The translations under genes were made by a program, and so were the position numbers. Source: Candidatus Collierbacteria bacterium GW2011_GWC2_44_18 (GTDB lineage Bacteria > Patescibacteriota > Microgenomatia > UBA1400 > MFAQ01). Taken from it: a stretch of 64,000 bases of DNA. The notes under the pieces were generated by a model. The model ran no database searches. It had not been told where the DNA came from and saw only the letters and a program-made list of their open reading frames with translations. This document shows positions 1 through 64,000 of this stretch, in pieces (the stretch's first letter is position 1; each line of letters opens with the position of its first letter). The stretch lies in contig LCIE01000002.1 in NCBI GenBank assembly GCA_001000865.1, positions 32,992-96,991 of the forward strand. The letters are read 5' to 3'.

Positions 1-81
1 GTGGTCCTGGAAATTAAATCCGTCAATCGCTTCGGTCGTACAACTTTCAAAAAACTTCCCGTCACCATCATCTCTAAATAA
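1..81 (+). CDS. 3' end of an upstream CDS (partial, runs off window start); frame 1 open to TAA at 79-81
   Basis: Open frame from base 1 (VVLEIKSVNRFGRTTFKKLPVTIISK*). No identifiable domain. Confidence 0.25.
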   Translation: MVLEIKSVNRFGRTTFKKLPVTIISK

Positions 82-83
82 TC

Positions 84-120
84 TCGTCATTGCGAGGTAC
101 TCCGTGGCAATCCAGAAAAT
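84..120. repeat. Family-A palindromic element (GTCATTGCGAG...GGCAATCCAGAAAAT)
   Basis: cgtcattgcgaggtactccgtggcaatccagaaaat. Shares the conserved ends of >25 copies in the window. Confidence 0.8.
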
Positions 121-134
121 GATAATATAAATAC

Positions 135-434
135 ATGACCCTCCCTCAAATTGTGTCTCTAGTTTCTACGATTCTCCTGACTTCCGTGGCTCTGGTTGTC
201 GGTATTCAATTGATTTTTATCCTTAAAGAACTCCGCTATTCACTTTCCAAACTTAACCAAACGATCGACACTGTCTCGGATACTGTAGACAAGATTGCTC
301 AGCCAGCGCTTGGCCTATTTGCCATCTTGGAAGGTTTTAAAGAGAGTGGCAAAATCATCGAAACTGTTTCCCGTTTCTTTGGTAAAGAAAAGAATAAACC
401 TGAGGGTGAAGAAATCTATGACAACACCATCTGA
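135..434 (+). CDS. small membrane protein, 99 aa, N-terminal TM helix
   Basis: ORF with hydrophobic N-terminus (IVSLVSTILLTSVALVVGIQLIFIL). Overlaps the next gene start by 17 nt. Confidence 0.45.
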   Translation: MTLPQIVSLVSTILLTSVALVVGIQLIFILKELRYSLSKLNQTIDTVSDTVDKIAQPALGLFAILEGFKESGKIIETVSRFFGKEKNKPEGEEIYDNTI

Positions 435-777
435 AAAATCCGGTCATGAAGGTGCCCTGTCCTCGTTTACTGTAGGGGTTGCTTTTGGCGTGGTTGTCGC
501 CCTCCTCTTCGGTACGGAAGAAGGTCGGAAACTAGTCAAAAGAGCTTTGGACGCAATCCCTGATAAATACAAAACTCCACCAGTTCACATTCCCCAAAGC
601 GCGCCCAGGATTCCTATCATCCCCATAGAAGAAACCTCCCATCACACTACCTTCGACGAACCGGAACCTTCGGACTTCTTTCATAACACCCCTTTCGGTA
701 ACTCTTTTGGCGAAGCTCCACCACCTCCAGCCCCTCACGTTCGCCCTACCCGCCCCGAACCTTTCAAGCCCAATTAA
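418..777 (+). CDS. YtxH-like (DUF948-type) membrane protein with Pro-rich C-terminus
   Basis: ATG at 418 in frame with ORF 295..777. Motif GVAFGVVVALLFGTEEGRKLVKRALD is typical of YtxH-family proteins. C-terminus is PPPPAPHVRPTRPEP. Confidence 0.5.
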   Translation: MTTPSEKSGHEGALSSFTVGVAFGVVVALLFGTEEGRKLVKRALDAIPDKYKTPPVHIPQSAPRIPIIPIEETSHHTTFDEPEPSDFFHNTPFGNSFGEAPPPPAPHVRPTRPEPFKPN

Positions 778-783
778 CCATCC

Positions 784-812
784 TGTAGGGGCGGACCCCC
801 GTGTCCGCCCGC
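784..812. repeat. Family-B REP-like palindrome (GTAGGGGCGGACCCCCGYGTCCGCCCGC)
   Basis: GTAG-initiated imperfect palindrome GGGCGGAC/GTCCGCCC. One of 5-6 copies (784, 8002, 32463, 44146, 52834, plus variant 44054). Confidence 0.8.
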
Positions 813-845
813 TAACCCCACCACCCTCGCAAACCACCCCATAGC

Positions 846-874
846 TTGACATCCAGCCTCATTTGTGGTACACT
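846..874 (+). promoter_or_regulatory. sigma70-like promoter TTGACA-N17-TACACT
   Basis: ttgacatccagcctcatttgtggtacact, located upstream of the ATG at 922. Confidence 0.5.
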
Positions 875-921
875 CCACCAGTAACTTTCTCGATTCCACA
901 TTCTTTGACAAGGAGATACTC

Positions 922-1428
922 ATGCCCCAGTTAACTGGCAAACAGATTTTGGCCGCCCTTATGAAGGAACCTGAATATTCGGCTATGCCGGAGCAAATAT
1001 TGGCCGCGATGGAGCCGTTCATGCTCGCTCTCCCCGAGGTCTTGAAAGACCTTCTCGACACACCCGTCACCATGCGCTCCATCATGGACTCCAAACTGAT
1101 CTTCCTTCGCTATTGCATGGCAAATGACTACGTCAAAAAAACCATGACAGTCACTGAGGTAGGTCCCGCTGGAAAAGTCTTTAAGGTGGACTCGATGGCC
1201 GGTATGATGCAGTCGATGTTAGAATCGGTTATCGAAATGCTTGATGAGGCAACGAAGGACATTCCTGCTCTGCTCCGTGCACAGGGTCTGACCGAAGACC
1301 AGATGATGGCTCATCCCAAAGGTGTTGGCCTCAAGCCCGATCTCCTAAAGCGGTACCGTACAGGTAGCCTAACCATCGCCGACCTTCTCGTAAAACAGCC
1401 AATGGTGATCATCAAGAACACCAATTAG
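922..1428 (+). CDS. hypothetical protein (168 aa)
   Basis: ATG at 922 preceded by AAGGAG RBS, in frame with ORF 865..1428. No recognisable domain. Confidence 0.6.
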   Translation: MPQLTGKQILAALMKEPEYSAMPEQILAAMEPFMLALPEVLKDLLDTPVTMRSIMDSKLIFLRYCMANDYVKKTMTVTEVGPAGKVFKVDSMAGMMQSMLESVIEMLDEATKDIPALLRAQGLTEDQMMAHPKGVGLKPDLLKRYRTGSLTIADLLVKQPMVIIKNTN

Positions 1429-1442
1429 CTATCCAATCGCCA

Positions 1443-1478
1443 AAAAGCGCCACCCAAACGGGGGGGCGCTTTTCTTTT
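1443..1478 (+). terminator. intrinsic terminator
   Basis: gcgccacccaaacgggggggcgc hairpin followed by ttttctttt. Confidence 0.6.
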
Positions 1479-1488
1479 GTCCCCACCT

Positions 1489-1526
1489 CGTCATTGCGGT
1501 TCGGAATACCGAAACTCGCAATGACA
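1489..1526. repeat. Family-A palindromic element, perfect terminal inverted repeat GTCATTGCG/CGCAATGAC
   Basis: cgtcattgcggttcggaataccgaaactcgcaatgaca. Confidence 0.8.
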
Positions 1527-1586
1527 ATCTTTTTGCATAGAAGCCAAGTCTAAAACACCCATCCTTGCTATATAATTTGTCTGAAC

Positions 1587-3422
1587 ATGACCATACACGA
1601 CATTCGCCAAAAATACTTCGACTTCATGGAATCGAAGGGGCACAAAATCATTCCTTCTAGTCCACTGGTCTTGGAAGGCGATGCCACCACTCTTTTTACC
1701 TCCTCCGGCATGCAGCCGATGATGCCCTATTTACTTGGTCAAAAACATCCGTTGGGTACCAGACTTGTTGATTCTCAAAAATGTTTTCGTTCTCAAGATA
1801 TCGACGAAGTCGGGGATAACCGCCACACCACTTTTTTTGAAATGCTCGGCAACTGGTCTCTTGGCGATTACTTCAAAAAAGAACAGCTAGGTTTCTTTTT
1901 CGCTTTTTTAACCGACAAAAAACTTGGCCTCGGTCTTGATCCGCATCGTCTCTATGTTTCCGTTTTTGCCGGCGGTTCCGGTGTCGAGAAAGATGATGAT
2001 GCCGTCATGATTTGGAAAAATCTCTTTGCCAAAGTCGGTATCCAGGCCAAAGAAGGTCAGCAGATTTTCCCTTACCCAGCCAAAAAGAACTGGTGGTCTC
2101 GCGCCGGCACTCCGGAACAAATGCCAACGGGGGAACCGGGTGGTCCTGATAGTGAAGTCTTCTTTGATTTTGGAGTCGAGAGAAAACTCCACGAAAACTC
2201 CCAGTGGAAAAACGAACCATGTCATATCAATTGTGATTGTGGGCGCTATGTCGAGATCGGTAACAATGTTTTTATGCAATATGTCAAACAGGCCGATGGA
2301 ACTCTCAAAGAACTTCCTCAAAAAAATATCGATTTTGGTGGTGGTCTTACTCGTCTAGAAGCAGCTATGAGAAATGATCCGGATATGTTCAACATTTCTT
2401 CTCTTGCGCCGGTGATCAAAGAAGTCGAAAAAATTTCCGCACATTCTTATTCCGTCGAGGAACACCGACCCTCGATGCGCGTCATTGCTGATCACCTTAC
2501 CGCAGCATCTTTCTTGATTAAGGATGGTGTTTTCCCGAGTAACAAGGGCCAGGGTTACGTCCTTCGCCGTCTTCTCCGCCGGGCGGCCATCAAGCTCTAT
2601 TTCTTAACCGACAATCGAGACTCGATTGTTATGTTGCCTGACATAGTCCGGGTGATCACCGAGTTTTACGACGATCTGTATTTTAATCCCGGCGATTTTC
2701 CCTTGATTCAAAATACAATTACCGTCGAGATCTCCAGGTTTAGTCATTCACTCGATCGAGGCCTCAAAGAACTCCAAAAGAATCCGCAGGTAGACGGCAA
2801 ATTCGCCTTCGATCTCTATCAAAATTATGGTTTTCCATTAGAGGTCACCGCCGAAATACTTTCCCAAATGGGCAAACAGGTCGATATTCAGCAGTTTCAA
2901 AAAGAATTTGAAAAACACAAAGAGCTCAGCCGCACCGCCTCTGCCGGCATGTTCAGAGGTGGCTTAGCCGACCACTCTGATGTCGTCACTGCCTATCACA
3001 CCGCCACCCATCTGTTGCATGCAGCTCTACGACAAATATTAGGTACTCACATCCAGCAAAAGGGCAGTAATATCACCTCCGAAAGATTGAGGTTTGATTT
3101 TTCTCACCCGGAAAAATTATCCGAAGTCCAAATCAAAGTGGTCCAAAATTTAATTAATCAAAAAATTTCCGAGAGACTTACCGTTACTAAAGAAGAACTC
3201 CCCAAAGAAAAAGCTTTGACTCAAGGTGCCCTTGCTTTTTTCGGTCAAAAATATCCAGATCAGGTCACTGTATATACTATTGGAGATAGGAAAAATTTCT
3301 TTTCCAAAGAGCTCTGTGGCGGACCGCATGTGGAAAGTCTGGCAGAACTTGCTAAGATAAATATAGTCAAACAAGAATCTCTTGGAGCCGGAACGCGCCG
3401 TCTCTATTTACAATTTGTTTGA
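1587..3422 (+). CDS. alaS: alanine--tRNA ligase, short form (611 aa)
   Basis: The N-terminal catalytic core (FTSSGMQPMMPYLLG, FRSQDIDEVGDNRHTTFFEMLGNWSLGDYFK), the editing-domain HTATHLLHAAL motif and the CGGPHV motif are all present. The C-terminal oligomerisation domain is absent. Confidence 0.9.
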   Translation: MTIHDIRQKYFDFMESKGHKIIPSSPLVLEGDATTLFTSSGMQPMMPYLLGQKHPLGTRLVDSQKCFRSQDIDEVGDNRHTTFFEMLGNWSLGDYFKKEQLGFFFAFLTDKKLGLGLDPHRLYVSVFAGGSGVEKDDDAVMIWKNLFAKVGIQAKEGQQIFPYPAKKNWWSRAGTPEQMPTGEPGGPDSEVFFDFGVERKLHENSQWKNEPCHINCDCGRYVEIGNNVFMQYVKQADGTLKELPQKNIDFGGGLTRLEAAMRNDPDMFNISSLAPVIKEVEKISAHSYSVEEHRPSMRVIADHLTAASFLIKDGVFPSNKGQGYVLRRLLRRAAIKLYFLTDNRDSIVMLPDIVRVITEFYDDLYFNPGDFPLIQNTITVEISRFSHSLDRGLKELQKNPQVDGKFAFDLYQNYGFPLEVTAEILSQMGKQVDIQQFQKEFEKHKELSRTASAGMFRGGLADHSDVVTAYHTATHLLHAALRQILGTHIQQKGSNITSERLRFDFSHPEKLSEVQIKVVQNLINQKISERLTVTKEELPKEKALTQGALAFFGQKYPDQVTVYTIGDRKNFFSKELCGGPHVESLAELAKINIVKQESLGAGTRRLYLQFV

Positions 3423-3446
3423 CAAGTCCCGGAGCCAGAATATTTT

Positions 3447-5546
3447 TTGGCTGTCGAGATTCATGAGTCACTGATCAAAACTGCCCTGTGGGAGATTCTT
3501 GAAGGCCAGCCGGAAATTATAAATGTTGGTTCATACGAATCGTGGACCGACGAAGAATCCCTTATCAACGGAGTCGATTCATCTTTGGATCAAGCAATCA
3601 AGGTTATCAAAGGCCAGCCCAAAAGAGTCATCTTTGGTTTGCCTGATTCCTGGATGGAGCTGGACAAAATTCATGCCACCAAAACTAAATTAATTACCCA
3701 TCTCTGCAAAGAACTGGGCCTCGATCCGATTGGGGTGGTTACCACCAACCGTGCTGTTGCCCACTACCTCAAAAAGAGGGAGGGCATGCCGCCGACTGTT
3801 GTTCTTCTTGAAGTCTATACTTCCAAGGTTGCCGTTTCCTATGTCTACCTTGGCGAAGTCAAGCAAACTGAAGAAGCCGCCCGGTCCGGAGACCTAGCCC
3901 ACGATGTCGAAGAGGGCTTAACCAGAATGGACCTGCCCAATTACCCTGCCAGATTTATTCTAACTAACGGTAACAGTCTAGAAGAGGAGTCCCAGCAAAT
4001 CACGGCTTTTCCCTGGACAGACAGACTACCCTTTAAGCACATTCCCAAAGTCGAGGTCCTTCCAATTGATTTTTCTATCAAAGCTATTGCTTTGACGGGC
4101 GGGGTCGAAGCCGTTCAGTTTTTGGGTCTTGAGGTTACCGAAGATAAAACTGTCGTCAAATCATCTGATGACGATTCCAATTTGGTTATCCCGGTCGAAA
4201 CCCCCTCTACCATGGAAGAGCTGGGTTTTGCCTACGAAGAAACTTCTGCCCCAGCCACAATTCCCATGGCTCCAACGACACTAGAAGTTGTCTCCGACGA
4301 CGGTTCTTCCCCAGAGACGTCCAACGACGAACCAGAGTTTGCCTTTTCTGGTGATGAGGCTGACCTTTCTCCAACGAAAAAACCCCATCTTAATTTTGTT
4401 CTTCCAGTTCTTCCTCGTTTCAAATCTCTCCACTTTCCCCATTTAAATTATCTTTTTTTGTTTACAGTTCCTGTCATCCTCGTTCTCGGTTTCCTCGCCT
4501 ACCTCTTTTTTGGTCAAGCTCAGCTCACGATCCATTTTGATCCGCAAAAAATAAATAAACAGTTGGGAATAGCCATTGCCGAAACTACTCTACCGGGAAT
4601 TCCTACTCTAATTGCTTCCAAGAAGACCTTTACCGGTTCCGCGCAAGAATCAATCTCCACAACCGGCACGGCTACTGTCGGTGATAAAGCCACTGGTACG
4701 ATCACCATTGCGAACAAAACGACAGTGCCAATCATTTTAAAATCAGGATCTACAGTAAAAAATGATACAGGTAAATACACATTTGTTCTGCAGGACGATG
4801 TCACTATTGCTTCTGCCAGCGCACTTGATAACACGAAAGCTGCGGGTGTCAAAGTTACCGCTGTGAAAATCGGCGCTGAATATAATTTACTTAAAGGAAC
4901 TGTTTTCAGTGTTGGTGACTATCTCAAATCAGTCGCGGCCGCCGTTTCCGAAGCAGATTTTGCCGGTGGTACCTCTCGCACTGTAAACGCCGTTTCCAAA
5001 GACGACCAGGATAAACTTTTGTCCATCGCCACCGAAAAAATAAAAACCAAGGTTCAAGGTGATTCGCAAGCGGCCAATCCGGGATTCAAAACTTTGCCTT
5101 TTTCCGATATTCAATTTACCAAAAAGCAGTTCGACCACAACCTTTCCGAAGAGGCCGCGACAGTGAGTTTAATTTTGGAAGGTTCTCTTGATGCCCTTGT
5201 TTACTCCGAGGATAGTCTCTACAACCTAGCCATAGGGGAGATCCAAAGCCAAATCCCAGCAGGTTCATTTACCAAAAAGGAAACAACTACTGTGAGCCTA
5301 GACAATCCCGCCAAGACCGATGGTCGGTACCAATCAAAAGTTACCATCGAGACCACTCTTTATCCGCAAATAGATGAGCAAAAAATGGCCGAATTTGTTA
5401 AAGGAAAACTCGTTTCCGGTATTCGCCACTTTTTTGAACCCATTCCCGGCTTTACCGGTCTGGATATAAAAATATTTCCTCCAATTCCTTTAATTACCAA
5501 GATTCTGCCGTTTCGAAACATTACTTTCGACCTGGTTAGCAATTGA
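3447..5546 (+). CDS. bitopic membrane protein (699 aa): N-terminal cytoplasmic PilM/FtsA-like segment, acidic linker, one TM helix, beta-rich extracytoplasmic domain
   Basis: TTG start per ORF track. Central TM helix LFLFTVPVILVLGFLAYLFFG. N-terminal region has weak PilM/FtsA-like character (VIFGLPDSWMELDKI...ELGLDPIGVVTTNRAVAHYL). ATGA overlap with the downstream sortase gene. Confidence 0.55.
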   Translation: MAVEIHESLIKTALWEILEGQPEIINVGSYESWTDEESLINGVDSSLDQAIKVIKGQPKRVIFGLPDSWMELDKIHATKTKLITHLCKELGLDPIGVVTTNRAVAHYLKKREGMPPTVVLLEVYTSKVAVSYVYLGEVKQTEEAARSGDLAHDVEEGLTRMDLPNYPARFILTNGNSLEEESQQITAFPWTDRLPFKHIPKVEVLPIDFSIKAIALTGGVEAVQFLGLEVTEDKTVVKSSDDDSNLVIPVETPSTMEELGFAYEETSAPATIPMAPTTLEVVSDDGSSPETSNDEPEFAFSGDEADLSPTKKPHLNFVLPVLPRFKSLHFPHLNYLFLFTVPVILVLGFLAYLFFGQAQLTIHFDPQKINKQLGIAIAETTLPGIPTLIASKKTFTGSAQESISTTGTATVGDKATGTITIANKTTVPIILKSGSTVKNDTGKYTFVLQDDVTIASASALDNTKAAGVKVTAVKIGAEYNLLKGTVFSVGDYLKSVAAAVSEADFAGGTSRTVNAVSKDDQDKLLSIATEKIKTKVQGDSQAANPGFKTLPFSDIQFTKKQFDHNLSEEAATVSLILEGSLDALVYSEDSLYNLAIGEIQSQIPAGSFTKKETTTVSLDNPAKTDGRYQSKVTIETTLYPQIDEQKMAEFVKGKLVSGIRHFFEPIPGFTGLDIKIFPPIPLITKILPFRNITFDLVSN

Positions 5547-6310
5547 TAATGTTATACAGCTATCGCAAGGCCACTCTGGATAACCCTCATCCTGGCAGGC
5601 GTATCCCCCATTACTTAAAGACCCTTCCGACTTTAGTGTCTGCCCTGGGGTTGGGGATTCTCGCTGGCGTTGCTTATCCCGTAGTCAGTTATCAGTTCAA
5701 AGACATAAAACTATTTAGTTCTTCTGATTCCGGTTTACTTTCCCCGGCTTATTACCAATCAAAAGCGGAAAATAGTTCTTCCCCCGTAATCATCAACGGT
5801 TTGGATTACACAAAAGCCAGTAACTGGTTCCCGGGAAGCATTCAAAACGAATTTTTTTCTGTCCCGACAACAGTTACAGAAGTTACAGATAATTCTCCGG
5901 ATTCATACACTCTTTCTATACCCTCACTCGGAATCATAAATGCCCAAGTCGCCATCCGAGACGAAGACCTAACCAAGCATTTGGTGCAGTACCCCCAGAC
6001 GGCTCTTCCCGGCCAAATTGGTTCTCCGGTCATCTTCGGCCATTCCACTCTGCCCCAGTTCTTTGATCCCAAAAAATATACCACAATCTTTTCTACTCTA
6101 CCAAAGGTTAAAGTTGGCTCCGATATTTTTATTACTTATGACGGCATAGAGTATACCTATCGCATCACCAAGACATTTGAGGTCAAACCAAATGAGTTGT
6201 GGGTTCTCAGGCAGGATTACTCGGACAAAAACCTCAAAGTCATTACTTGTGTCCCTCCAGGTACCACCCTACGCCGCCTCGTGGTCGAAGGTACTCTTAT
6301 CAACAACTAA
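5543..6310 (+). CDS. sortase family transpeptidase
   Basis: N-terminal TM helix. Catalytic His context PVIFGHSTLP and catalytic Cys context LKVITCVPPGTT (TLxTC-like). Sortase-sized at 255 aa. Confidence 0.75.
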   Translation: MIMLYSYRKATLDNPHPGRRIPHYLKTLPTLVSALGLGILAGVAYPVVSYQFKDIKLFSSSDSGLLSPAYYQSKAENSSSPVIINGLDYTKASNWFPGSIQNEFFSVPTTVTEVTDNSPDSYTLSIPSLGIINAQVAIRDEDLTKHLVQYPQTALPGQIGSPVIFGHSTLPQFFDPKKYTTIFSTLPKVKVGSDIFITYDGIEYTYRITKTFEVKPNELWVLRQDYSDKNLKVITCVPPGTTLRRLVVEGTLINN

Positions 6311-6344
6311 CGCCCTCCTGCGGAACGTCCTTTATAATACTCTT

Positions 6345-6734
6345 ATGTCCATTCTTTGCCTCGACCTGGGTACCGCCCACACCGGCATTGCCATCTCCCA
6401 AGAGGGGATACTTGCCACACCTATCGCCACAGTCTACGAAAAAGATGTCAACCAATTGGTCTCCAAGCTATTACCTTATTTATCAAAACATAATCCTGAC
6501 AAAATTATTATAGGTGTGCCGGAATATGGACCAATAGTCAAGTTTGCGACTGATTTAAGTGAAAAGATTTACGCCATCTTTCCCAAAGAGATAACTTTTT
6601 TCAGGGAAGACCTCAGCTCTCACACTGCCAGAAATGTCATGAAGGCACAAGGGAAAACTTTGGTCAGACGCAAAAAAGAAGAACACCAAACCGCCGCCGC
6701 CCTCATCCTCCAAGACTACCTCGACTCCCTCTAA
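6345..6734 (+). CDS. ruvX: Holliday-junction resolvase-like RNase YqgF/RuvX
   Basis: MSILCLDLGTAHTGIAIS N-terminal motif. ATG at 6345 in frame with ORF 6177..6734. Confidence 0.8.
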   Translation: MSILCLDLGTAHTGIAISQEGILATPIATVYEKDVNQLVSKLLPYLSKHNPDKIIIGVPEYGPIVKFATDLSEKIYAIFPKEITFFREDLSSHTARNVMKAQGKTLVRRKKEEHQTAAALILQDYLDSL

Positions 6735-6768
6735 CCCGTCATTGCGAGCGAAGCGCGGCAATCCAGAA
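6735..6768. repeat. Family-A palindromic element
   Basis: ccgtcattgcgagcgaagcgcggcaatccagaatttt. Confidence 0.8.
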
Positions 6769-6786
6769 TTTTGGTACAATCTAGTT

Positions 6787-6993
6787 ATGTTCAAGAATAT
6801 TATTGCTCCGGTACAAGCCTGGCTTCTCTCACGAGGTGTTTGCGTCGGTTGCGGCACCCCTCTAACAGATGGCCAAAGCAAACCTTCAACCAAGGTCAAA
6901 GATTGCGATCAAGTTACCTGCAAATGCGGTCGGGTTTTTGTTTACAACCCCAAGACAAACACCTATCGCCGTGCTCTCCTGAGCGAAATATAA
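6787..6993 (+). CDS. small zinc-ribbon protein (68 aa)
   Basis: CVGCG...CKCG pattern. ATG at 6787, downstream of the repeat element. Confidence 0.45.
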   Translation: MFKNIIAPVQAWLLSRGVCVGCGTPLTDGQSKPSTKVKDCDQVTCKCGRVFVYNPKTNTYRRALLSEI

Positions 6994-6998
6994 AATTT

Positions 6999-7985
6999 AT
7001 GTTTAAGCGATTTTTCACCGCTTTAACCCTACTTACCATTTTGTTCCTTACGTGGTATTTTCAGTCGGTTCAGCCCGTTACTCACGATGCAGGCACTATG
7101 GTAGATTTTGAAGTTAAACCTGGTGCTGGGGTAGACAGAATCGCCAATGACCTGAGTAGTGTCCGCCTTATCCGTTCTCGTATCGGTTTCAAAATCACTA
7201 TTATTCGCCTAGGGGTTGCCAACAAAATTCAGGCTGGCCTTTTTCGGCTTTCACCTTCCATGAGTGCGACAGAGCTGGCAGAGGCTCTCACTCATGCTTA
7301 TGCCCGTCAAATCCGAGTCACTATTCCCGAAGGGTTACGTAGCGAAGAGATAAATTCCATCCTCGACAAAGCTTTCAACAAGCTTGAGGGGAGCAATTAC
7401 AATCCACTGCAGTTCACTTCACTAACTCGTGGAAAAGAAGGCCATTTATTCCCCGATACCTACGATTTCGTTCCTGAAGCATCGGCTTCCGATGTCGTAA
7501 GGCGCCTCACCGGTAGATTTGATGAGGTTGTCTCTAACTTGAAAATCTCAGAGCAAAATCTTCCAAAAGTATTGATCTTGGCTTCACTGCTCGAAAGGGA
7601 AGCCGCCAACTCAACCGAGATGCCTTTGGTCGCAGGAGTCATAACCAAAAGATTAAATATTGGCATGGCCCTACAAATAGACGCTACTGTTCAATACGCT
7701 TTGGGATCGATCCGCTGTAAACAGATTAATTGTGATTGGTGGAAAAAAAGTTTAACCACAGAAGATCTCAAGATAAACTCACCCTTCAATACCTACCAAA
7801 ATCCCGGACTTCCCCCATCTCCTATTTCAAATCCCGGCAAAGATGCCCTTTCTGCCGCCACCAATCCGGTTGTCGGTTCAGCTCTGTATTATCTCCACGA
7901 CTCCACCGGCAAAATCCATTTTGCCGACTCTTTGCCTCAACATAATCAAAACATCTGCACTTATCTCAAAAAAGATTGTAAATAA
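6999..7985 (+). CDS. mltG: endolytic murein transglycosylase MltG/YceG
   Basis: N-terminal TM helix and YceG-like motifs (FPDTYDF, ASLLEREA, DATVQYALG, PFNTYQNPGLPPSPISNPG). Confidence 0.8.
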   Translation: MFKRFFTALTLLTILFLTWYFQSVQPVTHDAGTMVDFEVKPGAGVDRIANDLSSVRLIRSRIGFKITIIRLGVANKIQAGLFRLSPSMSATELAEALTHAYARQIRVTIPEGLRSEEINSILDKAFNKLEGSNYNPLQFTSLTRGKEGHLFPDTYDFVPEASASDVVRRLTGRFDEVVSNLKISEQNLPKVLILASLLEREAANSTEMPLVAGVITKRLNIGMALQIDATVQYALGSIRCKQINCDWWKKSLTTEDLKINSPFNTYQNPGLPPSPISNPGKDALSAATNPVVGSALYYLHDSTGKIHFADSLPQHNQNICTYLKKDCK

Positions 7986-7987
7986 CG

Positions 7988-8100
7988 TCGTCATTGCCTT
8001 TTGTAGGGGCGGACCCCCGCGTCCGCCCGCAAACCACCAATTGTCATTGCGAATCTCGGTACTCCGAGCCCTGCCTGCCGGCAGGCAGGTGTGGCAATCT
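7988..8100. repeat. composite repeat cluster: Family-A element, Family-B REP (8002-8030), second Family-A element with a CTGCCTGCCGGCAGGCAGG palindrome
   Basis: cgtcattgcc..gtaggggcggacccccgcgtccgcccgc..ttgtcattgcgaatctcggtactccgagccctgcctgccggcaggcaggtgtggcaatctc. Confidence 0.8.
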
Positions 8101-8108
8101 CACTCCAA

Positions 8109-8143
8109 CCACTAAAAAACCGGCATGCACTTCTGCACACCGG
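8109..8143 (-). terminator. intrinsic terminator for the minus-strand small gene
   Basis: Reverse complement reads aaccggtgtgcagaagtgcatgccggtttttt (hairpin plus T-run). Confidence 0.5.
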
Positions 8144-8152
8144 TTAAGTTCA

Positions 8153-8404
8153 TCAAATCAGCCAAAATCTCAGCGACTCTTTTAGCTTTGAGTAAGCCAC
8201 TTCAAAGGAGAGGTTCCCATTTACCATCATTAGCTTGATGTTGCGCCAAATCATTGAGTACATGAAAACAATTCGGACGCCAGTAATAACAAATATAATC
8301 CCCACTGCCCAGAAGCCCCACAGATGGAGTATCGTCACTGCCAAGGCTAAGATTCCAGATCTGAACAATAAAGTTAACACCACACTTTGCCAGAATTTTT
8401 TCAA
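8153..8404 (-). CDS. small membrane protein (83 aa), divergent from rpoB
   Basis: TTG start preceded by AGGAGG. Two hydrophobic helices. Confidence 0.5.
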   Translation of the reverse strand: MKKFWQSVVLTLLFRSGILALAVTILHLWGFWAVGIIFVITGVRIVFMYSMIWRNIKLMMVNGNLSFEVAYSKLKESLRFWLI

Positions 8405-8447
8405 TGTAGCCTCCTAAATTCAGAATTACCTATTATACAACTCCGTG

Positions 8448-8476
8448 TTGACAGCAAGCTATTTCAGCCTTATACT
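8448..8476 (+). promoter_or_regulatory. near-consensus sigma70 promoter TTGACA-N17-TATACT upstream of rpoB
   Basis: ttgacagcaagctatttcagccttatact. Confidence 0.6.
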
Positions 8477-8572
8477 ACATACACTGCTCTAAACTTGGCT
8501 GGGCTTTTTGCCAGTCAGGTTTTTGTATGTTGTCCATTGTTATTTACTCCTGCCTAAATCCAAAAAATCCGG

Positions 8573-11500
8573 ATGATCAAACAAAAAAAACGCGAAAATT
8601 GGGGCAATATAGCCTCAAAGTTACCAGAATCGAACTTGGCCCAAACCCAGCTAGATTCTTACAAACAATTTCTCGAAGAAGGCATCCGTGAATCATTACT
8701 CGAACTAAATCCCATCAAAGACTTTACCGGAAAGGTCTTTGAATTTGAGTTTTTAAGCAATCGTGTTGGTCTCCCCAAGTTTTCTCCTAAGCAGGCTATC
8801 GAAAAAGGTGTCACCTTCGAATCTCCTCTCTGGGCTACCGTCAAGTTGACGAATCTCCATACCAAAGCGACTCAGCAGCAAGAAATATTCCTTGGGGATA
8901 TTCCCATGATGACTTCCATAGGTACCTTTATCATCAATGGTGTCGAACGTGTGGTCGTTAACCAGCTCGTTCGCTCCCCGGGTGCCTACTTTACCCGCGA
9001 ATTTGACCCTCATTCCGGTCGAGCCATGCATCAGGCTGAGGTACGACCCATGCGCGGTTCCTGGCTTGAGTTTATTGTTTCTCGAAATGACTATATTTCC
9101 GTCCGCATCGATCGGCACCGTAAAGTTTCCGCTACTACCCTTATTCGTGCTTTGGGCTATTCAACCAACGAGGAGATTCTGGCCCTTTTTGCCGGTGTAG
9201 ATACCGACAAAGAACATCGCTACATTGCCTCTACTCTCTTAAAAGATAACAGTACCAATACCGAAGAAGCGATCTTGGACTTCTACCAGAAAGTGCGACC
9301 CGGAGAGCCAGCCGTTTTGGAAAATGCCAAAGCCCTTCTCCACCAGATGTTTTTTGATTCCCGCCGTTACAATCTTGGCTTGGTTGGCCGTTACAAGATG
9401 AATCGTAAGCTGGGTATCAACACCCCTGTCGACAAGCAACACATCACTCTCAGTAACGACGACTTCATTGGCTCTATCAAATACTTGATTGGTCTTCAAA
9501 ATGGCCAGGGTAAAGTGGACGATATCGACCACTTGGCTAACCGCCGACTTCGCTGTGTCGGAGAACTGGTTAATCAAACTTCCTTCAAAGCAGGACTTTT
9601 AAGGCTCGAGCGTTCCATCAAAGAGAAGATGTCTCTTGCCAAGCCTGACGAGCTTCCCACCCCCGCCGCCTTTGTTAATCCTCGTCCAATTATCTCCGCT
9701 ATCACCGAATTCTTCCGCCGCAATAGACTTAGCTCCATCTTGGATCAGGTCAACCCTCTTTCCGAAGTTGACAACCTGAGGCGTATTTCGGTTATGGGAC
9801 CTGGAGGTATCACCCGTGAAAGAGCCTCTTTCTCCATGCGTGATATTCACTCTTCCCAATATTCTCGTATCTGTCCAGTCCGTTCTCCTGAAGGTCCCAA
9901 TATCGGTCTCGTTACCTATCTGGCCCTTTACTCCCGTATCAATCCTTACGGTTTTCTCGAAGCCCCATACCTCAAAGTCAACATAGTTGAAAAAGCCGGC
10001 AAAACTACCTTCAAAATTGGGGCAGAAGTTGTCTACTTAGCCGCCGATGATGAGGAAGATGCTTATATTACCCATGCAGGAATCGAGCGAGACGGCGACA
10101 TTATTACCCAGAAGTGGGTACCTGTCCGATTCGGAGGTAAATTCATTGAAGCAGACATTGATAAAGTGCAGTACATAGATGTAATACCCAGACAAGTTGT
10201 CGGTACGTCGGCCGCTCTAATTCCTTTTATTCAGCAAGATGAAGGTACGCGTGCTCTCATGGGCACTCACCATCTCACCCAGGCCCTTCCATTGGTCAAG
10301 CCTACCGCCCCCATCGTGGGAACCGGTATGGAAGAAGTCACAGCCAAGGGTATGGGTTGGGTGGTTTCTTCTGCTTTCGACGGGGAAGTTCTTTCGGTGG
10401 ACGGTAATCATATTAGTCTTAAGTTGTCAGCCAAAGACGCGGTTAAGGCCGTCACCGAGATTTCTCCTTACGACTATGGCTTTGTCGAACTTCACAAAGA
10501 CATCGTCACCTACAATCTTCGCAAATATCACAATTCTTCTCAGGATACTTGTTATAACCAACATCCATTAGTCGCCGTCGGTGACAAAATTAAAAAAGGA
10601 GATGTCATCATTAACGGCCCCGCCTCCGAAAACGGCGAGCTCGCCTTAGGTCAGAATCTCTTAATTGCCTATGCCGCTTTCGAGGGTTTGGGTTATGAAG
10701 ACGCTATCGTCGTTTCCGATCGTTGTGTTCGGGAAGACCTGCTCTCATCAATCCACATTCATGAACACAGTTGCGATGTTATGGATACCAAGCTGGGTGC
10801 CGAAGAACTTACGAGAGATATTCCTAATGTTGCAGAGGTTGATCTCAGAAATCTTGGTCAAGACGGTATTATTGCTATCGGTTCCGTTGTGGGACCCAAT
10901 GATATTCTGATTGGAAAAATTGCCCCCAAAGGAGAAACCGAATTAACTGCCGAAGAAAGACTTTTGAGAGCCATTTTCGGCGAAAAAGCTCGTGAAGTTC
11001 GCGACACCTCACTTCGTATGCCTCATGGTGAACAAGGTGTCGTCGTTTCCGTGAGAACTCTCAGTCGTGAAGAAGGGGATGAGCTGGATGCCGGAGTCAT
11101 TACTCAAATAAAAATCAAAGTTGCTCAGCTTAGAAAAATAACTGTTGGTGATAAAGTTGCCGGAAGACACGGGAACAAGGGTGTCATCAGTAAAATTGTT
11201 TCTGACGCCGATATGCCCCATCTCGCCGATGGCCGTCCGGTAGATATCATTATTTCTCCTCTTTCTGTTCTCGCTCGTATGAACCTGGGACAATTATTGG
11301 AAGCCCAACTGGCTTTTGCGGGTGAACAGCTGGACAGACGTTTTTCTGTTCCTGTCTTTGAAAAAGTTTCTGAATCTCAAATTACCGACGTTCTCAAAGA
11401 AGCCGGTTTACCTGTTACCGGCAAATCTCAGCTTTACGACGGACGTACGGGAGAACCTTTTGCTCAAGAAACCGCCGTTGGTGTTGGCTATATCATCAAG

Positions 11501-12019
11501 CTCAACCACATGGTTGAGGATAAGACTCACGCTCGTTCGATTGGACCTTACTCTTTAGTCACCCAGCAACCTCTTGGAGGTAAGGCTCAGATGGGTGGAC
11601 AGCGTTTGGGAGAAATGGAAGTTTGGGCTCTCGAAGCTCACAAGGCCGCTTACTCGCTCCAGGAGATGTTAACTTTAAAGTCCGATGATGTTGTTGGTCG
11701 CTCCAAAGCCTTTGAAGCTATAGTCAAGGGTGAGACCATCCCCATGTCCTCAATTCCTGAATCTTTTAAGGTCCTTGTCAAAGAGCTCAACTCACTTTGT
11801 CTCGCTGTCGTTCCTACCGGCCAGGTCGTGGCCGCTGTCGAAGAAGCTATGCCGGTCAAGCCGGAAATAGCCGCTGTTATTGACGAGGCTACTTCTATGT
11901 CCGATGAACTCAAAGCCTCGACTTTTGAAGAGGAGGATGAAAGTGGTGAGCCAATCGATGAGGTCAGTGAGGAATCTGCAGAAGCGGGAGATCCAAACCC
12001 GGATTTAGAAAATCAGTAA
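8573..12019 (+). CDS. rpoB: DNA-directed RNA polymerase subunit beta
   Basis: 1148 aa with hallmark RpoB motifs throughout (GDKVAGRHGNKGV, MNLGQLLE). Confidence 0.97.
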   Translation: MIKQKKRENWGNIASKLPESNLAQTQLDSYKQFLEEGIRESLLELNPIKDFTGKVFEFEFLSNRVGLPKFSPKQAIEKGVTFESPLWATVKLTNLHTKATQQQEIFLGDIPMMTSIGTFIINGVERVVVNQLVRSPGAYFTREFDPHSGRAMHQAEVRPMRGSWLEFIVSRNDYISVRIDRHRKVSATTLIRALGYSTNEEILALFAGVDTDKEHRYIASTLLKDNSTNTEEAILDFYQKVRPGEPAVLENAKALLHQMFFDSRRYNLGLVGRYKMNRKLGINTPVDKQHITLSNDDFIGSIKYLIGLQNGQGKVDDIDHLANRRLRCVGELVNQTSFKAGLLRLERSIKEKMSLAKPDELPTPAAFVNPRPIISAITEFFRRNRLSSILDQVNPLSEVDNLRRISVMGPGGITRERASFSMRDIHSSQYSRICPVRSPEGPNIGLVTYLALYSRINPYGFLEAPYLKVNIVEKAGKTTFKIGAEVVYLAADDEEDAYITHAGIERDGDIITQKWVPVRFGGKFIEADIDKVQYIDVIPRQVVGTSAALIPFIQQDEGTRALMGTHHLTQALPLVKPTAPIVGTGMEEVTAKGMGWVVSSAFDGEVLSVDGNHISLKLSAKDAVKAVTEISPYDYGFVELHKDIVTYNLRKYHNSSQDTCYNQHPLVAVGDKIKKGDVIINGPASENGELALGQNLLIAYAAFEGLGYEDAIVVSDRCVREDLLSSIHIHEHSCDVMDTKLGAEELTRDIPNVAEVDLRNLGQDGIIAIGSVVGPNDILIGKIAPKGETELTAEERLLRAIFGEKAREVRDTSLRMPHGEQGVVVSVRTLSREEGDELDAGVITQIKIKVAQLRKITVGDKVAGRHGNKGVISKIVSDADMPHLADGRPVDIIISPLSVLARMNLGQLLEAQLAFAGEQLDRRFSVPVFEKVSESQITDVLKEAGLPVTGKSQLYDGRTGEPFAQETAVGVGYIIKLNHMVEDKTHARSIGPYSLVTQQPLGGKAQMGGQRLGEMEVWALEAHKAAYSLQEMLTLKSDDVVGRSKAFEAIVKGETIPMSSIPESFKVLVKELNSLCLAVVPTGQVVAAVEEAMPVKPEIAAVIDEATSMSDELKASTFEEEDESGEPIDEVSEESAEAGDPNPDLENQ

Positions 12020-12045
12020 TTAAAGTAAACCTAAAAAAATAAAAC

Positions 12046-15000
12046 ATGAATAATATTGTCGATTTCTCAGGTTTGCAGATCAGACTCGCTAGCCCAGAAG
12101 ATATTCGTAGTTGGTCTTACGGTCTCGTAACCAAACCGGAAACTATTAATTACCGAACTCAAAAACCCGAAAAGGACGGTCTTTTCTGCGAACGAATTTT
12201 TGGACCCACCAAGGATTGGGAATGTTACTGTGGAAAATACAAACGAGTCCGCTTTAAAGGCATTGTTTGCGATAAATGTGGTGTCGAAGTTACTCTTAGC
12301 CGTGTCCGCCGCGAAAGGATGGGTCACATCGAGCTCTCTGCACCGGTTGCCCACGTTTGGTTCTTCAAGGGTGCTCCCAGTAAGCTTTCTTTACTACTGG
12401 ATATTTCACCAAAGGCTTTAACTTCAGTTATTTACTTTAGTAAATTCCTTATCATGTCGGTTAATGAAGAAGGACGCGAAGACGCTTTAAAGAGTATCGA
12501 AACTCAAAAAGAGGCCAAGCTCAACGAAGTCCATTCCAATTTTGACAAACAAATTGAAGATATCAAAGTACAGGGTGAAAAAGAAGTTTCCGAATTAAAA
12601 AAGAAAATTAAAGTTAAGGACGAATTAGAGCTTAAGACGGAAGATCTCAAGGTTCAATACAAACAAAAGGTCGCCTCGCTTCGTGAACAGATGGTAGTTG
12701 AGCTTGCTTTTACCGAAGAAATTTACAGCAAGCTTGGAACACTGATAGAAAGAATTCAAACCAATTCTTTGGTTTCCGATTCTGAATTTGCCAAGCTTGA
12801 AGAATACAGACTCGTTGATTGGCTTGAGGCTGGTATGGGTTCGGAAGCTCTTCTTGATGCTCTCAAAAAAGTCAATCTTGAAGAACTAGCTGCCAAACTC
12901 AAAGAAGATCTCAACAGTCCTTCGGAAGCCAAGAAGCTCAGAGCCACCAAACGGCTTCAGGTCGTTCGCGGTTTAGCTGACTCCAAGATCAAACCGGAAT
13001 GGATGATCGTTCAGACTCTCCCTGTAATTCCTCCCGATCTTCGTCCCATGGTTCAGCTTTCCGGTGGCCGTTTTGCGGCTTCTGATCTCAACGATCTCTA
13101 CCGCAGAGTTATCAACCGAAACAATCGTCTCAAACATCTCATCGACCTCGGTGCTCCGGAAATTATCTTGAGAAATGAAAAACGCATGCTTCAGGAAGCA
13201 GTCGACTCTCTGATTGACTCTTCTCAAGCTCGTTCTACTCGTCGATCCCGTACCGGTAAAACGCTCAAATCGTTGTCCGACATGCTCCGTGGTAAACAAG
13301 GCCGTTTCCGTCAAAACCTCCTGGGTAAGCGTGTAGATTACTCCGGTCGTTCTGTTATCGTCGTCGGACCTGAGCTCAAACTTAATCAATGTGGTCTTCC
13401 AAAAGATATGGCTTTAGAGATGTTTAAGCCTTTCGTTCTTCACGAGCTTATCAAGCAAGACATGGCTCCCAATGTTAAAGCCGCCAAAGTTTTGATTGAA
13501 AAACGCCAGCCGGAAGTCTTCGACATTCTTGAAAAAATTACTAAAAAACACCCTGTCCTCCTAAACCGTGCCCCCACACTTCACAAGCTTTCTATTCAAG
13601 CTTTCTGGCCAGTACTGGTTGATGGTGCCGCTATTCGTTTACATCCGGTAGTTTGTGGTGGTTTCAACGCTGACTTCGATGGAGATCAAATGGCCGTTCA
13701 TGTACCTCTTACCAAAAAAGCCATTATGGAAGCCAAGAAACACATGCTTCCTCAATACAACTTGGTCAAACCCTCAGCTGGTAACCCAGTTTCCATTCCT
13801 GACTCCAAAGAAATGGCCATTGGTGTTTATTATCTTACTTCGATCGATACCAAACTGGCCCCTTATACCATGCCTTTCTCCTCTCCTACCGAGGCCATCA
13901 CCGCCTACGAGACGGGAGCTTTGAATCCTCGTCAACCGATCAAAGTTCGCTTGATCGCCGGTAAGTCCGAACTTACGGAGACCACTGTCGGCCGCATTAT
14001 CTTCAATAAAATTCTTCCAAAAGAGTGGGCATTCATCAATCACAATCTTCCTCGAAAAGAAATTTCCGCCATGTTCCATCGAGCTATTAAAGAGATCGAC
14101 ATCAAACGTGTTGTCAGACTTATCGATGGTGTAAAAGATATTGGTTTTGCTTATTCCACCATTTCCGGTCTCTCCTTCGCCATTTCCGACAACGAAATGT
14201 ATTCTGGAAAAGACGCGGTGATTGAAGAGGGAAATAAAAAAGCCAAAGAGATCGAAGAGAACTACAATAATGGTCTGATAACCAACGAAGAAAGACGCAA
14301 GATCACCATTCAAATGTGGATGGACACCGCCGAAGACTTGGCCGAAAAAACCTGGCAAGAATTCTCCGAAGACAATCCGGTCCGTTTGATTATTGATACC
14401 GGTATGGGTCGTATTACCAAAAATACCATCAAACAGCTTTCGGCGATGCGTGGTGTTGGTGCCGATCCACTTGGAAATTTGATAGAACTTCCCACCAAAG
14501 GAAACTTCCGCGAAGGTCTAAACATCTTCGAATACGTTTCCTCCATTCGCAGTTCTAGAAAGGGTCTCACCGATACTGCCCTTCGTACCGCCGACGCCGG
14601 ATATCTTACCCGCCGGTTGGTAGATGTCAGTCATGATGCTATCATTCGAGCCGAAGACTGTGGTACTGATGAATTTGTCACTATTTCTACAGAGGATAGC
14701 CGAGGCAAGATCTTCGAAAAACGAATAAACTCCCGTTTCGCTGCCAAAAAAGTAATTTCTCCCGAAACTCACAAGGTTTTAGTTGGTGCCAGTGAGATGA
14801 TTACCGAAGAAGTCGCGGCCGAAATCGCCAAATCAGGAGTTAAAGAAGTCGAAGTTCGTTCTCCTCTTACTTGCAAGATGCGTTTCGGTCTCTGTGTAAA
14901 ATGTTATGGAAACAGTTTGGCCAGCAACTCTACCTCAGTCATTGGGGACCCTGCTGGTGTAACCGCCGCCCAATCCATCGGAGAGCCTGGAACCCAACTT

Positions 15001-15753
15001 ACTATGCGTACCAAGCACTCCGGAGGTGTCGCGGGAGTCGACGTGACTCAAGGGTTACCTCGGGTGACCGAACTTTTCGAGGTACGTCAGCCCAAACTGG
15101 TCGCCCCAATTTCCGAGGTTTCCGGTAAGGTTAAAATTGTCGAAACCGACAATGGTAATCTGGTTACCGTTACCCCTACAGGCAAAAAAGAAGATCGTAA
15201 GGAGTACCTCATTCCTTTAGCCATGCCTCTTAAGGTTGAGGATGCCGAAATGATCGCTGTTGGAACTCAGTTAGCCGCCGGCGGTGTCGATATCAAAGAG
15301 CTTCTCAAGATCAAAGGTCTCAGATCGGCCCAAAACTATCTCATTGGTGAAATCCAGGCTATCTACGAGTCTCAAGGAATCGGTATTCACGACAAACACT
15401 TTGAGGTCATCGTCCGCAAAATGTGTGACTATGTCCGTATAGACTCACTCGGAGATACCAGCTTGGTTGCTGGAGACGTCATAAGCCGGGGAAGTTACGA
15501 AATGGCTAACGAAGCGATCATTGCTCAAGGGGGAGAGCCTGCTACTGCTACCAACCTGATTCTCGGAACTATTCGCGCCGCTCTACATACCGATTCTTGG
15601 TTATCAGCCGCTTCCTTCCAGGATACCACTAGTGTCTTGACCGACGCCGCCACCCAAGGCAAGATTGATCATTTAGTCGGCATGAAAGAAAATGTTATTA
15701 TTGGTCGGTTGGTCCCCACAAGCAAGTTGCGTGCCAGGATCGAGAATATCTGA
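12046..15753 (+). CDS. rpoC: DNA-directed RNA polymerase subunit beta'
   Basis: 1235 aa with zinc-binding CxxC...CxxC N-terminus and the [12 protein letters not shown] catalytic motif. Confidence 0.97.
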
Positions 15754-15772
15754 TAAAATACACGAGCAAACT

Positions 15773-16195
15773 ATGCCTACAACTAACCAACTAATTAAAC
15801 ACGGTCGCATCAACGCTACTCGAAAAATCAAAACTACTGCTCTCCGCAAGAGTTTTAACTCGGTCAAGCGTCACATGGTCGCTACCCAGAGTCCCCAAAA
15901 GGCCGGTGTCTGTCTACAGGTCAAAACCATGACCCCCAAGAAACCAAACTCCGCCCTTCGAAAGATCGCCCGTGTGCGTCTTAGCAACAAGCAGGAGGTT
16001 ACCGCTTATATCATGGGTGAAGGCCACAATCTGGCCGAGCACAGTATTGTCCTCATTCGCGGTGGTCGTGTTCGTGACCTTCCTGGTGTCAAATACCACA
16101 TTGTTAGAGGTAAGCTCGATACCGGTGGTATTGAAAAACGTCGCACCAGCCGTAGTAAATACGGCTCCAAGCGCCCCTCACCAGCCAAAAAATAA
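15773..16195 (+). CDS. rpsL: 30S ribosomal protein S12
   Basis: [12 protein letters not shown]...[10 protein letters not shown] motif. Confidence 0.95.
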
Positions 16196-16196
16196 T

Positions 16197-16673
16197 ATGA
16201 GAAGTAAAAAAACCCCACCCAAAAAAATCCAATTTGATCCGATCTACGGCAGTCCTCTAATCGCCAAGCTAATCACTAGCGTTATGGAAGACGGCCGCAA
16301 GTCCGTCGCCGCCAAACAGGTCTACAAGGCGATTGATATTGTGGCCGAACAAACCAAGCAAGATGGAGTTGAATACCTTCACGCTTCTCTGGAAAACATC
16401 AAGCCTACCATCGAAGTCCGTTCTCGCCGAGTCGGAGGTGCTTCTTACCAAGTCCCTACTCCTATCCGTCCAGAGCGTCGTGACTCTCTCGCTATCCGCT
16501 GGCTAATCAATGCCGCCAAGGCGCGTGGAGCCAATCCTTACCGCACTCTGGCCGACAAGCTTGCGGCTGAGATCGTCGAAGCTCACGAAAATGCCGGTGC
16601 CGCCATCAAAAAGAAACTCGATACTCACAAAATGGCCGAAGCCAACAAGGCCTTCGCCCACTTCCGCTGGTAG
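16197..16673 (+). CDS. rpsG: 30S ribosomal protein S7
   Basis: S7-like sequence (MRSKKTPPKKIQFDPIYGS...) immediately after rpsL. Confidence 0.93.
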   Translation: MRSKKTPPKKIQFDPIYGSPLIAKLITSVMEDGRKSVAAKQVYKAIDIVAEQTKQDGVEYLHASLENIKPTIEVRSRRVGGASYQVPTPIRPERRDSLAIRWLINAAKARGANPYRTLADKLAAEIVEAHENAGAAIKKKLDTHKMAEANKAFAHFRW

Positions 16674-16764
16674 TCTTTCCCCGAGGAGTCTCCACCCTCG
16701 ACCCCTCCCCATCCTATTAGTGCTACAATATCCCATAAATCTCGCACTTTAACGGAGGCTATTG

Positions 16765-16968
16765 ATGCCCAATTTCTGTCCACTCGTAAATGGGATATGT
16801 AAAGCCACTTGCGTATTTTTCAACGCCAGACTCAGAACCTGCCTTATTCGTGATGCGGCTCTTGCCATACTTTCTCTGCCCAATAAGGTAGAAGCCATCC
16901 AGGAAGGCGTCGAAGATCTGCCCGACAAAATCGTCGATCAATTTGTCGAAATCAACCGAGAAGATTAG
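16765..16968 (+). CDS. small Cys-containing hypothetical protein (67 aa)
   Basis: GGAGG RBS then ATG; followed by an intrinsic terminator. Confidence 0.35.
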   Translation: MPNFCPLVNGICKATCVFFNARLRTCLIRDAALAILSLPNKVEAIQEGVEDLPDKIVDQFVEINRED

Positions 16969-16980
16969 GAGCCTAAATTG

Positions 16981-17004
16981 CAGGCCGCCCGAAGGGCGGC
17001 CTTT
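16981..17004. terminator. bidirectional intrinsic terminator
   Basis: ggccgcccgaagggcggcc hairpin flanked by A and T runs, between convergent genes. Confidence 0.6.
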
Positions 17005-17948
17005 TAAGTCTCCCTCTCCAAAAAATATTGAGTTAGGCAGAAGCGATATCCGGGACCTCGTTTGTATGATGCCACAATTTCTTTTTGTTCATCGGTCAGT
17101 TTTTCAAAATCTTTTTCGGTCAGATGGGCCAGAATCAAAACATCACTTCGTCTCAGTTCTATTCCTGTCTCTTTCTGTATTTGATCTAGTATCTCTTTCT
17201 GTACAGGCGCATATTTTTTATAAATATAATCTGATGTAAACTTATGAAAAACTTTTTCGGCGATAATCAGTGACAGAATATTCTTAAACCACTTTGTTCC
17301 ATATAGCGTCTGGACCGGCTCCCGACTAAAGGTAAAACCAACTCTGTAGTAAAACAATCCAAATGGTTTGCTCATAGAAGTCAGCACCGCGATGATATTG
17401 GGGTGTGTCATGTCAAACCTGTGTTTCTTGGTTAACCCTAGATATGCCATATCCACAACTACTTTGTTCCCCAAATCAGCAATTTGATTGATTAAAGAGT
17501 CCGGTAAAATATTGCCATCTCTGCCCGATGGGTTTGATATAAACCAATACCCGGGCATCAACGCCTTAATCACCTCTATATCCTCCTTAACTTCCTGCAC
17601 GGTTAGGCCCAGGCCAGCCGCGCATTCCCGGTAACCTTCGTACTCACCCTCTAAAGTGTAAATCGGAGAGTCGGGATGGTCCTTTTTAATCCTTGATAGT
17701 AGGTGATAGATACCTTCGCTCGAACCACTCGTTGGATAACGATAGCCAAATCCTTCTAATCCCTTGACGTCTTTTTTATAAAACTTAATCATCTTTTCAG
17801 TGATCGGTTTTTCGTAGTCATCCAATCCGGGTGAAATAGATTTCAAAAACTCTCCATGCGGAAAATCAGCTGTAATCTTCGAAATTAATTTTCGTATCTC
17901 CGGAAAATAGTAGGAGTACACCGCCCTAATTGTCTTTAATTTCTCCAT
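17004..17948 (-). CDS. PLP-dependent aminotransferase (class I/II fold; HisC/CobD-like)
   Basis: NPSGRDG, DMAYLGL and SMSKPFGL (PLP-lysine SxSK) motifs. 314 aa. Confidence 0.65.
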   Translation of the reverse strand: MEKLKTIRAVYSYYFPEIRKLISKITADFPHGEFLKSISPGLDDYEKPITEKMIKFYKKDVKGLEGFGYRYPTSGSSEGIYHLLSRIKKDHPDSPIYTLEGEYEGYRECAAGLGLTVQEVKEDIEVIKALMPGYWFISNPSGRDGNILPDSLINQIADLGNKVVVDMAYLGLTKKHRFDMTHPNIIAVLTSMSKPFGLFYYRVGFTFSREPVQTLYGTKWFKNILSLIIAEKVFHKFTSDYIYKKYAPVQKEILDQIQKETGIELRRSDVLILAHLTEKDFEKLTDEQKEIVASYKRGPGYRFCLTQYFLERET

Positions 17949-17972
17949 ATTTATTGATAATTTTTAACTCGT

Positions 17973-18040
17973 TGTCATCCCGCACCTTCCCGAGGAGTCT
18001 CCTTGTAGGTATTCCTGCGAGGAGACTCCTCATTGGTCTC
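17973..18040. repeat. Family-A variant palindromic element (GTCATCCCG...GGAGTCTCC/GGAGACTCC)
   Basis: Intergenic inverted repeat between the aminotransferase and the radical SAM gene. Confidence 0.55.
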
Positions 18041-18048
18041 CATCTCCG

Positions 18049-18924
18049 TTAAAGAATAATCGCCCCTTTGTACTGCCAATCGAATCTAATGTGCCCATCC
18101 GGAAAGAATATCATTTGCCGAATATCATCTGTACCCGGTTTAATCGTCAAAGCGTCCGTCAAGCACACATTCTGCCCGTCTATGTCAAAGATTCTTGAAT
18201 TGTGCCCATAAGAAAGTAGTAGTCTCCCGTGCTTCTCCGCCCATCGATTAATATCCGAGATCTTCTTCGCAGTTAGCATAAGGTTCAGTGTATCTGCCTT
18301 ATATTTTTCACTCTCCGATTCTTCGGGTGCCGCCACTGGTCGCAGCGAAACTTGCTCTACCCCCCATTTGTTGGCTGTTTCAACCATCTTTTGCGCCTCT
18401 TTTGGTGTGTCGATGTGATCTTTAATCAAGACCACCGAAAATCTCACTGAGTATCCAATCTTGTGTAGTTTATCGATTAATTTTCCCAAATCAGGGTAAG
18501 TCTTTTTTCCAGGCACATAATTTGCTCTATTCTTCTCTGGGTCATAATGCACCACCGATATCGAGATTATCGATAGGCCCAGCTCATACCACTCTTTCAA
18601 ATATTTGTCATATTTTTCTGACTGCTCCGAAAACAATATTCCATTTGTCTGCAGTTCCAGAATCGGAAAGTCATATTTCTGGAGGTGTTGGAGATAATCG
18701 GTGATTTGATCAGGGAATAATGTTGGCTCACCTTTACCCGTTAACAATACGCTGGTGATGTTATTTACTTGCGCCATCCGACAGGCTTTGTGAAAGTTTA
18801 TCCAGTTCACCTTCGTCGGTCTCATCCCAATCTCCTTTACCCCCGTCATTTTCGAGACACAAAACGGACACTTCGCATTACATATTGCATTGCCTGAAAC
18901 TACTGTAAACGTTTGTATCTTCAT
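18049..18924 (-). CDS. radical SAM enzyme (no SPASM domain), function unknown
   Basis: CNAKCPFC = CX3CX2C near the N-terminus. 291 aa. Confidence 0.75.
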   Translation of the reverse strand: MKIQTFTVVSGNAICNAKCPFCVSKMTGVKEIGMRPTKVNWINFHKACRMAQVNNITSVLLTGKGEPTLFPDQITDYLQHLQKYDFPILELQTNGILFSEQSEKYDKYLKEWYELGLSIISISVVHYDPEKNRANYVPGKKTYPDLGKLIDKLHKIGYSVRFSVVLIKDHIDTPKEAQKMVETANKWGVEQVSLRPVAAPEESESEKYKADTLNLMLTAKKISDINRWAEKHGRLLLSYGHNSRIFDIDGQNVCLTDALTIKPGTDDIRQMIFFPDGHIRFDWQYKGAIIL

Positions 18925-18934
18925 CTTAGTGTAA

Positions 18935-18963
18935 AGTATACACTATACCTCTCACCTTGTCAA
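18935..18963 (-). promoter_or_regulatory. consensus sigma70 promoter (minus strand) TTGACA-N17-TATACT driving the radical SAM operon
   Basis: Reverse complement reads ttgacaaggtgagaggtatagtgtatact. The ATG lies about 10 nt downstream. Confidence 0.55.
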
Positions 18964-18970
18964 TCCTCGT

Positions 18971-18998
18971 TCGTCATTCCGGGCTTGACCCGGAATCC
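18971..18998. repeat. Family-A variant (GTCATTCCGGGCTTGACCCGGAATCC)
   Basis: Near-identical copy at 27708-27736. Confidence 0.75.
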
Positions 18999-19075
18999 AT
19001 CCCCTGGTACAATACCCCATAACGTTTTCGTCGCGCACTCAGGTACTTTGATATACATCAAGGAGATATTTCAAA

Positions 19076-19471
19076 ATGAGGATATTTAGCTTTCTTTTAC
19101 CCCGTAGGCCACAGCCTCCGCATCCTGATACTCCCATTGAAACTTGGATCGTTGAGATATTAGAAGCTCCGGAAGGACCCGTCTTAAACAAAACTTTGAT
19201 CATTACCGAGAGCTGGTCTCGGGCCAACAGTCGACCTCCTCTCCATCAGGATCATCAGTTTGGGCCAAGCAAACCGATCGTTTTTGTCATTAATGAATTG
19301 CCTGGTTCTAAACGGTATCGTGTCTATACCAAATCAGACTTTGATATTCAGTTCGGCGAGATCACGACCAGAACACCTGAAGAAAGAATCGAGGTCAAAG
19401 ACAGTTACGGTAACATGCTTGCCGATGCCGTAGAAGAACTCAGACAAATACATGCCAGATTGCAGAAATAG
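19076..19471 (+). CDS. hypothetical protein (131 aa)
   Basis: AAGGAG RBS upstream; no recognisable domain. Confidence 0.5.
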   Translation: MRIFSFLLPRRPQPPHPDTPIETWIVEILEAPEGPVLNKTLIITESWSRANSRPPLHQDHQFGPSKPIVFVINELPGSKRYRVYTKSDFDIQFGEITTRTPEERIEVKDSYGNMLADAVEELRQIHARLQK

Positions 19472-19479
19472 AGGTTCTC

Positions 19480-20046
19480 ATGTTCGTCTTTCAAGGACAT
19501 CAAATCGTCTCATTGCTTGGCACTTTAGTCATGGTGGTGTGGTTCATTCTACCCCTGATCTTCAAAAAGCTGAAGATCATGCCTAAGATCGGGCGTGGAA
19601 TGAAGTTCCGGGATTATTTCTGGGTGTATGCGTATGCCCTGTTGATCCCGAACTCCACATACGCCTTCTTTGAACTTCGGCACCTAATCTTCATCGATCA
19701 CGTTGCCGATGTTCTGACTCCCTCTTCCTTCATGGTTTTTGGAAGCATTTCTTTGATCGGCCTCCTGACAACGATCTGGGGAATTCGGCTGGTGGTGGAC
19801 TATTATGCTAAATCCAAGATGGAGCGAGTCGTTTACACACTTGCTCTTTCTCTAATCTGTGGCTTCGGGGCCGTGATCGGCCTCCTGGACTTCGCCAGTT
19901 TCTCTGCAGTTCTCTTCCCTCCGGTTTTGATTCTCATCGCCATTGTATTGCTTGGGCATCCGTTCCTCATCCGGGTCGCCCTGGTCACGGCTACGTTTCT
20001 ATTTTTTCTGAATCTCCTTCTCGACTGCTTTCAAAAACCCACCTAA
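19480..20046 (+). CDS. polytopic membrane protein (188 aa, 5-6 TM helices)
   Basis: Hydrophobic helices throughout; terminator follows. Confidence 0.55.
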   Translation: MFVFQGHQIVSLLGTLVMVVWFILPLIFKKLKIMPKIGRGMKFRDYFWVYAYALLIPNSTYAFFELRHLIFIDHVADVLTPSSFMVFGSISLIGLLTTIWGIRLVVDYYAKSKMERVVYTLALSLICGFGAVIGLLDFASFSAVLFPPVLILIAIVLLGHPFLIRVALVTATFLFFLNLLLDCFQKPT

Positions 20047-20068
20047 CAGTGGGTTTTTCTTTTTGTGA
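20036..20068 (+). terminator. intrinsic terminator
   Basis: aaaaacccacctaacagtgggtttttcttttt. Confidence 0.65.
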
Positions 20069-20188
20069 TAAGCTCTTTGAATTTTATTTTGAGTTCGCTA
20101 TATGCTACAATTAGCCTCGTGAATATCTCTCCATTATCGGAGAGGTTTTGTTCGCCTATAACTAATAAATAATAACCAACAACTCAAA

Positions 20189-22312
20189 ATGGCCGCTCCT
20201 ACCGGAAAAAAAGTCCCTCTAGACCGTGTTAGAAACACGGGTATTATCGCGCACATCGATGCAGGCAAAACCACCACTACCGAACGTATCCTTTTCTATA
20301 CCGGAAAGTCTTACAAGATAGGCGATATTGATGAAGGCAACACCCAAATGGACTGGATGGAGCAGGAAAAAGAGCGCGGTATTACCATCGTTTCCGCCGC
20401 TACCACCGCCTTCTGGACACCAGTACTCCCCCATGCCCGTTTCAAAGAAGAACACCGTTTCAATATCATTGATACTCCCGGCCACGTCGATTTTACCGCC
20501 GAAGTCGAGCGCTCTCTCCGTGTTCTCGATGGGGGAGTCATCGTTCTTGACGCTGGCTCCGGTGTCCAATCTCAAACCGAAACTGTCTGGCGCCAAGCGG
20601 ATAAATATAAAGTACCCCGCATCGCTTTTATCAACAAAATGGATGTTTTGGGTGCCGATTACATGGCTACCATCAAAGACGTTCATGAAAAGTTAGGTGC
20701 CAAAACTGCCGTTATGGCTCTTCCCTTAGGTGTCGAAAACACCTTCCGTGGTATCGTTATGCTTCTTGAAAGACAAACCATTGTTTGGAAAGGTGACGAA
20801 ACTGGTGCGTTATATGAAGTGACTGAAGGTTTTCCCGAAGACATGAAGGACGAATGTGAGCTGGAACGCGCCAAACTTATTGAATCCATCGTCGAGTTCG
20901 ATGAGGCTCTCATGGGAGAGTATTTGGAAGGTAAGGAGCCAGCTATGGAAGCCCTCAAAAGTGCCCTTCGTGTAGCTACCTGCGCCAATCTTATTGTCCC
21001 CGTTTTTCCCGGCTCTTCCCTCCGAAACAAAGGCGTCCAGCCTCTTCTAGATGCTGTTGTTGATTTTCTGCCCTCACCTATAGACAAGCCCACCATCACC
21101 GGTATCAATCCTGAAACCAACGAAGAAGTTACCCGCAAAGCTGATCCTGGTGAGCCATTTTCCGGTTTAGCTTTCAAAATTCAAGCCGACCCTCATGTTG
21201 GTAAGCTCACTTATGTTCGTGTTTATTCAGGCAAAATTACCTCCGGTACTTTTGTCTACAACGCCAGTAAACACGAACGCGAACGCCTCGGTCGTTTGAT
21301 GCTCATGCATGCCAACACCCGTGAGGAAGTATCCGAAGCCAGTGCCGGAGAAATTGTTGGTATTGTCGGTCTCAAATCCACCAAAACTGGCGACACTCTT
21401 TGTGATGAAAACAAACCCCTGGTTCTGGAATCCATCAACTTCCCTGATCCGGTTATCTCTCTGGCTATCGAACCTAAGACCAAGGCTGATCAAGAAAAAC
21501 TAGATCTGGCTCTTGGCCGTCTGGCTGAAGAAGATCCTACTTTTAGAATCAAAACCGACCATGAGACTGGGCAAACCGTTATCGCCGGCATGGGCGAACT
21601 CCACCTCGAAATTTTGGTCGACCGTCTCCGTCGTGAATTCAAAGTTGAGGCGACCACTGGTGCCCCTCAAGTTGCCTATCGTGAGACTATTACCAAGTTT
21701 GCCAAAGGCGAAGGTAAATATATCCGTCAGTCTGGTGGACGCGGTCAGTATGGTCACTGCATTTTGGAAGTCACCCCCAAACCCCGTGGCGAAGGCTTCA
21801 CCTTCACCAACAAAATCGTTGGTGGTTCTATCCCTAAAGAATTCATTTCTCCCATTGAAAAAGGAGTTCGTGAAGCCTTGGACAATGGTATTATCGCCGG
21901 TTTTCAGATGGTGGACCTTGATGTAGCTGTTGTCGATGGAAGTTTCCACGAAGTCGATTCCTCCGAAATGTCTTTCAAGATCGCTGGTTCTATGGCAGTC
22001 CAAGACGCGGTCAAGAATGCTTCTCCGGTAATTCTCGAACCAATTATGAAGGTGGAGGTTACTACTCCTGAAGGTAATATGGGTGACATTATTGGTGATC
22101 TATCTTCTCGCCGCGCCCAAATCGCCGGTACTGCTCAGCGTGGCAATGCCCGTGTTATTACTGCTACAGTCCCGTTATCAGAGCTTTCAGCCTATGCTAC
22201 TGCCATCCGTTCTCTAACTGCCGGGCGGGCCTCATATTATATGGAGCCATCACATTATCAAGATCTTCCAAACAGTTTGGCCGCCAAACTATTGAAATCT
22301 CCGACAAATTAG
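20189..22312 (+). CDS. fusA: elongation factor G
   Basis: [20 protein letters not shown] and the rest of the EF-G layout. 707 aa. Confidence 0.97.
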
Positions 22313-22382
22313 GATAAAATCTGCTAAAATAAATAGGCTCGAAAAACAGTAATTACCAAATATATAAAAATAATTAACAAAA

Positions 22383-23558
22383 ATGGCTACTTATCAAAGA
22401 AATAAACCCCACGTTAACATCGGCACCATTGGTCACGTCGATCATGGCAAGACCACTCTTACTGCCGCTATTACCACCACACTCGCGACTCAGGGTTTAG
22501 CTGAGGCACTTCCTTTTGATCAAATTGATAAATCCCCGGAAGAAAGAGAGCGTGGAGTTACTATTCAGATTTCTCACGTTCCTTACGAAACCAAGAAACG
22601 TCACTACGCCCACATCGACTGCCCCGGCCACCGCGATTATATCAAGAACATGATTACTGGTGCCGCTCAGATGGATGGTGCAATTCTAGTTGTAGCTGCT
22701 ACTGACGGCCCTATGCCTCAAACTAATGAGCATTTACTCTTAGCTCATCAGGTGAATGTCCCTCGTCTCGTCGTTGCGTTAAATAAATGCGATGCCGTAG
22801 ATGACCCAGAACTTCTTGAGTTGGTCGAGATGGAGATCCGCGAGAAACTAAAGAAATATGGTTTCGAAGAAGACACCCCCATCATTCGCGTTTCTGCCCT
22901 CAAAGCCCTTGAAGGCGACAAAGATGCCCAGGCAGGCATTATGAAACTAATGGACACCGTCGACGAATGGATTCCAGATCCAGTTCGTGAGCTTGATAAG
23001 CCTTTCCTTATGCCAGTCGAAGACGTTTTCTCCATCAAAGGCCGCGGAACCGTAGTTACTGGACGTATTGAAACCGGCGTCATCAAAGTAGGTGAAGAAA
23101 TCGAAATCGTTGGAATAAAACCTACCGCCAAGTCCGTCGTCACTGGAGTGGAAATGTTCCACCAACAGCTCGAACAGGGTCAAGCGGGTGATAACGTTGG
23201 TCTTCTGCTGAGAGGTATCGAAAAAGATGACGTTCAAAGAGGTCAGGTTTTGGCCAAAACTGGATCTATCAAGCCTCACACAAAGTTCGAAGCCGAAGCC
23301 TATATCTTAGGTAAAGACGAAGGTGGCCGCCACAGCCCAATGTTCTCTGGTTACAAGCCTCAATTCTTTATCCGCACCACTGATGTAACTGGTGAGGTGA
23401 AGCTCGCAGAGGGAGTCGAGATGATCATGCCTGGTGACAACGCCAAAATGACTGTCGAACTTATTCAGCCCATCGCCATGACAGAGGGCCAACGCTTCGC
23501 TATCCGCGAAGGTGGTTTGACCGTCGGTGCTGGAGCCATTACCAAAGTGATCGCCTAA
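22383..23558 (+). CDS. tuf: elongation factor Tu
   Basis: [22 protein letters not shown] motifs. 391 aa. Confidence 0.97.
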
Positions 23559-23595
23559 AGCAAAGTTTTATTTAGCACCTTTATTCTTCTTAGTT

Positions 23596-23907
23596 ATGAC
23601 AGACCAACCACGCATTCGCGTCAAACTCAAGTCATTTGACCACCGTGTCATTGACGAAGCCGCCAAAAAAATTATTCAGGCAGCTCTTGTCTCAGGCGCC
23701 CAGGTGGTTGGTCCCGTCCCCCTGCCCACTAAGAAGAAGGTTATTGTCGTTACCGCTTCTCCTCACACGGACAAAGACTCGCGCGAGCAGTTTGCCATTC
23801 TTACTCACAAGAGGCTTATCGATATCGTTAATCCAACCAATAAAACCATTGACTCGCTTCAACATCTCGATCTTCCCGCCGGTGTCGGCATCGAAATTAA
23901 GATGTAA
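23596..23907 (+). CDS. rpsJ: 30S ribosomal protein S10
   Basis: [14 protein letters not shown] motif. Confidence 0.95.
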
Positions 23908-23954
23908 GTCCATGCCGAAAACTTTAAATTATTAAAAAAACTGCCCGCACCGTT

Positions 23955-23990
23955 TTCGGAGTCCCCGAAATCCGGGGGCGTTTTTTAGGG
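23955..23990 (+). promoter_or_regulatory. stem-loop plus T-run between rpsJ and rplC (possible attenuator or terminator)
   Basis: gagtccccgaaatccgggggcgtttttt. Confidence 0.35.
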
Positions 23991-24012
23991 TTAATACCCA
24001 TTATAAAAAAAC

Positions 24013-24576
24013 ATGTTAAACCAAGTATACGCAACCAAAAAGAGCATGACTCAGGCCTTCGTAGAAGGTAAGCGGATCCCCTTGACCGTTCTGACGGTGT
24101 CTCCTCACGTGGTTATTAGAAACAAATCCGTCGAACAAGACGGCTACTCATCGGTGGTCCTTACTGTCGGTGCCAAGGACTCGCACGAAATCCTTTCGGA
24201 AGAAATTATTGAGGCTAAAACAGAGCTGAACCTTTCGGAAATTTTGATCCCCGGCACCATCATCGACGCCACCGCCACCTCAAAAGGCAAAGGTACCTCC
24301 GGTGTCATGAAACGCTGGAATTTTGCCGGAGGTCCTCGGACTCACGGTCAGTCAGATCGAGAGCGCGCACCTGGATCAATTGGTAGAGGAACCACCCCCG
24401 GTCGGGTTTTGCCTGGTACTCACATGGCCGGACATATGGGCAACACCAATACCCATATCAGAAACCTCAAGATTCACTCTTTCGATCCTTCCACCGGCAT
24501 TCTTCAAGTTACCGGTTGCATTCCAGGTGGCCGAGGAGCCACCACTTTGATTACTGTCAGTAAGCTAAACAAATAA
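24013..24576 (+). CDS. rplC: 50S ribosomal protein L3
   Basis: Sequence and gene order. Confidence 0.93.
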   Translation: MLNQVYATKKSMTQAFVEGKRIPLTVLTVSPHVVIRNKSVEQDGYSSVVLTVGAKDSHEILSEEIIEAKTELNLSEILIPGTIIDATATSKGKGTSGVMKRWNFAGGPRTHGQSDRERAPGSIGRGTTPGRVLPGTHMAGHMGNTNTHIRNLKIHSFDPSTGILQVTGCIPGGRGATTLITVSKLNK

Positions 24577-24577
24577 T

Positions 24578-25177
24578 ATGGCCACCAAAAAAGCAATCAC
24601 TGCTACCAGTCAAGATCTCTCCGTCTTTTCTATTGAAGTCAATCCCTTACTGCTTGCCCAGGCGATTCACGTTTATCAAGAAAACAGTCATCGGGGTGTA
24701 TCAAAAACCAAGACCAGAGGAGAGATCAATGCCACCAAGAAAAAAGTCTACAAACAAAAAGGTACCGGTAACGCTCGTCATGGTGCCAAATCCGCACCTC
24801 TTTATGTCGGTGGAGGTGTTCCCTTCGGCCCCACCGGTCTCAAGTCTGCCCCCATGTCCCTAAACCAGAAGATGAAGTCCAAAGCCCTCATCGGCATGTT
24901 ATCCCACTACCAAAAAGAAAATCGAATTACTTTGATTGATTCCTCTGAAATCAAGGATTTGTCCACCAGGTCTGCTCTCGGGGTTTTGGGAAAGAGTGAG
25001 GCAGCTTTTGTCTACTTCAATGAGAAACCAGCTATCTTGAAAGCTGTTAGCAATCTCGAAAACATCATTATGCTGTCAGCCAGACGCCTCAATGCCTTTA
25101 CTGTTGCCAGCTCACCCAAACTTTTTTTAACCGCCGCCGCTTACGATCACTTAGTTACTCGTTTGAAACTTATCTAA
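24578..25177 (+). CDS. rplD: 50S ribosomal protein L4
   Basis: Sequence and gene order. Confidence 0.93.
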   Translation: MATKKAITATSQDLSVFSIEVNPLLLAQAIHVYQENSHRGVSKTKTRGEINATKKKVYKQKGTGNARHGAKSAPLYVGGGVPFGPTGLKSAPMSLNQKMKSKALIGMLSHYQKENRITLIDSSEIKDLSTRSALGVLGKSEAAFVYFNEKPAILKAVSNLENIIMLSARRLNAFTVASSPKLFLTAAAYDHLVTRLKLI

Positions 25178-25178
25178 T

Positions 25179-25487
25179 ATGTCTACTCCTTTAATTCATC
25201 AAAACACCATCATCAAGCCGGTCGTCACCGAGAAAAGTTATTCGCTTGCTTCTCAGGACAAGTATGTTTTTCAGGTTGATCCCGCCGCGAGCAAGTACCA
25301 AATTAAGAAAGCCGTCGAAGACCTCTTTAAAGTCAATGTCCTTTCTATCAACACGGTCAAACATGCTGCCAGAACCATCCGCTCCGCCAAAACCGGCCGT
25401 CACATTTCCCTTCCCGTCGACAAAAAGGCGATCGTACGTATCAAAAAAGGCCAGAAGATCGAAGTTTTTAACGCTCTAAAGTCATAA
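25179..25487 (+). CDS. rplW: 50S ribosomal protein L23
   Basis: Sequence and gene order. Confidence 0.92.
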   Translation: MSTPLIHQNTIIKPVVTEKSYSLASQDKYVFQVDPAASKYQIKKAVEDLFKVNVLSINTVKHAARTIRSAKTGRHISLPVDKKAIVRIKKGQKIEVFNALKS

Positions 25488-25492
25488 ATACT

Positions 25493-26248
25493 ATGAAAAC
25501 TACACTCAAAAGACTAGTTTCCTTGAATCCCAAGTCCTCCGGACGCAATTCTTCTGGTAAAATAACAGTCCGACATCAAGGTGGTCGCCAGAAACGTTTT
25601 CTGCGTCACATTGACTGGAAAAGATCTCTTACTCTACCTGCCCGGGTTGACGCTATTCAGTATGATCCAAATCGTACTTCAGACATTGCCCTTTTAGTTT
25701 ATGCCAATGGAGTCAAGGATTATATCCTTGCCCCTCAAAACCTTAAAATTGGAGACTCCGTCATTTTTTCGGAAACAGCTGAAATTAAGGCTGGCAACTG
25801 TCTGCCTCTAAAAAATATCCCTATCGGAATTGAAATTCATAATTTGGAAATCACTCCCGGCAAAGGTGCACAAATGGTTCGCAGTGCCGGTAATACTGCC
25901 ACAGTCCAAAGCAAAGAAGCTAACATCGTCGTGGTCAAACTTCCTTCCGGTGAAATCCGTCAGTTCGATGGTAATTGTCGAGCTACCATTGGCAGTCTCA
26001 GCAATCCTCACCATAAGGAAGAAATCCTTGGTAAGGCTGGCCGAAAGCGCCACATGGGTGTAAGACCCACTGTTAGAGGCGTGGCTCAGGATCCCCGTTC
26101 CCATCCCCACGGTGGCGGTGAAGGTCGTTCCGGAATTGGTATGAAGTCTCCCAAATCTCCTTGGGGCAAGAGGACTCTTGGCAAACGTACCAGAGACCGC
26201 AAAAAATACAGTAATAAACATATTATCAAACATCGTTACGCAAAATAA
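25493..26248 (+). CDS. rplB: 50S ribosomal protein L2
   Basis: Sequence (GRNSSGKITVRHQGG...SHPHGGGEG) and gene order. Confidence 0.95.
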   Translation: MKTTLKRLVSLNPKSSGRNSSGKITVRHQGGRQKRFLRHIDWKRSLTLPARVDAIQYDPNRTSDIALLVYANGVKDYILAPQNLKIGDSVIFSETAEIKAGNCLPLKNIPIGIEIHNLEITPGKGAQMVRSAGNTATVQSKEANIVVVKLPSGEIRQFDGNCRATIGSLSNPHHKEEILGKAGRKRHMGVRPTVRGVAQDPRSHPHGGGEGRSGIGMKSPKSPWGKRTLGKRTRDRKKYSNKHIIKHRYAK

Positions 26249-26263
26249 TTTAATTAAATCATC

Positions 26264-26548
26264 ATGTCCAGAAGTTCAATAAAAGGACCATTCGTAGACG
26301 AAAAGCTCATTGCAAAAATTGAGCGTCTTAAAGTGACTGGAAAGAAAGAACCCATCAAAACCTGGTCCAGAAGTAGCCAAATTCCACCAGAGTTCGTTGG
26401 CTTTACCTTCGCGGTCCACAATGGCAAAATTTTCAAAGAAGTTTTTATTACCGAAGACATGGTTGGTCATCGTCTTGGTGAGTTCTCTTTAACCAGGAAC
26501 TTTCGCGGACACGGCCGCATTGTTAAGAGAGTCTTATCCAAAACTTAA
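26264..26548 (+). CDS. rpsS: 30S ribosomal protein S19
   Basis: [12 protein letters not shown]...HNGK motif. Confidence 0.95.
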
Positions 26549-26554
26549 AGCTCT

Positions 26555-27040
26555 ATGGTCAATAAAATTACCAAACAACTCGTCATTGCCAAAGCCAGCC
26601 ACGTACTTTCTTCACCGAGAAAGACGAATCTTGTTCTTAAAGCCATCGTTGGTCGTCCCGCATTATTGGCCATCAAACAGCTCACTGTAAATACCAAAAG
26701 AGCCGGTAAGCCGATCATCCAGCTCATCCAGCAGGCGGTGGGGAACGCTGTCTCACAATTTCAAGCCTCTCCTGACAGTCTCATCATCGATTCTGCCTTC
26801 GCTACCAAAGGTCGTGTTCTCAAGCGCGCTCATATCGGTGGCCGTGGCCGCACCAAACCGTACGAAAGAACTACTTCACATCTGACCCTCTCTGTAAGAA
26901 TTCCCTCGACCAAGGTTTCCACGCCCGTCATTGCGAGGAGCAAGGGCGACGCGGCAATCCCCGCCATCGAGGAACCGAAGAGTGTTAAGAAAGTCTCTAC
27001 CACCAAAAAAGTCATCAAACCTACCAACAAATCAAAATAA
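26555..27040 (+). CDS. rplV: 50S ribosomal protein L22 with a ~45 aa Lys-rich C-terminal extension partly encoded by a Family-A repeat
   Basis: L22 core followed by an extension. The repeat cgtcattgcgaggagcaagggcgacgcggcaatcc (26926-26960) is translated in-frame as PVIARSKGDAAIP. Confidence 0.9.
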   Translation: MVNKITKQLVIAKASHVLSSPRKTNLVLKAIVGRPALLAIKQLTVNTKRAGKPIIQLIQQAVGNAVSQFQASPDSLIIDSAFATKGRVLKRAHIGGRGRTKPYERTTSHLTLSVRIPSTKVSTPVIARSKGDAAIPAIEEPKSVKKVSTTKKVIKPTNKSK

Positions 27041-27042
27041 CC

Positions 27043-27696
27043 ATGGGAAAAAAAGTTAATCCAATTGCCTTCAGAACCGGGTATATCTTCCCGACCAAAT
27101 CAGTTTGGTTTGCTAATTTCCATAGCTATGCCAAGTTTGTATTGGAGGATAACAAAATCAGGCGTTTCTTGGAAAACAAACTTAAGCTTGCCGGTATAAC
27201 GAGCATCGAGATCAAACGTTCCATCAACTCGGTTGACATTTACATGAATGTATCTCGTCCTGGAGTGGTCATTGGCCGCGGAGGGTCTTCATTGGAGATT
27301 CTCAAAAAAGATCTCGAAAAACTTCTTCGTATAGACCCCAAGGCCAAAAACGCCGTCAAGATCAATCTTCACCCACTTGAAATCAAGAGTCCCGACACAA
27401 ATGCTTCCATTATCGCCGACCGTCTTATTGGTCAGCTCGAACATCGCTATCCTTTCCGTCGTGCCGCCAATCAAGCCATTGAAAAGGTTATGGCTGCTGG
27501 AGCCAAAGGGGTCAAGCTAGTTTTTGCGGGCCGTATCGACGGAGCCGAAATTGCCAGAACCGAAAAATTCAAACAAGGACGTATTCCCACTCAAACCCTG
27601 CGCGCCAACATCGACTACATTGAGAAAAAAGCCCTCACTCGTTCTGGTTATGTCGGCATCAAAGTCTGGATTTATACCGGCGACATCATTAGCTAA
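27043..27696 (+). CDS. rpsC: 30S ribosomal protein S3
   Basis: KH domain (GRGGSSLEILKKDLEKL) and gene order. Confidence 0.95.
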   Translation: MGKKVNPIAFRTGYIFPTKSVWFANFHSYAKFVLEDNKIRRFLENKLKLAGITSIEIKRSINSVDIYMNVSRPGVVIGRGGSSLEILKKDLEKLLRIDPKAKNAVKINLHPLEIKSPDTNASIIADRLIGQLEHRYPFRRAANQAIEKVMAAGAKGVKLVFAGRIDGAEIARTEKFKQGRIPTQTLRANIDYIEKKALTRSGYVGIKVWIYTGDIIS

Positions 27697-27707
27697 TAAA
27701 CATCACT

Positions 27708-27736
27708 CTGTCATTCCGAGCTTGACCCGGAATCCA
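27708..27736. repeat. Family-A variant (GTCATTCCGAGCTTGACCCGGAATCC)
   Basis: Intergenic between rpsC and rplP. Confidence 0.75.
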
Positions 27737-27752
27737 GGAAAATAAAAAACAT

Positions 27753-28166
27753 ATGTTACAACCAGCCAGACGCAAATACAGAAAAGAGTTTAGAGGTAGT
27801 ATGGGTGGCGTGGCCACTCGCACCAACGAGCTTTCCTATGGAGACTTCGGTATCAAGACTCTTGAAAGTGGTTGGCTCTCAGCCAATGAGATTGAATCGG
27901 CTCGCCGAACCATTACTCACCACACCAAACGTGTGGGGAAGTTCTTCTTGAGGGTTTTTCCACACAAGCCCATTGGTCACAAAACCCCTGGTGCACGTAT
28001 GGGTTCTGGAAAGTCCGATGTCAGCGGTTACGTCGCAGTTGCGAAACCCGGTCAAATCTTAATGGAGCTCTCCGGGGTTTCTAGAGAAGTCGCCGCGGAA
28101 GCCATCCGTCTTGCCGGTCACAAGCTCTCAGTTAAAACTAAATTTGTCGAAAAAGAAAATGCCTAA
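27753..28166 (+). CDS. rplP: 50S ribosomal protein L16
   Basis: MLQPARRKYRKEFRG motif. Confidence 0.95.
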   Translation: MLQPARRKYRKEFRGSMGGVATRTNELSYGDFGIKTLESGWLSANEIESARRTITHHTKRVGKFFLRVFPHKPIGHKTPGARMGSGKSDVSGYVAVAKPGQILMELSGVSREVAAEAIRLAGHKLSVKTKFVEKENA

Positions 28167-28335
28167 ATCAAAATCAGAAAACACCATGACTCTTGAAGAG
28201 CTAAAGATCAAGCTGTCCAATATCAAGCTAAATATTCGCTCTGGGCAAGAAAAGAATACCAATGCCCACAAGAAGACCAAAGTTCAAATTGCCCAACTAT
28301 TATCCAAGAAACAACAACCAATAACCAAAAACTAA
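28159..28335 (+). CDS. rpmC: 50S ribosomal protein L29
   Basis: ATG overlapping the rplP stop. Sequence TLEELKIKLSNIKLNIRSGQ. Confidence 0.85.
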   Translation: MPKSKSENTMTLEELKIKLSNIKLNIRSGQEKNTNAHKKTKVQIAQLLSKKQQPITKN

Positions 28336-28336
28336 A

Positions 28337-28561
28337 ATGAAACACCTTCTAGGCATGGTCAAAAGTGACAAAAACACTAAAACCGCCATTGTTGACGTTA
28401 CCAGTTTTAAAGTCCACCCCAAATATCTCAAACGCATCAAGGTGAACAAATCATTTGCTGTTCAAAACGATATGGATGCCAAAGTCGGTAACCGTGTACG
28501 CATTGAAGAAACTCGGCCAATTAGTAAAACCAAACACTGGAAAATCACTAAAATTATATGA
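28337..28561 (+). CDS. rpsQ: 30S ribosomal protein S17
   Basis: Sequence and gene order. Confidence 0.93.
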
Positions 28562-28932
28562 TTCAACTAAGATCCGTTCTCAAAGTAGCTGACAACTCTG
28601 GAGCCAAAAAAATCAAGGTCATTTTAGTTCATGGTGGTTCTCACCGTCGTTTTGGCCACATTGGTGATATTGTTACGGCCGCCGTCGAGGGTGCTGATAC
28701 CAATGGCACTGTCAAAGACAAACAAGTAGTCAAAGCCGTCGTTGTCCGTACTCGCAAAGAGACACGTCGGCAAGACGGAACCTATGTCCGTTTTGATGAT
28801 AATGCTGCTGTTATTATTGATTCGATTGCCGGCAAACTACCTTTGGGTACTCGTATTTTTGGTCCCATTGCTCGTGAGGTCAAAGATGCCGGATTTGCCA
28901 AGATCGCCTCTCTAGCCCCCGAAGTCGTCTAA
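28558..28932 (+). CDS. rplN: 50S ribosomal protein L14
   Basis: [17 protein letters not shown] motif. Confidence 0.95.
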
Positions 28933-28938
28933 AATACA

Positions 28939-28976
28939 TCGTCATTGCGCGTCTCGTACTCGAGCCAAAGCAATCT
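28939..28976. repeat. Family-A palindromic element
   Basis: cgtcattgcgcgtctcgtactcgagccaaagcaatctc. Confidence 0.8.
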
Positions 28977-29001
28977 CAAACAAATAAACCACAAAAAGAA
29001 T

Positions 29002-29325
29002 ATGTTCAAATTCAAAATCAACGACACTGTTCAAATTACTGCCGGCAAAGATAAAGGCCGTTCCGGTAAGATCATCAAGGTTCTGCCTACCGACCAAAAA
29101 GTTTTGGTAGAAGGTATCAATCTTTACAAAAAGCATATCAAGCCCAAAGGTAACGAAGCAGGTACCATTCTCACCCTGCCCAGAGCCATCTCCGTCGCCT
29201 CGGTTGCCCTAATTTGTCCCAGCTGCAGCAAACCAACCAGAGTCGGCTTCGATGCCTCGCAAACCCCTAAAGTTAGAGTCTGTCACAAATGCCGCCAAAT
29301 TATCAGTTCTGTAACCAAAAAATGA
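29002..29325 (+). CDS. rplX: 50S ribosomal protein L24 with Cys4 zinc-ribbon-like C-terminus
   Basis: KOW motif (VQITAGKDKGRSGKI). C-terminal CPSC...CHKC. Confidence 0.9.
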   Translation: MFKFKINDTVQITAGKDKGRSGKIIKVLPTDQKVLVEGINLYKKHIKPKGNEAGTILTLPRAISVASVALICPSCSKPTRVGFDASQTPKVRVCHKCRQIISSVTKK

Positions 29326-29870
29326 CACAAACTCTCAAAGAAACATATCTAAAGGAAATTCGTCCCTCTCTACAAAAAGAGTTAGGTGTTACTTCCATCG
29401 AGGCTGTACCCAAGGTTATTAAGATCACAGTGAATACTGGCTCCAAAGATTTCAAGACCGACAAGGAACTTCTGACCAAGACCAAAGACTGGATGGGAAA
29501 AATCACCGGACAGGCTCCCCTAGAGACCAAATCCCGTTCCAGTATTGCCGCTTTCAATCTTCGTGAGGGTGAGGTTGTCGGTCTCAAGGTCACCCTCAGA
29601 GGCAATCGCATGTACGATTTTCTTCAAAAGTTAATTTCGGTCGTCCTACCCCGTCTTAAAGACTTTCAGGGGATTTCTCAGACCACCTTTGACAAAAGCG
29701 GCAACTACACTATCGGTTTCCCCGAACAGATAGTGTTTCCTGAGGTGGAATATGATAAAATCGGGAGGATTCAAGGGCTAGAAGTTACTATTTCCACCAG
29801 CGCGAAGGACCCCAAAACATCTTTGATGCTCCTCCGGGCCTTAGGCATGCCTTTTACCAAAGATGCCTAA
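29322..29870 (+). CDS. rplE: 50S ribosomal protein L5
   Basis: ATG overlaps the rplX stop. L5 sequence. Confidence 0.93.
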   Translation: MTQTLKETYLKEIRPSLQKELGVTSIEAVPKVIKITVNTGSKDFKTDKELLTKTKDWMGKITGQAPLETKSRSSIAAFNLREGEVVGLKVTLRGNRMYDFLQKLISVVLPRLKDFQGISQTTFDKSGNYTIGFPEQIVFPEVEYDKIGRIQGLEVTISTSAKDPKTSLMLLRALGMPFTKDA

Positions 29871-29914
29871 CAAAAATACGTGACACTGTGTCACTGTGAC
29901 ACCTAAATACAAAA

Positions 29915-30100
29915 ATGGCTAAAAAAAGCAAAATCGCTAAATCAATTAAACTCGCCGGTCACTCCACCCGAGATCACCGCCGATGTCAGCTTTGTGGCAG
30001 ACCTCGTGGTGTTATCCGCATCTTTGGGCTCTGCCGTCTCTGTTTCAGAGAAATGGCCCACAGAGGTGAACTTCCCGGTGTTTTCAAAATGTCAAAATAA
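29915..30100 (+). CDS. rpsN: 30S ribosomal protein S14 type Z (zinc-binding)
   Basis: 61 aa. CQLCGRPRG...CRLCFRE zinc motif. Confidence 0.93.
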
Positions 30101-30101
30101 T

Positions 30102-30491
30102 ATGGACACTACCGCAGATTTTCTTACTATCATTAGAAACGGCTACTTAGCCAAAAAGGATATCGTCGTTACTGATTCCTCCAAAATCAGAGAACAACTT
30201 GTCAAGATTTTGAAATCCGAAGCCTTTATCGAGGATTATTCCATCGAAGAGGCAAAACCGGTCAGTAAAATTATTATTACCCTCAGATACTTCGAAAAAG
30301 GACTTCCTGCCGTAACAGGCATCAAAAAAATCAGTAAACCGAGCGTCAGAATCTACTCAGGTTTCAGTAAAATTCCTCAGGTTCTTTCCGGCGCCGGCAC
30401 CACCATTGTCTCTACCTCTTCCGGTCTAATGACCGGCAAGATAGCCAAAGAAAAACACCTAGGTGGCGAAGTTATTTGTCAAATTTGGTAA
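30102..30491 (+). CDS. rpsH: 30S ribosomal protein S8
   Basis: MDTTADFLTIIRNGYLAKK motif. Confidence 0.92.
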   Translation: MDTTADFLTIIRNGYLAKKDIVVTDSSKIREQLVKILKSEAFIEDYSIEEAKPVSKIIITLRYFEKGLPAVTGIKKISKPSVRIYSGFSKIPQVLSGAGTTIVSTSSGLMTGKIAKEKHLGGEVICQIW

Positions 30492-30498
30492 AAAACAT

Positions 30499-31047
30499 AT
30501 GAGCCGCATAGGACGCAAACCACTACATCTTCCTTCTACCGTCACCTTCGAAAAGACAGCCACTACCCTGAAATTTACCGGTCCTAAGGGCACTTTGGAG
30601 TCTGTTCTTCCTGAAGGTATTAAGCTCGAAGAAAAAGATGGAGTCTTAAAATTCACTCGTGAAAGCGATATTCCGGCAGTCAGAGCTCTTCATGGTTTGG
30701 CTCAGCGCTTGGCACAAAATGCCATCCTCGGGGTCACTGACGGTTTCTTCAAAGACTTACTCTTGATTGGAACAGGTTATCGTGTTGCCCCCCACGCCGA
30801 TGGCCTCTCACTTTCCGTTGGTTACTCTCACCCCGTCATCTTCAATAAAGTTCCTGGCGTTACCATCACTACGGAAGGTCAAGATAAAATCAAAGTCACC
30901 GGTATCGACAAACAGCTTGTCGGTCAAGTGGCCGCTAATATCAGAGCGGTCAGAAAGCCAGAACCGTACAAAGGTAAGGGTATCCGTTATGCCGACGAAG
31001 TCGTTCTCAAAAAACAAGGCAAGACTGCCACCAAAACCGCCGCCTAA
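30499..31047 (+). CDS. rplF: 50S ribosomal protein L6
   Basis: MSRIGRKPLHLPSTVTFEK motif. Confidence 0.93.
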   Translation: MSRIGRKPLHLPSTVTFEKTATTLKFTGPKGTLESVLPEGIKLEEKDGVLKFTRESDIPAVRALHGLAQRLAQNAILGVTDGFFKDLLLIGTGYRVAPHADGLSLSVGYSHPVIFNKVPGVTITTEGQDKIKVTGIDKQLVGQVAANIRAVRKPEPYKGKGIRYADEVVLKKQGKTATKTAA

Positions 31048-31053
31048 AAACAT

Positions 31054-31398
31054 ATGAACAAACACTTAACCAGTCAACAAATCAGAGCCGGCCGGATTCG
31101 CGCCAAGCTTCTTTCGGTCACCACGAGACCCCGCCTGACCGTCAACCGCTCAAACTCCCACATCTTTGCTCAAATTCTTGATCAAAGTGGTAAAGTGGTC
31201 GTGGCTTTTGGTTCACAAGCCCTCAAGAAGTTCAAAGGCAACAAAACCGAAATGGCTACCGAAGTCGGCAAAAAATTGGGTGAAATGGCTAAAGAAAAAA
31301 AGGTCTCCACTGTCGTCTTCGATCGTGGTTCCTACCGTTTCCACGGCCGTGTCAAAGCTTTAGCCGAAGCCGTCCGTGCCTCCGGTCTCAAATTCTAA
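31054..31398 (+). CDS. rplR: 50S ribosomal protein L18
   Basis: Sequence and gene order. Confidence 0.92.
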   Translation: MNKHLTSQQIRAGRIRAKLLSVTTRPRLTVNRSNSHIFAQILDQSGKVVVAFGSQALKKFKGNKTEMATEVGKKLGEMAKEKKVSTVVFDRGSYRFHGRVKALAEAVRASGLKF

Positions 31399-31404
31399 AC
31401 CCAC

Positions 31405-31450
31405 CGTCATTGCGCGATTCGGTACTCCGAACCAAAGCAATCCAGAAAAA
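31405..31450. repeat. Family-A palindromic element
   Basis: cgtcattgcgcgattcggtactccgaaccaaagcaatccagaaaaa. A near-identical copy lies inside miaA at 60663. Confidence 0.85.
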
Positions 31451-31484
31451 TATAAAATATAAAATATAAAATACAAAATAAAAA

Positions 31485-32003
31485 ATGGCATACTCAGGCA
31501 ACACCAATAATTCCAATCGAGGCGGCGGTCGTCCCGCACCCGAAGGTTTCGAGCAGGTTCTCGAAATTCGTCGTGTCAGCAAGAAGACACAGGGAGGCAC
31601 CAACGTCTCTTTTTCTGCACTCGTGGTTACCGGTGACAAAAAAGGTAAAGTCGGTCTTGGTTTAGCCAAAGCCCCAAACGTAGCCGATGCTATCAAAAAA
31701 GCTATCCGTCTCGGTAATCGCGATCTTGTTCAGGTTCCTTTGGTCGAAGGCACCATTCCTTACGAAACTATCTCCAAGTACGGTGCCGCCAAAGTTCTCT
31801 TCCGCCCGGCCCCCAAGGGTACCGGCCTCATCGCCGGCTCTTCTGTCCGCGCAGTGGTCGAAGCCGCCGGTATCACCGACATTGTTTGCAAGGTCATGGG
31901 TACCAACAACAAAACCAGCAACGCCAGGGCTACTTTCAAAGCCCTCAAACAAATCGAAGTTCTAGCCAAGAAATATCAAATGCTCAAGGCACTTAGAGCC
32001 TAA
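31485..32003 (+). CDS. rpsE: 30S ribosomal protein S5
   Basis: Sequence and gene order. Confidence 0.93.
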   Translation: MAYSGNTNNSNRGGGRPAPEGFEQVLEIRRVSKKTQGGTNVSFSALVVTGDKKGKVGLGLAKAPNVADAIKKAIRLGNRDLVQVPLVEGTIPYETISKYGAAKVLFRPAPKGTGLIAGSSVRAVVEAAGITDIVCKVMGTNNKTSNARATFKALKQIEVLAKKYQMLKALRA

Positions 32004-32008
32004 AGACT

Positions 32009-32455
32009 ATGTTTTTATCCAACCTCCCCAAACTCAGCAAAACTCCCAAAAAGCGTCTCGGTCGCGGCTTTGGTTCAGGCGTCGGTGGTCACACCGTCGG
32101 TCGTGGTCAAAAAGGTCAAAAAACTCGTGGCAAGATGCCTCTCTGGTTCGAAGGTGGTCAGTTACCTCTTATTCGCCGTACTCCTTTCATCAAGGGTAAG
32201 CACCGTTTCCAGGTTATCAAGCTTCAGCCCATTACGGTCAACTTTGACCGCCTGGACAAGTTCGACGCCAACTCCGTCATCGATCCCTTATTCCTAGCTA
32301 CGGCCCTAAAGGTGAGCGAAAAGGAAGCCAAACGTGGCTTCAAGATTATCGCCACCGGTAAGCTCACCAAAGCCCTCCAAATCGCCGTTCCCGCCTCCGC
32401 AGGGGCTATCAAAGCCATCGAAACCGCCGGCGGCAAATATCTCCCCACCAAATAA
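32009..32455 (+). CDS. rplO: 50S ribosomal protein L15 (follows rpsE with a 5-nt gap; no L30 gene)
   Basis: GRGFGSGVGGHTVGRGQKGQKTRG motif. Confidence 0.93.
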   Translation: MFLSNLPKLSKTPKKRLGRGFGSGVGGHTVGRGQKGQKTRGKMPLWFEGGQLPLIRRTPFIKGKHRFQVIKLQPITVNFDRLDKFDANSVIDPLFLATALKVSEKEAKRGFKIIATGKLTKALQIAVPASAGAIKAIETAGGKYLPTK

Positions 32456-32462
32456 ATCCCTC

Positions 32463-32491
32463 CCGTAGGGGCGGGCCCTCGCGCCCGCCCG
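32463..32491. repeat. Family-B REP-like palindrome
   Basis: ccgtaggggcgggccctcgcgcccgcccg. Confidence 0.75.
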
Positions 32492-32513
32492 AAATCATTG
32501 GAAAGCCCCTCTC

Positions 32514-32542
32514 TTGAAAATCACCCTATATTATAGTATAAT
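32514..32542 (+). promoter_or_regulatory. near-consensus sigma70 promoter TTGAAA-N17-TATAAT driving the inserted cassette
   Basis: ttgaaaatcaccctatattatagtataat. Confidence 0.6.
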
Positions 32543-32579
32543 GTCCGTCATATCCTAATTCACTTTGACAGTAGTATCG

Positions 32580-32972
32580 ATGAAGAAGTTACTCGACAGT
32601 TTCTGTGTACTGATTAAGCAAGCCATCGAAGCCGCCCAGGACCTCTGGTACGGCAAGGTTCAAGTAAAGGCCAGCCCGTTAATTGATGAAGATGTCGCTG
32701 TAGACGATGCCTTTTTCACGGTGGTTGATCGTGTTATTCTGGCCGTTGAAGAGGGTAATCTCAAACTTGACAGGTCAAAAGTGATCGATGATTGCCTGTT
32801 TTTACTATACGAATACGAAAACAAGGTTGAATTCATCGTTGTTGAACCATACGAAAAGCAAGTTTTTAATTCAACCGAACCCAACTTCACCAACTTACGG
32901 CCATCACTCGTCACAATCGAACTCAAGAGACGACTGACAGAAGTCATGAAACAATGGTTCGAAGGTATCTAA
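32580..32972 (+). CDS. hypothetical acidic protein P1 (130 aa), first gene of the rplO-secY inserted cassette
   Basis: ATG at 32580 in frame with ORF 32565..32972. Stop TAA overlaps the P2 start (TAATG). No recognisable domain. Confidence 0.55.
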   Translation: MKKLLDSFCVLIKQAIEAAQDLWYGKVQVKASPLIDEDVAVDDAFFTVVDRVILAVEEGNLKLDRSKVIDDCLFLLYEYENKVEFIVVEPYEKQVFNSTEPNFTNLRPSLVTIELKRRLTEVMKQWFEGI

Positions 32973-33331
32973 TGGAAGACCTAATTAGTTTCATCGGTGG
33001 ACAGGCTGTAGCCGAGAAATCTTCTCAATATGATTTTCTGGTCAAGTTTTTTAAACTCGTCTCGAGATGTATCAATGCCGGCGAGACCAAACTTCGCTTG
33101 GAACATTCAAAGATTAAAGATCGGGTCTTTTTCCTCAAAATGGCCGAAGGTGGATATCTGGCCATCAAGCCGGATGAGCTTAAGATCTTTGAAGCCGATG
33201 AAGATATGCAAATCCTTAAGAAGGATTTTGCACTTCCGTACGAAAATCTTATAGCTACTTACACCGAGCTTAGAGCACGATTAGTTTATCGTCTCGCAAC
33301 CACTAAACTAAGCAGACAACCGTTAGGGTAA
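32972..33331 (+). CDS. hypothetical protein P2 (119 aa), translationally coupled to P1
   Basis: ATG at 32972 overlapping the P1 stop. No recognisable domain. Confidence 0.55.
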   Translation: MEDLISFIGGQAVAEKSSQYDFLVKFFKLVSRCINAGETKLRLEHSKIKDRVFFLKMAEGGYLAIKPDELKIFEADEDMQILKKDFALPYENLIATYTELRARLVYRLATTKLSRQPLG

Positions 33332-33340
33332 AATCATTAA

Positions 33341-33372
33341 CCTATCCACCCACCCCTAACCGGGTGGTTTTT
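33341..33372 (+). terminator. intrinsic terminator after P2
   Basis: cccacccctaaccgggtggtttttt. Confidence 0.55.
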
Positions 33373-33392
33373 TGTGGCTTATACTTGAAGCA

Positions 33393-34289
33393 ATGGATTC
33401 GATCAAAAAGATTATCACCGAACTCTCTGTGTTTTCCCCTCGGCAAGGCGAAAATGAAATCAAGGCGGCCAAATATATCGAATCTTTTCTCAGTTCCCAT
33501 AACGTCGACTTTTCGGTACAAACATTTAAAACTGAGGTGTCTATCACCATAAGTGCAGAGTTATTTTTAGATGATCATCAAATTCCCTGTTTGGGTGGCT
33601 CTTTTGAGAGTGGAAAAATCACGTCCGCCTCTCAGGTTCATTTTAGTCCTTATTCTAATTATATTGAAACCATAAACTACCCCTCTGATCCCGGCGTTCA
33701 TATTTCTAGAGCCAACAAATCATTATTAGAAAAGGCGGTTAAAATTTCCGGTGAGGTTATGGTCGAAGAGTTTTTCTTCCTCTCAAAAAACATTTTAGTG
33801 GGGAACGCGGTAAACCCCGAAAAAATAGTTTTCGCTCATTACGATTCACTTGGCGGTGGGGCTCTCGATAACGCCGGCAGTGTCGCCATCTGTCTAAATC
33901 TCTTAACTGAGAACCGTGATTTGATATCTGAGAACTTATTCGTTTTTGTCGGTAATGAAGAACTTTCCTACGACTCCCCCGAATATTGGGGCAAGGGTTA
34001 TCGCGAGTTTGAAAAACAATATCTGGATTTACTGAACTTCGCTAAAGAAATAATTGTCGTCGATGGGGTTGGCGTCACCACACCACAGACAATCACTGAG
34101 AACATAGAGGACGCCTTTCCCGTTCGGAATCTCAGCACTCTCATTTCAAAAGTTACTTGGATTTCCAGCATCCAGTCCGAAGTCCTGAAATGCTACCACT
34201 GCCTAGAAGACACCCCAGACAAATTAAACCAGGTTTTTCTCAGCCAATCCCAATCAATGATTAAACAAAAACTTCTAAACTCAGTCTGA
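33393..34289 (+). CDS. M28-family peptidase-like protein (possibly inactive variant)
   Basis: FAHYDSLGGGALDNAGSVAI resembles the M28 HxD...GAxDDxSG metal-binding motifs, with DD replaced by DN. Alternative start at 33372. Confidence 0.5.
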   Translation: MDSIKKIITELSVFSPRQGENEIKAAKYIESFLSSHNVDFSVQTFKTEVSITISAELFLDDHQIPCLGGSFESGKITSASQVHFSPYSNYIETINYPSDPGVHISRANKSLLEKAVKISGEVMVEEFFFLSKNILVGNAVNPEKIVFAHYDSLGGGALDNAGSVAICLNLLTENRDLISENLFVFVGNEELSYDSPEYWGKGYREFEKQYLDLLNFAKEIIVVDGVGVTTPQTITENIEDAFPVRNLSTLISKVTWISSIQSEVLKCYHCLEDTPDKLNQVFLSQSQSMIKQKLLNSV

Positions 34290-34312
34290 GCTGGTAGAAT
34301 AGATCTCACGAT

Positions 34313-35593
34313 ATGAATAATATATTAGCTCCTTTGCGCGCCCTATTTAAGATAAAAGATCTTAGAAACAGATTGATTTTTACTGCTATTGTCATCGCCA
34401 TTTTCCGTTTGGTTGCCCACATCCCCGCGCCAGGGATCAACTTAGCCGCCCTCAAAGGACTCTTCGATTCATCTGCCTTTCTTTCTTTACTAGATGTCTT
34501 TTCCGGTGGCACTCTGACAAATTTTTCCGTCATGGCCCTTGGTCTCAATCCTTACATCAACGCCTCCATTATTATGCAGATGCTCGGCATGGTAGTTCCC
34601 AAGCTGGAAGAGCTTCAGAAGGAAGGCGACTACGGTCGCCAAAAAATCAATCAATACACTCGTCTTCTTACTATTCCACTTTGTTTCTTTCAGGGTATCG
34701 CTTTGATCATGCTTCTCCGGGGACAAGGACTTACTACTACTGCTGATCCGCTAAAGTTGGCTTCTATTGTTTTCACTCTTGCCGCCGGCACTTCTTTTTT
34801 AATCTGGCTCGGTGAACAATTAAATGAATACGGCGTTGGCAACGGTATTAGTTTAATAATCTTCGTTGGTATCGTCACTAGACTACCGGTCGCCGCCGCT
34901 CAAGTTCTTACCACTATCGATCCTTCCCAGATATTTACTTATTTAATCTTTGGTTTTTTTGCGGCCGCCTCTGTCTACGCTATCGTCCGAGTTGGGGAAG
35001 CCGTTCGGGAAGTTCCGATTCAATCAGCCAGACGCGGGGCTTCCTTCACTTCTGTCGTTGGCAATCACCTACCACTTCGTCTCAATCAGGCTGGCGTCAT
35101 CCCGATTATCTTTGCCGTTTCTTTCATGTTGATTCCTAACCTTTTAAGCCGTGTCTTTTCTGGTTCCAGCCAACCAGTTCTTGCTCAAATCTCCAGAAAT
35201 GTTGGGCTTTTCTTGGCACCTAATACGGTTCTTTATAATGTTCTTTATTTTGTCTTGGTTGTCGCTTTTTGTTATTTCTATACTGCAGTTGTTTTTAATC
35301 CGGAAAAAATTGCCAAAGATCTTCGCTCTTCCGGCTCCTTCATTCCCGGTGTTCGCCCGGGTCCCAACACAGTTGATTATCTCAACTTTGTTTTAAACAG
35401 AATTACTTTGGTAGGAGCCTCTTTCCTAGGTCTTGTCGCCATCTTCCCCTCCATTATTTCCGGAGTTACCGGCATCACCTCCATCGCCATAGGAGGAACG
35501 GGTATCTTAATTGTCGTTTCTGTTGTTTTGGAAATTCTTAAGACAATCAACTCTCAGCTCTACATGTACAGTTACGACAAATTTCTAGACTAA
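34313..35593 (+). CDS. secY: preprotein translocase subunit SecY
   Basis: 426 aa, 10 TM helices, spc-operon position. Confidence 0.93.
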
Positions 35594-35596
35594 TAA

Positions 35597-35631
35597 TTGT
35601 CATTGCGAGGAGTACTCGACGCGGCAATCTG
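35597..35631. repeat. Family-A palindromic element
   Basis: ttgtcattgcgaggagtactcgacgcggcaatctg. Confidence 0.8.
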
Positions 35632-35645
35632 TAAATATACACTAA

Positions 35646-36206
35646 ATGAACCTCATTATTCTCGGACCACAAGGCTCAGGCAAAGGTACTCAAGCCAAGT
35701 TACTTGCCGAAAAGTTCGGATATGTTCATGTGTCATCCGGATCTCGCCTTCGTGAATTCGCCAAGAACGGAACCCCCAAAGGAGATTTAATCGCTGATCT
35801 CCTAACTACGGGGGAACTCATGCCCTTTGATACGGTCATGGAAGTTATCGAGCCGGATCTTCTGGGTGCCAAGCACGGTTTTATCTTAGACGGTACCCCT
35901 AGAAACTTAATGCAAGCAGAGTATTTGGAATGGTTTCTAAAAGAGCGTGGTCTTTCCATAGATAAGGTAATCCTTCTAAACATTCCGCGAGAAGTCAGTC
36001 TTGACCGTTTGCAAAAACGCGCCAAAATCGAGAATCGTTCCGACGATACTCCGGAAGCCATTCACGCAAGATTGGACATTTATGACAACGAGACCATTCC
36101 TGTCATCGAATATTTTCGCAAACAGGACAAGCTAATCGAAGTCGACGGCACTCCCGATATCCAAACAATCTTTTTGGACATCGTCTCAAAGCTAGAAAAC
36201 AAATAG
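35646..36206 (+). CDS. adk: adenylate kinase (short, lid-less type)
   Basis: MNLIILGPQGSGKGTQA P-loop. 186 aa. Confidence 0.93.
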   Translation: MNLIILGPQGSGKGTQAKLLAEKFGYVHVSSGSRLREFAKNGTPKGDLIADLLTTGELMPFDTVMEVIEPDLLGAKHGFILDGTPRNLMQAEYLEWFLKERGLSIDKVILLNIPREVSLDRLQKRAKIENRSDDTPEAIHARLDIYDNETIPVIEYFRKQDKLIEVDGTPDIQTIFLDIVSKLENK

Positions 36207-36210
36207 TTCT

Positions 36211-36250
36211 CGTCATTCCGAACCAAAACCCTACCTGTCGGCAGGAATCC
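36211..36250. repeat. Family-A variant element (GTCATTCCGAACC...CTGTCGGCAGGAATCC)
   Basis: Intergenic after adk. Confidence 0.7.
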
Positions 36251-36324
36251 CCACGGCTGAGATTACAGAAAAGGAGTGTGATATAATACCCTATATAGTC
36301 TTGTAATTTGATAAAGGAGCTAAC

Positions 36325-36687
36325 ATGTTTTTACAGATTCTCTACGCGTCTGATCGTAAGGTTGAAGCTGAAGAGTTTTTAAAGAATCTTATTCAACGGT
36401 CATTTTCTTGTATGATGTTGGGGGAAGAAGATACCCCACCGTTGGGAATAAGCAAACCTGTAGTTTTGGTCCTCATTAGCCCAGGACTTCTGGGGAGCGA
36501 GTATCTGAAAGGACTGATGGATTTGGCAATTATGTGTGATTGCTTTATGCCTATTATCATCGGGCAGCCAGAAGCAGAACTACCGCTCAGGGTCAAGATC
36601 TATTCTGTAATTAACTTAAACCATCCCTACACTCGTGCCGCCGAGTTTGAGCGTCTCGTCCGGTCAATTATGCATAAGTACCTCTAA
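36325..36687 (+). CDS. TIR-like (flavodoxin-fold) small protein, paralog 1 (120 aa)
   Basis: ILYASDRKVEAEEFLKNL resembles the TIR N-terminal FISYSxxD...A..L motif, and VVLVLISPGLLGSEYLKGLMDLAI resembles the TIR vvVlSpnY.S.WC.El segment. RBS AAAGGAG. Own terminator. Confidence 0.45.
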   Translation: MFLQILYASDRKVEAEEFLKNLIQRSFSCMMLGEEDTPPLGISKPVVLVLISPGLLGSEYLKGLMDLAIMCDCFMPIIIGQPEAELPLRVKIYSVINLNHPYTRAAEFERLVRSIMHKYL

Positions 36688-36709
36688 GCCTCCGGAAGGG
36701 GGCTTTTTT
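36687..36709 (+). terminator. intrinsic terminator
   Basis: gcctccggaagggggctttttt. Confidence 0.55.
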
Positions 36710-36748
36710 ATGTCTACAAGTTTCGCACTTACACCGTACCTAACAGAT

Positions 36749-36800
36749 GTCATGCCGGACCTGATAGGGCCGCTGGTCCCCGAAGGGGGAAATCCATCCC
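36749..36800. repeat. Family-A long variant (GTCATGCCGGACCTGATAGGGCCGCTGGTCCCCGAAGGGGGAAATCCATCC)
   Basis: Near-identical copy inside the CapA-fusion CDS at 52438-52493. Confidence 0.8.
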
Positions 36801-36834
36801 ATCACTCCGAATAAATAAATGTAAAATATACCCA

Positions 36835-37569
36835 ATGACAAAATACCAAGCCATGACCGAAGGGGGCAAGAAACTCGGCCACATCAAAGGCCTCTTGGCT
36901 GGCATGGTCAAAGAGGGTGTTACGCCTCTGGAAATCGATGCTCAGGTAGAAAAACTGATTAAGGAAGGGGGCGACAAGCCGAACTTCAAAATGGAGCCAG
37001 GTTACCACCACTCCACCTGCATCAACGTTAACCAAGGCATTGTCCACGGCATACCTGGCGATATTCCTTTCAAAGCAGGAGACGTAGTCAAAATAGACAT
37101 GGGCCTCTTCCACGAAGGCTATCACCTGGATACTTCTATTACTGTAGCTATTCCACCGGTTTCTCACTCCGTGGCCAAATTCCTAGAGGTCTGTCAGAGC
37201 TCGCTCGACGCCGCCATTTTCGAGGCCATTCCCGGGCATACCGTTTACGATATCAGCTTAGCTATGCAAACCGTGGTGGAGACAGCCGGGTACAACGTCA
37301 TCCGGGATCTCACCGGGCACGGAATAGGAAGGAAGCTCCACATGGAGCCATATATTCCTTGTTTTGCCGACAATAAGAGTAAGAAGTTTGTCCTTTCTGT
37401 CGACCAGACGGTCGCCATCGAGGCCATGGTCGCCATAGGGGATTGGCACTTGGTCGAGGACCCGGACGGTTGGACTCTTTCCACTCAGGACGGTTCTATT
37501 ACGGCTATGATCGAAGAAACCGTTTACATCACCCCCGAAGGCCCCAAAATCCTCACAGGCATTAATTAA
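36835..37569 (+). CDS. map: methionine aminopeptidase type I
   Basis: Pita-bread fold motifs (HGIPGDIPFKAGDVVKIDMG, HGIGRKLHMEP). Confidence 0.92.
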   Translation: MTKYQAMTEGGKKLGHIKGLLAGMVKEGVTPLEIDAQVEKLIKEGGDKPNFKMEPGYHHSTCINVNQGIVHGIPGDIPFKAGDVVKIDMGLFHEGYHLDTSITVAIPPVSHSVAKFLEVCQSSLDAAIFEAIPGHTVYDISLAMQTVVETAGYNVIRDLTGHGIGRKLHMEPYIPCFADNKSKKFVLSVDQTVAIEAMVAIGDWHLVEDPDGWTLSTQDGSITAMIEETVYITPEGPKILTGIN

Positions 37570-37659
37570 TTACCCCACCCACTCGTTTCTCTCGTTTCCC
37601 TCTCCTTCAGAAGGAGAGAGTGTCGAATTATTGAGACCGGTGGGGTAAGTCAACACACA

Positions 37660-37694
37660 AAAAACCCGCTTCTCCTGTGAGAAGCGGGTTTTAT
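37660..37694. terminator. bidirectional intrinsic terminator
   Basis: aaaaacccgcttctcctgtgagaagcgggtttta. Confidence 0.65.
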
Positions 37695-37695
37695 A

Positions 37696-37827
37696 CTAGG
37701 GGGCTAGAAAAGCTCGTAAAAGCTCCCCCAACCCTATCAAGCCCGTGCTGGCACAAAAACACCCAATCGCCAGCAGGAACAAAATAAACAAGACCACGAT
37801 TTTCCACAGGGGCATGGTTTTAAACAT
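37696..37827 (-). CDS. possible small hydrophobic peptide (43 aa)
   Basis: GGAGG RBS 4-5 nt before ATG. Peptide MFKTMPLWKIVVLFILFLLAIGCFCASTGLIGLGELLRAFLAP. Below the ORF-track size cutoff. Confidence 0.3.
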   Translation of the reverse strand: MFKTMPLWKIVVLFILFLLAIGCFCASTGLIGLGELLRAFLAP

Positions 37828-37981
37828 TTTTCCTCCAGAACATAAATTTTACGTGCTTAGATAACCCATATATTAGCACAAACCCCTCATTTTGTCAAGA
37901 CTATGGGGTAGCGTTACGTCACAATTCAATTCCATTATGCTAAAATACCCCATATTCTGCTTTTTAAAATTGGAGGTATTC

Positions 37982-38452
37982 ATGGCCAGTCTTATTATTC
38001 TTCACGCAACGGATGCTTCCGACGAAGCTGAGGGGCTTCAAACGCAGTTGTCAGGAGAAGGTATTACTGCGATGACTTTTTCGGAGGTTTTGCTCGAAGG
38101 CCCACTCAATATTGCCGAGCTAGTCGCCTCTTCAGCCGGCGTCATTTTTATTTTGACAAATGGTTTACTGAACGACATGGTTTGTCTAACTATGGCCAAG
38201 CAAGCCATGAAAGCTCAAAAGGGCTTGCCTGTGATTTTCGAGGACATCACCACTCCTGCTTGGTCCGGTCGACCATTCAGGTTAATGCCCAGTGATATGT
38301 ACGAAGTTGAATGGGGTTTCTTCGTAACCCAAATCCGTAGCTACATCAGCTTCGCGGAACTGTGTCGTTCCATTGATGATTCCATGGTAACCGAAACCGC
38401 GGAAGAAGTTTTATCGGAAGAAGGGATCGAATCTGGACCCGAAGTAGTTTAA
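37982..38452 (+). CDS. TIR-like (flavodoxin-fold) small protein, paralog 2 (156 aa)
   Basis: GGAGG RBS. ILHATDASDEAEGLQTQL parallels paralog 1 (ILYASDRKVEAEEFLKNL). Own terminator. Confidence 0.45.
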   Translation: MASLIILHATDASDEAEGLQTQLSGEGITAMTFSEVLLEGPLNIAELVASSAGVIFILTNGLLNDMVCLTMAKQAMKAQKGLPVIFEDITTPAWSGRPFRLMPSDMYEVEWGFFVTQIRSYISFAELCRSIDDSMVTETAEEVLSEEGIESGPEVV

Positions 38453-38460
38453 GTTCAAGT

Positions 38461-38482
38461 CCCCGTAAGGGGACTTTTATAG
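38461..38482 (+). terminator. intrinsic terminator
   Basis: agtccccgtaaggggactttt. Confidence 0.6.
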
Positions 38483-38569
38483 TACAATTGCCCTATCAAG
38501 TGGTCCTCCTCTCCTGGGTCTAGCAATCTGCGCTCAGGTTTGGTAGAATACCACTTGCACAACTTTTAT

Positions 38570-38788
38570 ATGGCTAAAAACCAGATGACTGAGGTAAACG
38601 GAGTCGTCTCCGAGTCGCTACCCAACATGCAGTTTAGGGTGACACTCGATGACGGCAGAGAAATCTTGGCTCATCTTGCTGGTCGAATGCGTCTCCATCG
38701 CATTCGCGTCATGCCCGGCGACAAAGTCAAACTCGAAATGAGTGACTATGACACGGACAAAGGCAGGATAGTTTATAGATCAAGCTAG
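38570..38788 (+). CDS. infA: translation initiation factor IF-1
   Basis: [41 protein letters not shown]...GDKV...YD..KGRIVYR, typical IF-1 S1-fold. Confidence 0.9.
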
Positions 38789-38835
38789 CTTCGTTTCCCT
38801 CTCAACAATAATTATTTAAATAAACTTAAACGCGC

Positions 38836-38949
38836 ATGCGGGTTCAATCCTCCGTCAGACCTCGTTGTAAAAATTGCAAAATTATTAAACGCCATGGTAA
38901 GGTGTTAGTTATTTGTACCAACCCTCGCCACAAACAGCGACAAGGATAA
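38836..38949 (+). CDS. rpmJ: 50S ribosomal protein L36
   Basis: [37 protein letters not shown] (37 aa), below ORF-track cutoff, found by manual translation. Confidence 0.85.
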
Positions 38950-38962
38950 ATCATAGAAAAAT

Positions 38963-39394
38963 ATGCCCAGACTTTCAGGTATCGACATTCCAAACGAAAA
39001 ACGAATTGACATTTCCCTTACTTATATCTACGGGATCGGAGAAAAAGTTGCCCACGACATTCTCAAAATAGCCAAAGTAGATCCTAGTATTCGCACCAAG
39101 AATCTTACCGGAGAAGAACTAAAAAATATTCAAGCCGCTATCGAAACAATGCCTACTGAGGGTGAACTGAGAAAAGTTATTCGCGATAATATCGAAACCT
39201 TAAAAAGAATTCAAGCATACCGAGGTGTGAGACACTCCATGGGCCTTCCGGTCAGAGGACAGAGAACCAGAACCAATGCTCGCACCCGAAAAGGGAAGAG
39301 AAAGACCATCGGTGCCATCTCCAAAGAGGCAGCTACTCCAGCAGCAACCCCATCGAAAGCCGCTCCAGCCAAGGCTACTACCGCAAAGAAATAA
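38963..39394 (+). CDS. rpsM: 30S ribosomal protein S13
   Basis: MPRLSGIDIPNEKRIDISLTYIYGIG motif. Confidence 0.93.
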   Translation: MPRLSGIDIPNEKRIDISLTYIYGIGEKVAHDILKIAKVDPSIRTKNLTGEELKNIQAAIETMPTEGELRKVIRDNIETLKRIQAYRGVRHSMGLPVRGQRTRTNARTRKGKRKTIGAISKEAATPAATPSKAAPAKATTAKK

Positions 39395-39403
39395 TTTCTA
39401 AAT

Positions 39404-39823
39404 ATGGCAGAAACAAAACCAACCACCAAACAGCAATCCGTTACTAAAGCCAAAAAGACGTCGGCGATCCACTTTAAGAGCGGTCAGGGGAAAATGTATG
39501 TCAAGTCTACTTTTAACACCACCTATGTCACTTTTACCGATACCAATGGGAACACTATTTGCTGGAGCTCGGCCGGCACTTGTGGTTTCAAAGGCGCCAA
39601 GCGTTCCACTCCTTTTGCCGCTACTACCATTATCGAAGAAGGCATCAGAAAAGCCAAAACCCTAGGTATGACTGGTGTCGACGCCTATTTGAAAGGTCCC
39701 GGTCCAGGTAAAGACGCTGCCCTTCGAGTTTTAAAGACATCTGGTGTCGAAATTAATATGCTGGCCGACACAACTCCCATCCCTCACAACGGCTGTCGCC
39801 CCAGGAAACACCGCAGAGTCTAA
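39404..39823 (+). CDS. rpsK: 30S ribosomal protein S11
   Basis: Sequence and gene order. Confidence 0.92.
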   Translation: MAETKPTTKQQSVTKAKKTSAIHFKSGQGKMYVKSTFNTTYVTFTDTNGNTICWSSAGTCGFKGAKRSTPFAATTIIEEGIRKAKTLGMTGVDAYLKGPGPGKDAALRVLKTSGVEINMLADTTPIPHNGCRPRKHRRV

Positions 39824-39832
39824 AATATTTAC

Positions 39833-39876
39833 CGTCATTGCGCGGTCGCCTAAGGCGACCAAAGCAATCCAGAAAA
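39833..39876. repeat. Family-A palindromic element
   Basis: cgtcattgcgcggtcgcctaaggcgaccaaagcaatccagaaaaa. Confidence 0.85.
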
Positions 39877-39920
39877 ATAAATATAAAATACACAATTTAC
39901 AATCTAAAATAATCTAAAAA

Positions 39921-40544
39921 ATGGCCAAATACATAGATCCAAAATGCAGACTCTGTCGCCGAGAAGGTGTCAAACTCTATCTCAAAGGCGCCCGCTGTCT
40001 CTCACCCAAATGTCCAATCGAAAAGAAGGGTGGTCAAGTGCCTGGCCAACACGGTAAGAAAAGAGCCCGAGGCCGAATTTCCGGATACGGCATCCAGTTA
40101 AGAGAGAAACAGAAGGCCAAACGTCTTTATGCTGTCTTGGAAAATCAGTTCCATGGCTACTATGAGCAAGCTATCAAATCTCGCGGAAATACCGCCGAGG
40201 TTCTTATTCAGCTTTTGGAGTCTCGTCTCGACAATATCTGCTATCGATTAGGTTTTGTTACCTCCCGTTCATTCGCTCGTCAACTCGTTACTCATGGAAA
40301 TGTTCTGGTAGACGGCAAGAGAGTCGACGTTCCCTCTTTTCAAATCAAACCAGGTATGGTCATTTCCCTTCCGGAAAATGCCGCCAAATTCGACTTCGTG
40401 GCTCCTAATCTGATCGAGAAAAATGCACCTGCCAAATGGCTCTCACGTGTGGGTACCCAAGGCAAAGTGGATCGCATGCCCACTACCGATGAAATTGGCT
40501 CCGATATTAAAACCAATCTAATTATTGAGTTCTACTCAAGATAA
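39921..40544 (+). CDS. rpsD: 30S ribosomal protein S4 (zinc-finger type)
   Basis: CRLCRREG...CLSPKC N-terminal zinc motif and an S4 domain. Confidence 0.93.
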   Translation: MAKYIDPKCRLCRREGVKLYLKGARCLSPKCPIEKKGGQVPGQHGKKRARGRISGYGIQLREKQKAKRLYAVLENQFHGYYEQAIKSRGNTAEVLIQLLESRLDNICYRLGFVTSRSFARQLVTHGNVLVDGKRVDVPSFQIKPGMVISLPENAAKFDFVAPNLIEKNAPAKWLSRVGTQGKVDRMPTTDEIGSDIKTNLIIEFYSR

Positions 40545-40568
40545 TTCATTAACAATTACTACATAAAA

Positions 40569-41474
40569 ATGTTAGCACCAAACTTCAAAATTACTCTAAA
40601 AGATAAAAAAGAAATCAATACCGCAGAGGTTGTTATTGAACCGCTTCCTCAAAACTTTGGCCACACCATGGGTAATGCCCTCCGCCGTGTCTTGTTAACC
40701 TCTCTTGATGGTGGAGCCGCCATCCGCGTCAAGATTGACGGGGTCTCTCATCAATTTTCCACTCTGACTGGTCTTCAAGAAGACATTGTTGAATTTATTC
40801 TTAATCTTAAGACCCTTAATTTCTTTGTCGACTCAGACGAACCAGTTGATGTCAAGCTCAAAGTTTCTGGAGTCAAAGAGGTTAAGGCCTCCGATTTAGA
40901 CCTTCCTTCCAATGTTACCATTGCCAACCCAGATACTGTTTTGGCCCATCTCACTTCCCCTAAATCCAAGTTGTCTGCCGTTATTACTGTCGGTAAAGGT
41001 CTTGGATATGTTGCTTCCGAAGAAAACGCCACCAATGAAATAGGAGTCATCCCCCTGGATGCCTCTTTCTCCCCCGTTCTCAAAGCTAACTATACCGTTG
41101 AAGCTGCCCGCGTCGGTCGTTCCAGCAACTTCGATAAGGTCAGACTCACTTTGACTACCGATGGTACCATTACCCCCGGAGAAGCAGTTAGAAGTGCAGC
41201 CCGCGTATTGACGAGTTTTTATGATTATGTAAACTCTGCTGAAGCCTATCAGGTGGAGAAGAAGTCGGCTCATGAAGCCACTACTGCGGGTTTCGTAGAT
41301 GATCTTGATCTACCTACTCGTGTCCTGAACGCTCTAAAAAAATCAGGAATTAATAAATTAGCCGATCTAAAGGCTCTCACTTTGGGTGATTTGAAAAAAG
41401 TCAAAAACCTCGGAGAGAAATCAGCCATGCAAGTGGTCGAAAAAGCTGCGGAAAAAGGCGTAATCATTCAATAA
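40569..41474 (+). CDS. rpoA: DNA-directed RNA polymerase subunit alpha
   Basis: N-terminal and C-terminal alpha-subunit domains. 301 aa. Confidence 0.93.
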   Translation: MLAPNFKITLKDKKEINTAEVVIEPLPQNFGHTMGNALRRVLLTSLDGGAAIRVKIDGVSHQFSTLTGLQEDIVEFILNLKTLNFFVDSDEPVDVKLKVSGVKEVKASDLDLPSNVTIANPDTVLAHLTSPKSKLSAVITVGKGLGYVASEENATNEIGVIPLDASFSPVLKANYTVEAARVGRSSNFDKVRLTLTTDGTITPGEAVRSAARVLTSFYDYVNSAEAYQVEKKSAHEATTAGFVDDLDLPTRVLNALKKSGINKLADLKALTLGDLKKVKNLGEKSAMQVVEKAAEKGVIIQ

Positions 41475-41477
41475 CTT

Positions 41478-41876
41478 ATGGGACGTCGTCATCACTCCAT
41501 CATTGCCAAGTTAAACAGGAACACTAAAGAGAGACAATCCCTCTTCAAAGTTCAACTCAAACAGCTCATCGAGCTTGGTAGTATCACCACTACAATTACC
41601 AAAGCCAAAATAATCAAACGTTTGTTTGACAGACTGGCTGCCAAAGCCTCAGATGGAACCTTGACCTCTCGACGTCTAGTGGCTGCCCAGCTAAGTAGTC
41701 CAAAGAGCGCCAACAGGCTAGTTGATCTGATTATTCCTGTTATGGGTGGTAGGCGAAGTGGTTTTACGACCATTCAAAAAACCGGTGTTAGGAGAGGGGA
41801 CTCTACCACCACTGCCTCCATTAGTTTGATCGTTCCACTACCCGAGACCCCCAAAAAAGAAATCAATAAAAAATAA
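41478..41876 (+). CDS. rplQ: 50S ribosomal protein L17
   Basis: MGRRHHS... motif. Confidence 0.9.
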   Translation: MGRRHHSIIAKLNRNTKERQSLFKVQLKQLIELGSITTTITKAKIIKRLFDRLAAKASDGTLTSRRLVAAQLSSPKSANRLVDLIIPVMGGRRSGFTTIQKTGVRRGDSTTTASISLIVPLPETPKKEINKK

Positions 41877-42304
41877 TGAAAACTACTACTCTAAAGGTCT
41901 CCGATCTTACCCACAATTGGCACCTGATTGATCTCGACGGTCTAATCTTAGGTCGGGCTGCTGTGAAAATAGCCACCCTGCTTACTGGCAAGGGTAAGGC
42001 TCTCACTGGAAACCATCTAGACAATGGTGATTTTGTTGTTGCTGTTAACGCCGATAAATTCAAGGTCACCGGTAAAAAAATGACCGACAAAATTTACTAC
42101 TCTCACTCAGGTTTTCCCGGTGGTTTTAAAGAGGTTTCTCTAGGAGATCTCAAAGAAAAAGATTGTCGTAAGGTCATCGAGAAAGCTGTTAAGGGCATGC
42201 TCCCCAAAAACAAATTCCAGCAGACACGATTACGCCGTCTTAAAGTCTTTCCCGGTGTCGATCATCCCTACGCCGTCGAACTTGGACTTAACAAGAAAGA
42301 TTAA
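41876..42304 (+). CDS. rplM: 50S ribosomal protein L13
   Basis: Sequence and position. Confidence 0.9.
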   Translation: MKTTTLKVSDLTHNWHLIDLDGLILGRAAVKIATLLTGKGKALTGNHLDNGDFVVAVNADKFKVTGKKMTDKIYYSHSGFPGGFKEVSLGDLKEKDCRKVIEKAVKGMLPKNKFQQTRLRRLKVFPGVDHPYAVELGLNKKD

Positions 42305-42307
42305 AAA

Positions 42308-42336
42308 CTGTCATTCCCGCGTAGGCGGGAAACGAT
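42308..42336. repeat. Family-A variant (GTCATTCCCGCGTAGGCGGGAAACGAT)
   Basis: Intergenic between rplM and rpsI. Confidence 0.7.
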
Positions 42337-42359
42337 ACAAATAACTAAACTCAACCAGT

Positions 42360-42839
42360 ATGGCTCAAAAACTATCAAAAAAATCAAAAATCGCCGTCAA
42401 GCCGGTTAAAACCATTCCAGTTAAAAAAGGTACCTTATCGATGCCCAAAGAATTTTTCTCTGCCATTGGTAGACGCAAAACCGCCATTGCTCGCGTTAGG
42501 ATTTGGCCTGGCAAACAGGAGCTAACGGTCAACGGCAAACCAATCTCCACCTATTTCAAAGGGGAAACCTTCAAAAAAATCTATCAAGCACCATTCATGG
42601 TTACCGAAACTCTGGGTCAATATACCGGTAGTATCAAAATCGCCGGATCCGGTTTAATGTCTCAAGCAGACGCTATCGTTCATGGTATTGCTCGCGCCTT
42701 GGTAAAAGTTAACTCTGATCAATTCAAACAGATTTTGAGAGACAAGGGTTTCATTACTCGAGACTCCCGTATGAAAGAGACCAGAAAAGCCGGACAGGGT
42801 GGTCGAGCCCGCGCCAAGAAACAAAGCCCAAAGCGTTAA
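42360..42839 (+). CDS. rpsI: 30S ribosomal protein S9
   Basis: C-terminal ...RKAGQGGRARAKKQSPKR motif. Confidence 0.92.
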   Translation: MAQKLSKKSKIAVKPVKTIPVKKGTLSMPKEFFSAIGRRKTAIARVRIWPGKQELTVNGKPISTYFKGETFKKIYQAPFMVTETLGQYTGSIKIAGSGLMSQADAIVHGIARALVKVNSDQFKQILRDKGFITRDSRMKETRKAGQGGRARAKKQSPKR

Positions 42840-42840
42840 T

Positions 42841-42868
42841 CGTCATTCCGAGCGAAGTCGAGGAATCT
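42841..42868. repeat. Family-A variant (GTCATTCCGAGCGAAGTCGAGGAATCTC)
   Basis: Immediately after the rpsI stop. Confidence 0.7.
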
Positions 42869-42883
42869 CAAACCACAAAATCA

Positions 42884-42903
42884 CCGCTTCGGCGGTTTTT
42901 TGT
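42884..42903 (+). terminator. intrinsic terminator after rpsI
   Basis: ccgcttcggcggttttttg. Confidence 0.6.
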
Positions 42904-42925
42904 ACCTGCCATAAACATCGTCAAT

Positions 42926-43920
42926 ACAATAGACTTGTCGCAAAATAAGCAACATCACCTCCCCCTCCCCAGATATCAGGTTAACAAGTGTCTTTGGTAA
43001 TTGGTCGGGTAAAGTTGTAGAGGGCATATCTGTCGGCAAGAATATGGAAGTGTTTGAGTGCTCCAATGACATGTTCTACTCGTACTCTGATTGAGGATAT
43101 GGTTTGATTGGTTAGCTTGTCCATCTCAGGAAGTTCTTTCTTGTATGGTTTCTTGATTGGAAGAATCACCTTAGAGTGTGAACTTGATTCTTGTAGTCCT
43201 ACGTATCCTAAGTCAGCCAGACAAGTGGCTCCGGGCGGAGCCCGGAGAACTGTGCCATCATCCACGCACAACTGTTTGTCATGTCGTTTTCCCTCCACTG
43301 TTTGGGAGACAGCCAAAATTCTTTTGGTGTGTGGGTGGATGATGATTTGATTCTTGATCGTATGTTTCTTCTTTTTACCAGAGTAATAGAACTCTTGATT
43401 TTTCTTTGGTCTTTGTACTGCTCTCTCGGTGGCATCAATGATGAACTCAGAGAGATCAGGACAGATCTCGAGCATTCCCGCCATGGTACGGATCTTTCTT
43501 TTAGGTAGCCTAAGTTCATATCCTAGTGTTAACCAAAGCACTTCCTCCATAAATACCTTCCATCGATGGATAGTTTCCTTGTCTACCTCGAAGATTGTTT
43601 GAGCCAGGCGGAAAGTGGGATATGTTTTGTAGTAAAACAAGATGAAGAGTAATCTCTCTGAAGAAGTTCGGAGTACCGACCTTCTTCCTGCTCCCATTCC
43701 TCTGTCTCTGTCCCATCTCCACAGTTTGTGGTGTCGACTCTGTCGAAATCGAATATCAAAAAGTGGTAACAGTTTGTTAAACTTTTCCTGACTCATTCCA
43801 ATTACCGCTGGAAAAAGATCAGGATGTTTGAGAAGATAGAGTAGATTCATGGGCAGGAACTTACTAATATGGGGTCCTGCCCATAATCTTATCAGAGCTA
43901 ATTATGCGACAAGTCTAATA
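42926..43920 (-). mobile_element. IS5-family insertion sequence (~1.0 kb) with terminal inverted repeats
   Basis: Left end aatagacttgtcgcaaaat (42928-42942). Right end reverse complement attagacttgtcgcataat (43905-43917). A single DDE transposase ORF fills the interior. Confidence 0.7.
42981..43850 (-). CDS. IS5/IS4-superfamily DDE transposase (289 aa)
   Basis: N-terminal HTH region. KKKHTIKNQIII and DLGYVG motifs are typical of DDE_Tnp_1-type transposases. Confidence 0.75.
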   Translation of the reverse strand: MNLLYLLKHPDLFPAVIGMSQEKFNKLLPLFDIRFRQSRHHKLWRWDRDRGMGAGRRSVLRTSSERLLFILFYYKTYPTFRLAQTIFEVDKETIHRWKVFMEEVLWLTLGYELRLPKRKIRTMAGMLEICPDLSEFIIDATERAVQRPKKNQEFYYSGKKKKHTIKNQIIIHPHTKRILAVSQTVEGKRHDKQLCVDDGTVLRAPPGATCLADLGYVGLQESSSHSKVILPIKKPYKKELPEMDKLTNQTISSIRVRVEHVIGALKHFHILADRYALYNFTRPITKDTC

Positions 43921-43940
43921 GAAGGGGGACATCCAAGTAT

Positions 43941-43981
43941 TTCTGGATTCCGAGTCGCACTACGCTTGCCCGGAATGACAA
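43941..43981 (-). repeat. Family-A element in inverted orientation
   Basis: Reverse complement of ttctggattccgagtcgcactacgcttgcccggaatgacaa gives ttgtcattccgggcaagcg...ggaatccagaa. Confidence 0.65.
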
Positions 43982-44001
43982 ACTGCGAAAGTCGTAATTC
44001 T

Positions 44002-44052
44002 GTTGAATTGGATACATATCAAATAATGCCCAATCATGTTCATGTTGGCTAT
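44002..44052 (+). pseudogene. remnant of an IS200/IS605-type or REP-associated (RAYT) HUH tyrosine transposase
   Basis: Encodes VELDTYQIMPNHVHVG, which matches the TnpA/RAYT HUH block (e.g. ILELEVMPDHVHLL). No intact N- or C-terminal parts. Flanked by REP-like palindromes at 44054-44075 and 44146-44174. Confidence 0.35.
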
Positions 44053-44053
44053 C

Positions 44054-44075
44054 GGGTCGACGCGGGGGTCGACCC
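44054..44075. repeat. Family-B-related palindrome GGGTCGACGCGGGGGTCGACCC
   Basis: Perfect inverted repeat with GC-rich loop. Confidence 0.6.
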
Positions 44076-44145
44076 CTACAGTTCGAGAATATGCAAAAAG
44101 ATTGAAAACAATCCATTAAATTGGGAAAAAGACAAATTGTATTCC

Positions 44146-44174
44146 CCGTAGGGGCAGGCCCCCGCGCCTGCCCG
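44146..44174. repeat. Family-B REP-like palindrome
   Basis: ccgtaggggcaggcccccgcgcctgcccg. Confidence 0.75.
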
Positions 44175-44252
44175 TATAAATCCAACCACAACACAAAAAC
44201 CAACCACGCCTCAAAATCATTCTTCCCGTAGGGGTTTCATTTATGAAACCCG

Positions 44253-45164
44253 TTATTTCACCCCACCATACAATCTTTCTTCCATCTCCCGATTCAATTC
44301 CACACTCGTCACCCCATCTCTTTCTGCATCAAAATACCCACCCATAATTCTGGACGCCAGCACCGGCGCAAACTCATTATCGTTCTTTTCGGTCCATTTA
44401 TAAGCCTCCTTGAATATTTTCAAAAATTGCTCTGCCAGATCCGGTCTTTTCAGTTTGGTATAAACACGGTGATAGAAATAGGCCACGTCATAAAACTTCA
44501 GTCCACCCATTTGTGCCGCCTCACCATCAACCAAGTAATACTCACTTTTCTCGGTCTTCATAATATTCCAAGGTGTAAAGTCTCCATGACTTGCTTCTAT
44601 TTCCATATCATCACTTCTTTCTTCGATAAATTGAAGAAGATCACGAGTGCTCCGTTTAATACTTTTTGACCACTCTCTGGCATTATCAACCAAACTTTTT
44701 GCCCCCACCATCTTCAAAGACTCTCGATCTTTTGGCAGCAGACTTGCTCTCGAGATTTCCATAATATTCTTGGCTATTTCCGCCACTTTGTGCAAATCCT
44801 TGACAGCAATATCGTTGTTTTTATTATCTATTTCGGCTAGCGGTTTACCAAAAACAAACTCTCCAATAAACCAATATTTATCTTGAAAATACCCTTCGTC
44901 GAAGATTTTGGGTGACTTAAATGTCGTCAAGTATTTTTTCCAAACAGAGGTAACATTTTTATTCCACACAGCCTCATTTATCGTTCTCTCTCCGATCTCT
45001 TCCGTACTGGCTAACTTCAGGAAAAGCTTCTCATTCTCAAACTTGACTTGACCGGTCACGTGCCGCCACAGTTGTTCCAGTTTTTGCACTTTATACCCTT
45101 TATTCTCAAAGTATCTCCCCACCTCCTCCAAGTTCAGTTTTCCATGCATTTCCTTACCGGACAT
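44253..45164 (-). CDS. APH/choline-kinase-family phosphotransferase (303 aa)
   Basis: HGDFTPWNIM (HGDxxxxN catalytic loop) and downstream D motif (YLVDGE). Confidence 0.65.
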   Translation of the reverse strand: MSGKEMHGKLNLEEVGRYFENKGYKVQKLEQLWRHVTGQVKFENEKLFLKLASTEEIGERTINEAVWNKNVTSVWKKYLTTFKSPKIFDEGYFQDKYWFIGEFVFGKPLAEIDNKNNDIAVKDLHKVAEIAKNIMEISRASLLPKDRESLKMVGAKSLVDNAREWSKSIKRSTRDLLQFIEERSDDMEIEASHGDFTPWNIMKTEKSEYYLVDGEAAQMGGLKFYDVAYFYHRVYTKLKRPDLAEQFLKIFKEAYKWTEKNDNEFAPVLASRIMGGYFDAERDGVTSVELNREMEERLYGGVK

Positions 45165-45232
45165 ATCTTTAAGTATAGTCTAATCGCACTCTATGTTATA
45201 ATATCCCATAACCCATCTTGAGGAGGTCTACT

Positions 45233-45631
45233 TTGATAATCCAAGTTCTAATAAAGAATGTCAGTCGTACCTTTTGTCCTGATTTGAAATCTCTCGGAAA
45301 GCTGTTACAGGTTGTCGAAAATACCTATCACTGTCCGGTTGAGGTGGTCTTTGAAACGGCACTTTCTTTCAGAGCATTATCGGACGGGAAAGTAATTCCC
45401 GTTAGTCCTGTCAATGTTCTTGTCCACAAGGATGCTTCTGATGGAAAACAGACCTACATTCCGAGAGCTTTTTCCTCGCAAGCAAATTTAATAAACAATA
45501 GGATTCAGGACCTTCTCTCGGTTTCAAAACCCTCAGAATTGAACCTGCCCGCCTCGGTGAAAATTCGATCAGGCGGAAAAATATACATATTTTTAGGACT
45601 GACTCCTGTCACTGAATCAGAATGGCATTAA
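45233..45631 (+). CDS. hypothetical protein (~132 aa)
   Basis: GGAGG RBS then TTG at 45233 (ORF track allows 45218). No recognisable domain. Confidence 0.45.
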   Translation: MIIQVLIKNVSRTFCPDLKSLGKLLQVVENTYHCPVEVVFETALSFRALSDGKVIPVSPVNVLVHKDASDGKQTYIPRAFSSQANLINNRIQDLLSVSKPSELNLPASVKIRSGGKIYIFLGLTPVTESEWH

Positions 45632-45646
45632 TCATTCCACCCTATC

Positions 45647-45668
45647 CCCTCACAAGAGGGGCTTTTCA
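45647..45668 (+). terminator. intrinsic terminator
   Basis: cccctcacaagaggggcttttc. Confidence 0.5.
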
Positions 45669-45683
45669 TATAAAATATCCTCA

Positions 45684-46265
45684 ATGAAAATTTGTGGATT
45701 AGATGAATGCGGCAGAGGAGCTTTCGCTGGCCCTCTCGTGGCCGCCGCCGTTATTATTAATACCGATCTGGTTTCTTTCCCGTCTCTCCTTCCTGTTCCG
45801 CTCCGCGATAGTAAAAAACTAACTGAAACTCAACGAATCAAAATCGTTTCCGAGTTACCCAAACTTCCCGTCATTTACAAAATAGAAGAGGTATCAGTTT
45901 CCGAAATCAATGAGTATGGCATGGGTTGGGCCAACCAGCAGATTTTTGAAAGACTTATCTCCGGTATTAAATCCACTGTTTATATTGTTGACGGCAATCT
46001 CAAGTTTGCTAACCCTTCGGTAAGAACTCTTATCAAAGGAGATGACAAGTGTTATCAGGTAATGCTGGCGAGTGTTATTGCCAAGGTTTACCGTGATAAT
46101 CTCATGGCCAAACTTCACCAGGACTTTCCGGAATACGGCTGGGACAGAAACTCGGGCTATGGCACCGTCGAACATATCCAAGCCATCAAACAGTTTGGCC
46201 AAAACCTCCACCACCGATCCCAGTATATCGCCACTTTTGTTAGTAAACATTCGTCAGCCGGATAG
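45684..46265 (+). CDS. rnhB: ribonuclease HII
   Basis: MKICGLDECGRGAFAGPLVAAAVII...DSKKL motifs. Confidence 0.9.
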   Translation: MKICGLDECGRGAFAGPLVAAAVIINTDLVSFPSLLPVPLRDSKKLTETQRIKIVSELPKLPVIYKIEEVSVSEINEYGMGWANQQIFERLISGIKSTVYIVDGNLKFANPSVRTLIKGDDKCYQVMLASVIAKVYRDNLMAKLHQDFPEYGWDRNSGYGTVEHIQAIKQFGQNLHHRSQYIATFVSKHSSAG

Positions 46266-46271
46266 TTTTCA

Positions 46272-49200
46272 TTGACATCTCCTTACCCTGTAATTAAACT
46301 AAAATCATCGATGGGAAAAATAAAAACCTTCTTAGGTTCTTTGCGTCCTTGGCAGTTGGTCGGAATCTTGCTGGTTTCCTTAGGACTGCTCGCTTCCGTT
46401 ATTCTTGCTTCGCAATACCTTCAGCTCTCAGCCAAACTAAAGCTAGGCTCAGACGCCGGGCTGTTGTTGACGGCGGATCGACAAGACTCGTTAGGGACGT
46501 TTCAGGATTCAACTTTCACTCTCAAGTCGGATCAAGATCTTACCGTCGCCGGTCTCAAGAATAGTGTGACTTTCTTTCCCGAAATAGACTTCGACATTAG
46601 GGAAATCAGCCCTCGTCAATTTAGTATTTCCCCCAAGGCTCCTCTAAAGAACAACAGTCTGTATCGCGTCAAGGTAGTTTCCGACCAAAAAACTTTTTCC
46701 TGGGCATTCCAGACCAAAAACGATTTCCGGGTAGTCCAAACCCTACCTCGTGATCAAGCCACCTACGTACCCATAAATTCTGGTATCGAGATCACCTTTA
46801 GTCACGATAATTGGGATGACATAAGTTTGAAAGATGGAAATTTTGAAATTACCCCTTTTGCCGAAGGTCGTTTCGAACGTCACAAAAGAACTATTTCCTT
46901 TATTCCAGAGGGACTTGTTCCAAATACACTATATACGGTAAAAATCAAAAAAGGTCTTAAACTCAAAGGAACCAATGAAGTTCTCAAAGATGATTTTGTT
47001 TATCGTTTTGAAACCCAGTCTTCTTCCGGAGATAAGACTCAAATAAATTTTTCCAGAAGTTTTTATGAATTTTCTCCACCCGAAACTCCGGCTTTCGATA
47101 TCTACACTTCATCGACCGGCGTGGGCGAGGCCTCGGTAAAGGTTTATCAATACCCCAATGTTCAAGATTTTACTTCCGACTTTACTACCAAGCTGGCTAT
47201 TCCGGCGTGGGCGACCAATTCACTTCGCTTAAATCGTCGTCCGGTTTCGGGGCTAAACAAAGTTCTGGATTTTCCGGCATCAATTCAAAAACAATCATAC
47301 ACCAATTATTTCTTACTTCCTCAAACTTTACCCAAAGGTTTTTACCTGATTGAAGCCACGATCGATAATATCACCACCCAAGCTTTGGTTCAAATAACCG
47401 ACCTCTCCGCCTATCTCACCGTCAGCGGTACCAAGACACTCGTTTGGGTCAACGATATTGGTACTGGCCAGCCTGTTTCTGGTGCAAGTGTCAGTTTCGC
47501 CGGCAAAGGACAAGAAACCGGTCAGGATGGTGTCGCTTACTTTGATACTCCGACCGAAAAGATAACAGAAAATTCCAATCTTATTGGAGTTAGTCATGGC
47601 AGTAATGCTCTATATTTACCTGTTCAAAATGTTAGGTACTACTACGATGCTGATTATCAAAATTCCCGTCGCGTGGCCGATAAATACTGGAACTATTTTT
47701 ACACCGATCGTCCGGTCTACCTACCCACTGACATTCTCAAGTTCTGGGGTTTACTTAGGGATCGGGACAATCTAAATCAAAATCAAAAATTCACCTTAGA
47801 AGTTACTCGGTCAGATTACACCAGCTGGGACTTCCATCCGATGGTGCTTTTTACCAAAGATTTCGAAACCAGTGATCTGGGAACTTTTATTGGCGACATT
47901 CCTTTGGCGAGCTACAATCCGGGCTGGTATGGTATCTCCCTTAAGATCAATGGCACTATCGTCTCCAGTTCTTCGTTTTCGATTGAAACTTACACCAAGC
48001 CAGCCTACAAACTTACCCTCACTCCTTCCAAAAAAGCCGCTATTGTCGGTGAAATAATCTCTTTTTCCGGTGAAGCTACCTTCTTCGAAGGCTCCCCAGT
48101 CGTGGGGATGGATTTAAAGGTTACCGGGGCTCAAAATAGTAATTTCACCACTGATTCTCTCGGTCGATTTAATTTCAATTACCTGGTCTCGAAAAATTCC
48201 TACAACTATTTACCGGAGTATCGAAATTTTGTTGTCCTTCCCACCCTTCCCGAGGAGGGTATGATTCAAGTGAATTCCTCTATTGCCGTTTTTGATTCAT
48301 CACTAGTCTTGGGTTATTCAAAAACTGAGTCAAAAAATTCCACTGGAAAGGTTGAGATCGATCTTCGTCAGGTTGATACCGGAAAATTTACTCAGTCTTC
48401 AGACATACAAGACATTTTTGCTCCGGCTTCAAACCGGCTGGTTACTGGCACCTTAGTGGAAAATCAATGGAATCGACGGGAAGTTGGTACCTATTACGAT
48501 TTTATTAACAAGGTAACCTCTCCCAAATATGCATACGATCGAGTTCAAACCAAAATTGCCGACATCTCTTTAACCACCGACTCAAAAGGGAAGGCGGTCT
48601 ACGAATTTCCTGTTGGAGAAAACAAGTCATACGACATTCTCTTATATGCCACTGACGATCAAGGAAGAACTACCAGCCAAAACGTTTATCTTACCGGCTC
48701 GGTCAACAATGCCGAGTTGAATAACTATGTTTATTTAAAAACCGACAAGGAGGGTCAAAATTCCAGCCGATATGCTATTGGCGAGTCAGTAAACCTCACC
48801 CTTATGCGAGGAGAATTACCTCTGGAGTCCTCCGGAAACGATAAATTTCTTTATTTATTTTCTCAAAGGGGCCTTAATTCGTATCAGTTAGCCAGCGATG
48901 GGAAAATAAGTTTCAAATATCCCACAGCCTTTGTACCCAATGTCTTTGTTCGGGCGGTGAGATTTACCGGGAAAACTTATCAAGTATCGGAAAATCTTTA
49001 TCTATACTTTGATACCACCTCCAAAAAACTTTCCCTGGGGATTACTCAAGATAAACCCTCATACCTTCCGGGAGATACCGCCAAACTTTCCGTACTGGTA
49101 AAAGATCAAACCGGATCCGGCGTCTCTTCAGAGGTCAATCTCAGTCTTACAGATGAAGCATACAACGCTTTAAATTCCACTTTTGTGGATCCGTTATCTG

Positions 49201-51530
49201 GAATCTATCGTTCCTTGGGCGACGATATTATTGCTTCATACCAATCTCATCAATATCCTCTGGATAGTTCCGGGGCTGAAGGTGGTGGTTGTTTCTTGGC
49301 GGGTACACAGATATTGATGGAAGACGGAAAAACAAAAGAAATTCAGGATATAAAGGTGGGAGATATAGTCAAGTCATTTCTAAGTCCTCTGTCGAGGAAA
49401 ATAGCAACTGCCAAAGTTTCCAAAGTTTTCACGCATCAGGTAGTAGGTTATTTGGTAATTAACAATCACCTAAGAGTCACCGGAGAACACAATTTATATA
49501 TCAATGGTCGGTTCATGACCGCCTCTGAGGTAAAAGTTGGGGATTTCTATCTTGATACTCATGGGGAGTACCAAAAGATATTCTCCATCGAAAGTCGATC
49601 TGGAATAAATACGGTCTACAATTTCACGGTAGAAAAATTAAACACATACTTCGCCGAAGGATTTTATGTCCACAACGAGAAGGGTCGCGAATTATTCGTG
49701 GACAATGCTTTTTTCAGCAGTGTCCGTACCGGTAGTGATGGCCGTGCCAGCGTTGATGTTAAGCTTCCGGATAATCTTACCTCTTGGAAAATTACCTCCC
49801 AAGGAGTTACTGCCGATCTGAAAGCAGGTGTCGACTCTTCTCTTCTGGTTGTTAAACAACCCTTCTTCGTAGATGTAGTCATGAACACTGAGTATCTGGT
49901 TGGCGAACGACCGGAAGTTTCGGTTCGTGCCTATGGTGAAGGACTATCCACTGGGGACCAAGTAATCCTAAAAATTCAATCTGATACTTTAGGAATAGAT
50001 AAAAGTCTTAACATAAAAGCCTTTGAAAGTTCTAAAGTGGATCTTGGTGTCCTCAAAGAAGGCTCCCACAAAATTACCATTTCGGGTATTTCCGGTAGTC
50101 TTACGGATAAGTTAATCAGAAAAATGAATGTAGTCAAGTCTCGCCTCAAAGCAGTCAAATCGGTCAGTGTTTCTTTGGCAGAAGGTACCAAGCCGGAAGG
50201 TTCGCCAGATTCGTCAACGACCTTAATCTTTTCCGACCAAAGCCTCGGTCGTTATTTCCCACCCCTTTCAAACCTGGCTTACACTTGGGGGGATCGCTCA
50301 GATCAGCGTCTAGCCCGCCATCTTTCGCAGTCTATCATCAAGAAGCTTTTCGACGATTCTATCAGTCCGGAAACACTCGACCTCACCGCCTTTCAAACTC
50401 CGGATGGTGGTTATGCACTCTTTCCCTACTCTGGAGCAGACCTGGAGCTCTCTGCCTTCGTAGCGTCCTTGGCAAAAGAAAAGGTTGATCTCATTGGTTT
50501 GGGAAACTATTTTTACAAAGAATTTTCCCAATCAAAAGACCTCGACACTGCCTCCATGTCGCTTTTTGGACTGGCAAGTTTAGACGAACCGGTACTACTA
50601 TTAATAAACAATCTTTCGGGCGAAAAAGATCTCAGCCCCTTGTCCAGAATCTACTTGGCTTTGGCTCAAGCCAAGATCGGGGATACCGAAATGGCCCGCA
50701 TTTTCTACAAGACTCTCATGTCGGAGTTTTCCGAAAAACAAGATTCATTAATCTTGATGAAAGTCGGATCAGACAAAGATAGTTATCTCCAGGCCACTTC
50801 ACTTACTTCTGCTCTTTCCTCCTTGTTGGGTGAGCCGGAAGCTGACAGTCTGCTTTCTTACACCCTGGCTAATAGCGCGAAAGACATCTTACTAGTTGCT
50901 CCTCAGATGATGGCCATTTCCTATCAGATCGAAAATATTAAACCCCAACCGGTCTCTTTTTCATACACTCTAAATGGCAAAAAGATACCCAAAAAACTTG
51001 AAAAGGGTCAAGTTTTCAAGCTTGAGTTATCGTCCACTGATCTATCCGGAATAAGTTTTTCCGATCTTGTTGGCAATGTCGGTTTGTCTTCAACTTTCGC
51101 GGTTCCTCTGGATCCAAAAACTGCCCCCATAAGTTCGTCGGTTCAGTTAGGTCGGAGTTACTCTGTTCGTGGTGCTATCACCAACACTTTCTCCACCAGC
51201 GATCTTGTCAAAATTTCACTTCCAGTTGCCTATGCGGATATCTCTCAAGACGGTTGTTACCAAGTCTCGGATCTACTTCCTTCGGGGTTGAGACCGATCA
51301 CTTCGATTTATAGTTTCGGGCTGGATTCCACAAAGACTTGGTATCCATACGAGATAAATGGCCAAAAGGTTAGTTTCTGTGTAGGAAATGGAAGTAAAGA
51401 AAAAACCATCAACTACTATGCGAGGGTCGTCTCCGGTGGCGACTTCAAAGCCGAAAGTGCCTTGATTCAATCCTTAATTTCACCTTCAGTCTTCAACCTT
51501 TCTCCCTCCGGCTCGGTCATTATCAAATGA
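46272..51530 (+). CDS. alpha-2-macroglobulin-family surface protein (1752 aa), thioester-less, with a Hint/BIL domain in place of the bait region
   Basis: N-terminal signal-anchor helix and repeated MG-type beta-sandwich domains (e.g. LVQITDLSAYLTVSGTKTLVWVNDIGTGQPVSGASV). The post-bait A2M block FVDNAFFSSVRTGSDGRASVDVKLPDNLTSWKI...LVVKQPFFVDVVMNTEYLVGE aligns with human A2M [32 protein letters not shown]...[21 protein letters not shown] (recalled from memory). No CxEQ thioester at the expected position (LAYTWGDRSDQ instead). Confidence 0.7.
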   Translation: MTSPYPVIKLKSSMGKIKTFLGSLRPWQLVGILLVSLGLLASVILASQYLQLSAKLKLGSDAGLLLTADRQDSLGTFQDSTFTLKSDQDLTVAGLKNSVTFFPEIDFDIREISPRQFSISPKAPLKNNSLYRVKVVSDQKTFSWAFQTKNDFRVVQTLPRDQATYVPINSGIEITFSHDNWDDISLKDGNFEITPFAEGRFERHKRTISFIPEGLVPNTLYTVKIKKGLKLKGTNEVLKDDFVYRFETQSSSGDKTQINFSRSFYEFSPPETPAFDIYTSSTGVGEASVKVYQYPNVQDFTSDFTTKLAIPAWATNSLRLNRRPVSGLNKVLDFPASIQKQSYTNYFLLPQTLPKGFYLIEATIDNITTQALVQITDLSAYLTVSGTKTLVWVNDIGTGQPVSGASVSFAGKGQETGQDGVAYFDTPTEKITENSNLIGVSHGSNALYLPVQNVRYYYDADYQNSRRVADKYWNYFYTDRPVYLPTDILKFWGLLRDRDNLNQNQKFTLEVTRSDYTSWDFHPMVLFTKDFETSDLGTFIGDIPLASYNPGWYGISLKINGTIVSSSSFSIETYTKPAYKLTLTPSKKAAIVGEIISFSGEATFFEGSPVVGMDLKVTGAQNSNFTTDSLGRFNFNYLVSKNSYNYLPEYRNFVVLPTLPEEGMIQVNSSIAVFDSSLVLGYSKTESKNSTGKVEIDLRQVDTGKFTQSSDIQDIFAPASNRLVTGTLVENQWNRREVGTYYDFINKVTSPKYAYDRVQTKIADISLTTDSKGKAVYEFPVGENKSYDILLYATDDQGRTTSQNVYLTGSVNNAELNNYVYLKTDKEGQNSSRYAIGESVNLTLMRGELPLESSGNDKFLYLFSQRGLNSYQLASDGKISFKYPTAFVPNVFVRAVRFTGKTYQVSENLYLYFDTTSKKLSLGITQDKPSYLPGDTAKLSVLVKDQTGSGVSSEVNLSLTDEAYNALNSTFVDPLSGIYRSLGDDIIASYQSHQYPLDSSGAEGGGCFLAGTQILMEDGKTKEIQDIKVGDIVKSFLSPLSRKIATAKVSKVFTHQVVGYLVINNHLRVTGEHNLYINGRFMTASEVKVGDFYLDTHGEYQKIFSIESRSGINTVYNFTVEKLNTYFAEGFYVHNEKGRELFVDNAFFSSVRTGSDGRASVDVKLPDNLTSWKITSQGVTADLKAGVDSSLLVVKQPFFVDVVMNTEYLVGERPEVSVRAYGEGLSTGDQVILKIQSDTLGIDKSLNIKAFESSKVDLGVLKEGSHKITISGISGSLTDKLIRKMNVVKSRLKAVKSVSVSLAEGTKPEGSPDSSTTLIFSDQSLGRYFPPLSNLAYTWGDRSDQRLARHLSQSIIKKLFDDSISPETLDLTAFQTPDGGYALFPYSGADLELSAFVASLAKEKVDLIGLGNYFYKEFSQSKDLDTASMSLFGLASLDEPVLLLINNLSGEKDLSPLSRIYLALAQAKIGDTEMARIFYKTLMSEFSEKQDSLILMKVGSDKDSYLQATSLTSALSSLLGEPEADSLLSYTLANSAKDILLVAPQMMAISYQIENIKPQPVSFSYTLNGKKIPKKLEKGQVFKLELSSTDLSGISFSDLVGNVGLSSTFAVPLDPKTAPISSSVQLGRSYSVRGAITNTFSTSDLVKISLPVAYADISQDGCYQVSDLLPSGLRPITSIYSFGLDSTKTWYPYEINGQKVSFCVGNGSKEKTINYYARVVSGGDFKAESALIQSLISPSVFNLSPSGSVIIK
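49290..49676 (+). other. Hint (bacterial intein-like, BIL-type) domain embedded in the A2M-family protein
   Basis: Begins GGG-CFLAGTQILMEDGK (block A). Has the TxxH block B (RVTGEHNL). Ends NTVYNFTVEKLNTYFAEGFYVHN (blocks F/G). The residue after the terminal Asn is Glu, not Cys/Ser/Thr. About 129 aa with no homing endonuclease. Confidence 0.75.
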
Positions 51531-53341
51531 AACTCTGGCAGTTATTTATTGGTTTTCTACCGATTATCGTCATTGCGACCTGCCTGCCGGCAGGCAGGGT
51601 TTTACTCGAACCGAAGCAATCTCCGAGCTTGAACCCTACACCTATTCGTGGGGTTAACCAACCCTTTGACACCTCCTTCGCTTATGATAATCGCACTTTT
51701 CTACCTGCCGTCGCTCAAAATACTGGCGTTGGTAACGGAACCTCTCCTAGGGTGGTTGTTCTCCCTCATCACCTGACCGCTTCTACCCTGATTGCTCAAG
51801 GCTTGTCGCTTTTAAAAACACCTCCACCCAAAACTATTGTTCTTTTATCTCCCAATCATGCCAACACCGGACAGTGCGCTATAGTTTCCTCCAAAAATAA
51901 TTGGGATACCCCATTTGGTCAGGTCCTAGTCGATCAATATCTATTGAATGATTTTCTGGACACCAAAACCATCTGTTTGGATGACTCGGCTGTGGCTATA
52001 GAACATGGTCTTGCCGGATTGGTTCCCTTCATCAAATATTATCTCCCGAATACAAAAATTGTTCCTTTTGCCCTTAAAAATGACCTCGATCCAATATTGT
52101 TAAATAATTTTACTCAAAAATTAGTTTCACTTTCTACAAAAACCGTTATCTTAGGCTCAATAGACTTTTCCCATGGTCTGTCCAAAAGTGAATCGACCAA
52201 AAAAGACGCTGTCACCGAGAAGTTACTATTGACCTTTAACTATCCGGAACTTCTCAAACTTTCATCCGAGTATCTCGACTCTCCGGTTTCTTTGGTCGCC
52301 ATTCTCAAAATTCTAGACTCGGAAAAAACCAAACCGAACATTCTAGCCCACAGTGACTCATCGGTTTTCAATAACCAACCAATGAACGTCACTTCATATT
52401 TTTTGATCTCCGGCGGCAGTAGTTCATCATCGACCATTCGTCATCCCGGACTTGATAGGGCCGTTGGTCCCCGAAGGGGGAGATCCATCCCCTCTGGAAA
52501 TTCCTTCACTCTCCTCTTCGGCGGTGACGTCATGCTTGGTCGCTCCGTCAATACCAGAATGATAAAGTACCAAGATTTCTTATGGCCATTCCAAAAAATA
52601 TCAGCTCTTCTTTCTTCTGCGGACTTATCTATTATCAATCTCGAGTCGCCTTTCCGTTCTGGTTGCCGACCGACCGATGGTGGTATGGTTTTTTGCGCCG
52701 ATCCTCGATCAGTCGAAGGTTTGGTTACGGCCGGCATCGATGTTGTTAATATCGCCAATAATCACATTTTCAATCAAGGCCAGGAGGGCATAGATGAAAC
52801 CATCGCCATATTAAATAATAACAACATTGCTTTCGTAGGGGCGGACCCCCGCGTCCGCCCGACAAACGACCCCCGCGTCGATCCGCAAAAATCGACATTC
52901 ACTCTCAAAAATACCAAAATCACTTTCTTGGGCTTTACCGACATTGCCTCCGTTTCCCAAGAAATTGCGACCGCCACTCCAGACAATATTAGAGCTCAAA
53001 TATCTGCCGCAAAAAAAGATTCCGATTTGGTTATCGCTACTTTCCACTGGGGCAATGAATATAGTCATCGGTCACTTCATCAGGTGGAACTCGCTCATCT
53101 AGCCGTTGATTCTGGTGCCGATGTCGTCATCGGCCACCACCCGCACTGGGTCCAGGAAGTAGAAACCTATTTGGGTAAACCCATTTACTATTCTCTGGGA
53201 AATTTAGTTTTCGATCAAATGTGGTCAGAAGAAACCAGGACAGGTCTAGTAGTCAAGTTAAACTTCTCTGGCAGTACCCTAATCAGTCAAGAACAAATTC
53301 CTATAAAAATTTTCGACTATGGTCAGCCAGCTACTCTATAA
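51527..53341 (+). CDS. fusion protein: MEMO1/AmmeMemoRadiSam-B-like domain plus CapA/PgsA-type metallophosphatase domain (604 aa), carrying three in-frame repeat insertions
   Basis: MEMO-like motifs LPHHLTAS, SPNHANTG, EHGLAGLVPFIKYY, SIDFSHG. CapA-like motifs LLFGGDVMLGRSV, NLESPF, NIANNHIFNQGQEG, TFHWGNEY, VVIGHHPHWVQE. ATGA overlap with the A2M gene stop. Repeat copies at 51568-51598, 52438-52493 and 52834-52861 are read in-frame. Confidence 0.65.
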   Translation: MKLWQLFIGFLPIIVIATCLPAGRVLLEPKQSPSLNPTPIRGVNQPFDTSFAYDNRTFLPAVAQNTGVGNGTSPRVVVLPHHLTASTLIAQGLSLLKTPPPKTIVLLSPNHANTGQCAIVSSKNNWDTPFGQVLVDQYLLNDFLDTKTICLDDSAVAIEHGLAGLVPFIKYYLPNTKIVPFALKNDLDPILLNNFTQKLVSLSTKTVILGSIDFSHGLSKSESTKKDAVTEKLLLTFNYPELLKLSSEYLDSPVSLVAILKILDSEKTKPNILAHSDSSVFNNQPMNVTSYFLISGGSSSSSTIRHPGLDRAVGPRRGRSIPSGNSFTLLFGGDVMLGRSVNTRMIKYQDFLWPFQKISALLSSADLSIINLESPFRSGCRPTDGGMVFCADPRSVEGLVTAGIDVVNIANNHIFNQGQEGIDETIAILNNNNIAFVGADPRVRPTNDPRVDPQKSTFTLKNTKITFLGFTDIASVSQEIATATPDNIRAQISAAKKDSDLVIATFHWGNEYSHRSLHQVELAHLAVDSGADVVIGHHPHWVQEVETYLGKPIYYSLGNLVFDQMWSEETRTGLVVKLNFSGSTLISQEQIPIKIFDYGQPATL

Positions 53342-53496
53342 GACCTGACCTCTAAAGTACTCAACTGTCCTCTCCTACCTTCCAGAGAAGTAAAAACCTA
53401 GGGTACTTTGCCACTTATCGTTGTTCGTATCACTTGTAAAATAATTATTAATATCTATAATTAATTCTGGTATTTAAATCGGGAAAATTATCAATT

Positions 53497-54444
53497 ATGG
53501 CTCCCATGAAAAAACAAAAAACCATTGTCTCCGCACTATGGCTGTTAATTAGTCTAGTTGTCATTTTTAGTGTTGCCCTTCTTCTCCAAAAAAGAAATTT
53601 CAGCGATCAAAGCCGAGCATCAAGTGGTACAGTTCTGGTCGGTCAGCTTATTAGATCCACTAGCTCCTCCTTATGCAGTAAATGCGTCCAGCAGTGCCCC
53701 GGTTCGGATAATGTGCTTCATGATTGCAACCCCATGGCTTCTAATGGTATCTCCATTGATAGTGTTTGCAACCAGGCCGGGAAAGTTGAAACTTGTGGCG
53801 GTAAGACCTATTGTTGTCCCAAACCAAAAGCCAGATGGACCGCCAATCTCACCGAATGTCCTGGAGCTACACCGGCGGTTAAACCACTCTCTCCCTACAG
53901 ACTTCTCAAGAAAGGCGGTCTCTGCACGGCTTTAGTCATAGACAAAGATCTGGCGGAACCATTAGTTGGCCAGCAGGTGGTGGCGACCGGAACCTTGAAG
54001 GAGCCATATTTTTATGCTTCAAAACTTTCTAGTTACACCCCAACTCCAACAAGAACCCCTACTCCTACAAAGACCCCCACACCTACTTCTTCAGACAATC
54101 AGCCACCCAAAATCATCACCACTTCATTGCCTTCCGGTTATGTAAATAAATCATACACTGCAAGTGTGGATGCCTCTGATATCGACACCGGCGATGCTTT
54201 AACCATGACGATATCTGGTTTACCTTTTGGGTTGAATACCGGTCCTTGTGGAGTTCCTGTCGGTGGGGGCAAAATCACCTGTTACATCTCCGGAACTCCT
54301 ATCCAGTCTGGACTTTTCAATATAAAGGTCTATGTCAGTGATAATCGAGGCGGATCCAGTTCGAAATCACTACCCCTATCTATCGTTACTCAGTCCACAA
54401 AAGTTACTCCCACACCAATTGGACCGCCGGTGGTCGCTCGCTAA
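53497..54444 (+). CDS. secreted Cys-rich protein with Pro/Thr linker and a C-terminal Ig/cadherin-like (dystroglycan-type) domain
   Basis: Signal-anchor helix, 10+ Cys in the first 120 aa, TPTPTRTPTPTKTPTPT linker, then a beta-rich domain (ITTSLPSGYVNKSYTASVDASDIDTGDALTMTISGLPFGLN). Confidence 0.55.
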   Translation: MAPMKKQKTIVSALWLLISLVVIFSVALLLQKRNFSDQSRASSGTVLVGQLIRSTSSSLCSKCVQQCPGSDNVLHDCNPMASNGISIDSVCNQAGKVETCGGKTYCCPKPKARWTANLTECPGATPAVKPLSPYRLLKKGGLCTALVIDKDLAEPLVGQQVVATGTLKEPYFYASKLSSYTPTPTRTPTPTKTPTPTSSDNQPPKIITTSLPSGYVNKSYTASVDASDIDTGDALTMTISGLPFGLNTGPCGVPVGGGKITCYISGTPIQSGLFNIKVYVSDNRGGSSSKSLPLSIVTQSTKVTPTPIGPPVVAR

Positions 54445-54449
54445 ATCTC

Positions 54450-54478
54450 AAAAAACCCGCCAAATGGCGGGTTTTTTG
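54450..54478 (+). terminator. intrinsic terminator
   Basis: aaaaaacccgccaaatggcgggttttttg. Confidence 0.7.
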
Positions 54479-54482
54479 AGAT

Positions 54483-54556
54483 TGGTCGGGGTACTCAGAA
54501 TTGAACTGAGATCGCGCGCACCCCATGCGCGCATACTGCCGTTATACTATACCCCG
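54483..54556 (-). tRNA. tRNA-Pro (anticodon GGG), 74 nt with encoded CCA
   Basis: Reverse complement CGGGGTATAGTATAACGGCAGTATGCGCGCATGGGGTGCGCGCGATCTCAGTTCAATTCTGAGTACCCCGACCA. Perfect 7-bp acceptor stem, 5-bp anticodon stem with loop AT-GGG-GT (U33, G37), 5-bp T-stem with TTCAATT loop, discriminator A then CCA. The D-arm pairing is off-register (TATA/TATG). Confidence 0.6.
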
Positions 54557-54598
54557 ATACTACACCCCGAAACGAACCTGTCTATTTTATCACTAAGC

Positions 54599-54675
54599 TC
54601 GTCATTGCGAGGAGTCAGGCAACCTGCCTGCCGTAGGTCGAAGATATCGTGTATTTCACGATCAGGTCTCACTCC
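54599..54675. repeat. Family-A long composite element (GTCATTGCGAGGAGTCAGGCAACCTGCCTGCCGTAGGTCGAAGATATCGTGTATTTCACGATCAGGTCTCACTCC)
   Basis: The 59-nt distal part recurs almost exactly inside the miaA CDS at 60172-60230. Confidence 0.85.
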
Positions 54676-54693
54676 ACAAAATAAAAATCCATA

Positions 54694-54721
54694 TTGCGAA
54701 AATAACCCAAATATATATAAT
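54694..54721 (+). promoter_or_regulatory. candidate sigma70 promoter TTGCGA-N16-TATAAT upstream of recA
   Basis: ttgcgaaaataacccaaatatatataat. Confidence 0.4.
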
Positions 54722-54750
54722 GACTTTAGATTAATAAATACCCGAAGGAA

Positions 54751-55812
54751 ATGCCAAAGAAATCCAAAAAAGTTAAAGAAGAAAAGTCTGTTGCCAAGCC
54801 GGCAGACAACAACGCTCGTCTCACTGCTGTCAAAATTGCTATGCAGCAAATTACCAAACAGTTTGGTGAAGGAGCTATCATGCATATGGGTTCCGATCGT
54901 GTCGACGAAAAGATACCGGTAATCTCTACCGGCTCAATTAGTTTGGACTTAGCTCTGGGAGTGGGGGGTTTCCCCAAAGGCAGAATTATCGAGATCTATG
55001 GTCCTGAAGCTTCAGGTAAGACCACCTTAGCCCTCCATGTCATCGCCGAAGCTCAAAAAGCGGGTGGTATCGCCGCTTTTATTGACGCCGAGCACGCAGT
55101 CGATCCTAGCCGTGCCAAGTCTATAGGAGTTGATTTGGACAGCCTCCTATTGTCACAGCCGGACAATGGTGAACAGGCACTAGAGATTGCCGAAACTCTG
55201 ATACGTTCCGGTGGAGTGGATGTTGTTGTTATTGATTCTGTCGCAGCCCTGGTTCCCAAGTCCGAGATCGAGGGGGAAATGGGGGATTCTTCCATGGGTC
55301 TACAGGCCAGACTCATGAGCCAAGCCCTTAGAAAGATTACCGGAGCCATTTCCAAGAGCAAGTGCATCGTTATTTTTACCAATCAGCTCCGTGAAAAAAT
55401 CGGTGTCATGTTTGGTAACCCCGAGGTCACTACCGGCGGGAAGGCCCTCAAGTTTTATGCTTCGATCCGCATCGATATGCGCAAAATTGGCAATATTCAG
55501 GAAGGAGATGAGATAATCGGTTCCCGTCACCGTGCCAAAGTAGTGAAGAACAAAGTCGCTTCGCCTTTTAGAACTGCCGAATTCGATGTTCTTAACGTCG
55601 GAGGTATCAGTAAACTAGGCGACCTCATCGACACCGCCATCGCATATAACGTCCTGGAAAAAGCCGGTTCGTTCATTAAGTACGATGGTGAGACACTGGC
55701 CCAAGGACGGGAGTCAGCGAAGACTGCTTTGGCCGAGCGTCCTCAGGTAATCGAGAAGATTAAGCAACAAGTCATGGAAAAGGTCAATGCCGGAATCCAG
55801 CCAGAAAAGTGA
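54751..55812 (+). CDS. recA: recombinase RecA
   Basis: [13 protein letters not shown] Walker A and the rest of the RecA layout. 353 aa. Confidence 0.95.
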
Positions 55813-56266
55813 GATCAGAAGTAGTCTATTAAAATACGCCGCCAACATACTCAGTCGACGGCCGTATTTTAGGTTCAAATTACGAGAAAAACTGTTTCTT
55901 CGGGCAGAAAAACTGAATTTATCCAATTCGGACTCGACAATAAATTCAATTCTGGACGATCTGGCTAAGAGTGGCTATCTAAACGACCAATATCTCTCCG
56001 AAGCCTTTGTCAGACGCCAGTTGTCCAAGCATTATGGCCCTAGGATTATTTCCCTCAAGCTCAAATTCTTGGGATTATCGCGGGAAGCAGTTACTGAAGC
56101 TCTCTCCTCCAGTGCGTCCTTGGAAGCTGAAATAGCCTCCATCAGGCAGTATCTTCAAAAATTTCCCCTTCTTGACCACCGGAAACTGATCTCCAAGCTC
56201 TACCAACGAGGCTATTCCGACCGTGCCATTAAAAGTGCATTTGACGGGGGCTATTTAGAAGACTAA
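55787..56266 (+). CDS. recX: regulatory protein RecX
   Basis: Immediately after recA (26-nt overlap). Three-helix repeat pattern typical of RecX. Confidence 0.7.
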
Positions 56267-56410
56267 AATACAGATACTAATCATGCTAGTCACTCAAAAT
56301 TACGCAATGTTCGATCTCAATCATAATACCAAGATCTTCTTCAAAAAAGCCTGTTTACAGGCAAGTTGCTAAGCGGCTGATTTTGCGTGTTTGTTTGCCT
56401 TCCATAGATT

Positions 56411-56436
56411 AGGCCTGCCTGCCGGCAGGCAGGTTT
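56411..56436. repeat. CTGCCTGCCGGCAGGCAGG palindrome (Family-A core module)
   Basis: aggcctgcctgccggcaggcaggttt. The same palindrome occurs at 8071-8090 and 51581-51598. Confidence 0.7.
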
Positions 56437-56459
56437 ATTAATATATTTTTGTCTAAACC

Positions 56460-58043
56460 ATGTCTATACTCTCAATTTTCCGTTCAAACATTTTCAAGAA
56501 TCTTTCAGGCTCCGAAAAAAGCAAGTCAGTCTCTTCAGCTCCTGTAGGGGCGATTCATGAATCGCCCGCAAAGGCAGCACCGCCAACGGTCTCTGTCCCC
56601 GTCGTCTCCACTCCTACAGTCGATACGGCTGCTATTATCGCCGCCGCCCAAGCTACAGCTCAGTCTCAGGCCAGAGAAATAATTATCTCCGCCAAAGACG
56701 AGGCCTTCAAAATAAAAGACCAAGCCATCAAGGATGCTCGAATTCAGCTGGAGGAAATCGAGGTTAGAGCCAAAAACCTGGCTCAAAAGCAACAAAGTAC
56801 TGCCACCATTGAAGAACAATTAAAACGGGAGAAAACAAATCTGGATCTCCAGACAACTCAAATTGAAGAGCTGAAGGCAAAAATTGTTTCTCAAGCCGAT
56901 TCAATGGTTGAAAAGCTCGAAAAAATTGCCTCATTAACCACCGAACAAGCCAAGAAGGAGCTTATTGCACAAGTTGAGAAACGTTCTGCCGTTGAAGCAA
57001 CAAGAGCCATAAAAGAAGCCGAGGAAAAAGCCAAGATCGAGGCAGAGGATCTCGCCAGGGAAATACTTGTCGATGCCATGAAGGCCGGTGCCACAGACTA
57101 TGTCGCCGAGTATACGATCTCTACTGTTCCAATTCCTGATGAAGAAACCAAAGGTCGAATTATCGGTAAAGACGGTCGCAATATTCGGATTTTCGAAAAA
57201 GTATCAGGATGTGATGTCTCTATGGACGACGGTCCCGATGAAGTCAAGTTGAGTAGTTTTGATCCTGTCCGTCGAGAAATTGCCCGTCTCACTTTAATTC
57301 ATTTAATCAAAGACGGTCGTATTCACCCGGCTCGTATCGAAGAATACTTTGAGAGATCAAAGAGAGACGTCGAACAGATAATGTTCCTGGAAGGCCAGAA
57401 GCTTTGCCACGCTGTCGGTGTTTACAACATGAATCGAGAGATCATTACCATGCTTGGCCGTTTCAAATTCCGCACCTCCTATGGTCAAAACATGATCAGT
57501 CATACTTTAGAAGAGACAAGAATTGGAATCAAAATAGCCAATGAAATTGGTGCCAATGTAGATATCGTTAGAATGGGTTGTTTGCTTCACGATATCGGCA
57601 AGATAATTGAAGGAGAGGGCAATCATGTGGAGCTTGGTGTTCAATACCTTAAGAAGTTCAATATTCCTCAAACCATTCTTGATTGTGTCGCCCAGCATCA
57701 TGAGGATGAGGAATTTAGTTCTAATGAATCGGTCATTGTCTATATCGCCGACGCCATCTCCGGTTCCAGACCGGGAGCTCGCCATGAGAATACCGAAGAG
57801 TACGGTAAGCGGATTAAGCATTTGGAGGAAATCGCTCGAAAGCATCCGGAAGTTGACGACGCCTACGCCATCTCCGCCGGGAGAGAAATCAGGGTTATTG
57901 TAAATCCAAGTAAAGCAGGTGATGAACAGTTATCTGTTATTGCACAAGCCATTCGCGATGAAATCAGAGACACCATGACTTTCCCCGGAACTGTCAAGGT
58001 TAATTGTATTCGCGAAACGCGCGCCTCGGAAATCGCATCGTAA
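56460..58043 (+). CDS. rny: ribonuclease Y
   Basis: Coiled-coil region, KH domain (GRIIGKDGRNIR) and HD domain (HDIGK...HHED). Confidence 0.88.
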   Translation: MSILSIFRSNIFKNLSGSEKSKSVSSAPVGAIHESPAKAAPPTVSVPVVSTPTVDTAAIIAAAQATAQSQAREIIISAKDEAFKIKDQAIKDARIQLEEIEVRAKNLAQKQQSTATIEEQLKREKTNLDLQTTQIEELKAKIVSQADSMVEKLEKIASLTTEQAKKELIAQVEKRSAVEATRAIKEAEEKAKIEAEDLAREILVDAMKAGATDYVAEYTISTVPIPDEETKGRIIGKDGRNIRIFEKVSGCDVSMDDGPDEVKLSSFDPVRREIARLTLIHLIKDGRIHPARIEEYFERSKRDVEQIMFLEGQKLCHAVGVYNMNREIITMLGRFKFRTSYGQNMISHTLEETRIGIKIANEIGANVDIVRMGCLLHDIGKIIEGEGNHVELGVQYLKKFNIPQTILDCVAQHHEDEEFSSNESVIVYIADAISGSRPGARHENTEEYGKRIKHLEEIARKHPEVDDAYAISAGREIRVIVNPSKAGDEQLSVIAQAIRDEIRDTMTFPGTVKVNCIRETRASEIAS

Positions 58044-58058
58044 ACATAAAATATACTG

Positions 58059-58415
58059 ATGAAAAACAACCATTTCTCCTACATAGAATTACAATCGACC
58101 AATATTGGGGAAACAAAGAAGTTCTATTCAGCAGCTTTTAATTGGGTTTTTACGGATTATGGTCCAGATTACGCATCATTTTCCAATAGTGGTGTCGACG
58201 GTGGTTTTGCGAAAGTAAACTCCATAACCGGAAGCGGAACACTATTAGTTCTTTATCACAAAGATCTGGGTTTAATCAGAAAACAAATAATTGATTGTGG
58301 AGGAAAAATTGTCAAAGATATCTTTGCTTTTCCTGGTGGCAAGCGTTTTCACTTTACCGATCCAAGTGGAAATGAGCTAGCTGTTTGGTCAGAATCACAA
58401 GAAGGTGAGATCTGA
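58059..58415 (+). CDS. VOC/glyoxalase-family protein
   Basis: 118 aa, beta-alpha-beta-beta-beta module pattern. Confidence 0.6.
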   Translation: MKNNHFSYIELQSTNIGETKKFYSAAFNWVFTDYGPDYASFSNSGVDGGFAKVNSITGSGTLLVLYHKDLGLIRKQIIDCGGKIVKDIFAFPGGKRFHFTDPSGNELAVWSESQEGEI

Positions 58416-58517
58416 GTACTGATATTGGGGTCTTGTGTCGAGACTTGCATATCTTGACACATTAGTGCTATCATCAATCCACAATTATCATTGATACTGC
58501 CCAATTAATTAAGAGAT

Positions 58518-58793
58518 ATGACCAAACAAACTCTCGTCAACATTGTTAGTAAAAAAGTCCATTTAACCAAAAAAGCCGTCAAAGAAACGGTAGATACCTT
58601 TTTTGAAGAGTCCATTGCTGCACTTGGGAAAGGTGAAAAAGTCGTAATTTCCGGATTCGGAACTTTCTACATTGGCAAGGTCGAGGATAAACAGGTTGTC
58701 CCCTTTGGGAATGAATCTAAGAGGCAAGTAGTCAAAGGACACAAAGTTATCAACTTTCATGTTGGTAAGCCTTTGAAGAAAAAAGTTGCCTAA
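58518..58793 (+). CDS. hup: DNA-binding protein HU
   Basis: HU/IHF fold (GFGTF...R...GRNP-like arm). 91 aa. Confidence 0.88.
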   Translation: MTKQTLVNIVSKKVHLTKKAVKETVDTFFEESIAALGKGEKVVISGFGTFYIGKVEDKQVVPFGNESKRQVVKGHKVINFHVGKPLKKKVA

Positions 58794-59938
58794 TGCCGTC
58801 AGTCTTCATCAACACTTTTGGTTGCCAGGCGAACAAGTCCGACTCCGAGCGTATACTTGGGGACTATCTCTCACGCGGGTACGTCGAAGTTGACAATTGG
58901 AGACTTGCCGACGAAATCGTCATCAACACTTGTTCTGTCCGTCAGTCAGCCGAAGATCGCGTTACCGGATTCCTTTTGAATGTGGACAAGTTTTTCGCTG
59001 GGAGTCAGAGACCAAAAATAATTCTCACCGGCTGCATGCTCCATTTCAATGAAAAAGAAATAAGGACCCTTCTGCCCCAGATCGACGAAATTCTACCTAT
59101 TGGCGAAGTCGGGTTCAATCAAAAGGCGATCAGAAAAGAAAAGGACAAGGCTTTTATTCCCATTTCCTCTGGCTGTAATTCTTTTTGCACTTTTTGTATT
59201 GTGCCATTTTCCCGAGGTCGGGAACGTTCTCGTCCAATTGACGATATAGTTCGGGAAGTTGCAGAGTTATCCAAAGAAGGCTATACCGAAATCACCCTGT
59301 TGGGTCAAAACGTGAATTCTTGGGGCTTGGAAAAAGTCGGCGTGGCCCTCAGGAAGATGTTCATGGACAAAGATACCTTCAACCCCGACATTATTCCTTC
59401 AAACCAGTCTCAATATTTCAAACCACAAGACACTCCACCCTTTGTTACACTACTAAGGGAAATAAGCAAAATTGACGGCATTCAAAAGATTAGTTTTTTT
59501 ACGAGCAACCCTTGGGACTTCTGGGACGAGTTGGTTGATGAAATTTCGGCGAATCCCAAGATAGATAGGTTCATTCATTTACCGGTTCAGTCCGGCAGCA
59601 ATCGGATTCTCAAACTTATGAATAGGGGATACACTCAAGAATCCTACCTCGATTTAATTAATCAGATTAAAGCCAAAATCCCTGATGCGGTTTTTGGCAC
59701 AGATATAATCGTCGGCTTTCCTGGCGAAACGGATAAAGACTTTCAAGATACTCTGAATTTAGTTAAGGAAGTGGGTTTCAAAGTAGCCTTTGTCGCCCGT
59801 TATTCGCCTCGTCCCGGTACGGTTTCCGCCAAACTTTTCCCGGACGATATTCCGGCCAGGATCAAGAAAGAACGCTGGGAAATTTTGGATCAAATTGCCA
59901 ACAAAGACAATCTCAAATCTCGACCCATCGTCCCCTAG
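58793..59938 (+). CDS. miaB: MiaB-family radical SAM methylthiotransferase (short, TRAM domain apparently absent)
   Basis: N-terminal MTTase Cys triad (FGCQANKSD...NTCSV) and radical SAM CNSFCTFC. ATGA overlap with hup. Adjacent to miaA. Confidence 0.75.
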   Translation: MPSVFINTFGCQANKSDSERILGDYLSRGYVEVDNWRLADEIVINTCSVRQSAEDRVTGFLLNVDKFFAGSQRPKIILTGCMLHFNEKEIRTLLPQIDEILPIGEVGFNQKAIRKEKDKAFIPISSGCNSFCTFCIVPFSRGRERSRPIDDIVREVAELSKEGYTEITLLGQNVNSWGLEKVGVALRKMFMDKDTFNPDIIPSNQSQYFKPQDTPPFVTLLREISKIDGIQKISFFTSNPWDFWDELVDEISANPKIDRFIHLPVQSGSNRILKLMNRGYTQESYLDLINQIKAKIPDAVFGTDIIVGFPGETDKDFQDTLNLVKEVGFKVAFVARYSPRPGTVSAKLFPDDIPARIKKERWEILDQIANKDNLKSRPIVP

Positions 59939-59943
59939 TTTCC

Positions 59944-59984
59944 CCGTCATTGCGAGGAGCGGAGCGACGTGGCAATCCATCTGG
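59944..59984. repeat. Family-A palindromic element
   Basis: ccgtcattgcgaggagcggagcgacgtggcaatccatctgg. Confidence 0.8.
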
Positions 59985-60019
59985 AAAATAATAAATAAAT
60001 GTGAAATGTACAATTTAAA

Positions 60020-61117
60020 ATGAAAAATATTTTAGTCATCTGTGGACCAACTGCCTCCGGCAAAACCTCTCTCGCCCTTTCCGTTGCTAAAGAATTAACC
60101 GAACGTCATTCCGGGCTCGGCCCGGCCGCTGGTACCCGAAGGGGTAAATCCACCATTCCGTCATTGCGAGGGCAACCTGCCTGCCGTAGGTCGAAGATAT
60201 CGTGTATTTCACGATCAGGTCTCACTCCATCAGGATCAGTCAACATCCTCTCCGCCGACTCCAGACAGATATACCAGGGTCTGGACATCGTCACCGGCAA
60301 GGACATTCCTGCAGATCTCCCTCCAAACATTAGTTTTTTTGGTTTGGATTTGGTCGAGCCAAACCAAGCCTACAATCTCGCGGACTTCGTCAGTTATTCA
60401 CAGAAAATTATTCAAAGCTCCATTAAAGAGAATGTCCCCTTAATCATTGTTGGGGGAACCGGTTTGTATCTGAAAGCTATTACTTCAGATCTTCTCAACG
60501 TCCACGTTCCTCCGAATATTGATCTTCGTCGTGATCTAGAGAGGTTAGACCTTAAGACTTTGCAGTCTCGTCTCTTGGAATTAAATCCCAATAAACTCGC
60601 CTCCCTAAACAACTCAGATCTCCACAATCCCCGCCGTCTCATCCGCGCCATCGAAATATCATCGTCATTGCGCGATTCGACTTCCATAGATACCCCTTTA
60701 GAGGGTACGAACCAAAGCAATCCATCCTCTCTGGATCGCCACGCTTCGCTCACGATGACAGATATTTCTTTTCTCTGGATCGGACTACATCAAGACAAAG
60801 AGATTCAAAAGGCAAAAATTCGCCAAAGGGTTTTAGATCGTCTAGACTACGGCGCCATTGAAGAGGTTGAAAACTTGATGATAAAGTATCCCAACCACCG
60901 CCCCCCCATTTTTACCAGTCTTGGTGTCCAAGAAACCAGCAAGTTCTTGCACCAAGAAATCACTCGAGAAACACTTATCCATTTATGGACTGCCTCCGAA
61001 ATAGCTTATGCCCGGAGACAGATGGTCTGGTTCAAGAAACAACCCGGTATAGTTTGGTATGATAAAAGTACGATAGACAGCCACCTAATCGCTAAGCTGA
61101 CAGAAATATATAAATAA
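60020..61117 (+). CDS. miaA: tRNA dimethylallyltransferase carrying in-frame insertions of four Family-A repeat copies
   Basis: P-loop ICGPTASGKTSLAL, SADSRQIYQGLDIVTGK and RRLIRAIE motifs. Extra segments RHSGLGPAAGTRRGKSTIPSLRGQPACRRSKISCISRSGLTP (60104-60232) and SSLRDSTSIDTPLEGTNQSNPSSLDRHASLTM (60663-60760) are encoded by repeat copies. Confidence 0.85.
   Translation: MKNILVICGPTASGKTSLALSVAKELTERHSGLGPAAGTRRGKSTIPSLRGQPACRRSKISCISRSGLTPSGSVNILSADSRQIYQGLDIVTGKDIPADLPPNISFFGLDLVEPNQAYNLADFVSYSQKIIQSSIKENVPLIIVGGTGLYLKAITSDLLNVHVPPNIDLRRDLERLDLKTLQSRLLELNPNKLASLNNSDLHNPRRLIRAIEISSSLRDSTSIDTPLEGTNQSNPSSLDRHASLTMTDISFLWIGLHQDKEIQKAKIRQRVLDRLDYGAIEEVENLMIKYPNHRPPIFTSLGVQETSKFLHQEITRETLIHLWTASEIAYARRQMVWFKKQPGIVWYDKSTIDSHLIAKLTEIYK
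60104..60232. repeat. two tandem Family-A elements inside miaA, read in-frame
   Basis: gtcattccgggctcggcccggccgctggtacccgaaggggtaaatccacc followed by gtcattgcgagggcaacctgcctgccgtaggtcgaagatatcgtgtatttcacgatcaggtctcactcc. Confidence 0.85.
60663..60760. repeat. two Family-A elements in opposite orientations inside miaA, read in-frame
   Basis: gtcattgcgcgattcgacttcc...ggtacgaaccaaagcaatcc, then the reverse complement of gtcatcgtgagcgaagcgtggcgatccagagagg. Confidence 0.8.
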
Positions 61118-61118
61118 A

Positions 61119-62114
61119 ATGATCAAAAAGAAACACATTGTCTTTGATTTCTCCATTGGCAGTATCTTTTGGGTGCTTTTTTCGCTCGCCGCCGCTTATA
61201 TCCTCATGAAGCTTACCAGTGTCATCGCTCTATTGTTTATTGCCATTCTCATCACCCTAGCGGTTTGTCCTTTGGTGGATCATCTTGAAAAGTACCGAAT
61301 AAACCGAGCTCTTTCCTCGATAGTTATATTACTAGCAACATTTGGAACCATTATTTTTGCCATAGTCTCTCTTGCAGCCCCTCTTTTGGATCAAACCCAG
61401 CTATTTCTTCAAAAGTTGCCGGCGATAATTGACTCCGTTAGTCCGATCAAGTTGGCCGACGGTTCACTAACAGCTCAGTTTGCAAACGTACCCGGGAAGG
61501 TGCTTACCTTTGCGCTGGATACCTTCTCCGCTTTCATTACCGCCTTTACTGTTATCGTTATCAGCTTTTACATGATCCAGGACCTCCACAATTTGGAGAA
61601 GCATCTCAAATTCTGGTTCGGAGACAAAGGTTACCGCTACTTCGTGATTGCTGAGAAATTGGAGATTCAAATTGGTTATTGGGTGAGAGGTGAACTATTG
61701 CTTATGCTGTTGGTTGGTCTTTTAAGTTACTTTGGTTATCTCATCATCGGACTTCCTTTCGCTATCCCCTTGGCCTTTATAGCTGGTATGCTGGAACTCA
61801 TTCCAAATATTGGTCCTACCATAGCTACGATTCCTGCCGTCCTCGTCGGTTTTTCTATCTCCACCGGTCATGGTGTCGCCGCTCTTGTTGTTTCCCTCGT
61901 TGTTCAACAATTGGAGAACAATCTTATTGTTCCGAAGATCATGCAACGGGTGGCTGGACTAAATCCCATCATTACTATCGTCGCCATCATGATTGGCTTC
62001 CAGCTAGGAGGCCCTCTCCTCGCCATCCTGGCTCTGCCCACCGTGCTCAGTGCCCGAGTCATTCTAGGCCACGTCAGGCTGAACAAAGACACCACCATCC
62101 CCGAAATCGACTAA
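61119..62114 (+). CDS. AI-2E family (PerM/UPF0118) transporter
   Basis: 331 aa, 7-8 TM helices in the typical AI-2E arrangement. Confidence 0.7.
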   Translation: MIKKKHIVFDFSIGSIFWVLFSLAAAYILMKLTSVIALLFIAILITLAVCPLVDHLEKYRINRALSSIVILLATFGTIIFAIVSLAAPLLDQTQLFLQKLPAIIDSVSPIKLADGSLTAQFANVPGKVLTFALDTFSAFITAFTVIVISFYMIQDLHNLEKHLKFWFGDKGYRYFVIAEKLEIQIGYWVRGELLLMLLVGLLSYFGYLIIGLPFAIPLAFIAGMLELIPNIGPTIATIPAVLVGFSISTGHGVAALVVSLVVQQLENNLIVPKIMQRVAGLNPIITIVAIMIGFQLGGPLLAILALPTVLSARVILGHVRLNKDTTIPEID

Positions 62115-62150
62115 TCCTCACCCACTCGGCAAGGAATCCCATAACTTAGA

Positions 62151-63686
62151 CTAGAGATCGTCATTACCAAAAGAAACGAGGTCGTCGTTATCAACTCCTA
62201 GTCCATCTGTGTCAGATGATCCCTGATTGAATATTTTTTCGTAGGGTGATAAGTCTTGAGCTTGATAGGTTTTGTTTCTTTGTTCGGACCGCTTCATGAA
62301 TTCATTCCATCTTCTACCTACATTTAACTGATCAGTTTTTAGAACAAAACCTTCAAGCGAAATTCTGGTGGGGATACTATCTCCCGGAACTCTTTCAATT
62401 TCCATATCGGTCGGTATGCTGAACTGCCATCCCATTTCACGATCAATTTGTTTTATCAACTTGCGAGCTTTCCACCTGACGACTTCGATGGGAAAGCGGA
62501 CTTCACTGTCAAAATCAAAAAAAGGATATTCACTATGGGCACGTTCGAGAGTGTCGAACATGTCGTTTTCCCCATCCTTGGTTTGATGCATCTGCTTTAA
62601 TAAATAAAACATGCGCTGAAGGTACTCGGGGAACCGGTCTTTTTTTGACCACCTTTTCGCCAGAAAAAGAGAGTGTGTGCCCAAATCGAAGAGTGAATTC
62701 AGCTGGATATAGTCAAACGACAAAGCTTTTCCTTCTACCACTGCTTTGATGAGTCTCATCATTCCCCTGGGTTTGGCCAAGCTTTCTCCCTGGATAGTCA
62801 TCCTGTCAAAACCATAAATAGCTTTATTGGCGACGTATTCGTTTTCGATTCGGGTGTGGCCGGTGATGGCTGTCGTTAGGGCATTTTGGGAATAATAAAG
62901 CCCTTCTGAGCCGAGACAGACTTGATTTTGAGTGGTATCCCGACCGGCACAATAGCGTGGGAAATTTAATTCATTCTCACCCATATACTCAATACCATCA
63001 ACATCCACCCCGATATTTATAGCCGCCTTTTTGTTTTTTCGACTATTGGCAACTAGGGCATCATAGTCATTCCAAGGGAACTCATTCTCCTGCATAGAAA
63101 AAGGCGCGTGAGCCACAATATCTAAGACTGCTCTGGCAGGACCGCCCTTGTGCCAGACTTTCCTGTTTTTGGGTAAAGGAATTTCCTGCCAATTATCTTG
63201 AGTGGGATGTTTGACACGGAGAATGATACATTCTTCTCCCTTTATTAGTCTATTTTCTGTTTTAAATCTATCAGGCTGGTTTTTTATCATCTCTCCCAAA
63301 GGTAAAAAACATGTTTTTTGGGGAAATTCCTTCTGTTCGAATGAAGCTGCAATTTCCATGGAAAAATTCATAATAATATGGTCGGCCAAAGAGGCAAAAT
63401 CATCTCTTCCACTGGGAGTTAAAATGCTTGCCGATCGTAACTGTTTAAATAAGCCCTCGATTTGGGTTCCAAAATATTCACGTACCTCCAAGTCTGGATA
63501 AACTTGTAATTGTTGCCTGAAGCCAAGTAATAATCTGGCGGTTGCTTTCCACCAGGTGTTTGGCTCGCCCTCTAATATTTGTGGGAATTCGGAAATTTGG
63601 TGTCTGACCAATTCCCTTGATTGCCGTAGTTGTTCAACTCCAGACATAGATTGATTCGTTATTTTACCATTACCCAAAACCAACAA
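62151..63686 (-). CDS. hypothetical soluble protein (511 aa), no recognisable domain
   Basis: Long uninterrupted ORF, acidic C-terminus (DTDGLGVDNDDLVSFGNDDL). Confidence 0.55.
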   Translation of the reverse strand: MLVLGNGKITNQSMSGVEQLRQSRELVRHQISEFPQILEGEPNTWWKATARLLLGFRQQLQVYPDLEVREYFGTQIEGLFKQLRSASILTPSGRDDFASLADHIIMNFSMEIAASFEQKEFPQKTCFLPLGEMIKNQPDRFKTENRLIKGEECIILRVKHPTQDNWQEIPLPKNRKVWHKGGPARAVLDIVAHAPFSMQENEFPWNDYDALVANSRKNKKAAINIGVDVDGIEYMGENELNFPRYCAGRDTTQNQVCLGSEGLYYSQNALTTAITGHTRIENEYVANKAIYGFDRMTIQGESLAKPRGMMRLIKAVVEGKALSFDYIQLNSLFDLGTHSLFLAKRWSKKDRFPEYLQRMFYLLKQMHQTKDGENDMFDTLERAHSEYPFFDFDSEVRFPIEVVRWKARKLIKQIDREMGWQFSIPTDMEIERVPGDSIPTRISLEGFVLKTDQLNVGRRWNEFMKRSEQRNKTYQAQDLSPYEKIFNQGSSDTDGLGVDNDDLVSFGNDDL

Positions 63687-63736
63687 AAGAAAATATAAAG
63701 AGTATACTAATGGTATTAGGTACTTTATAGGATATT

Positions 63737-64000
63737 ATGTTAGTTTTAATCTTACTTTTGGTTGTTGGATCCGGTCTTGTATATATTTCAAAATATAATT
63801 TCACACCCGTCTCGGTTAACTTGGGTGTGTATACACTTTCAAATATTCCGCTTTTTTATGTAATTGTCGGATCGATCGTAATTGGTCTAGTGTTATCATA
63901 TATTGCCTATTTGATTCATTCGATCTCGACCTCCATTAAGCTTCATGGAAAAGATAAGGAGATCAAAAATAGTAAAGATGAGATGCTTGAATCAACAAAG
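63737..64000 (+). CDS. small membrane protein, partial (runs off window end); LapA-like architecture
   Basis: Two TM helices then a polar tail (MLVLILLLVVGSGLVYIS...HSISTSIKLHGKDKEIKNSKD). Confidence 0.4.
   Translation, partial: MLVLILLLVVGSGLVYISKYNFTPVSVNLGVYTLSNIPLFYVIVGSIVIGLVLSYIAYLIHSISTSIKLHGKDKEIKNSKDEMLESTK

Follow-up and report, generated by a model that had tools for sequence, protein, structure and literature searches.

The window, by which we mean the whole 64,000-nucleotide stretch of DNA that was analysed, belongs to an ultra-small, Collierbacteria-like Patescibacterium and carries on its forward strand a gene (46311..51530, +) for a 1739-residue, predicted membrane-anchored protein that resembles alpha-2-macroglobulin (A2M) and is without a CxEQ thioester motif. 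The reading frame (46272..51530, +) is also open from a TTG at 46272, and the earlier note had accordingly described a 1752-residue protein; that frame is indeed open, but we place the true start at the ATG at 46311, because homologues begin MEKIK or MGKIK, and the protein is shortened to 1739 residues. The residues of the Pfam matches given here are counted from this methionine.

Organization of the locus

A hydrophobic segment near the N-terminus (residues ~13-40; 46347..46430, +), recognised by hydropathy and also present in homologues, is predicted to act as a signal anchor that leaves most of the protein outside the cytoplasmic membrane. It is followed by a Big_5 bacterial Ig-like domain (residues 138-235; 46722..47015, +; Pfam, E 3e-11), an MG2 macroglobulin domain (residues 462-555; 47694..47975, +; Pfam, E 2.8e-9) and the bait-region domain A2M_BRD (residues 818-952; 48762..49166, +; Pfam, 30.7 bits at a cutoff of 22.7), and matches to bMG3 fall below that model's own cutoff. 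A linker (residues 974-993, IASYQSHQYPLDSSGAEGGG; 49230..49289, +) ends in a conserved AEGGG, with Gly993 as the -1 residue, and leads into a 129-residue Hint/BIL domain (residues 994-1122; 49290..49676, +) that is identified by Pfam, NCBIfam, profile and fold matches. The domain opens with Cys1 (Cys994; 49290-49292, +), carries Thr64 (49479-49481, +) and His67 (49488-49490, +) in block B and closes with His128-Asn129 (His1121-Asn1122; 49671-49676, +). Glu1123 (+1) and Lys1124 (+2; 49680-49682, +) then begin a second linker, EKGRELFV (49677..49700, +).

Straight after the bait position, 11 residues past the Hint, begins the A2M domain (PF00207; residues 1133-1205; 49707..49925, +; Pfam E 7.4e-11), which holds the family-invariant PDNLTSW and aligns to human A2M 732-806. 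The 617 residues of A2M scaffold behind the Hint also include a helical TED-like domain without CxEQ (residues ~1312-1541; 50244..50933, +; model helices 768-997), at whose start a GDRxDQ is conserved, and a C-terminal region predicted by the model to consist of beta-strands (residues ~1548-1738; 50952..51527, +), which contains a conserved Cys1649/Cys1690 pair and lies in a family-profile segment (1469-1756) that aligns to the last ~300 residues of ECAM. The neighbours of the gene are RNase HII and a Memo-like + PGA_cap (CapA-like) fusion gene (51527..53341, +), whose first 4 nt are shared with the end of the A2M gene and whose product has an N-terminal hydrophobic segment of its own.

Relationship to the A2M family

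We assign the protein to the A2M family on the strength of its MG domains and a predicted A2M-type fold, as had been claimed from the sequence before. A Foldseek search with the model places Salmonella A2M at the top (3.4e-43), followed by ECAM, A2ML1, C5, TEP1 and CD109, and the residue-level alignment with human A2M offered in the earlier note is reproduced (RELFVDNAFF...QPFFVDVVMN versus RKYFPETWIW...; phmmer, E 4e-4). A single-sequence phmmer search of the PDB with the whole protein gave no match and a 94-sequence profile was required; in the comparison with ECAM and Salmonella A2M, similarity is likewise detectable with profiles only. The CxEQ thioester motif, which had been reported missing, is absent from this protein and from all 120 homologues checked, and relatives that have no Hint are also without it. 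The TED-like region, searched as a profile, had no sequence match in the PDB, and the conserved GDRxDQ is conceivably a candidate replacement of the GCGEQ in that domain.

Among the bacterial A2Ms, a type I assignment (ECAM, Salmonella A2M) was rejected, as the protein has neither CxEQ nor a linkage to pbpC (PBP1c). With type II (MagD of Pseudomonas aeruginosa, YfaS) it shares a large membrane-associated multi-MG scaffold in which a bait region is kept and the thioester is absent, a flexible loop of the bait type (974-993, 1123-1130) being found between A2M_BRD and A2M. A six-gene mag/yfa operon was not present in the locus gene tables examined, and the protein differs from MagD in having a Memo-like/CapA-like neighbour instead of a magABCDEF-type operon and a Big_5 domain near its N-terminus. 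The Memo-like/PGA_cap gene is a conserved neighbour of the A2M family whether the Hint is present or absent, and in 53 of 75 loci the gene next to the A2M on the same strand is Memo-like.

A Hint domain at the predicted bait position

Alignments and the pLDDT pattern of the predicted model confirm that the Hint occupies the loop aligned with the A2M bait region, as the earlier note had maintained. It is found between the Pfam domains A2M_BRD and A2M, and phmmer aligns residue +4 to R732 of human A2M, so that +1 corresponds to human 729 and the loop matches the end of the human bait region. The family profile aligns the A2M_BRD stretch to C5 462-629 and ECAM 814-880, and the flanks before and after the Hint to ECAM 814-880 and 936-997; between these ECAM segments lies an unaligned stretch in which the disordered bait of ECAM, R923-L942 (PMC4498604), should therefore fall. 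In an AF2 model built with a 45-sequence alignment (mean pLDDT 85.8), a well-folded Hint is framed in the bait-equivalent loop by low-confidence linkers of 19 residues before it (pLDDT <50, model residues 430-448) and 8 after it (pLDDT <50, model residues 579-586), the only other low-confidence segments being the N-terminus and one short loop. The Pfam search and the structure prediction had both been suggested beforehand as checks on the insertion: PT-HINT, A2M, A2M_BRD and MG2 all score above cutoff, and the Pfam order, the human A2M and ECAM alignments and the linkers of the model agree with each other. When the profile alignments are extrapolated without gaps, the Hint takes the place of roughly C5 residues 652-756, the stretch of the beta/alpha processing site and C5a.

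Identity of the Hint domain

Positions 49290-49676 (+) read without a stop as CFLAGTQ...TGEH...FYVHN, 129 residues, and the opposite strand is rich in stops; with Cys1, the block-B T64-x-x-H67 and H128-N129 all in place, the domain is as complete as the earlier note had described it. No second copy was found within the window by tblastn. The best-scoring Pfam model is PT-HINT (PF07591; 1009-1122, 37.0 bits at a cutoff of 27.7, E 4.7e-9), NCBIfam marks residues 1102-1122 as an intein C-terminal splicing region, and the family profile retrieves from the PDB the Tetrahymena BIL2 (6y75/6tmm, E 1e-17) and the Clostridium thermocellum BIL 2lwy (E 5e-15), a full-length alignment to BILs pairing TGEH with TFDH/TVNH. 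In fold, a model of the Hint alone (pLDDT 88.8) comes nearest to 6y75 (TM 0.78-0.81) and 2lwy (rmsd 1.8 A, TMt 0.85); TM values against BIL, intein and Hedgehog structures span 0.6-0.85, with mini-inteins and Hedgehog ranking below the BILs and Hedgehog below inteins too. Fold, N-terminal Cys nucleophile and block-B TxxH place the domain in the HINT superfamily.

We took A-type BILs to be domains that end in a conserved His-Asn, lack both an endonuclease and a nucleophile at +1, and reside in secreted or surface proteins without a housekeeping role (PMC7765530). In 143 A2M homologues the terminal His-Asn is present without exception and +1, mostly D/E/Q/A/N/I, is other than Cys, Ser or Thr in 135, in a domain of 129 residues. 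Sequence and model together support a domain that is A-type BIL-like rather than a canonical intein, and the earlier assignment to the BIL type gains from the closest solved relatives being BIL2 and 2lwy. With the A-type BIL of C. thermocellum (2lwy) the A2M Hint shares a minimal size of ~130 residues, Cys1, TxxH, the C-terminal His-Asn, the lack of both a +1 nucleophile and a homing endonuclease, and a non-housekeeping extracytoplasmic host. Known BILs are found within variable parts of proteins that resemble adhesins or toxins, whereas the A2M Hint sits in a single fixed loop of defined function within a conserved scaffold, and appears to be vertically inherited across many lineages of the Candidate Phyla Radiation (CPR).

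Several other identities were rejected. A canonical class 1 intein, which would sit at a conserved position in a housekeeping protein, does not fit a +1 Glu, in a family where Ser or Thr occupies that position in only 8 of 143 and Cys never, nor a surface protein whose insertion site is a flexible loop rich in Gly, and 129 residues are too few for an endonuclease. A Hedgehog Hog domain would have a sterol-recognition region and would not cleave at a C-terminal Asn; here the A2M domain directly follows and the His-Asn is invariant. PT-HINT denotes an autoproteolytic Hint, or "releasing peptidase", in exported proteins of polymorphic toxins (PMC3482391); the A2M Hint is internal, and is followed by its scaffold and then the Memo/PGA_cap gene rather than by a C-terminal toxin domain or an immunity gene. 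An assembly artefact or chance reading frame is dismissed by the conservation of the arrangement in >140 proteins: the Hint within an A2M is real, far beyond chance.

Conservation and evolution of the Hint

Rather than the singular oddity for which it had been taken, the Hint-in-A2M is, as judged from the sequences, a conserved architecture across many Patescibacteria lineages. Approximately 360 clusters (50% identity) match a junction query at E<=1e-30, most of the 150 clusters listed of these ~360 showing a single-stretch pattern of 1700-1900 residues, and the Hint is present in 75 of the 80 best GTDB species loci, from many CPR lineages. A search for homologues with the same insertion, which the earlier note had suggested, recovered it in the 143 A2M homologues. 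That note knew of no A2M so arranged, and in the A2M, intein, Hint and CPR literature searched we likewise found no paper on a Hint or intein-like domain in an A2M; CPR papers on A2M-like surface proteins leave the Hint unmentioned. Close relatives of the A2M Hint also occur as tandem arrays in other secreted proteins.

Cys1 and Phe2 are, like the His-Asn, found in 143 of 143 homologues, G-1 in 133, G-2 in 126, a Lys within +1 to +3 in 142 and a length of exactly 129 residues in 128; T64 and H67 are invariant in 59 of 59 proteins. From these conserved residues we infer that the Hint is catalytically active. A dead domain, whose role in the loop would be structural or in binding, or which would itself be the bait, is highly improbable, as invariance of all residues for N-S acyl shift and Asn cyclisation (143/143 or 59/59) is unexpected for a spacer; nothing specific speaks for it, other than that the flanking linkers would stay accessible to proteases with the Hint in place.

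The Hint appears to co-diverge with its host under purifying selection. Distances in the two are correlated (Pearson r = 0.86, Spearman 0.58), conservation is higher in the Hint (p-distance 0.52 versus 0.62), and its dN/dS of ~0.08-0.1 equals that of the downstream flank, an estimate from few usable pairs with synonymous sites saturated in most Collierbacteria pairs. Across 203 proteins the length of the loop is strictly bimodal, at 60-100 or 200-220 residues, and none has a degraded or truncated Hint, though variation in loop length is tolerated. Homologues without the Hint have a Gly-rich loop of 10-30 residues at its site, and three of them, P0020, P0022 and P0033, branch from among relatives that do carry it (bootstrap 0.99-1.0) with 66%, 58% and 50% identity to the nearest Hint-bearing neighbour. 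The scaffold therefore functions without the Hint, which may add nothing.

The domain could accordingly be a selfish or neutral passenger, a mini-intein-like relic devoid of a homing endonuclease that would persist solely through its need to go on excising itself, with BIL-type ligation restoring the bait loop so that the mature protein equals the Hint-less homologue and gains no function. Such a passenger would account for the polymorphism among close relatives, the Hint-less forms being evidently viable; all-or-none presence with intact catalytic residues is also expected of a splicing-dependent parasite, strong co-divergence fits vertical inheritance without homing, and BIL ligation can proceed without a nucleophilic side chain at +1, as far as Aranko 2013 is relayed in PMC7664689. 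Yet a variable Gly-rich loop should tolerate imprecise deletion, and 0 of 203 proteins carries a decayed Hint; the domain has been kept over very deep CPR divergences with no endonuclease and is better conserved than its host; the non-nucleophilic +1 of 135 of 143 homologues is not what a clean-splicing parasite, which would favour Cys, Ser or Thr, should have; and the tandem relatives in other secreted proteins look like a recruited processing module. We consider a passenger unlikely.

Proposed model for processing at the bait loop

We propose that a competent A-type BIL has been fixed in the bait loop of a thioester-less, anchored A2M as a built-in processing module, a reading of the sequences that we lean towards, if only a little above an even chance. 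Most likely the Hint excises itself after export and thereby processes the A2M at the bait position. The 192-kDa precursor would be exported by Sec and anchored via its N-terminal helix. Once the Hint has folded, Cys994 would attack the carbonyl of Gly993 in an N-S acyl shift that yields a Gly-thioester, and cyclisation of Asn1122, aided by His1121, would break the Asn1122-Glu1123 bond. A 14.6-kDa Hint would be released and the A2M split at the bait into an anchored part of a predicted 110.7 kDa and a second of 66.7 kDa. The thioester could then take any of three routes: water would give a two-chain A2M held non-covalently, like bait-cleaved MagD or two-chain C3, the alpha-amine of Glu1123 would give a peptide splice, and the epsilon-amine of Lys1124 would give a Gly-Lys isopeptide as in BIL2. 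The earlier note had expected the domain to cleave rather than splice on account of its +1 Glu. That residue is borne out, but cleavage as the outcome does not follow from it: BIL domains without a +1 nucleophile give mainly cleavage products (PMC7664689; PMC7765530), but BILs can also ligate, BIL2 forms a K(epsilon-NH2)-C-terminus, i.e. Gly-Lys, isopeptide (PMC8616854), and 142 of 143 homologues have the nearby Lys.

The first of these routes has parallels in two A2M systems. Thioester-less MagD is cut at the bait into parts of 91 and 74 kDa that stay together (PMC5764988), to be compared with the 110.7 and 66.7 kDa predicted here. The MagD-type bait needs an external protease, whereas the Hint-bearing A2M would have a self-processing bait domain. 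Complement C3/C4/C5 resemble it, by extrapolation from local alignments, in that the bait-equivalent loop holds a further globular domain and is the site of a cut during maturation; their mature form is two-chain, and removal of the ANA domain activates the molecule. ANA is helical and is removed by external convertases, and C3/C4/C5 are processed by furin-like proteases, whereas the insert described here is a beta-rich Hint predicted to be able to remove itself.

The third route rests on likeness to BIL2, from the BUBL1 polyubiquitin-like locus of Tetrahymena thermophila: both have a nearby acceptor Lys and a corresponding His (His49/His48), and the N-extein of the A2M Hint ends in Gly-Gly, as ubiquitin-like domains typically do. 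The A2M Hint differs in that its exteins are macroglobulin domains rather than ubiquitin-like, that it is bacterial and extracellular, and that the second Zn ligand is not conserved, and the isopeptide is hypothetical here. It is possible, though doubtful, that the Hint thioester is the reactive centre missing from this A2M lineage, with Lys1124 or a lysine of a foreign protein as acceptor. In the former case the two A2M halves would be stapled by a ubiquitin-like Gly-Lys isopeptide; in the latter, the membrane-anchored half would become covalently tethered to an attacking protease or to a protein of the host-cell surface.

The earlier note had suggested an auto-triggered or condition-triggered trap, a reading that is speculative; the Hint-less relatives nested among Hint-bearing ones indicate that the scaffold works without the domain too. 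Constitutive self-cleavage would waste the trap, if a cut in the bait triggers the usual irreversible A2M collapse. The Hint might instead plug the bait loop, in a position like that of the anaphylatoxin domain of C3/C5, and fire when cued, for instance by host contact, pH, a metal or a nucleophile (thiol or amine), either setting off the conformational change of the A2M with no protease involved or moving the Gly993 acyl to the Lys of another protein, a covalent capture that would replace the CxEQ thioester. The rough match to C5 652-756 (an ungapped extrapolation) is consistent with this, as are the GG at the end of the N-extein and the alignment of the near-invariant His49 to His48, a Zn ligand of BIL2; BIL2 itself is Zn-activated and conjugates its ubiquitin-like N-extein to lysines of other proteins without ATP (PMC8616854), and lysines of proteases react with classical A2M thioesters (PMC4498604). 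However, a minimal 129-residue Hint has no sensor or ligand-binding extension, the second Zn ligand of BIL2, H125, is an invariant Asn here, Hint-less relatives are also thioester-less, so that the Hint is not needed as compensation, and a conserved Lys so close behind the domain speaks for an acceptor within the same molecule. Firing on cue is, in our judgement, quite unlikely.

Implications

Across the A2M family, in bacterial ECAM as in human A2M and complement, arming takes a cut in a single loop, to our knowledge always made by another protease. In the Hint-bearing A2M that loop would carry its own cutting or ligating enzyme, an arrangement conserved in a large share of the CPR, whose members rely for their biology on giant surface proteins about which little is understood. 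Self-processing by the Hint would make this the first macroglobulin known to us that matures (C3-like, two-chain) or triggers itself, and BIL domains would gain a defined and conserved physiological role; a compact 129-residue Hint with no need of a +1 nucleophile could furthermore serve protein engineering. If the isopeptide forms, the "ubiquitination by splicing" chemistry of BIL2 would extend to bacteria and to extracellular proteins. Finally, should a lysine prove to be the acceptor, episymbiotic CPR bacteria would bear on their surface a macroglobulin with its own ATP-independent conjugation system of the BIL2 kind.

A Hint domain in a thioester-less A2M-like protein

Window positions 49290-49676 translate on the + strand, free of stops, into 129 residues that start with CFLAGTQ, hold TGEH and end in FYVHN; read on the other strand, the interval is riddled with stops. 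The segment lies in an open reading frame at 46272..51530 (+), and as homologues start with MEKIK or MGKIK we place the real start at the ATG at 46311, giving a product of 1739 residues numbered here from that Met. Pfam finds Big_5 (residues 138-235), bMG3 (362-417, under its cutoff), MG2 (462-555), A2M_BRD (818-952), PT-HINT (1009-1122; 37.0 bits, cutoff 27.7) and A2M PF00207 (1133-1205); other Hint and intein models match more weakly from starts at 986-1004 (Hom_end_hint from 994, Vint from 993), and NCBIfam adds an intein C-terminal splicing motif at 1102-1122. The translation, the PT-HINT match and the A2M domains together confirm the claim of the earlier note that a Hint domain sits here within a member of the alpha-2-macroglobulin (A2M) family.

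The sole strongly hydrophobic segment by hydropathy (residues ~13-40) is read as a putative signal anchor. There are only three cysteines, namely Cys994, which is Hint residue 1, and C1649 and C1690, conserved as a pair in the C-terminal MG domain (DGCYQVTD ... VSFCV, window 51255-51257 and 51378-51380); the pair is probably a disulfide, which fits an extracytoplasmic location. The CxEQ motif, already reported as lacking in this protein, was likewise found in none of the 120 listed homologues, and we therefore assign them to an A2M lineage that has no thioester. Just ahead of a helical TED-like domain, approximately where GCGEQ sits in thioester-bearing A2Ms, stands a nearly invariant G-D-R-x-D-Q motif (GDRSDQ, residues 1327-1332, window 50289-50306) that may be the equivalent of GCGEQ; a profile of the TED region had no match among PDB sequences. 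The motif is a candidate for a salt bridge that might replace the thioester.

Placement at the bait position

Four concordant lines of evidence agree in placing the Hint at the bait position, as the earlier note had proposed. The Pfam order is A2M_BRD, then Hint, then A2M. When the segment following the Hint is aligned to human A2M with phmmer, Arg at +4 pairs with R732 of 6tav_A (a 1474-residue chain), so that +1 corresponds to human A2M 729, the chain numbering being taken as precursor numbering; we take the human bait region to be residues 690-728, as in the UniProt annotation. A family profile built from 94 sequences and compared with the PDB aligns the flank before the Hint to residues 814-880 of the bacterial A2M ECAM and 462-629 of C5, and the flank after it to ECAM 936-997 and C5 alpha-chain 107-267. 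By gapless extension of the C5 alignments, the Hint would stand in place of roughly C5 residues 652-756, presumably, from the domain limits, the beta/alpha processing site together with C5a. The ECAM stretch left unaligned between the flanks should hold the disordered bait R923-L942, which belongs to the bait-region domain within MG8 (PMC4498604), the offset between the paper's numbering and the PDB chain being approximate. Finally, in an AlphaFold2 model of residues 545-1739 (mean pLDDT 85.8, pTM 0.69) the low-confidence segments, apart from the N-terminus and one short loop, are residues 974-992 and 1123-1130, the 19 before and the 8 after the Hint, and the Hint between these linkers is folded confidently.

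Foldseek with the model retrieves Salmonella A2M (3.4e-43), then ECAM, A2ML1, C5, TEP1 and CD109; at the sequence level, similarity to solved A2Ms is visible by profiles only. The model (window 47943-51527) superposes more closely on structures activated by protease or methylamine (TMq 0.41 for ECAM 4rtd, 0.38 for 4ziq and, with active CD109, 0.41-0.45) than on the native forms 4u48 and 5a42 (both 0.26), which is weak evidence because target lengths differ and the model is without the N-terminal 544 residues.

The Hint as an A-type BIL domain

The Hint has each sequence and fold feature checked for an A-type bacterial intein-like (BIL) domain, sharing the Cys1, block-B TxxH and C-terminal His-Asn described for that type (PMC7765530; PMC7664689) and fitting it also at +1 (Glu). 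The best PDB matches of the family profile are BIL2, the Tetrahymena BUBL1-locus domain (6y75/6tmm, E 1e-17), and 2lwy, a BIL from Clostridium thermocellum (5e-15), with a toxin Hint domain and mini-inteins ranking next. Single-sequence alignment spans the whole domain and sets Cys1 opposite Ala1, a mutated residue in the crystallised proteins, and TGEH opposite TFDH/TVNH. A Hint-only model (pLDDT 88.8, pTM 0.82) is nearest 6y75/6tmm (TM 0.76-0.81) and 2lwy (TMt 0.85, rmsd 1.8 A), with the DnaB, gp41-1 and RecA mini-inteins next and then Hedgehog. The view that this is a complete BIL-like Hint is thus borne out by its catalytic residues and best matches.

The domain qualifies neither as a canonical intein nor as a Hedgehog Hog domain or a toxin-releasing PT-HINT. 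Hint residue 49 (window 49434-49436) is a His that lies in none of the classical intein blocks and is conserved in 58/59 Hints; it aligns with the BIL2 Zn ligand His48, while the other ligand, His125, aligns with the invariant Asn N111 here.

Family breadth and junction conservation

Database searching yielded 403 homologues. The Hint is present in 59 of the 120 listed, and a MAFFT alignment shows it as a clean insertion in a Gly-rich linker. With slashes at the Hint borders, the junction reads YP....AEGGG/C...VHN/[DEQ]KGR..F.D.A.F, and that of Hint-less members YP....AE[RG]GG-[DG]GG.R.DF.D.A.F. An exhaustive search with residues 954-1222 gave 360 cluster representatives at E<=1e-30, and most of the best 150 are 1700-1900 aa long and match in one stretch over the Hint and both flanks. 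Relatives were present at 574 loci among GTDB contigs (one genome per species). The search for the same insertion suggested in the earlier note finds the Hint in 143 A2M proteins and at 75 of the best 80 GTDB loci. These 75 represent Collier-, Uhr-, Magasanik-, Falkow-, Moran-, Kerfeld-, Doudna-, Peregrini-, Peri-, Gracili- and Saccharibacteria, and the Hint-less loci among the 80 include Chloroflexi and Dehalococcoidia; some MAG titles in the set, e.g. 'uncultured Pseudomonadales', are evidently placeholders.

In the 143 A2M proteins whose Hint is complete, Cys1, Phe2 and the terminal His-Asn are each found in 143/143, Gly in 133 at -1 and in 126 at -2, and a Hint length of exactly 129 aa in 128. 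The +1 residue is D in 59, E in 34, Q in 22, A in 13, S in 6, N in 3, I and T in 2 each, and Cys in none, and Lys occupies +2 (119), +3 (21) or +1 (2) in 142/143. Thr64 and His67 occur without exception (59/59 Hints). With its catalytic residues invariant, the Hint is very unlikely to be a dead structural domain.

Its closest non-A2M relatives among the junction-query matches (P0163, P0209, P0255, P0247, P0128, P0249, P0256 and P0227) are tandem arrays of 2 to ~8 Hint copies joined by KGG(G) linkers only (GGG/CF...VHN/KGGG/CF); several have a short N-terminal stretch of ~30-35 residues ending in ARGGGG, and Gly/His-rich tails after the array.

Evolution of the Hint and its host

In a tree calculated without the Hint columns, Hint-bearing proteins group in a number of large clades. 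The p-distances of the Hint correlate with those of the host (Pearson r = 0.86, Spearman 0.58) and are the smaller (0.52 vs 0.62), the Hint being more conserved. For pairs with unsaturated synonymous sites, Hint dN/dS is ~0.08-0.1 (dN 0.077 and dS 0.93 between loci L011 and L016), similar to that of the downstream flank, and by these substitution patterns the Hint is under purifying selection.

The main alternative, a neutral passenger resembling a mini-intein, draws on the viability of Hint-less relatives. Indeed the homologues P0020, P0022 and P0033 are Hint-less, yet their nearest relatives, at 66%, 58% and 50% identity, bear it (bootstrap 0.99-1.0), and the unit gained or lost in P0020 and P0022 is the Hint plus an 'xK' dipeptide, with Gly residues instead. 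Loop length is strictly bimodal in 203 proteins (60-100 or 200-220 residues), with no intermediate or degraded Hint copies among them. Given the variable loop length of Hint-less members, imprecise deletions ought to be tolerated here, and the lack of decayed copies in so permissive a loop speaks for selection that keeps the Hint intact and active, although the all-or-none pattern may also be compatible with a passenger obliged to splice. Furthermore, the Hint is kept over deep divergences without an endonuclease and the +1 residue is non-nucleophilic, and we consider a passenger rather unlikely.

Neighbouring genes

A gene at window 51527-53341 (+), which overlaps the stop codon of the A2M, encodes a protein that joins a Memo-like part to a PGA_cap (CapA-like) part and has a hydrophobic segment at its N-terminus. 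In 53/75 related loci, including those of the Hint-less A2Ms of Chloroflexi (L076) and Dehalococcoidia (L081), a Memo-like ORF follows the A2M directly on the same strand, and the PGA_cap part is fused to this ORF or encoded nearby; the pair is absent from the Peregrini-, Peri- and Gracilibacteria loci. This distribution suggests that A2M-Memo(-CapA) may be a surface module independent of the Hint. At L003, the locus of a distant Hint-bearing homologue (P0105, 5420-5998, on a contig of 1.37 Mb), the gene immediately upstream of the A2M encodes an ECF sigma factor, SLH-domain proteins are nearby, and the Memo/PGA_cap neighbour is absent.

Discussion

The protein carries an intact BIL-type catalytic set in the flexible bait loop of a thioester-less extracytoplasmic A2M. 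We propose a model in which, after export, a thioester would form between Cys994 and Gly993 and Asn1122 would cyclise, releasing the 14.6-kDa Hint. Processing at the bait position would yield a 110.7-kDa anchored part and a 66.7-kDa part (calculated masses), in proportions similar to those of protease-cleaved Salmonella A2M (102 + 77 kDa) and of the cleaved bacterial A2M MagD (91.2 + 74.0 kDa), whose fragments remain associated and whose cleavage in vivo occurs only under specific conditions, with MagB present (PMC5764988).

Three products are chemically plausible. Hydrolysis would give a two-chain, C3-like molecule, and BILs yield mainly cleavage products (PMC7664689). Attack by the new alpha-amine would give a peptide splice, ligation without a nucleophilic side chain having been reported (Aranko 2013, as cited in PMC7664689), and attack by the conserved Lys would give a Gly-Lys isopeptide, a product that BIL2 makes (PMC8616854). 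The near-universal Lys at +1 to +3 is missing from Hint-less loops and recurs as 'VHN/KGGG/CF' in tandem arrays, which makes it part of the Hint module, and on this distribution it probably takes part in the Hint reaction. By analogy with BIL2, the Hint could instead be a conditional trigger or a trans-conjugating reactive centre, its N-terminal part ending in Gly-Gly and His49 lying opposite the Zn ligand His48; the second BIL2 Zn ligand is not conserved, however, and such a role is quite unlikely.

The scaffold resembles a Type II (thioester-less) bacterial A2M in its working, yet it is no MagD/YfaS-type member, as there is no mag operon here and both architecture and context differ. A2M-like surface proteins of the Candidate Phyla Radiation have been discussed as a possible defence against host proteases (PMC8080830; PMC9793634). 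A literature search for a Hint or intein in an A2M found no paper, in line with the earlier note, which knew of no described example; as database entries for some members bear the name 'polymorphic toxin-type HINT domain-containing protein', the architecture is visible there and apparently undescribed. The Hint within an A2M is thus a new combination of two known kinds of module, one that is widespread and, as judged from its substitution pattern, under selection.

Follow-up and report, generated by a model that had tools for sequence, protein, structure and literature searches.

The closest described relatives of the repeats discussed here are the CGTC-tagged REPs of families CGTC-1 to CGTC-4 (Di Nocera, De Gregorio and Rocco 2013, BMC Genomics 14:522; PMC3733652). 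These are defined by an unpaired 5′ CGTC tag (variants TGTC and CCTC), a stem of 8–9 bp beginning with two A-T pairs, a loop of 4–5 nt (variable in Bradyrhizobium CGTC-1) and a short, unpaired, CCA-like 3′ tail. They are found between genes that are either co-directional or convergent, with less than 20 nt separating them from the 3′ end of the preceding ORF, occur frequently as inverted dimers and have no dedicated transposase. Intragenic copies were already listed in the same study, with the CGTC-1 peptides VIPAKAGI, CHSRESGNP (HSRESGNP) and RHPGLDPGS, and REPs were found in excess in nucleic-acid enzymes; a term search of its supplement found neither miaA nor ribosomal proteins. CGTC-1 and CGTC-4 of R. 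conorii are the elements RPE-6 and RPE-4 (PMC3733652). The Rickettsia palindromic elements, or RPEs (Ogata et al. 2000, Science 290:347), are described in the summaries of PMC10969869 and PMC3733652 as in-frame insertions in numerous unrelated housekeeping ORFs, in places presumed to be compatible with the fold. GTAG-tagged REPs and REPINs, characterised by a 5′ GTAG tetranucleotide, a GC-rich imperfect palindrome of 20–40 nt and a single-copy RAYT (Y1 HUH transposase) gene with REPs on its flanks, are mobilised by RAYT transposases (Nunvar 2010; Bertels and Rainey 2011, PMC3116915), and the literature also records GTAG REPs inside genes that yield “VGA...” peptides. A literature search on CPR/Patescibacteria combined with palindromic elements or REPIN/RAYT found nothing relevant, Patescibacteria are not mentioned in RepRanger 2025, and queries with bare nucleotide or peptide strings gave nothing but chance matches to primers.

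The repeats were studied in a 64-kb stretch of DNA from a Collierbacteria (CPR) genome, referred to below as the window. The motif GTCATTSCG occurs there 21 times against 0.85 expected, and a stricter pattern (tag, complementary arm and C) 18 times against 0.68. The latter uses a 5-nt arm followed by C, a hairpin detector with a 6-nt arm being too strict and missing most units. The window contains at least 23 CGTC units of 28–77 nt and 6 GTAG units, and their coordinates are collected in Table 1. The GTAG REPs (GTAGGGGCGGACCCCCGCGTCCGCCCG) occur at positions 784, 8002, 32464, 44052 (minus strand), 44147 and 52834. A match at 14938, within the large ORF 12046–15753, is probably due to chance, and a 101-aa ORF at 43898–44203 (minus strand), which has no Pfam match and consists nearly entirely of repeats, was discarded as a host gene and is probably spurious.

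Table 1. Repeat units of the 64-kb window and the miaA gene.
Feature	Coordinates	Strand	Description
CGTC unit, intergenic	85..115	+	
Fully palindromic CGTC unit, intergenic	1489..1526	.	Tag on both ends
CGTC unit, intergenic	6737..6765	+	GCGAAGC core
Intergenic mosaic	7989..8102	+	4 nt past stop codon; CGTC head, GTAG REP (8002-8035), CGTC unit (8042-8102)
Textbook CGTC unit	18972..18999	+	CGTC, 8-bp stem ATTCCGGG, loop CTTGA, CCA
rplV tail CGTC unit	26926..26961	+	Lysine-rich C-terminal tail of ORF 26555-27040; peptide PVIARSKGDAAIP
TGTC-tagged unit, intergenic	27709..27736	+	13 nt past stop codon
CGTC unit, intergenic	28940..28977	+	8 nt past stop codon
CGTC unit, intergenic	31405..31445	+	7 nt past stop codon; nested hairpin, folding z -2.1
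TGTC unit, intergenic	35598..35631	+	5 nt past stop codon of ORF 34313-35593
CGTC unit, intergenic	36211..36252	+	5 nt past stop codon
Composite unit, intergenic	36748..36803	+	Same type as 52439-52494 and 60104-60159
CGTC unit, intergenic	39833..39872	+	10 nt past stop codon
CGTC unit, intergenic	42841..42870	+	2 nt past stop codon
TGTC unit	43946..43980	-	Repeat-rich spacer in minus-strand gene block, co-oriented with genes
Memo/PGA_cap N-terminal CGTC unit	51568..51623	+	Nested CCTGCCTGCCGGCAGGCAGG palindrome, ORF 51527-53341; peptide VIATCLPAGRVLLEPKQS
Memo-PGA_cap linker CGTC composite unit	52439..52494	+	Peptide RHPGLDRAVGPRRGRSIP
GTAG-tagged REP and partial second copy	52834..52889	+	Within PGA_cap domain; peptide VGADPRVRPTNDPRVDPQ
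Intergenic twin of miaA insert 1 unit b	54600..54676	+	12-nt head and 59 identical nt common; 6-nt indel apart
Canonical intergenic CGTC unit	59945..59979	+	7 nt past miaB-like stop codon, 42 nt ahead of miaA start
miaA (tRNA dimethylallyltransferase)	60020..61117	+	Intact 365-aa ORF, four repeat units inside (ORF list, Pfam, PDB MiaA matches)
miaA insert 1 unit a	60104..60159	+	CGTC-tagged REP (CGTCATTCCGGGCTCGGCCCGG), nested hairpin (CCGCTGGTACCCGAAGGGGTA), AATCCA tail; peptide RHSGLGPAAGTRRGKSTIP
miaA insert 1 unit b	60159..60232	+	Composite CGTC unit, TCTCACTCCA end; peptide SLRGQPACRRSKISCISRSGLTPS
miaA insert 2 forward CGTC unit	60663..60721	+	31405-31445 type, loop swapped for 25-28 nt hairpin; peptide SSLRDSTSIDTPLEGTNQSN
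miaA insert 2 inverted partner	60724..60760	-	TGTCATCGTGAGCGAAGCGTGGCGATCCA on minus strand

The tag is CGTC in 17 of the 23 units and TGTC in the other 6. Stems start and end with AT in essentially all units, and the outer stems vary together with their matching partners (ATTGC/GCAAT, ATTCC/GGAAT, ATCCCGG/CCGGGAT). An 8-bp stem is present at 18972–18999 and 27709–27736, most other units consisting of a 5-bp outer stem with an inner hairpin or bulges; the loop CTTGA occurs in two units, and the remaining ones have long or nested interiors, such as the CCTGCC palindrome nested in the unit at 8042–8102. Many units are off the published format of an 8–9 bp stem and a 4–5 nt loop. The 3′ tail ends with AATCCA in most units and with AATCTCA or TCTCACTCCA in a subfamily. 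Apart from the doublet at 60663–60760 and the palindromic unit at 1489–1526, most window units are singletons. Judged by sequence, the repeats do not constitute a novel family: they match the CGTC-tagged REPs, and the element translated as VGADPRVRP (GTAGGGGCGGACCCCCGCGTCCGCCC) is a GTAG-tagged REP, having GTAG as its head and an 8-bp stem rich in GC.

In nine intergenic units, the start lies 2–13 nt beyond the stop codon of a gene with the same orientation. Although 90.7% of the window is coding sequence, just 7 of the 23 CGTC units are located within a CDS (P = 4e-12), i.e., the units are depleted in coding DNA, which is taken as the mark of a selection filter. They are GC-rich compared with their flanks and co-oriented with transcription, and about 80% of their sense frames are open. 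Depending on the gene or ortholog, all three frames of the same DNA unit are used, giving SLRG, VIA or RHSG; hence, the conserved entity is the DNA and not a peptide motif. The preliminary description of the locus had called the elements palindromic. The repeats are real, but the palindromes of the coding copies have little length and have decayed in part, and since their folding energy is no better than that of shuffled sequence (z from −1.0 to −1.3), the term is weak for them. For comparison, folding of the intergenic twin at 54600–54676 gives a z of −3.1.

The resemblance to CGTC REPs includes the CGTC/TGTC tag, the stem starting with AT, the CCA tail, inverted dimers, several subtypes per genome, closeness (within 20 nt) to the preceding co-directional ORF at its 3′ end and in-frame intragenic copies. 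An exact unit of Bradyrhizobium type, CGTCATTGCGAGGAGCGAAGCGACG..GCAATCCA, is also shared, and the published intragenic CGTC-1 peptides recur in CPR MiaA orthologs. The window units differ from the published ones in that many are long, nested or mosaic inside rather than having loops of 4–5 nt, and in that the same protein loops are recolonised across a whole CPR order. CPR genomes are presumed to be small, with very little intergenic space, and the large intragenic share of the units (7/23) in such a genome is a further difference, as is the host itself, which belongs to the Patescibacteria/CPR, outside the five phyla of PMC3733652. The preliminary description had drawn a parallel with Rickettsia, which proved to go beyond analogy: the units fit the CGTC REP definition in tag, tail, position and inverted dimers, and the connection to RPEs comes only through the equivalence of CGTC-1/-4 and RPE-6/-4 given in PMC3733652. 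As far as the RPEs are summarised there and in PMC10969869, insertion in-frame into unrelated housekeeping ORFs is common to both, whereas RPE-1-type elements are about 100–150 bp long with a conserved peptide reading, and the window units measure 28–77 nt, are read in three frames and are not confined to one genus. The VGADPRVRP copy differs from usual GTAG REPs by its location inside a catalytic-domain gene rather than in extragenic DNA.

Two other kinds of elements resemble the window units in part. BIMEs are extragenic mosaic REP clusters of enterobacteria with defined Y and Z motifs, and MITEs are elements of 70–300 bp with terminal inverted repeats of 15–30 bp and target-site duplications. 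The mosaic of a CGTC unit, a GTAG REP and a CCTGCC palindrome (e.g., 7989–8102) recalls BIMEs and nested MITEs. However, some window units are intragenic, unlike BIMEs, and, unlike MITEs, the units are shorter and consist of a single stem-loop with an asymmetric tag and tail. Direct repeats were not evident next to the units compared.

The gene miaA contains repeat DNA in two blocks, 60104–60232 and 60663–60760, and their in-frame position, as first described, is borne out by the open reading frame and by the match of the product to the full Pfam IPPT profile (1–243 of 243, E = 9e-45). No frameshift or stop was found in MiaA, and the alignment demonstrates that the invariant catalytic columns and motifs are retained, which speaks against pseudogenisation. 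Relatives of unit a of insert 1 are located at 36749–36803 and 52440–52494. In unit b, positions 60171–60229 are identical to intergenic positions 54618–54676 in 59 of 59 nt (100%); this pair had been reported as nearly identical and with coordinates shifted by one. Judged from the sequences, the genic and intergenic pair points to a recent event of copying or conversion. The 3′ end of unit b, ..TCTCACTCCA(C/T)CA, is common to the orthologs L005 and L006. In insert 2, the two units form an inverted doublet with tails pointing inward, an architecture also seen in alphaproteobacterial copies.

Comparison with 120 MiaA homologs demonstrates the lineage-specific character of the insertions. At site 1, about 95 of the 120 homologs have 3 residues (e.g., PKA), and the window protein has 48. 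At site 2, the baseline is 16–18 residues against 37 in the window protein, and a native variable linker is partly replaced by repeat DNA rather than purely lengthened. The gain, proposed earlier as about 75 residues, is a net of about 55–60, because the orthologs already have the 16–18 aa linker at site 2. With this linker, shorter and unrelated in sequence, the orthologs come partway to the situation that the preliminary description had named as counter-evidence, namely unrelated segments of equivalent length in place of the repeats. The DNA of MiaA orthologs contains other units at the same sites, in other reading frames. In the AlphaFold (AF2) model of MiaA, pLDDT falls below 50 at residues 33–70 and 220–245, which are the two inserts, and elsewhere at residues 158–162 only; the rest is modelled confidently and fits MiaA crystal structures. 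The inserts are predicted as coil (pLDDT about 31–46) between confidently modelled core elements, and their distance from the active site was estimated from the topology of the P-loop fold only.

The translated copy in the rplV tail and the three copies in the Memo/PGA_cap gene (MEMO/CapA in the preliminary description), one of them the REP read as VGADPRVRP, were likewise found, and comparison of the sequences confirmed all four as lineage-specific. The rplV copy is located beyond the L22 domain (aa 12–114). It is missing in P0124, P0126 and P0130, and other lineages hold other REP peptides; the L22 tail copies mostly share one frame and one position and differ in their interiors. In the second protein, the unit at 52439–52494 is situated between the Memo domain (aa 67–291) and the PGA_cap domain (aa 328–564). 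The baseline linker is about 10 aa, and the insert is common to P0242. The REP in the PGA_cap domain corresponds to a clean 13-aa gap in L005, a sister Collierbacteria ortholog, and other GTAG-REP peptides occupy this position in other lineages. The L22 tail and the N-terminus and linker of Memo give the same picture of lineage-specific insertion. Pfam coverage is full-length for L22 and PGA_cap and extends over 29–265 of 269 for Memo. The genes struck had been referred to as essential; they are conserved, but the wording is loose, and in model bacteria miaA does not count as a strictly essential gene. Overall, the repeats in miaA, rplV and Memo/CapA appear to be translated along with their host genes, giving floppy loops at the protein surface.

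The explanation preferred here, with a probability of about 0.8, is that the segments are copies of two known stem-loop repeat superfamilies, translated as disordered loops with the fold of the host protein kept. Most segments are CGTC-tagged REPs and one is a GTAG-tagged REP. Most units are placed just past stop codons, co-oriented with the genes, and a minority is found within ORFs. The intragenic units that survive (i) lie in loops, inter-domain linkers or tails tolerating extra residues, (ii) have a net length that is a multiple of three and (iii) are read in a stop-free frame, which is easily found because about 80% of the sense frames are open. Owing to these properties, the units would be transcribed and translated as disordered, often basic loops, leaving the enzyme fold intact. 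A colonised site would stay a landing pad, with unit ends persisting (e.g., throughout Collierbacteria, the end ..AATCTCACTCCA of MiaA site 1, which gives NLTPP) and interiors being replaced by nested insertion, deletion and copy-to-copy conversion, so that a hypervariable loop would arise at a fixed position. That the insert peptides are made and tolerated, and how the units move, is inferred, translation from the preservation of frame only.

The main alternative concerns the mechanism of spread and not the identity of the sequences. It assumes no transposition: the units would spread and be renewed by homologous recombination, gene conversion or templated repair of hairpins, and the intragenic sites would be old single colonisations with overwritten interiors. 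This is possible, if on balance doubtful. The common unit ends and differing interiors at MiaA site 1 of Collierbacteria agree with it, as do the single frame and position of most L22 tail copies and the 59-nt identical core standing beside a common head with a 6-nt indel. The lack of a dedicated transposase in CGTC REPs (PMC3733652) points the same way. Neither a Y1 transposase nor a RAYT gene was found among the scanned ORFs of the window. The only transposase found among these ORFs belongs to a DDE IS (42930–43917), which was rejected as a mobiliser, its terminal inverted repeats being unrelated to the unit ends. However, distant lineages carry different unit types in different frames at three sites (site 2 of MiaA, the Memo linker and the site in PGA_cap), where their neighbours are empty, so repeated de novo arrivals are needed. 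The exact 24-mer of the Bradyrhizobium-type unit is also present across many phyla and on viral contigs, which implies real mobility at some level.

The contigs compared contained no filled/empty pair from near-identical strains that would define the junctions. P0001/L001, the sole contig lacking insert 1, was considered as an empty site and rejected: it is 100% identical to the window downstream of 60238 and about 75% identical upstream, the shift coinciding precisely with the end of insert 1 on its 3′ side, and it is therefore not a clean allele but a chimera or recombinant. The intergenic unit at 59945–59979 is missing in its divergent left half. The search for indel polymorphism among the contigs with the same MiaA covered L002–L004, which are identical to the window and, for this reason, say nothing on mobility. 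A broader extension of the preferred explanation is also conceivable, in which the CGTC and GTAG REPs of CPR would be actively mobile without a dedicated transposase and would preferentially re-enter occupied sites, producing hypervariable, often basic loops at fixed places in MiaA, L22 and Memo-CapA, some of them exapted, e.g., as additional RNA contacts; the exact unit known from many phyla and from viral contigs would then represent a pan-bacterial, horizontally spreading hairpin element. In this full form it is unlikely.

Exaptation as the general explanation, i.e., retention of the basic peptides (SLRGAKRRGNLTP, GTRRGKS, RRSK) by protein-level selection as additional RNA contacts or partner-binding loops, is considered quite improbable. 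Among the hosts are indeed a ribosomal protein and an enzyme that modifies tRNA, many peptide read-outs are rich in Arg and Lys, the excess of REPs in nucleic-acid enzymes is published (PMC3733652), and Collierbacteria share a single reading frame for the NLTPP end. A consensus of the unit tail at the DNA level, however, explains the latter equally well. The same DNA yields unrelated peptides in different frames, the inserts of close orthologs differ strongly (MiaA, L22 tails, Memo sites) and are predicted to be disordered, and Memo/PGA_cap, a non-RNA enzyme, was struck three times.

It is very improbable that the inserts are not translated at all, being removed by RNA processing or skipped by programmed translational bypass of the hairpin. 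Bypass has precedents in T4 gene 60 and the mitochondrial “byp” elements, and the units are able to fold into hairpins, exceed their flanks in GC content and run in the direction of transcription. The hairpins of the coding copies are nevertheless weak. All six intragenic sites checked (two in miaA, one in rplV and three in Memo/PGA_cap) are in frame and stop-free. Bypass would impose no such constraint, and the chance of five internal sites all being in frame is then about (1/3)^5 = 0.4%. Rfam gave no match for the whole window (gathering thresholds) or for 59900–60800 (E ≤ 5), and no intron-like feature was found; hence, the inserts are not explained by a known RNA family or intron. Finally, mis-assembly or pseudogenisation of miaA and the other genes is hardly credible, for although repeats mislead assemblers and the identity of L001 jumps at the edge of insert 1, the exact 365-aa MiaA is encoded on 12 contigs, assembled independently of one another from separate samples of ENA and JGI, three loci are 99.98–100% identical over 5–14 kb, and the ORFs are uninterrupted, match their Pfam profiles and keep the invariant residues.

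In-frame translated REPs have already been documented outside Rickettsia (PMC3733652); what is added here is the CPR host, the finding that Microgenomates have reused the same loops recurrently, and the nested mosaic units. A little-studied phenomenon, the translation of REP repeats within housekeeping proteins, now reaches the Candidate Phyla Radiation. Many odd “extensions” and low-complexity loops of CPR proteins (SLRGAKRRGNL, VIPAKAGIH, HSGLDPES, VGADPRVRP) are read-through repeat DNA and not lineage-specific domains, which has consequences for the annotation, alignment trimming, phylogenomics and structure prediction of these proteins. The recurrently reused loops amount to a natural map of where MiaA, uL22 and CapA-like enzymes are permissive, and compact CPR genomes could serve for studying how CGTC REPs move.

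The product of the miaA ORF matches the whole Pfam IPPT profile (1–243 of 243, E 9e-45), and a PDB search returned the MiaA structures 2qgn/3exa, 3d3q, 3crm and 2zm5/3foz. The PDB alignments take the query in two pieces, residues 3–27 (the P-loop and its helix) and 75–354 (the rest); the approximately 47 residues in between correspond to 1–2 residues in the crystal proteins. Named homologs identify the host organism as Candidatus Collierbacteria (Microgenomates, CPR). All invariant columns of the MiaA ortholog alignment are kept, among them the P-loop and the DSRQ motif. Independent ENA and JGI assemblies contain 12 contigs that encode the exact 365-aa protein, and the loci of three of them are 99.98–100% identical to the window across 5–14 kb. 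The frameshift or pseudogenisation of miaA that the preliminary description had named as counter-evidence is thus absent, and the inserts are neither an artefact nor a sign of a pseudogene. The related contig L001 (JGI Ga0209518_1034050), compared with window positions 59400–62012, is 100% identical from 60238 on and about 75% identical upstream. It has neither insert 1 nor the intergenic unit 59945–59979, and the change in identity coincides exactly with the 3′ boundary of the miaA repeat block. Either the contig is a chimera assembled across a repeat, or the switch marks a genuine recombination junction.

Genes, intragenic repeat units and the IS element of the window
Feature	Position	Strand	Remarks
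rplV	26555–27040		L22 domain aa 12–114
CGTC unit in rplV tail	26926–26961		Read as PVIARSKGDAAIP
IS element, complete	42930–43917		DDE transposase ORF 42981–43850 (−); in repeat-rich spacer
Memo/PGA_cap ORF	51527–53341		Memo aa 67–291, PGA_cap aa 328–564
Unit at Memo/PGA_cap N-terminus	51568–51623		Nested CCTGCCTGCCGGCAGGCAGG palindrome
Unit in Memo–PGA_cap inter-domain linker	52439–52494
Unit inside PGA_cap domain	52834–52889		GTAGGGGCGGACCCCCGCGTCCGCCCG.., read as VGADPRVRP
miaA ORF	60020–61117	+	Uninterrupted, 365 aa
Insert 1 unit a	60104–60159		CGTC unit in miaA
Insert 1 unit b	60159–60232		CGTC unit in miaA
Insert 2 unit	60663–60721		CGTC unit in miaA
Insert 2 inverted partner	60724–60760	−	In miaA

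The inserts consist of short stem-loop repeats that are frequent in the window. The motif GTCATTSCG occurs 21 times versus 0.85 expected from shuffles, and a stricter detector (tag, 5-nt arm, the arm's complement within 115 nt, then C) found 18 versus 0.68 expected. Inspection yielded 23 CGTC units and six units of a second family starting GTAGGGGC, a GTAG-tagged REP with an 8-bp GC stem; the repeat coordinates reported earlier proved correct to within one base. The tag of the 23 units is CGTC in 17 and TGTC in 6. The following stem begins with AT, the outer stem varies with matching partners (ATTGC/GCAAT, ATTCC/GGAAT, ATCCCGG/CCGGGAT), and CCA ends most units. Nine intergenic units begin 2–13 nt past the stop codon of a co-oriented upstream gene, and unit orientation follows gene orientation, including the single unit in the minus-strand block. 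The miaA segment 60171–60229 is 100% identical to the intergenic segment 54618–54676; the composite units there, shared 12-nt head included, differ solely by a 6-nt indel. The identical 59-nt pair is probably the trace of a recent event.

Downstream of many intergenic CGTC units, a conserved AT-rich stretch (CCAGAAAAATAAATATAAAATA...) extends to the next start codon (107–135, 31442–31486, 39859–39917, 59984–60028); unit and stretch may form a promoter- or RBS-like cassette. Several units (6737–6765, 42841–42870 and 60724–60760 on the minus strand) have the core GCGAAGC, an unusually stable DNA mini-hairpin, and this stability may be the reason for the wide conservation of the unit sequence. 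The window also has three copies of a separate 27-nt repeat, GTTGTC.TCCC.C.CCTTCCCGAGGAG (17971–17997, 48231–48257, 53364–53390), one of them inside an alpha-2-macroglobulin-like ORF (46272–51530, 1752 aa). That ORF also carries, between A2M_BRD and A2M, a HINT/intein-like segment (aa 1007–1135, ~49290–49676; Pfam PT-HINT 4.8e-9, Hom_end_hint, Intein_splicing), a possible mini-intein or pretoxin-HINT module. The S7 ORF listed at 15972–16673 (233 aa) has its S7 domain from aa 77 only, reflecting either a start mis-called by the longest-ORF rule or an N-terminal extension.

By tag, AT-start stem, CCA end and place past stop codons, the window units fit the published definition of CGTC-tagged REPs (Di Nocera 2013, PMC3733652). 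The proposed parallel with Rickettsia palindromic elements (RPEs) holds, that paper equating R. conorii CGTC-1 and CGTC-4 with RPE-6 and RPE-4, and the intragenic peptides tabulated in it (VIPAKAGI, SFPRKRES, CHSRESGNP, RHPGLDPGS) are the same as those in CPR MiaA orthologs. In reference genomes, the exact 24-mer GTCATTGCGAGGAGCGAAGCGACG matched at least 120 stretches; among the matches listed, the hosts are Bradyrhizobium, sphingomonads, Oscillospiraceae, Bacteroidales, Planctomycetes, Nitrospirae, Omnitrophica, Spirochaetes, Chloroflexi and Daviesbacteria. Alphaproteobacterial copies are inverted doublets, arranged like miaA insert 2. A further 93 stretches lie on IMG/VR contigs and may be true phage DNA or host flanks. 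Phyla with the 24-mer beyond the 2013 survey list are Firmicutes, Planctomycetes, Nitrospirae, Omnitrophica, Chloroflexi, Marinimicrobia and CPR.

The lengths of both miaA sites were measured in an alignment of 120 homologs to the window protein. Site 1 lies between A-K-x-L and N-I-L-S-x-D-S; it is 3 residues long (e.g., PKA) in some 95 of the 120 and 7–78 long only in the closest, Collierbacteria-like group (48 in the window). Site 2, between RAIEI and F-x-W-I-G-L, has 37 residues versus a baseline of 16–18. This bears out lineage-specific insertion, and the net gain is about 55–60 residues rather than the roughly 75 of the preliminary description. In other orthologs, the extra residues can be recognised as read-outs of repeats (SLRGAKRRGNLTP, HSGLDPESR, VIPDLIRDP, VIPAKAGIH, CHCEERSDVAIS, HSRESGNLYRS, VIARSKAMRQS, VGAIHESP), and the DNA of the related loci L005 (Collierbacteria RIFOXYB2_FULL_46_14) and L006 has units of like kind at both sites. 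Across genes and orthologs, all three reading frames of the head GTCATTGCG are in use (TCA TTG CGA as SLR, GTC ATT GCG as VIA, CGT CAT TCC as RHS). The window, L005 and L006 have the same 3′ end at site 1, ..AATCTCACTCCA(C/T)CA ('NLTPP'), but different interiors, which suggests a single old colonisation followed by internal turnover. At site 2, distant Microgenomates have unrelated units and their neighbours lack any, which suggests repeated arrivals. In L006 (5190–5330, MiaA ortholog P0014), the host sequence SVHILSADS is duplicated between units, with a second copy, RVTILSADSRQ, after further units, which points to a duplication of adjoining coding DNA mediated by the repeats.

The other two genes show the same pattern. 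The lysine-rich tail of L22 is ancestral in this group, and its insert, located in the C-terminal extension as previously described and after the L22 domain, varies by lineage (VIARS..AI, VIPS..EESH or LPAGRQA) and is absent from orthologs P0124, P0126, P0130 and many others. All three copies claimed for the CapA gene, here Memo/PGA_cap, are present, and among 30 orthologs their sites hold nothing or other repeat peptides; the unit inside PGA_cap is a clean 13-aa gap versus the sister ortholog. Its REP head GTAGG (52834–52840) supplies Val-Gly codons native to the orthologs (VGLG, IGHG, VGRG), a possible sign of microhomology or of a preference for GTNGG as target.

An AlphaFold2 model of MiaA, built on a 32-sequence alignment, has a mean pLDDT of 77.7 and retrieved MiaA crystal structures (Foldseek E ~1e-18, TM-score normalised to target 0.68–0.88). 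Long stretches with pLDDT <50 occur only at residues 33–70 and 220–245, the two inserts; a third, at 158–162, is five residues long. The inserts are predicted coil, between helix 15–30 and strand 74–78 and between helix 204–221 and strand 250–257. The proposed mapping onto the MiaA structure thus places both in predicted coil; from P-loop fold topology only, the α1–β2 loop would lie at a distance from the P-loop active site.

Coding sequence makes up 90.7% of the window, yet only 7/23 CGTC units lie in confirmed genes (binomial P = 4e-12). Insertions into coding sequence are therefore mostly eliminated or avoided. By nature the units readily fit into ORFs, with 69/87 sense frames stop-free; where a stop interrupts one frame of a composite unit, its copy within a gene uses another. 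The downstream domain is in frame after all five internal intragenic sites, as expected if the inserts are translated. Were they bypassed or excised instead, this would be unlikely, with a probability of about (1/3)^5. The repeat-encoded peptides are probably made and tolerated.

No movement mechanism of CGTC units is established in the literature (PMC3733652), and no mobiliser was found among the window ORFs scanned. The sole transposase found there belongs to the DDE IS (Pfam DDE_Tnp_4, 1.5e-22; DDE_Tnp_1; HTH_Tnp_4), the 21-nt terminal inverted repeats of which (42930–42950 and 43897–43917) are unrelated to CGTC and GTAG unit ends; it was rejected as the mobiliser. Colonised sites would persist as landing pads, at which nested insertion and copy-to-copy conversion may take place.

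In-frame RPE insertions are known from Ogata 2000, as cited in PMC10969869, and in-frame intragenic REPs from Di Nocera 2013 (PMC3733652). The literature search found no report of in-frame REP/RPE insertions in CPR/Patescibacteria and none quoting the window repeat sequences. New in the present case are the CPR host, the large fraction of units inside genes (7/23), the nested and mosaic architecture of units, and clear evidence that the same loops are used recurrently across a whole order. A specialist in bacterial repeats would expect little surprise here; the insertions are useful for CPR annotation and for the mapping of permissive sites.
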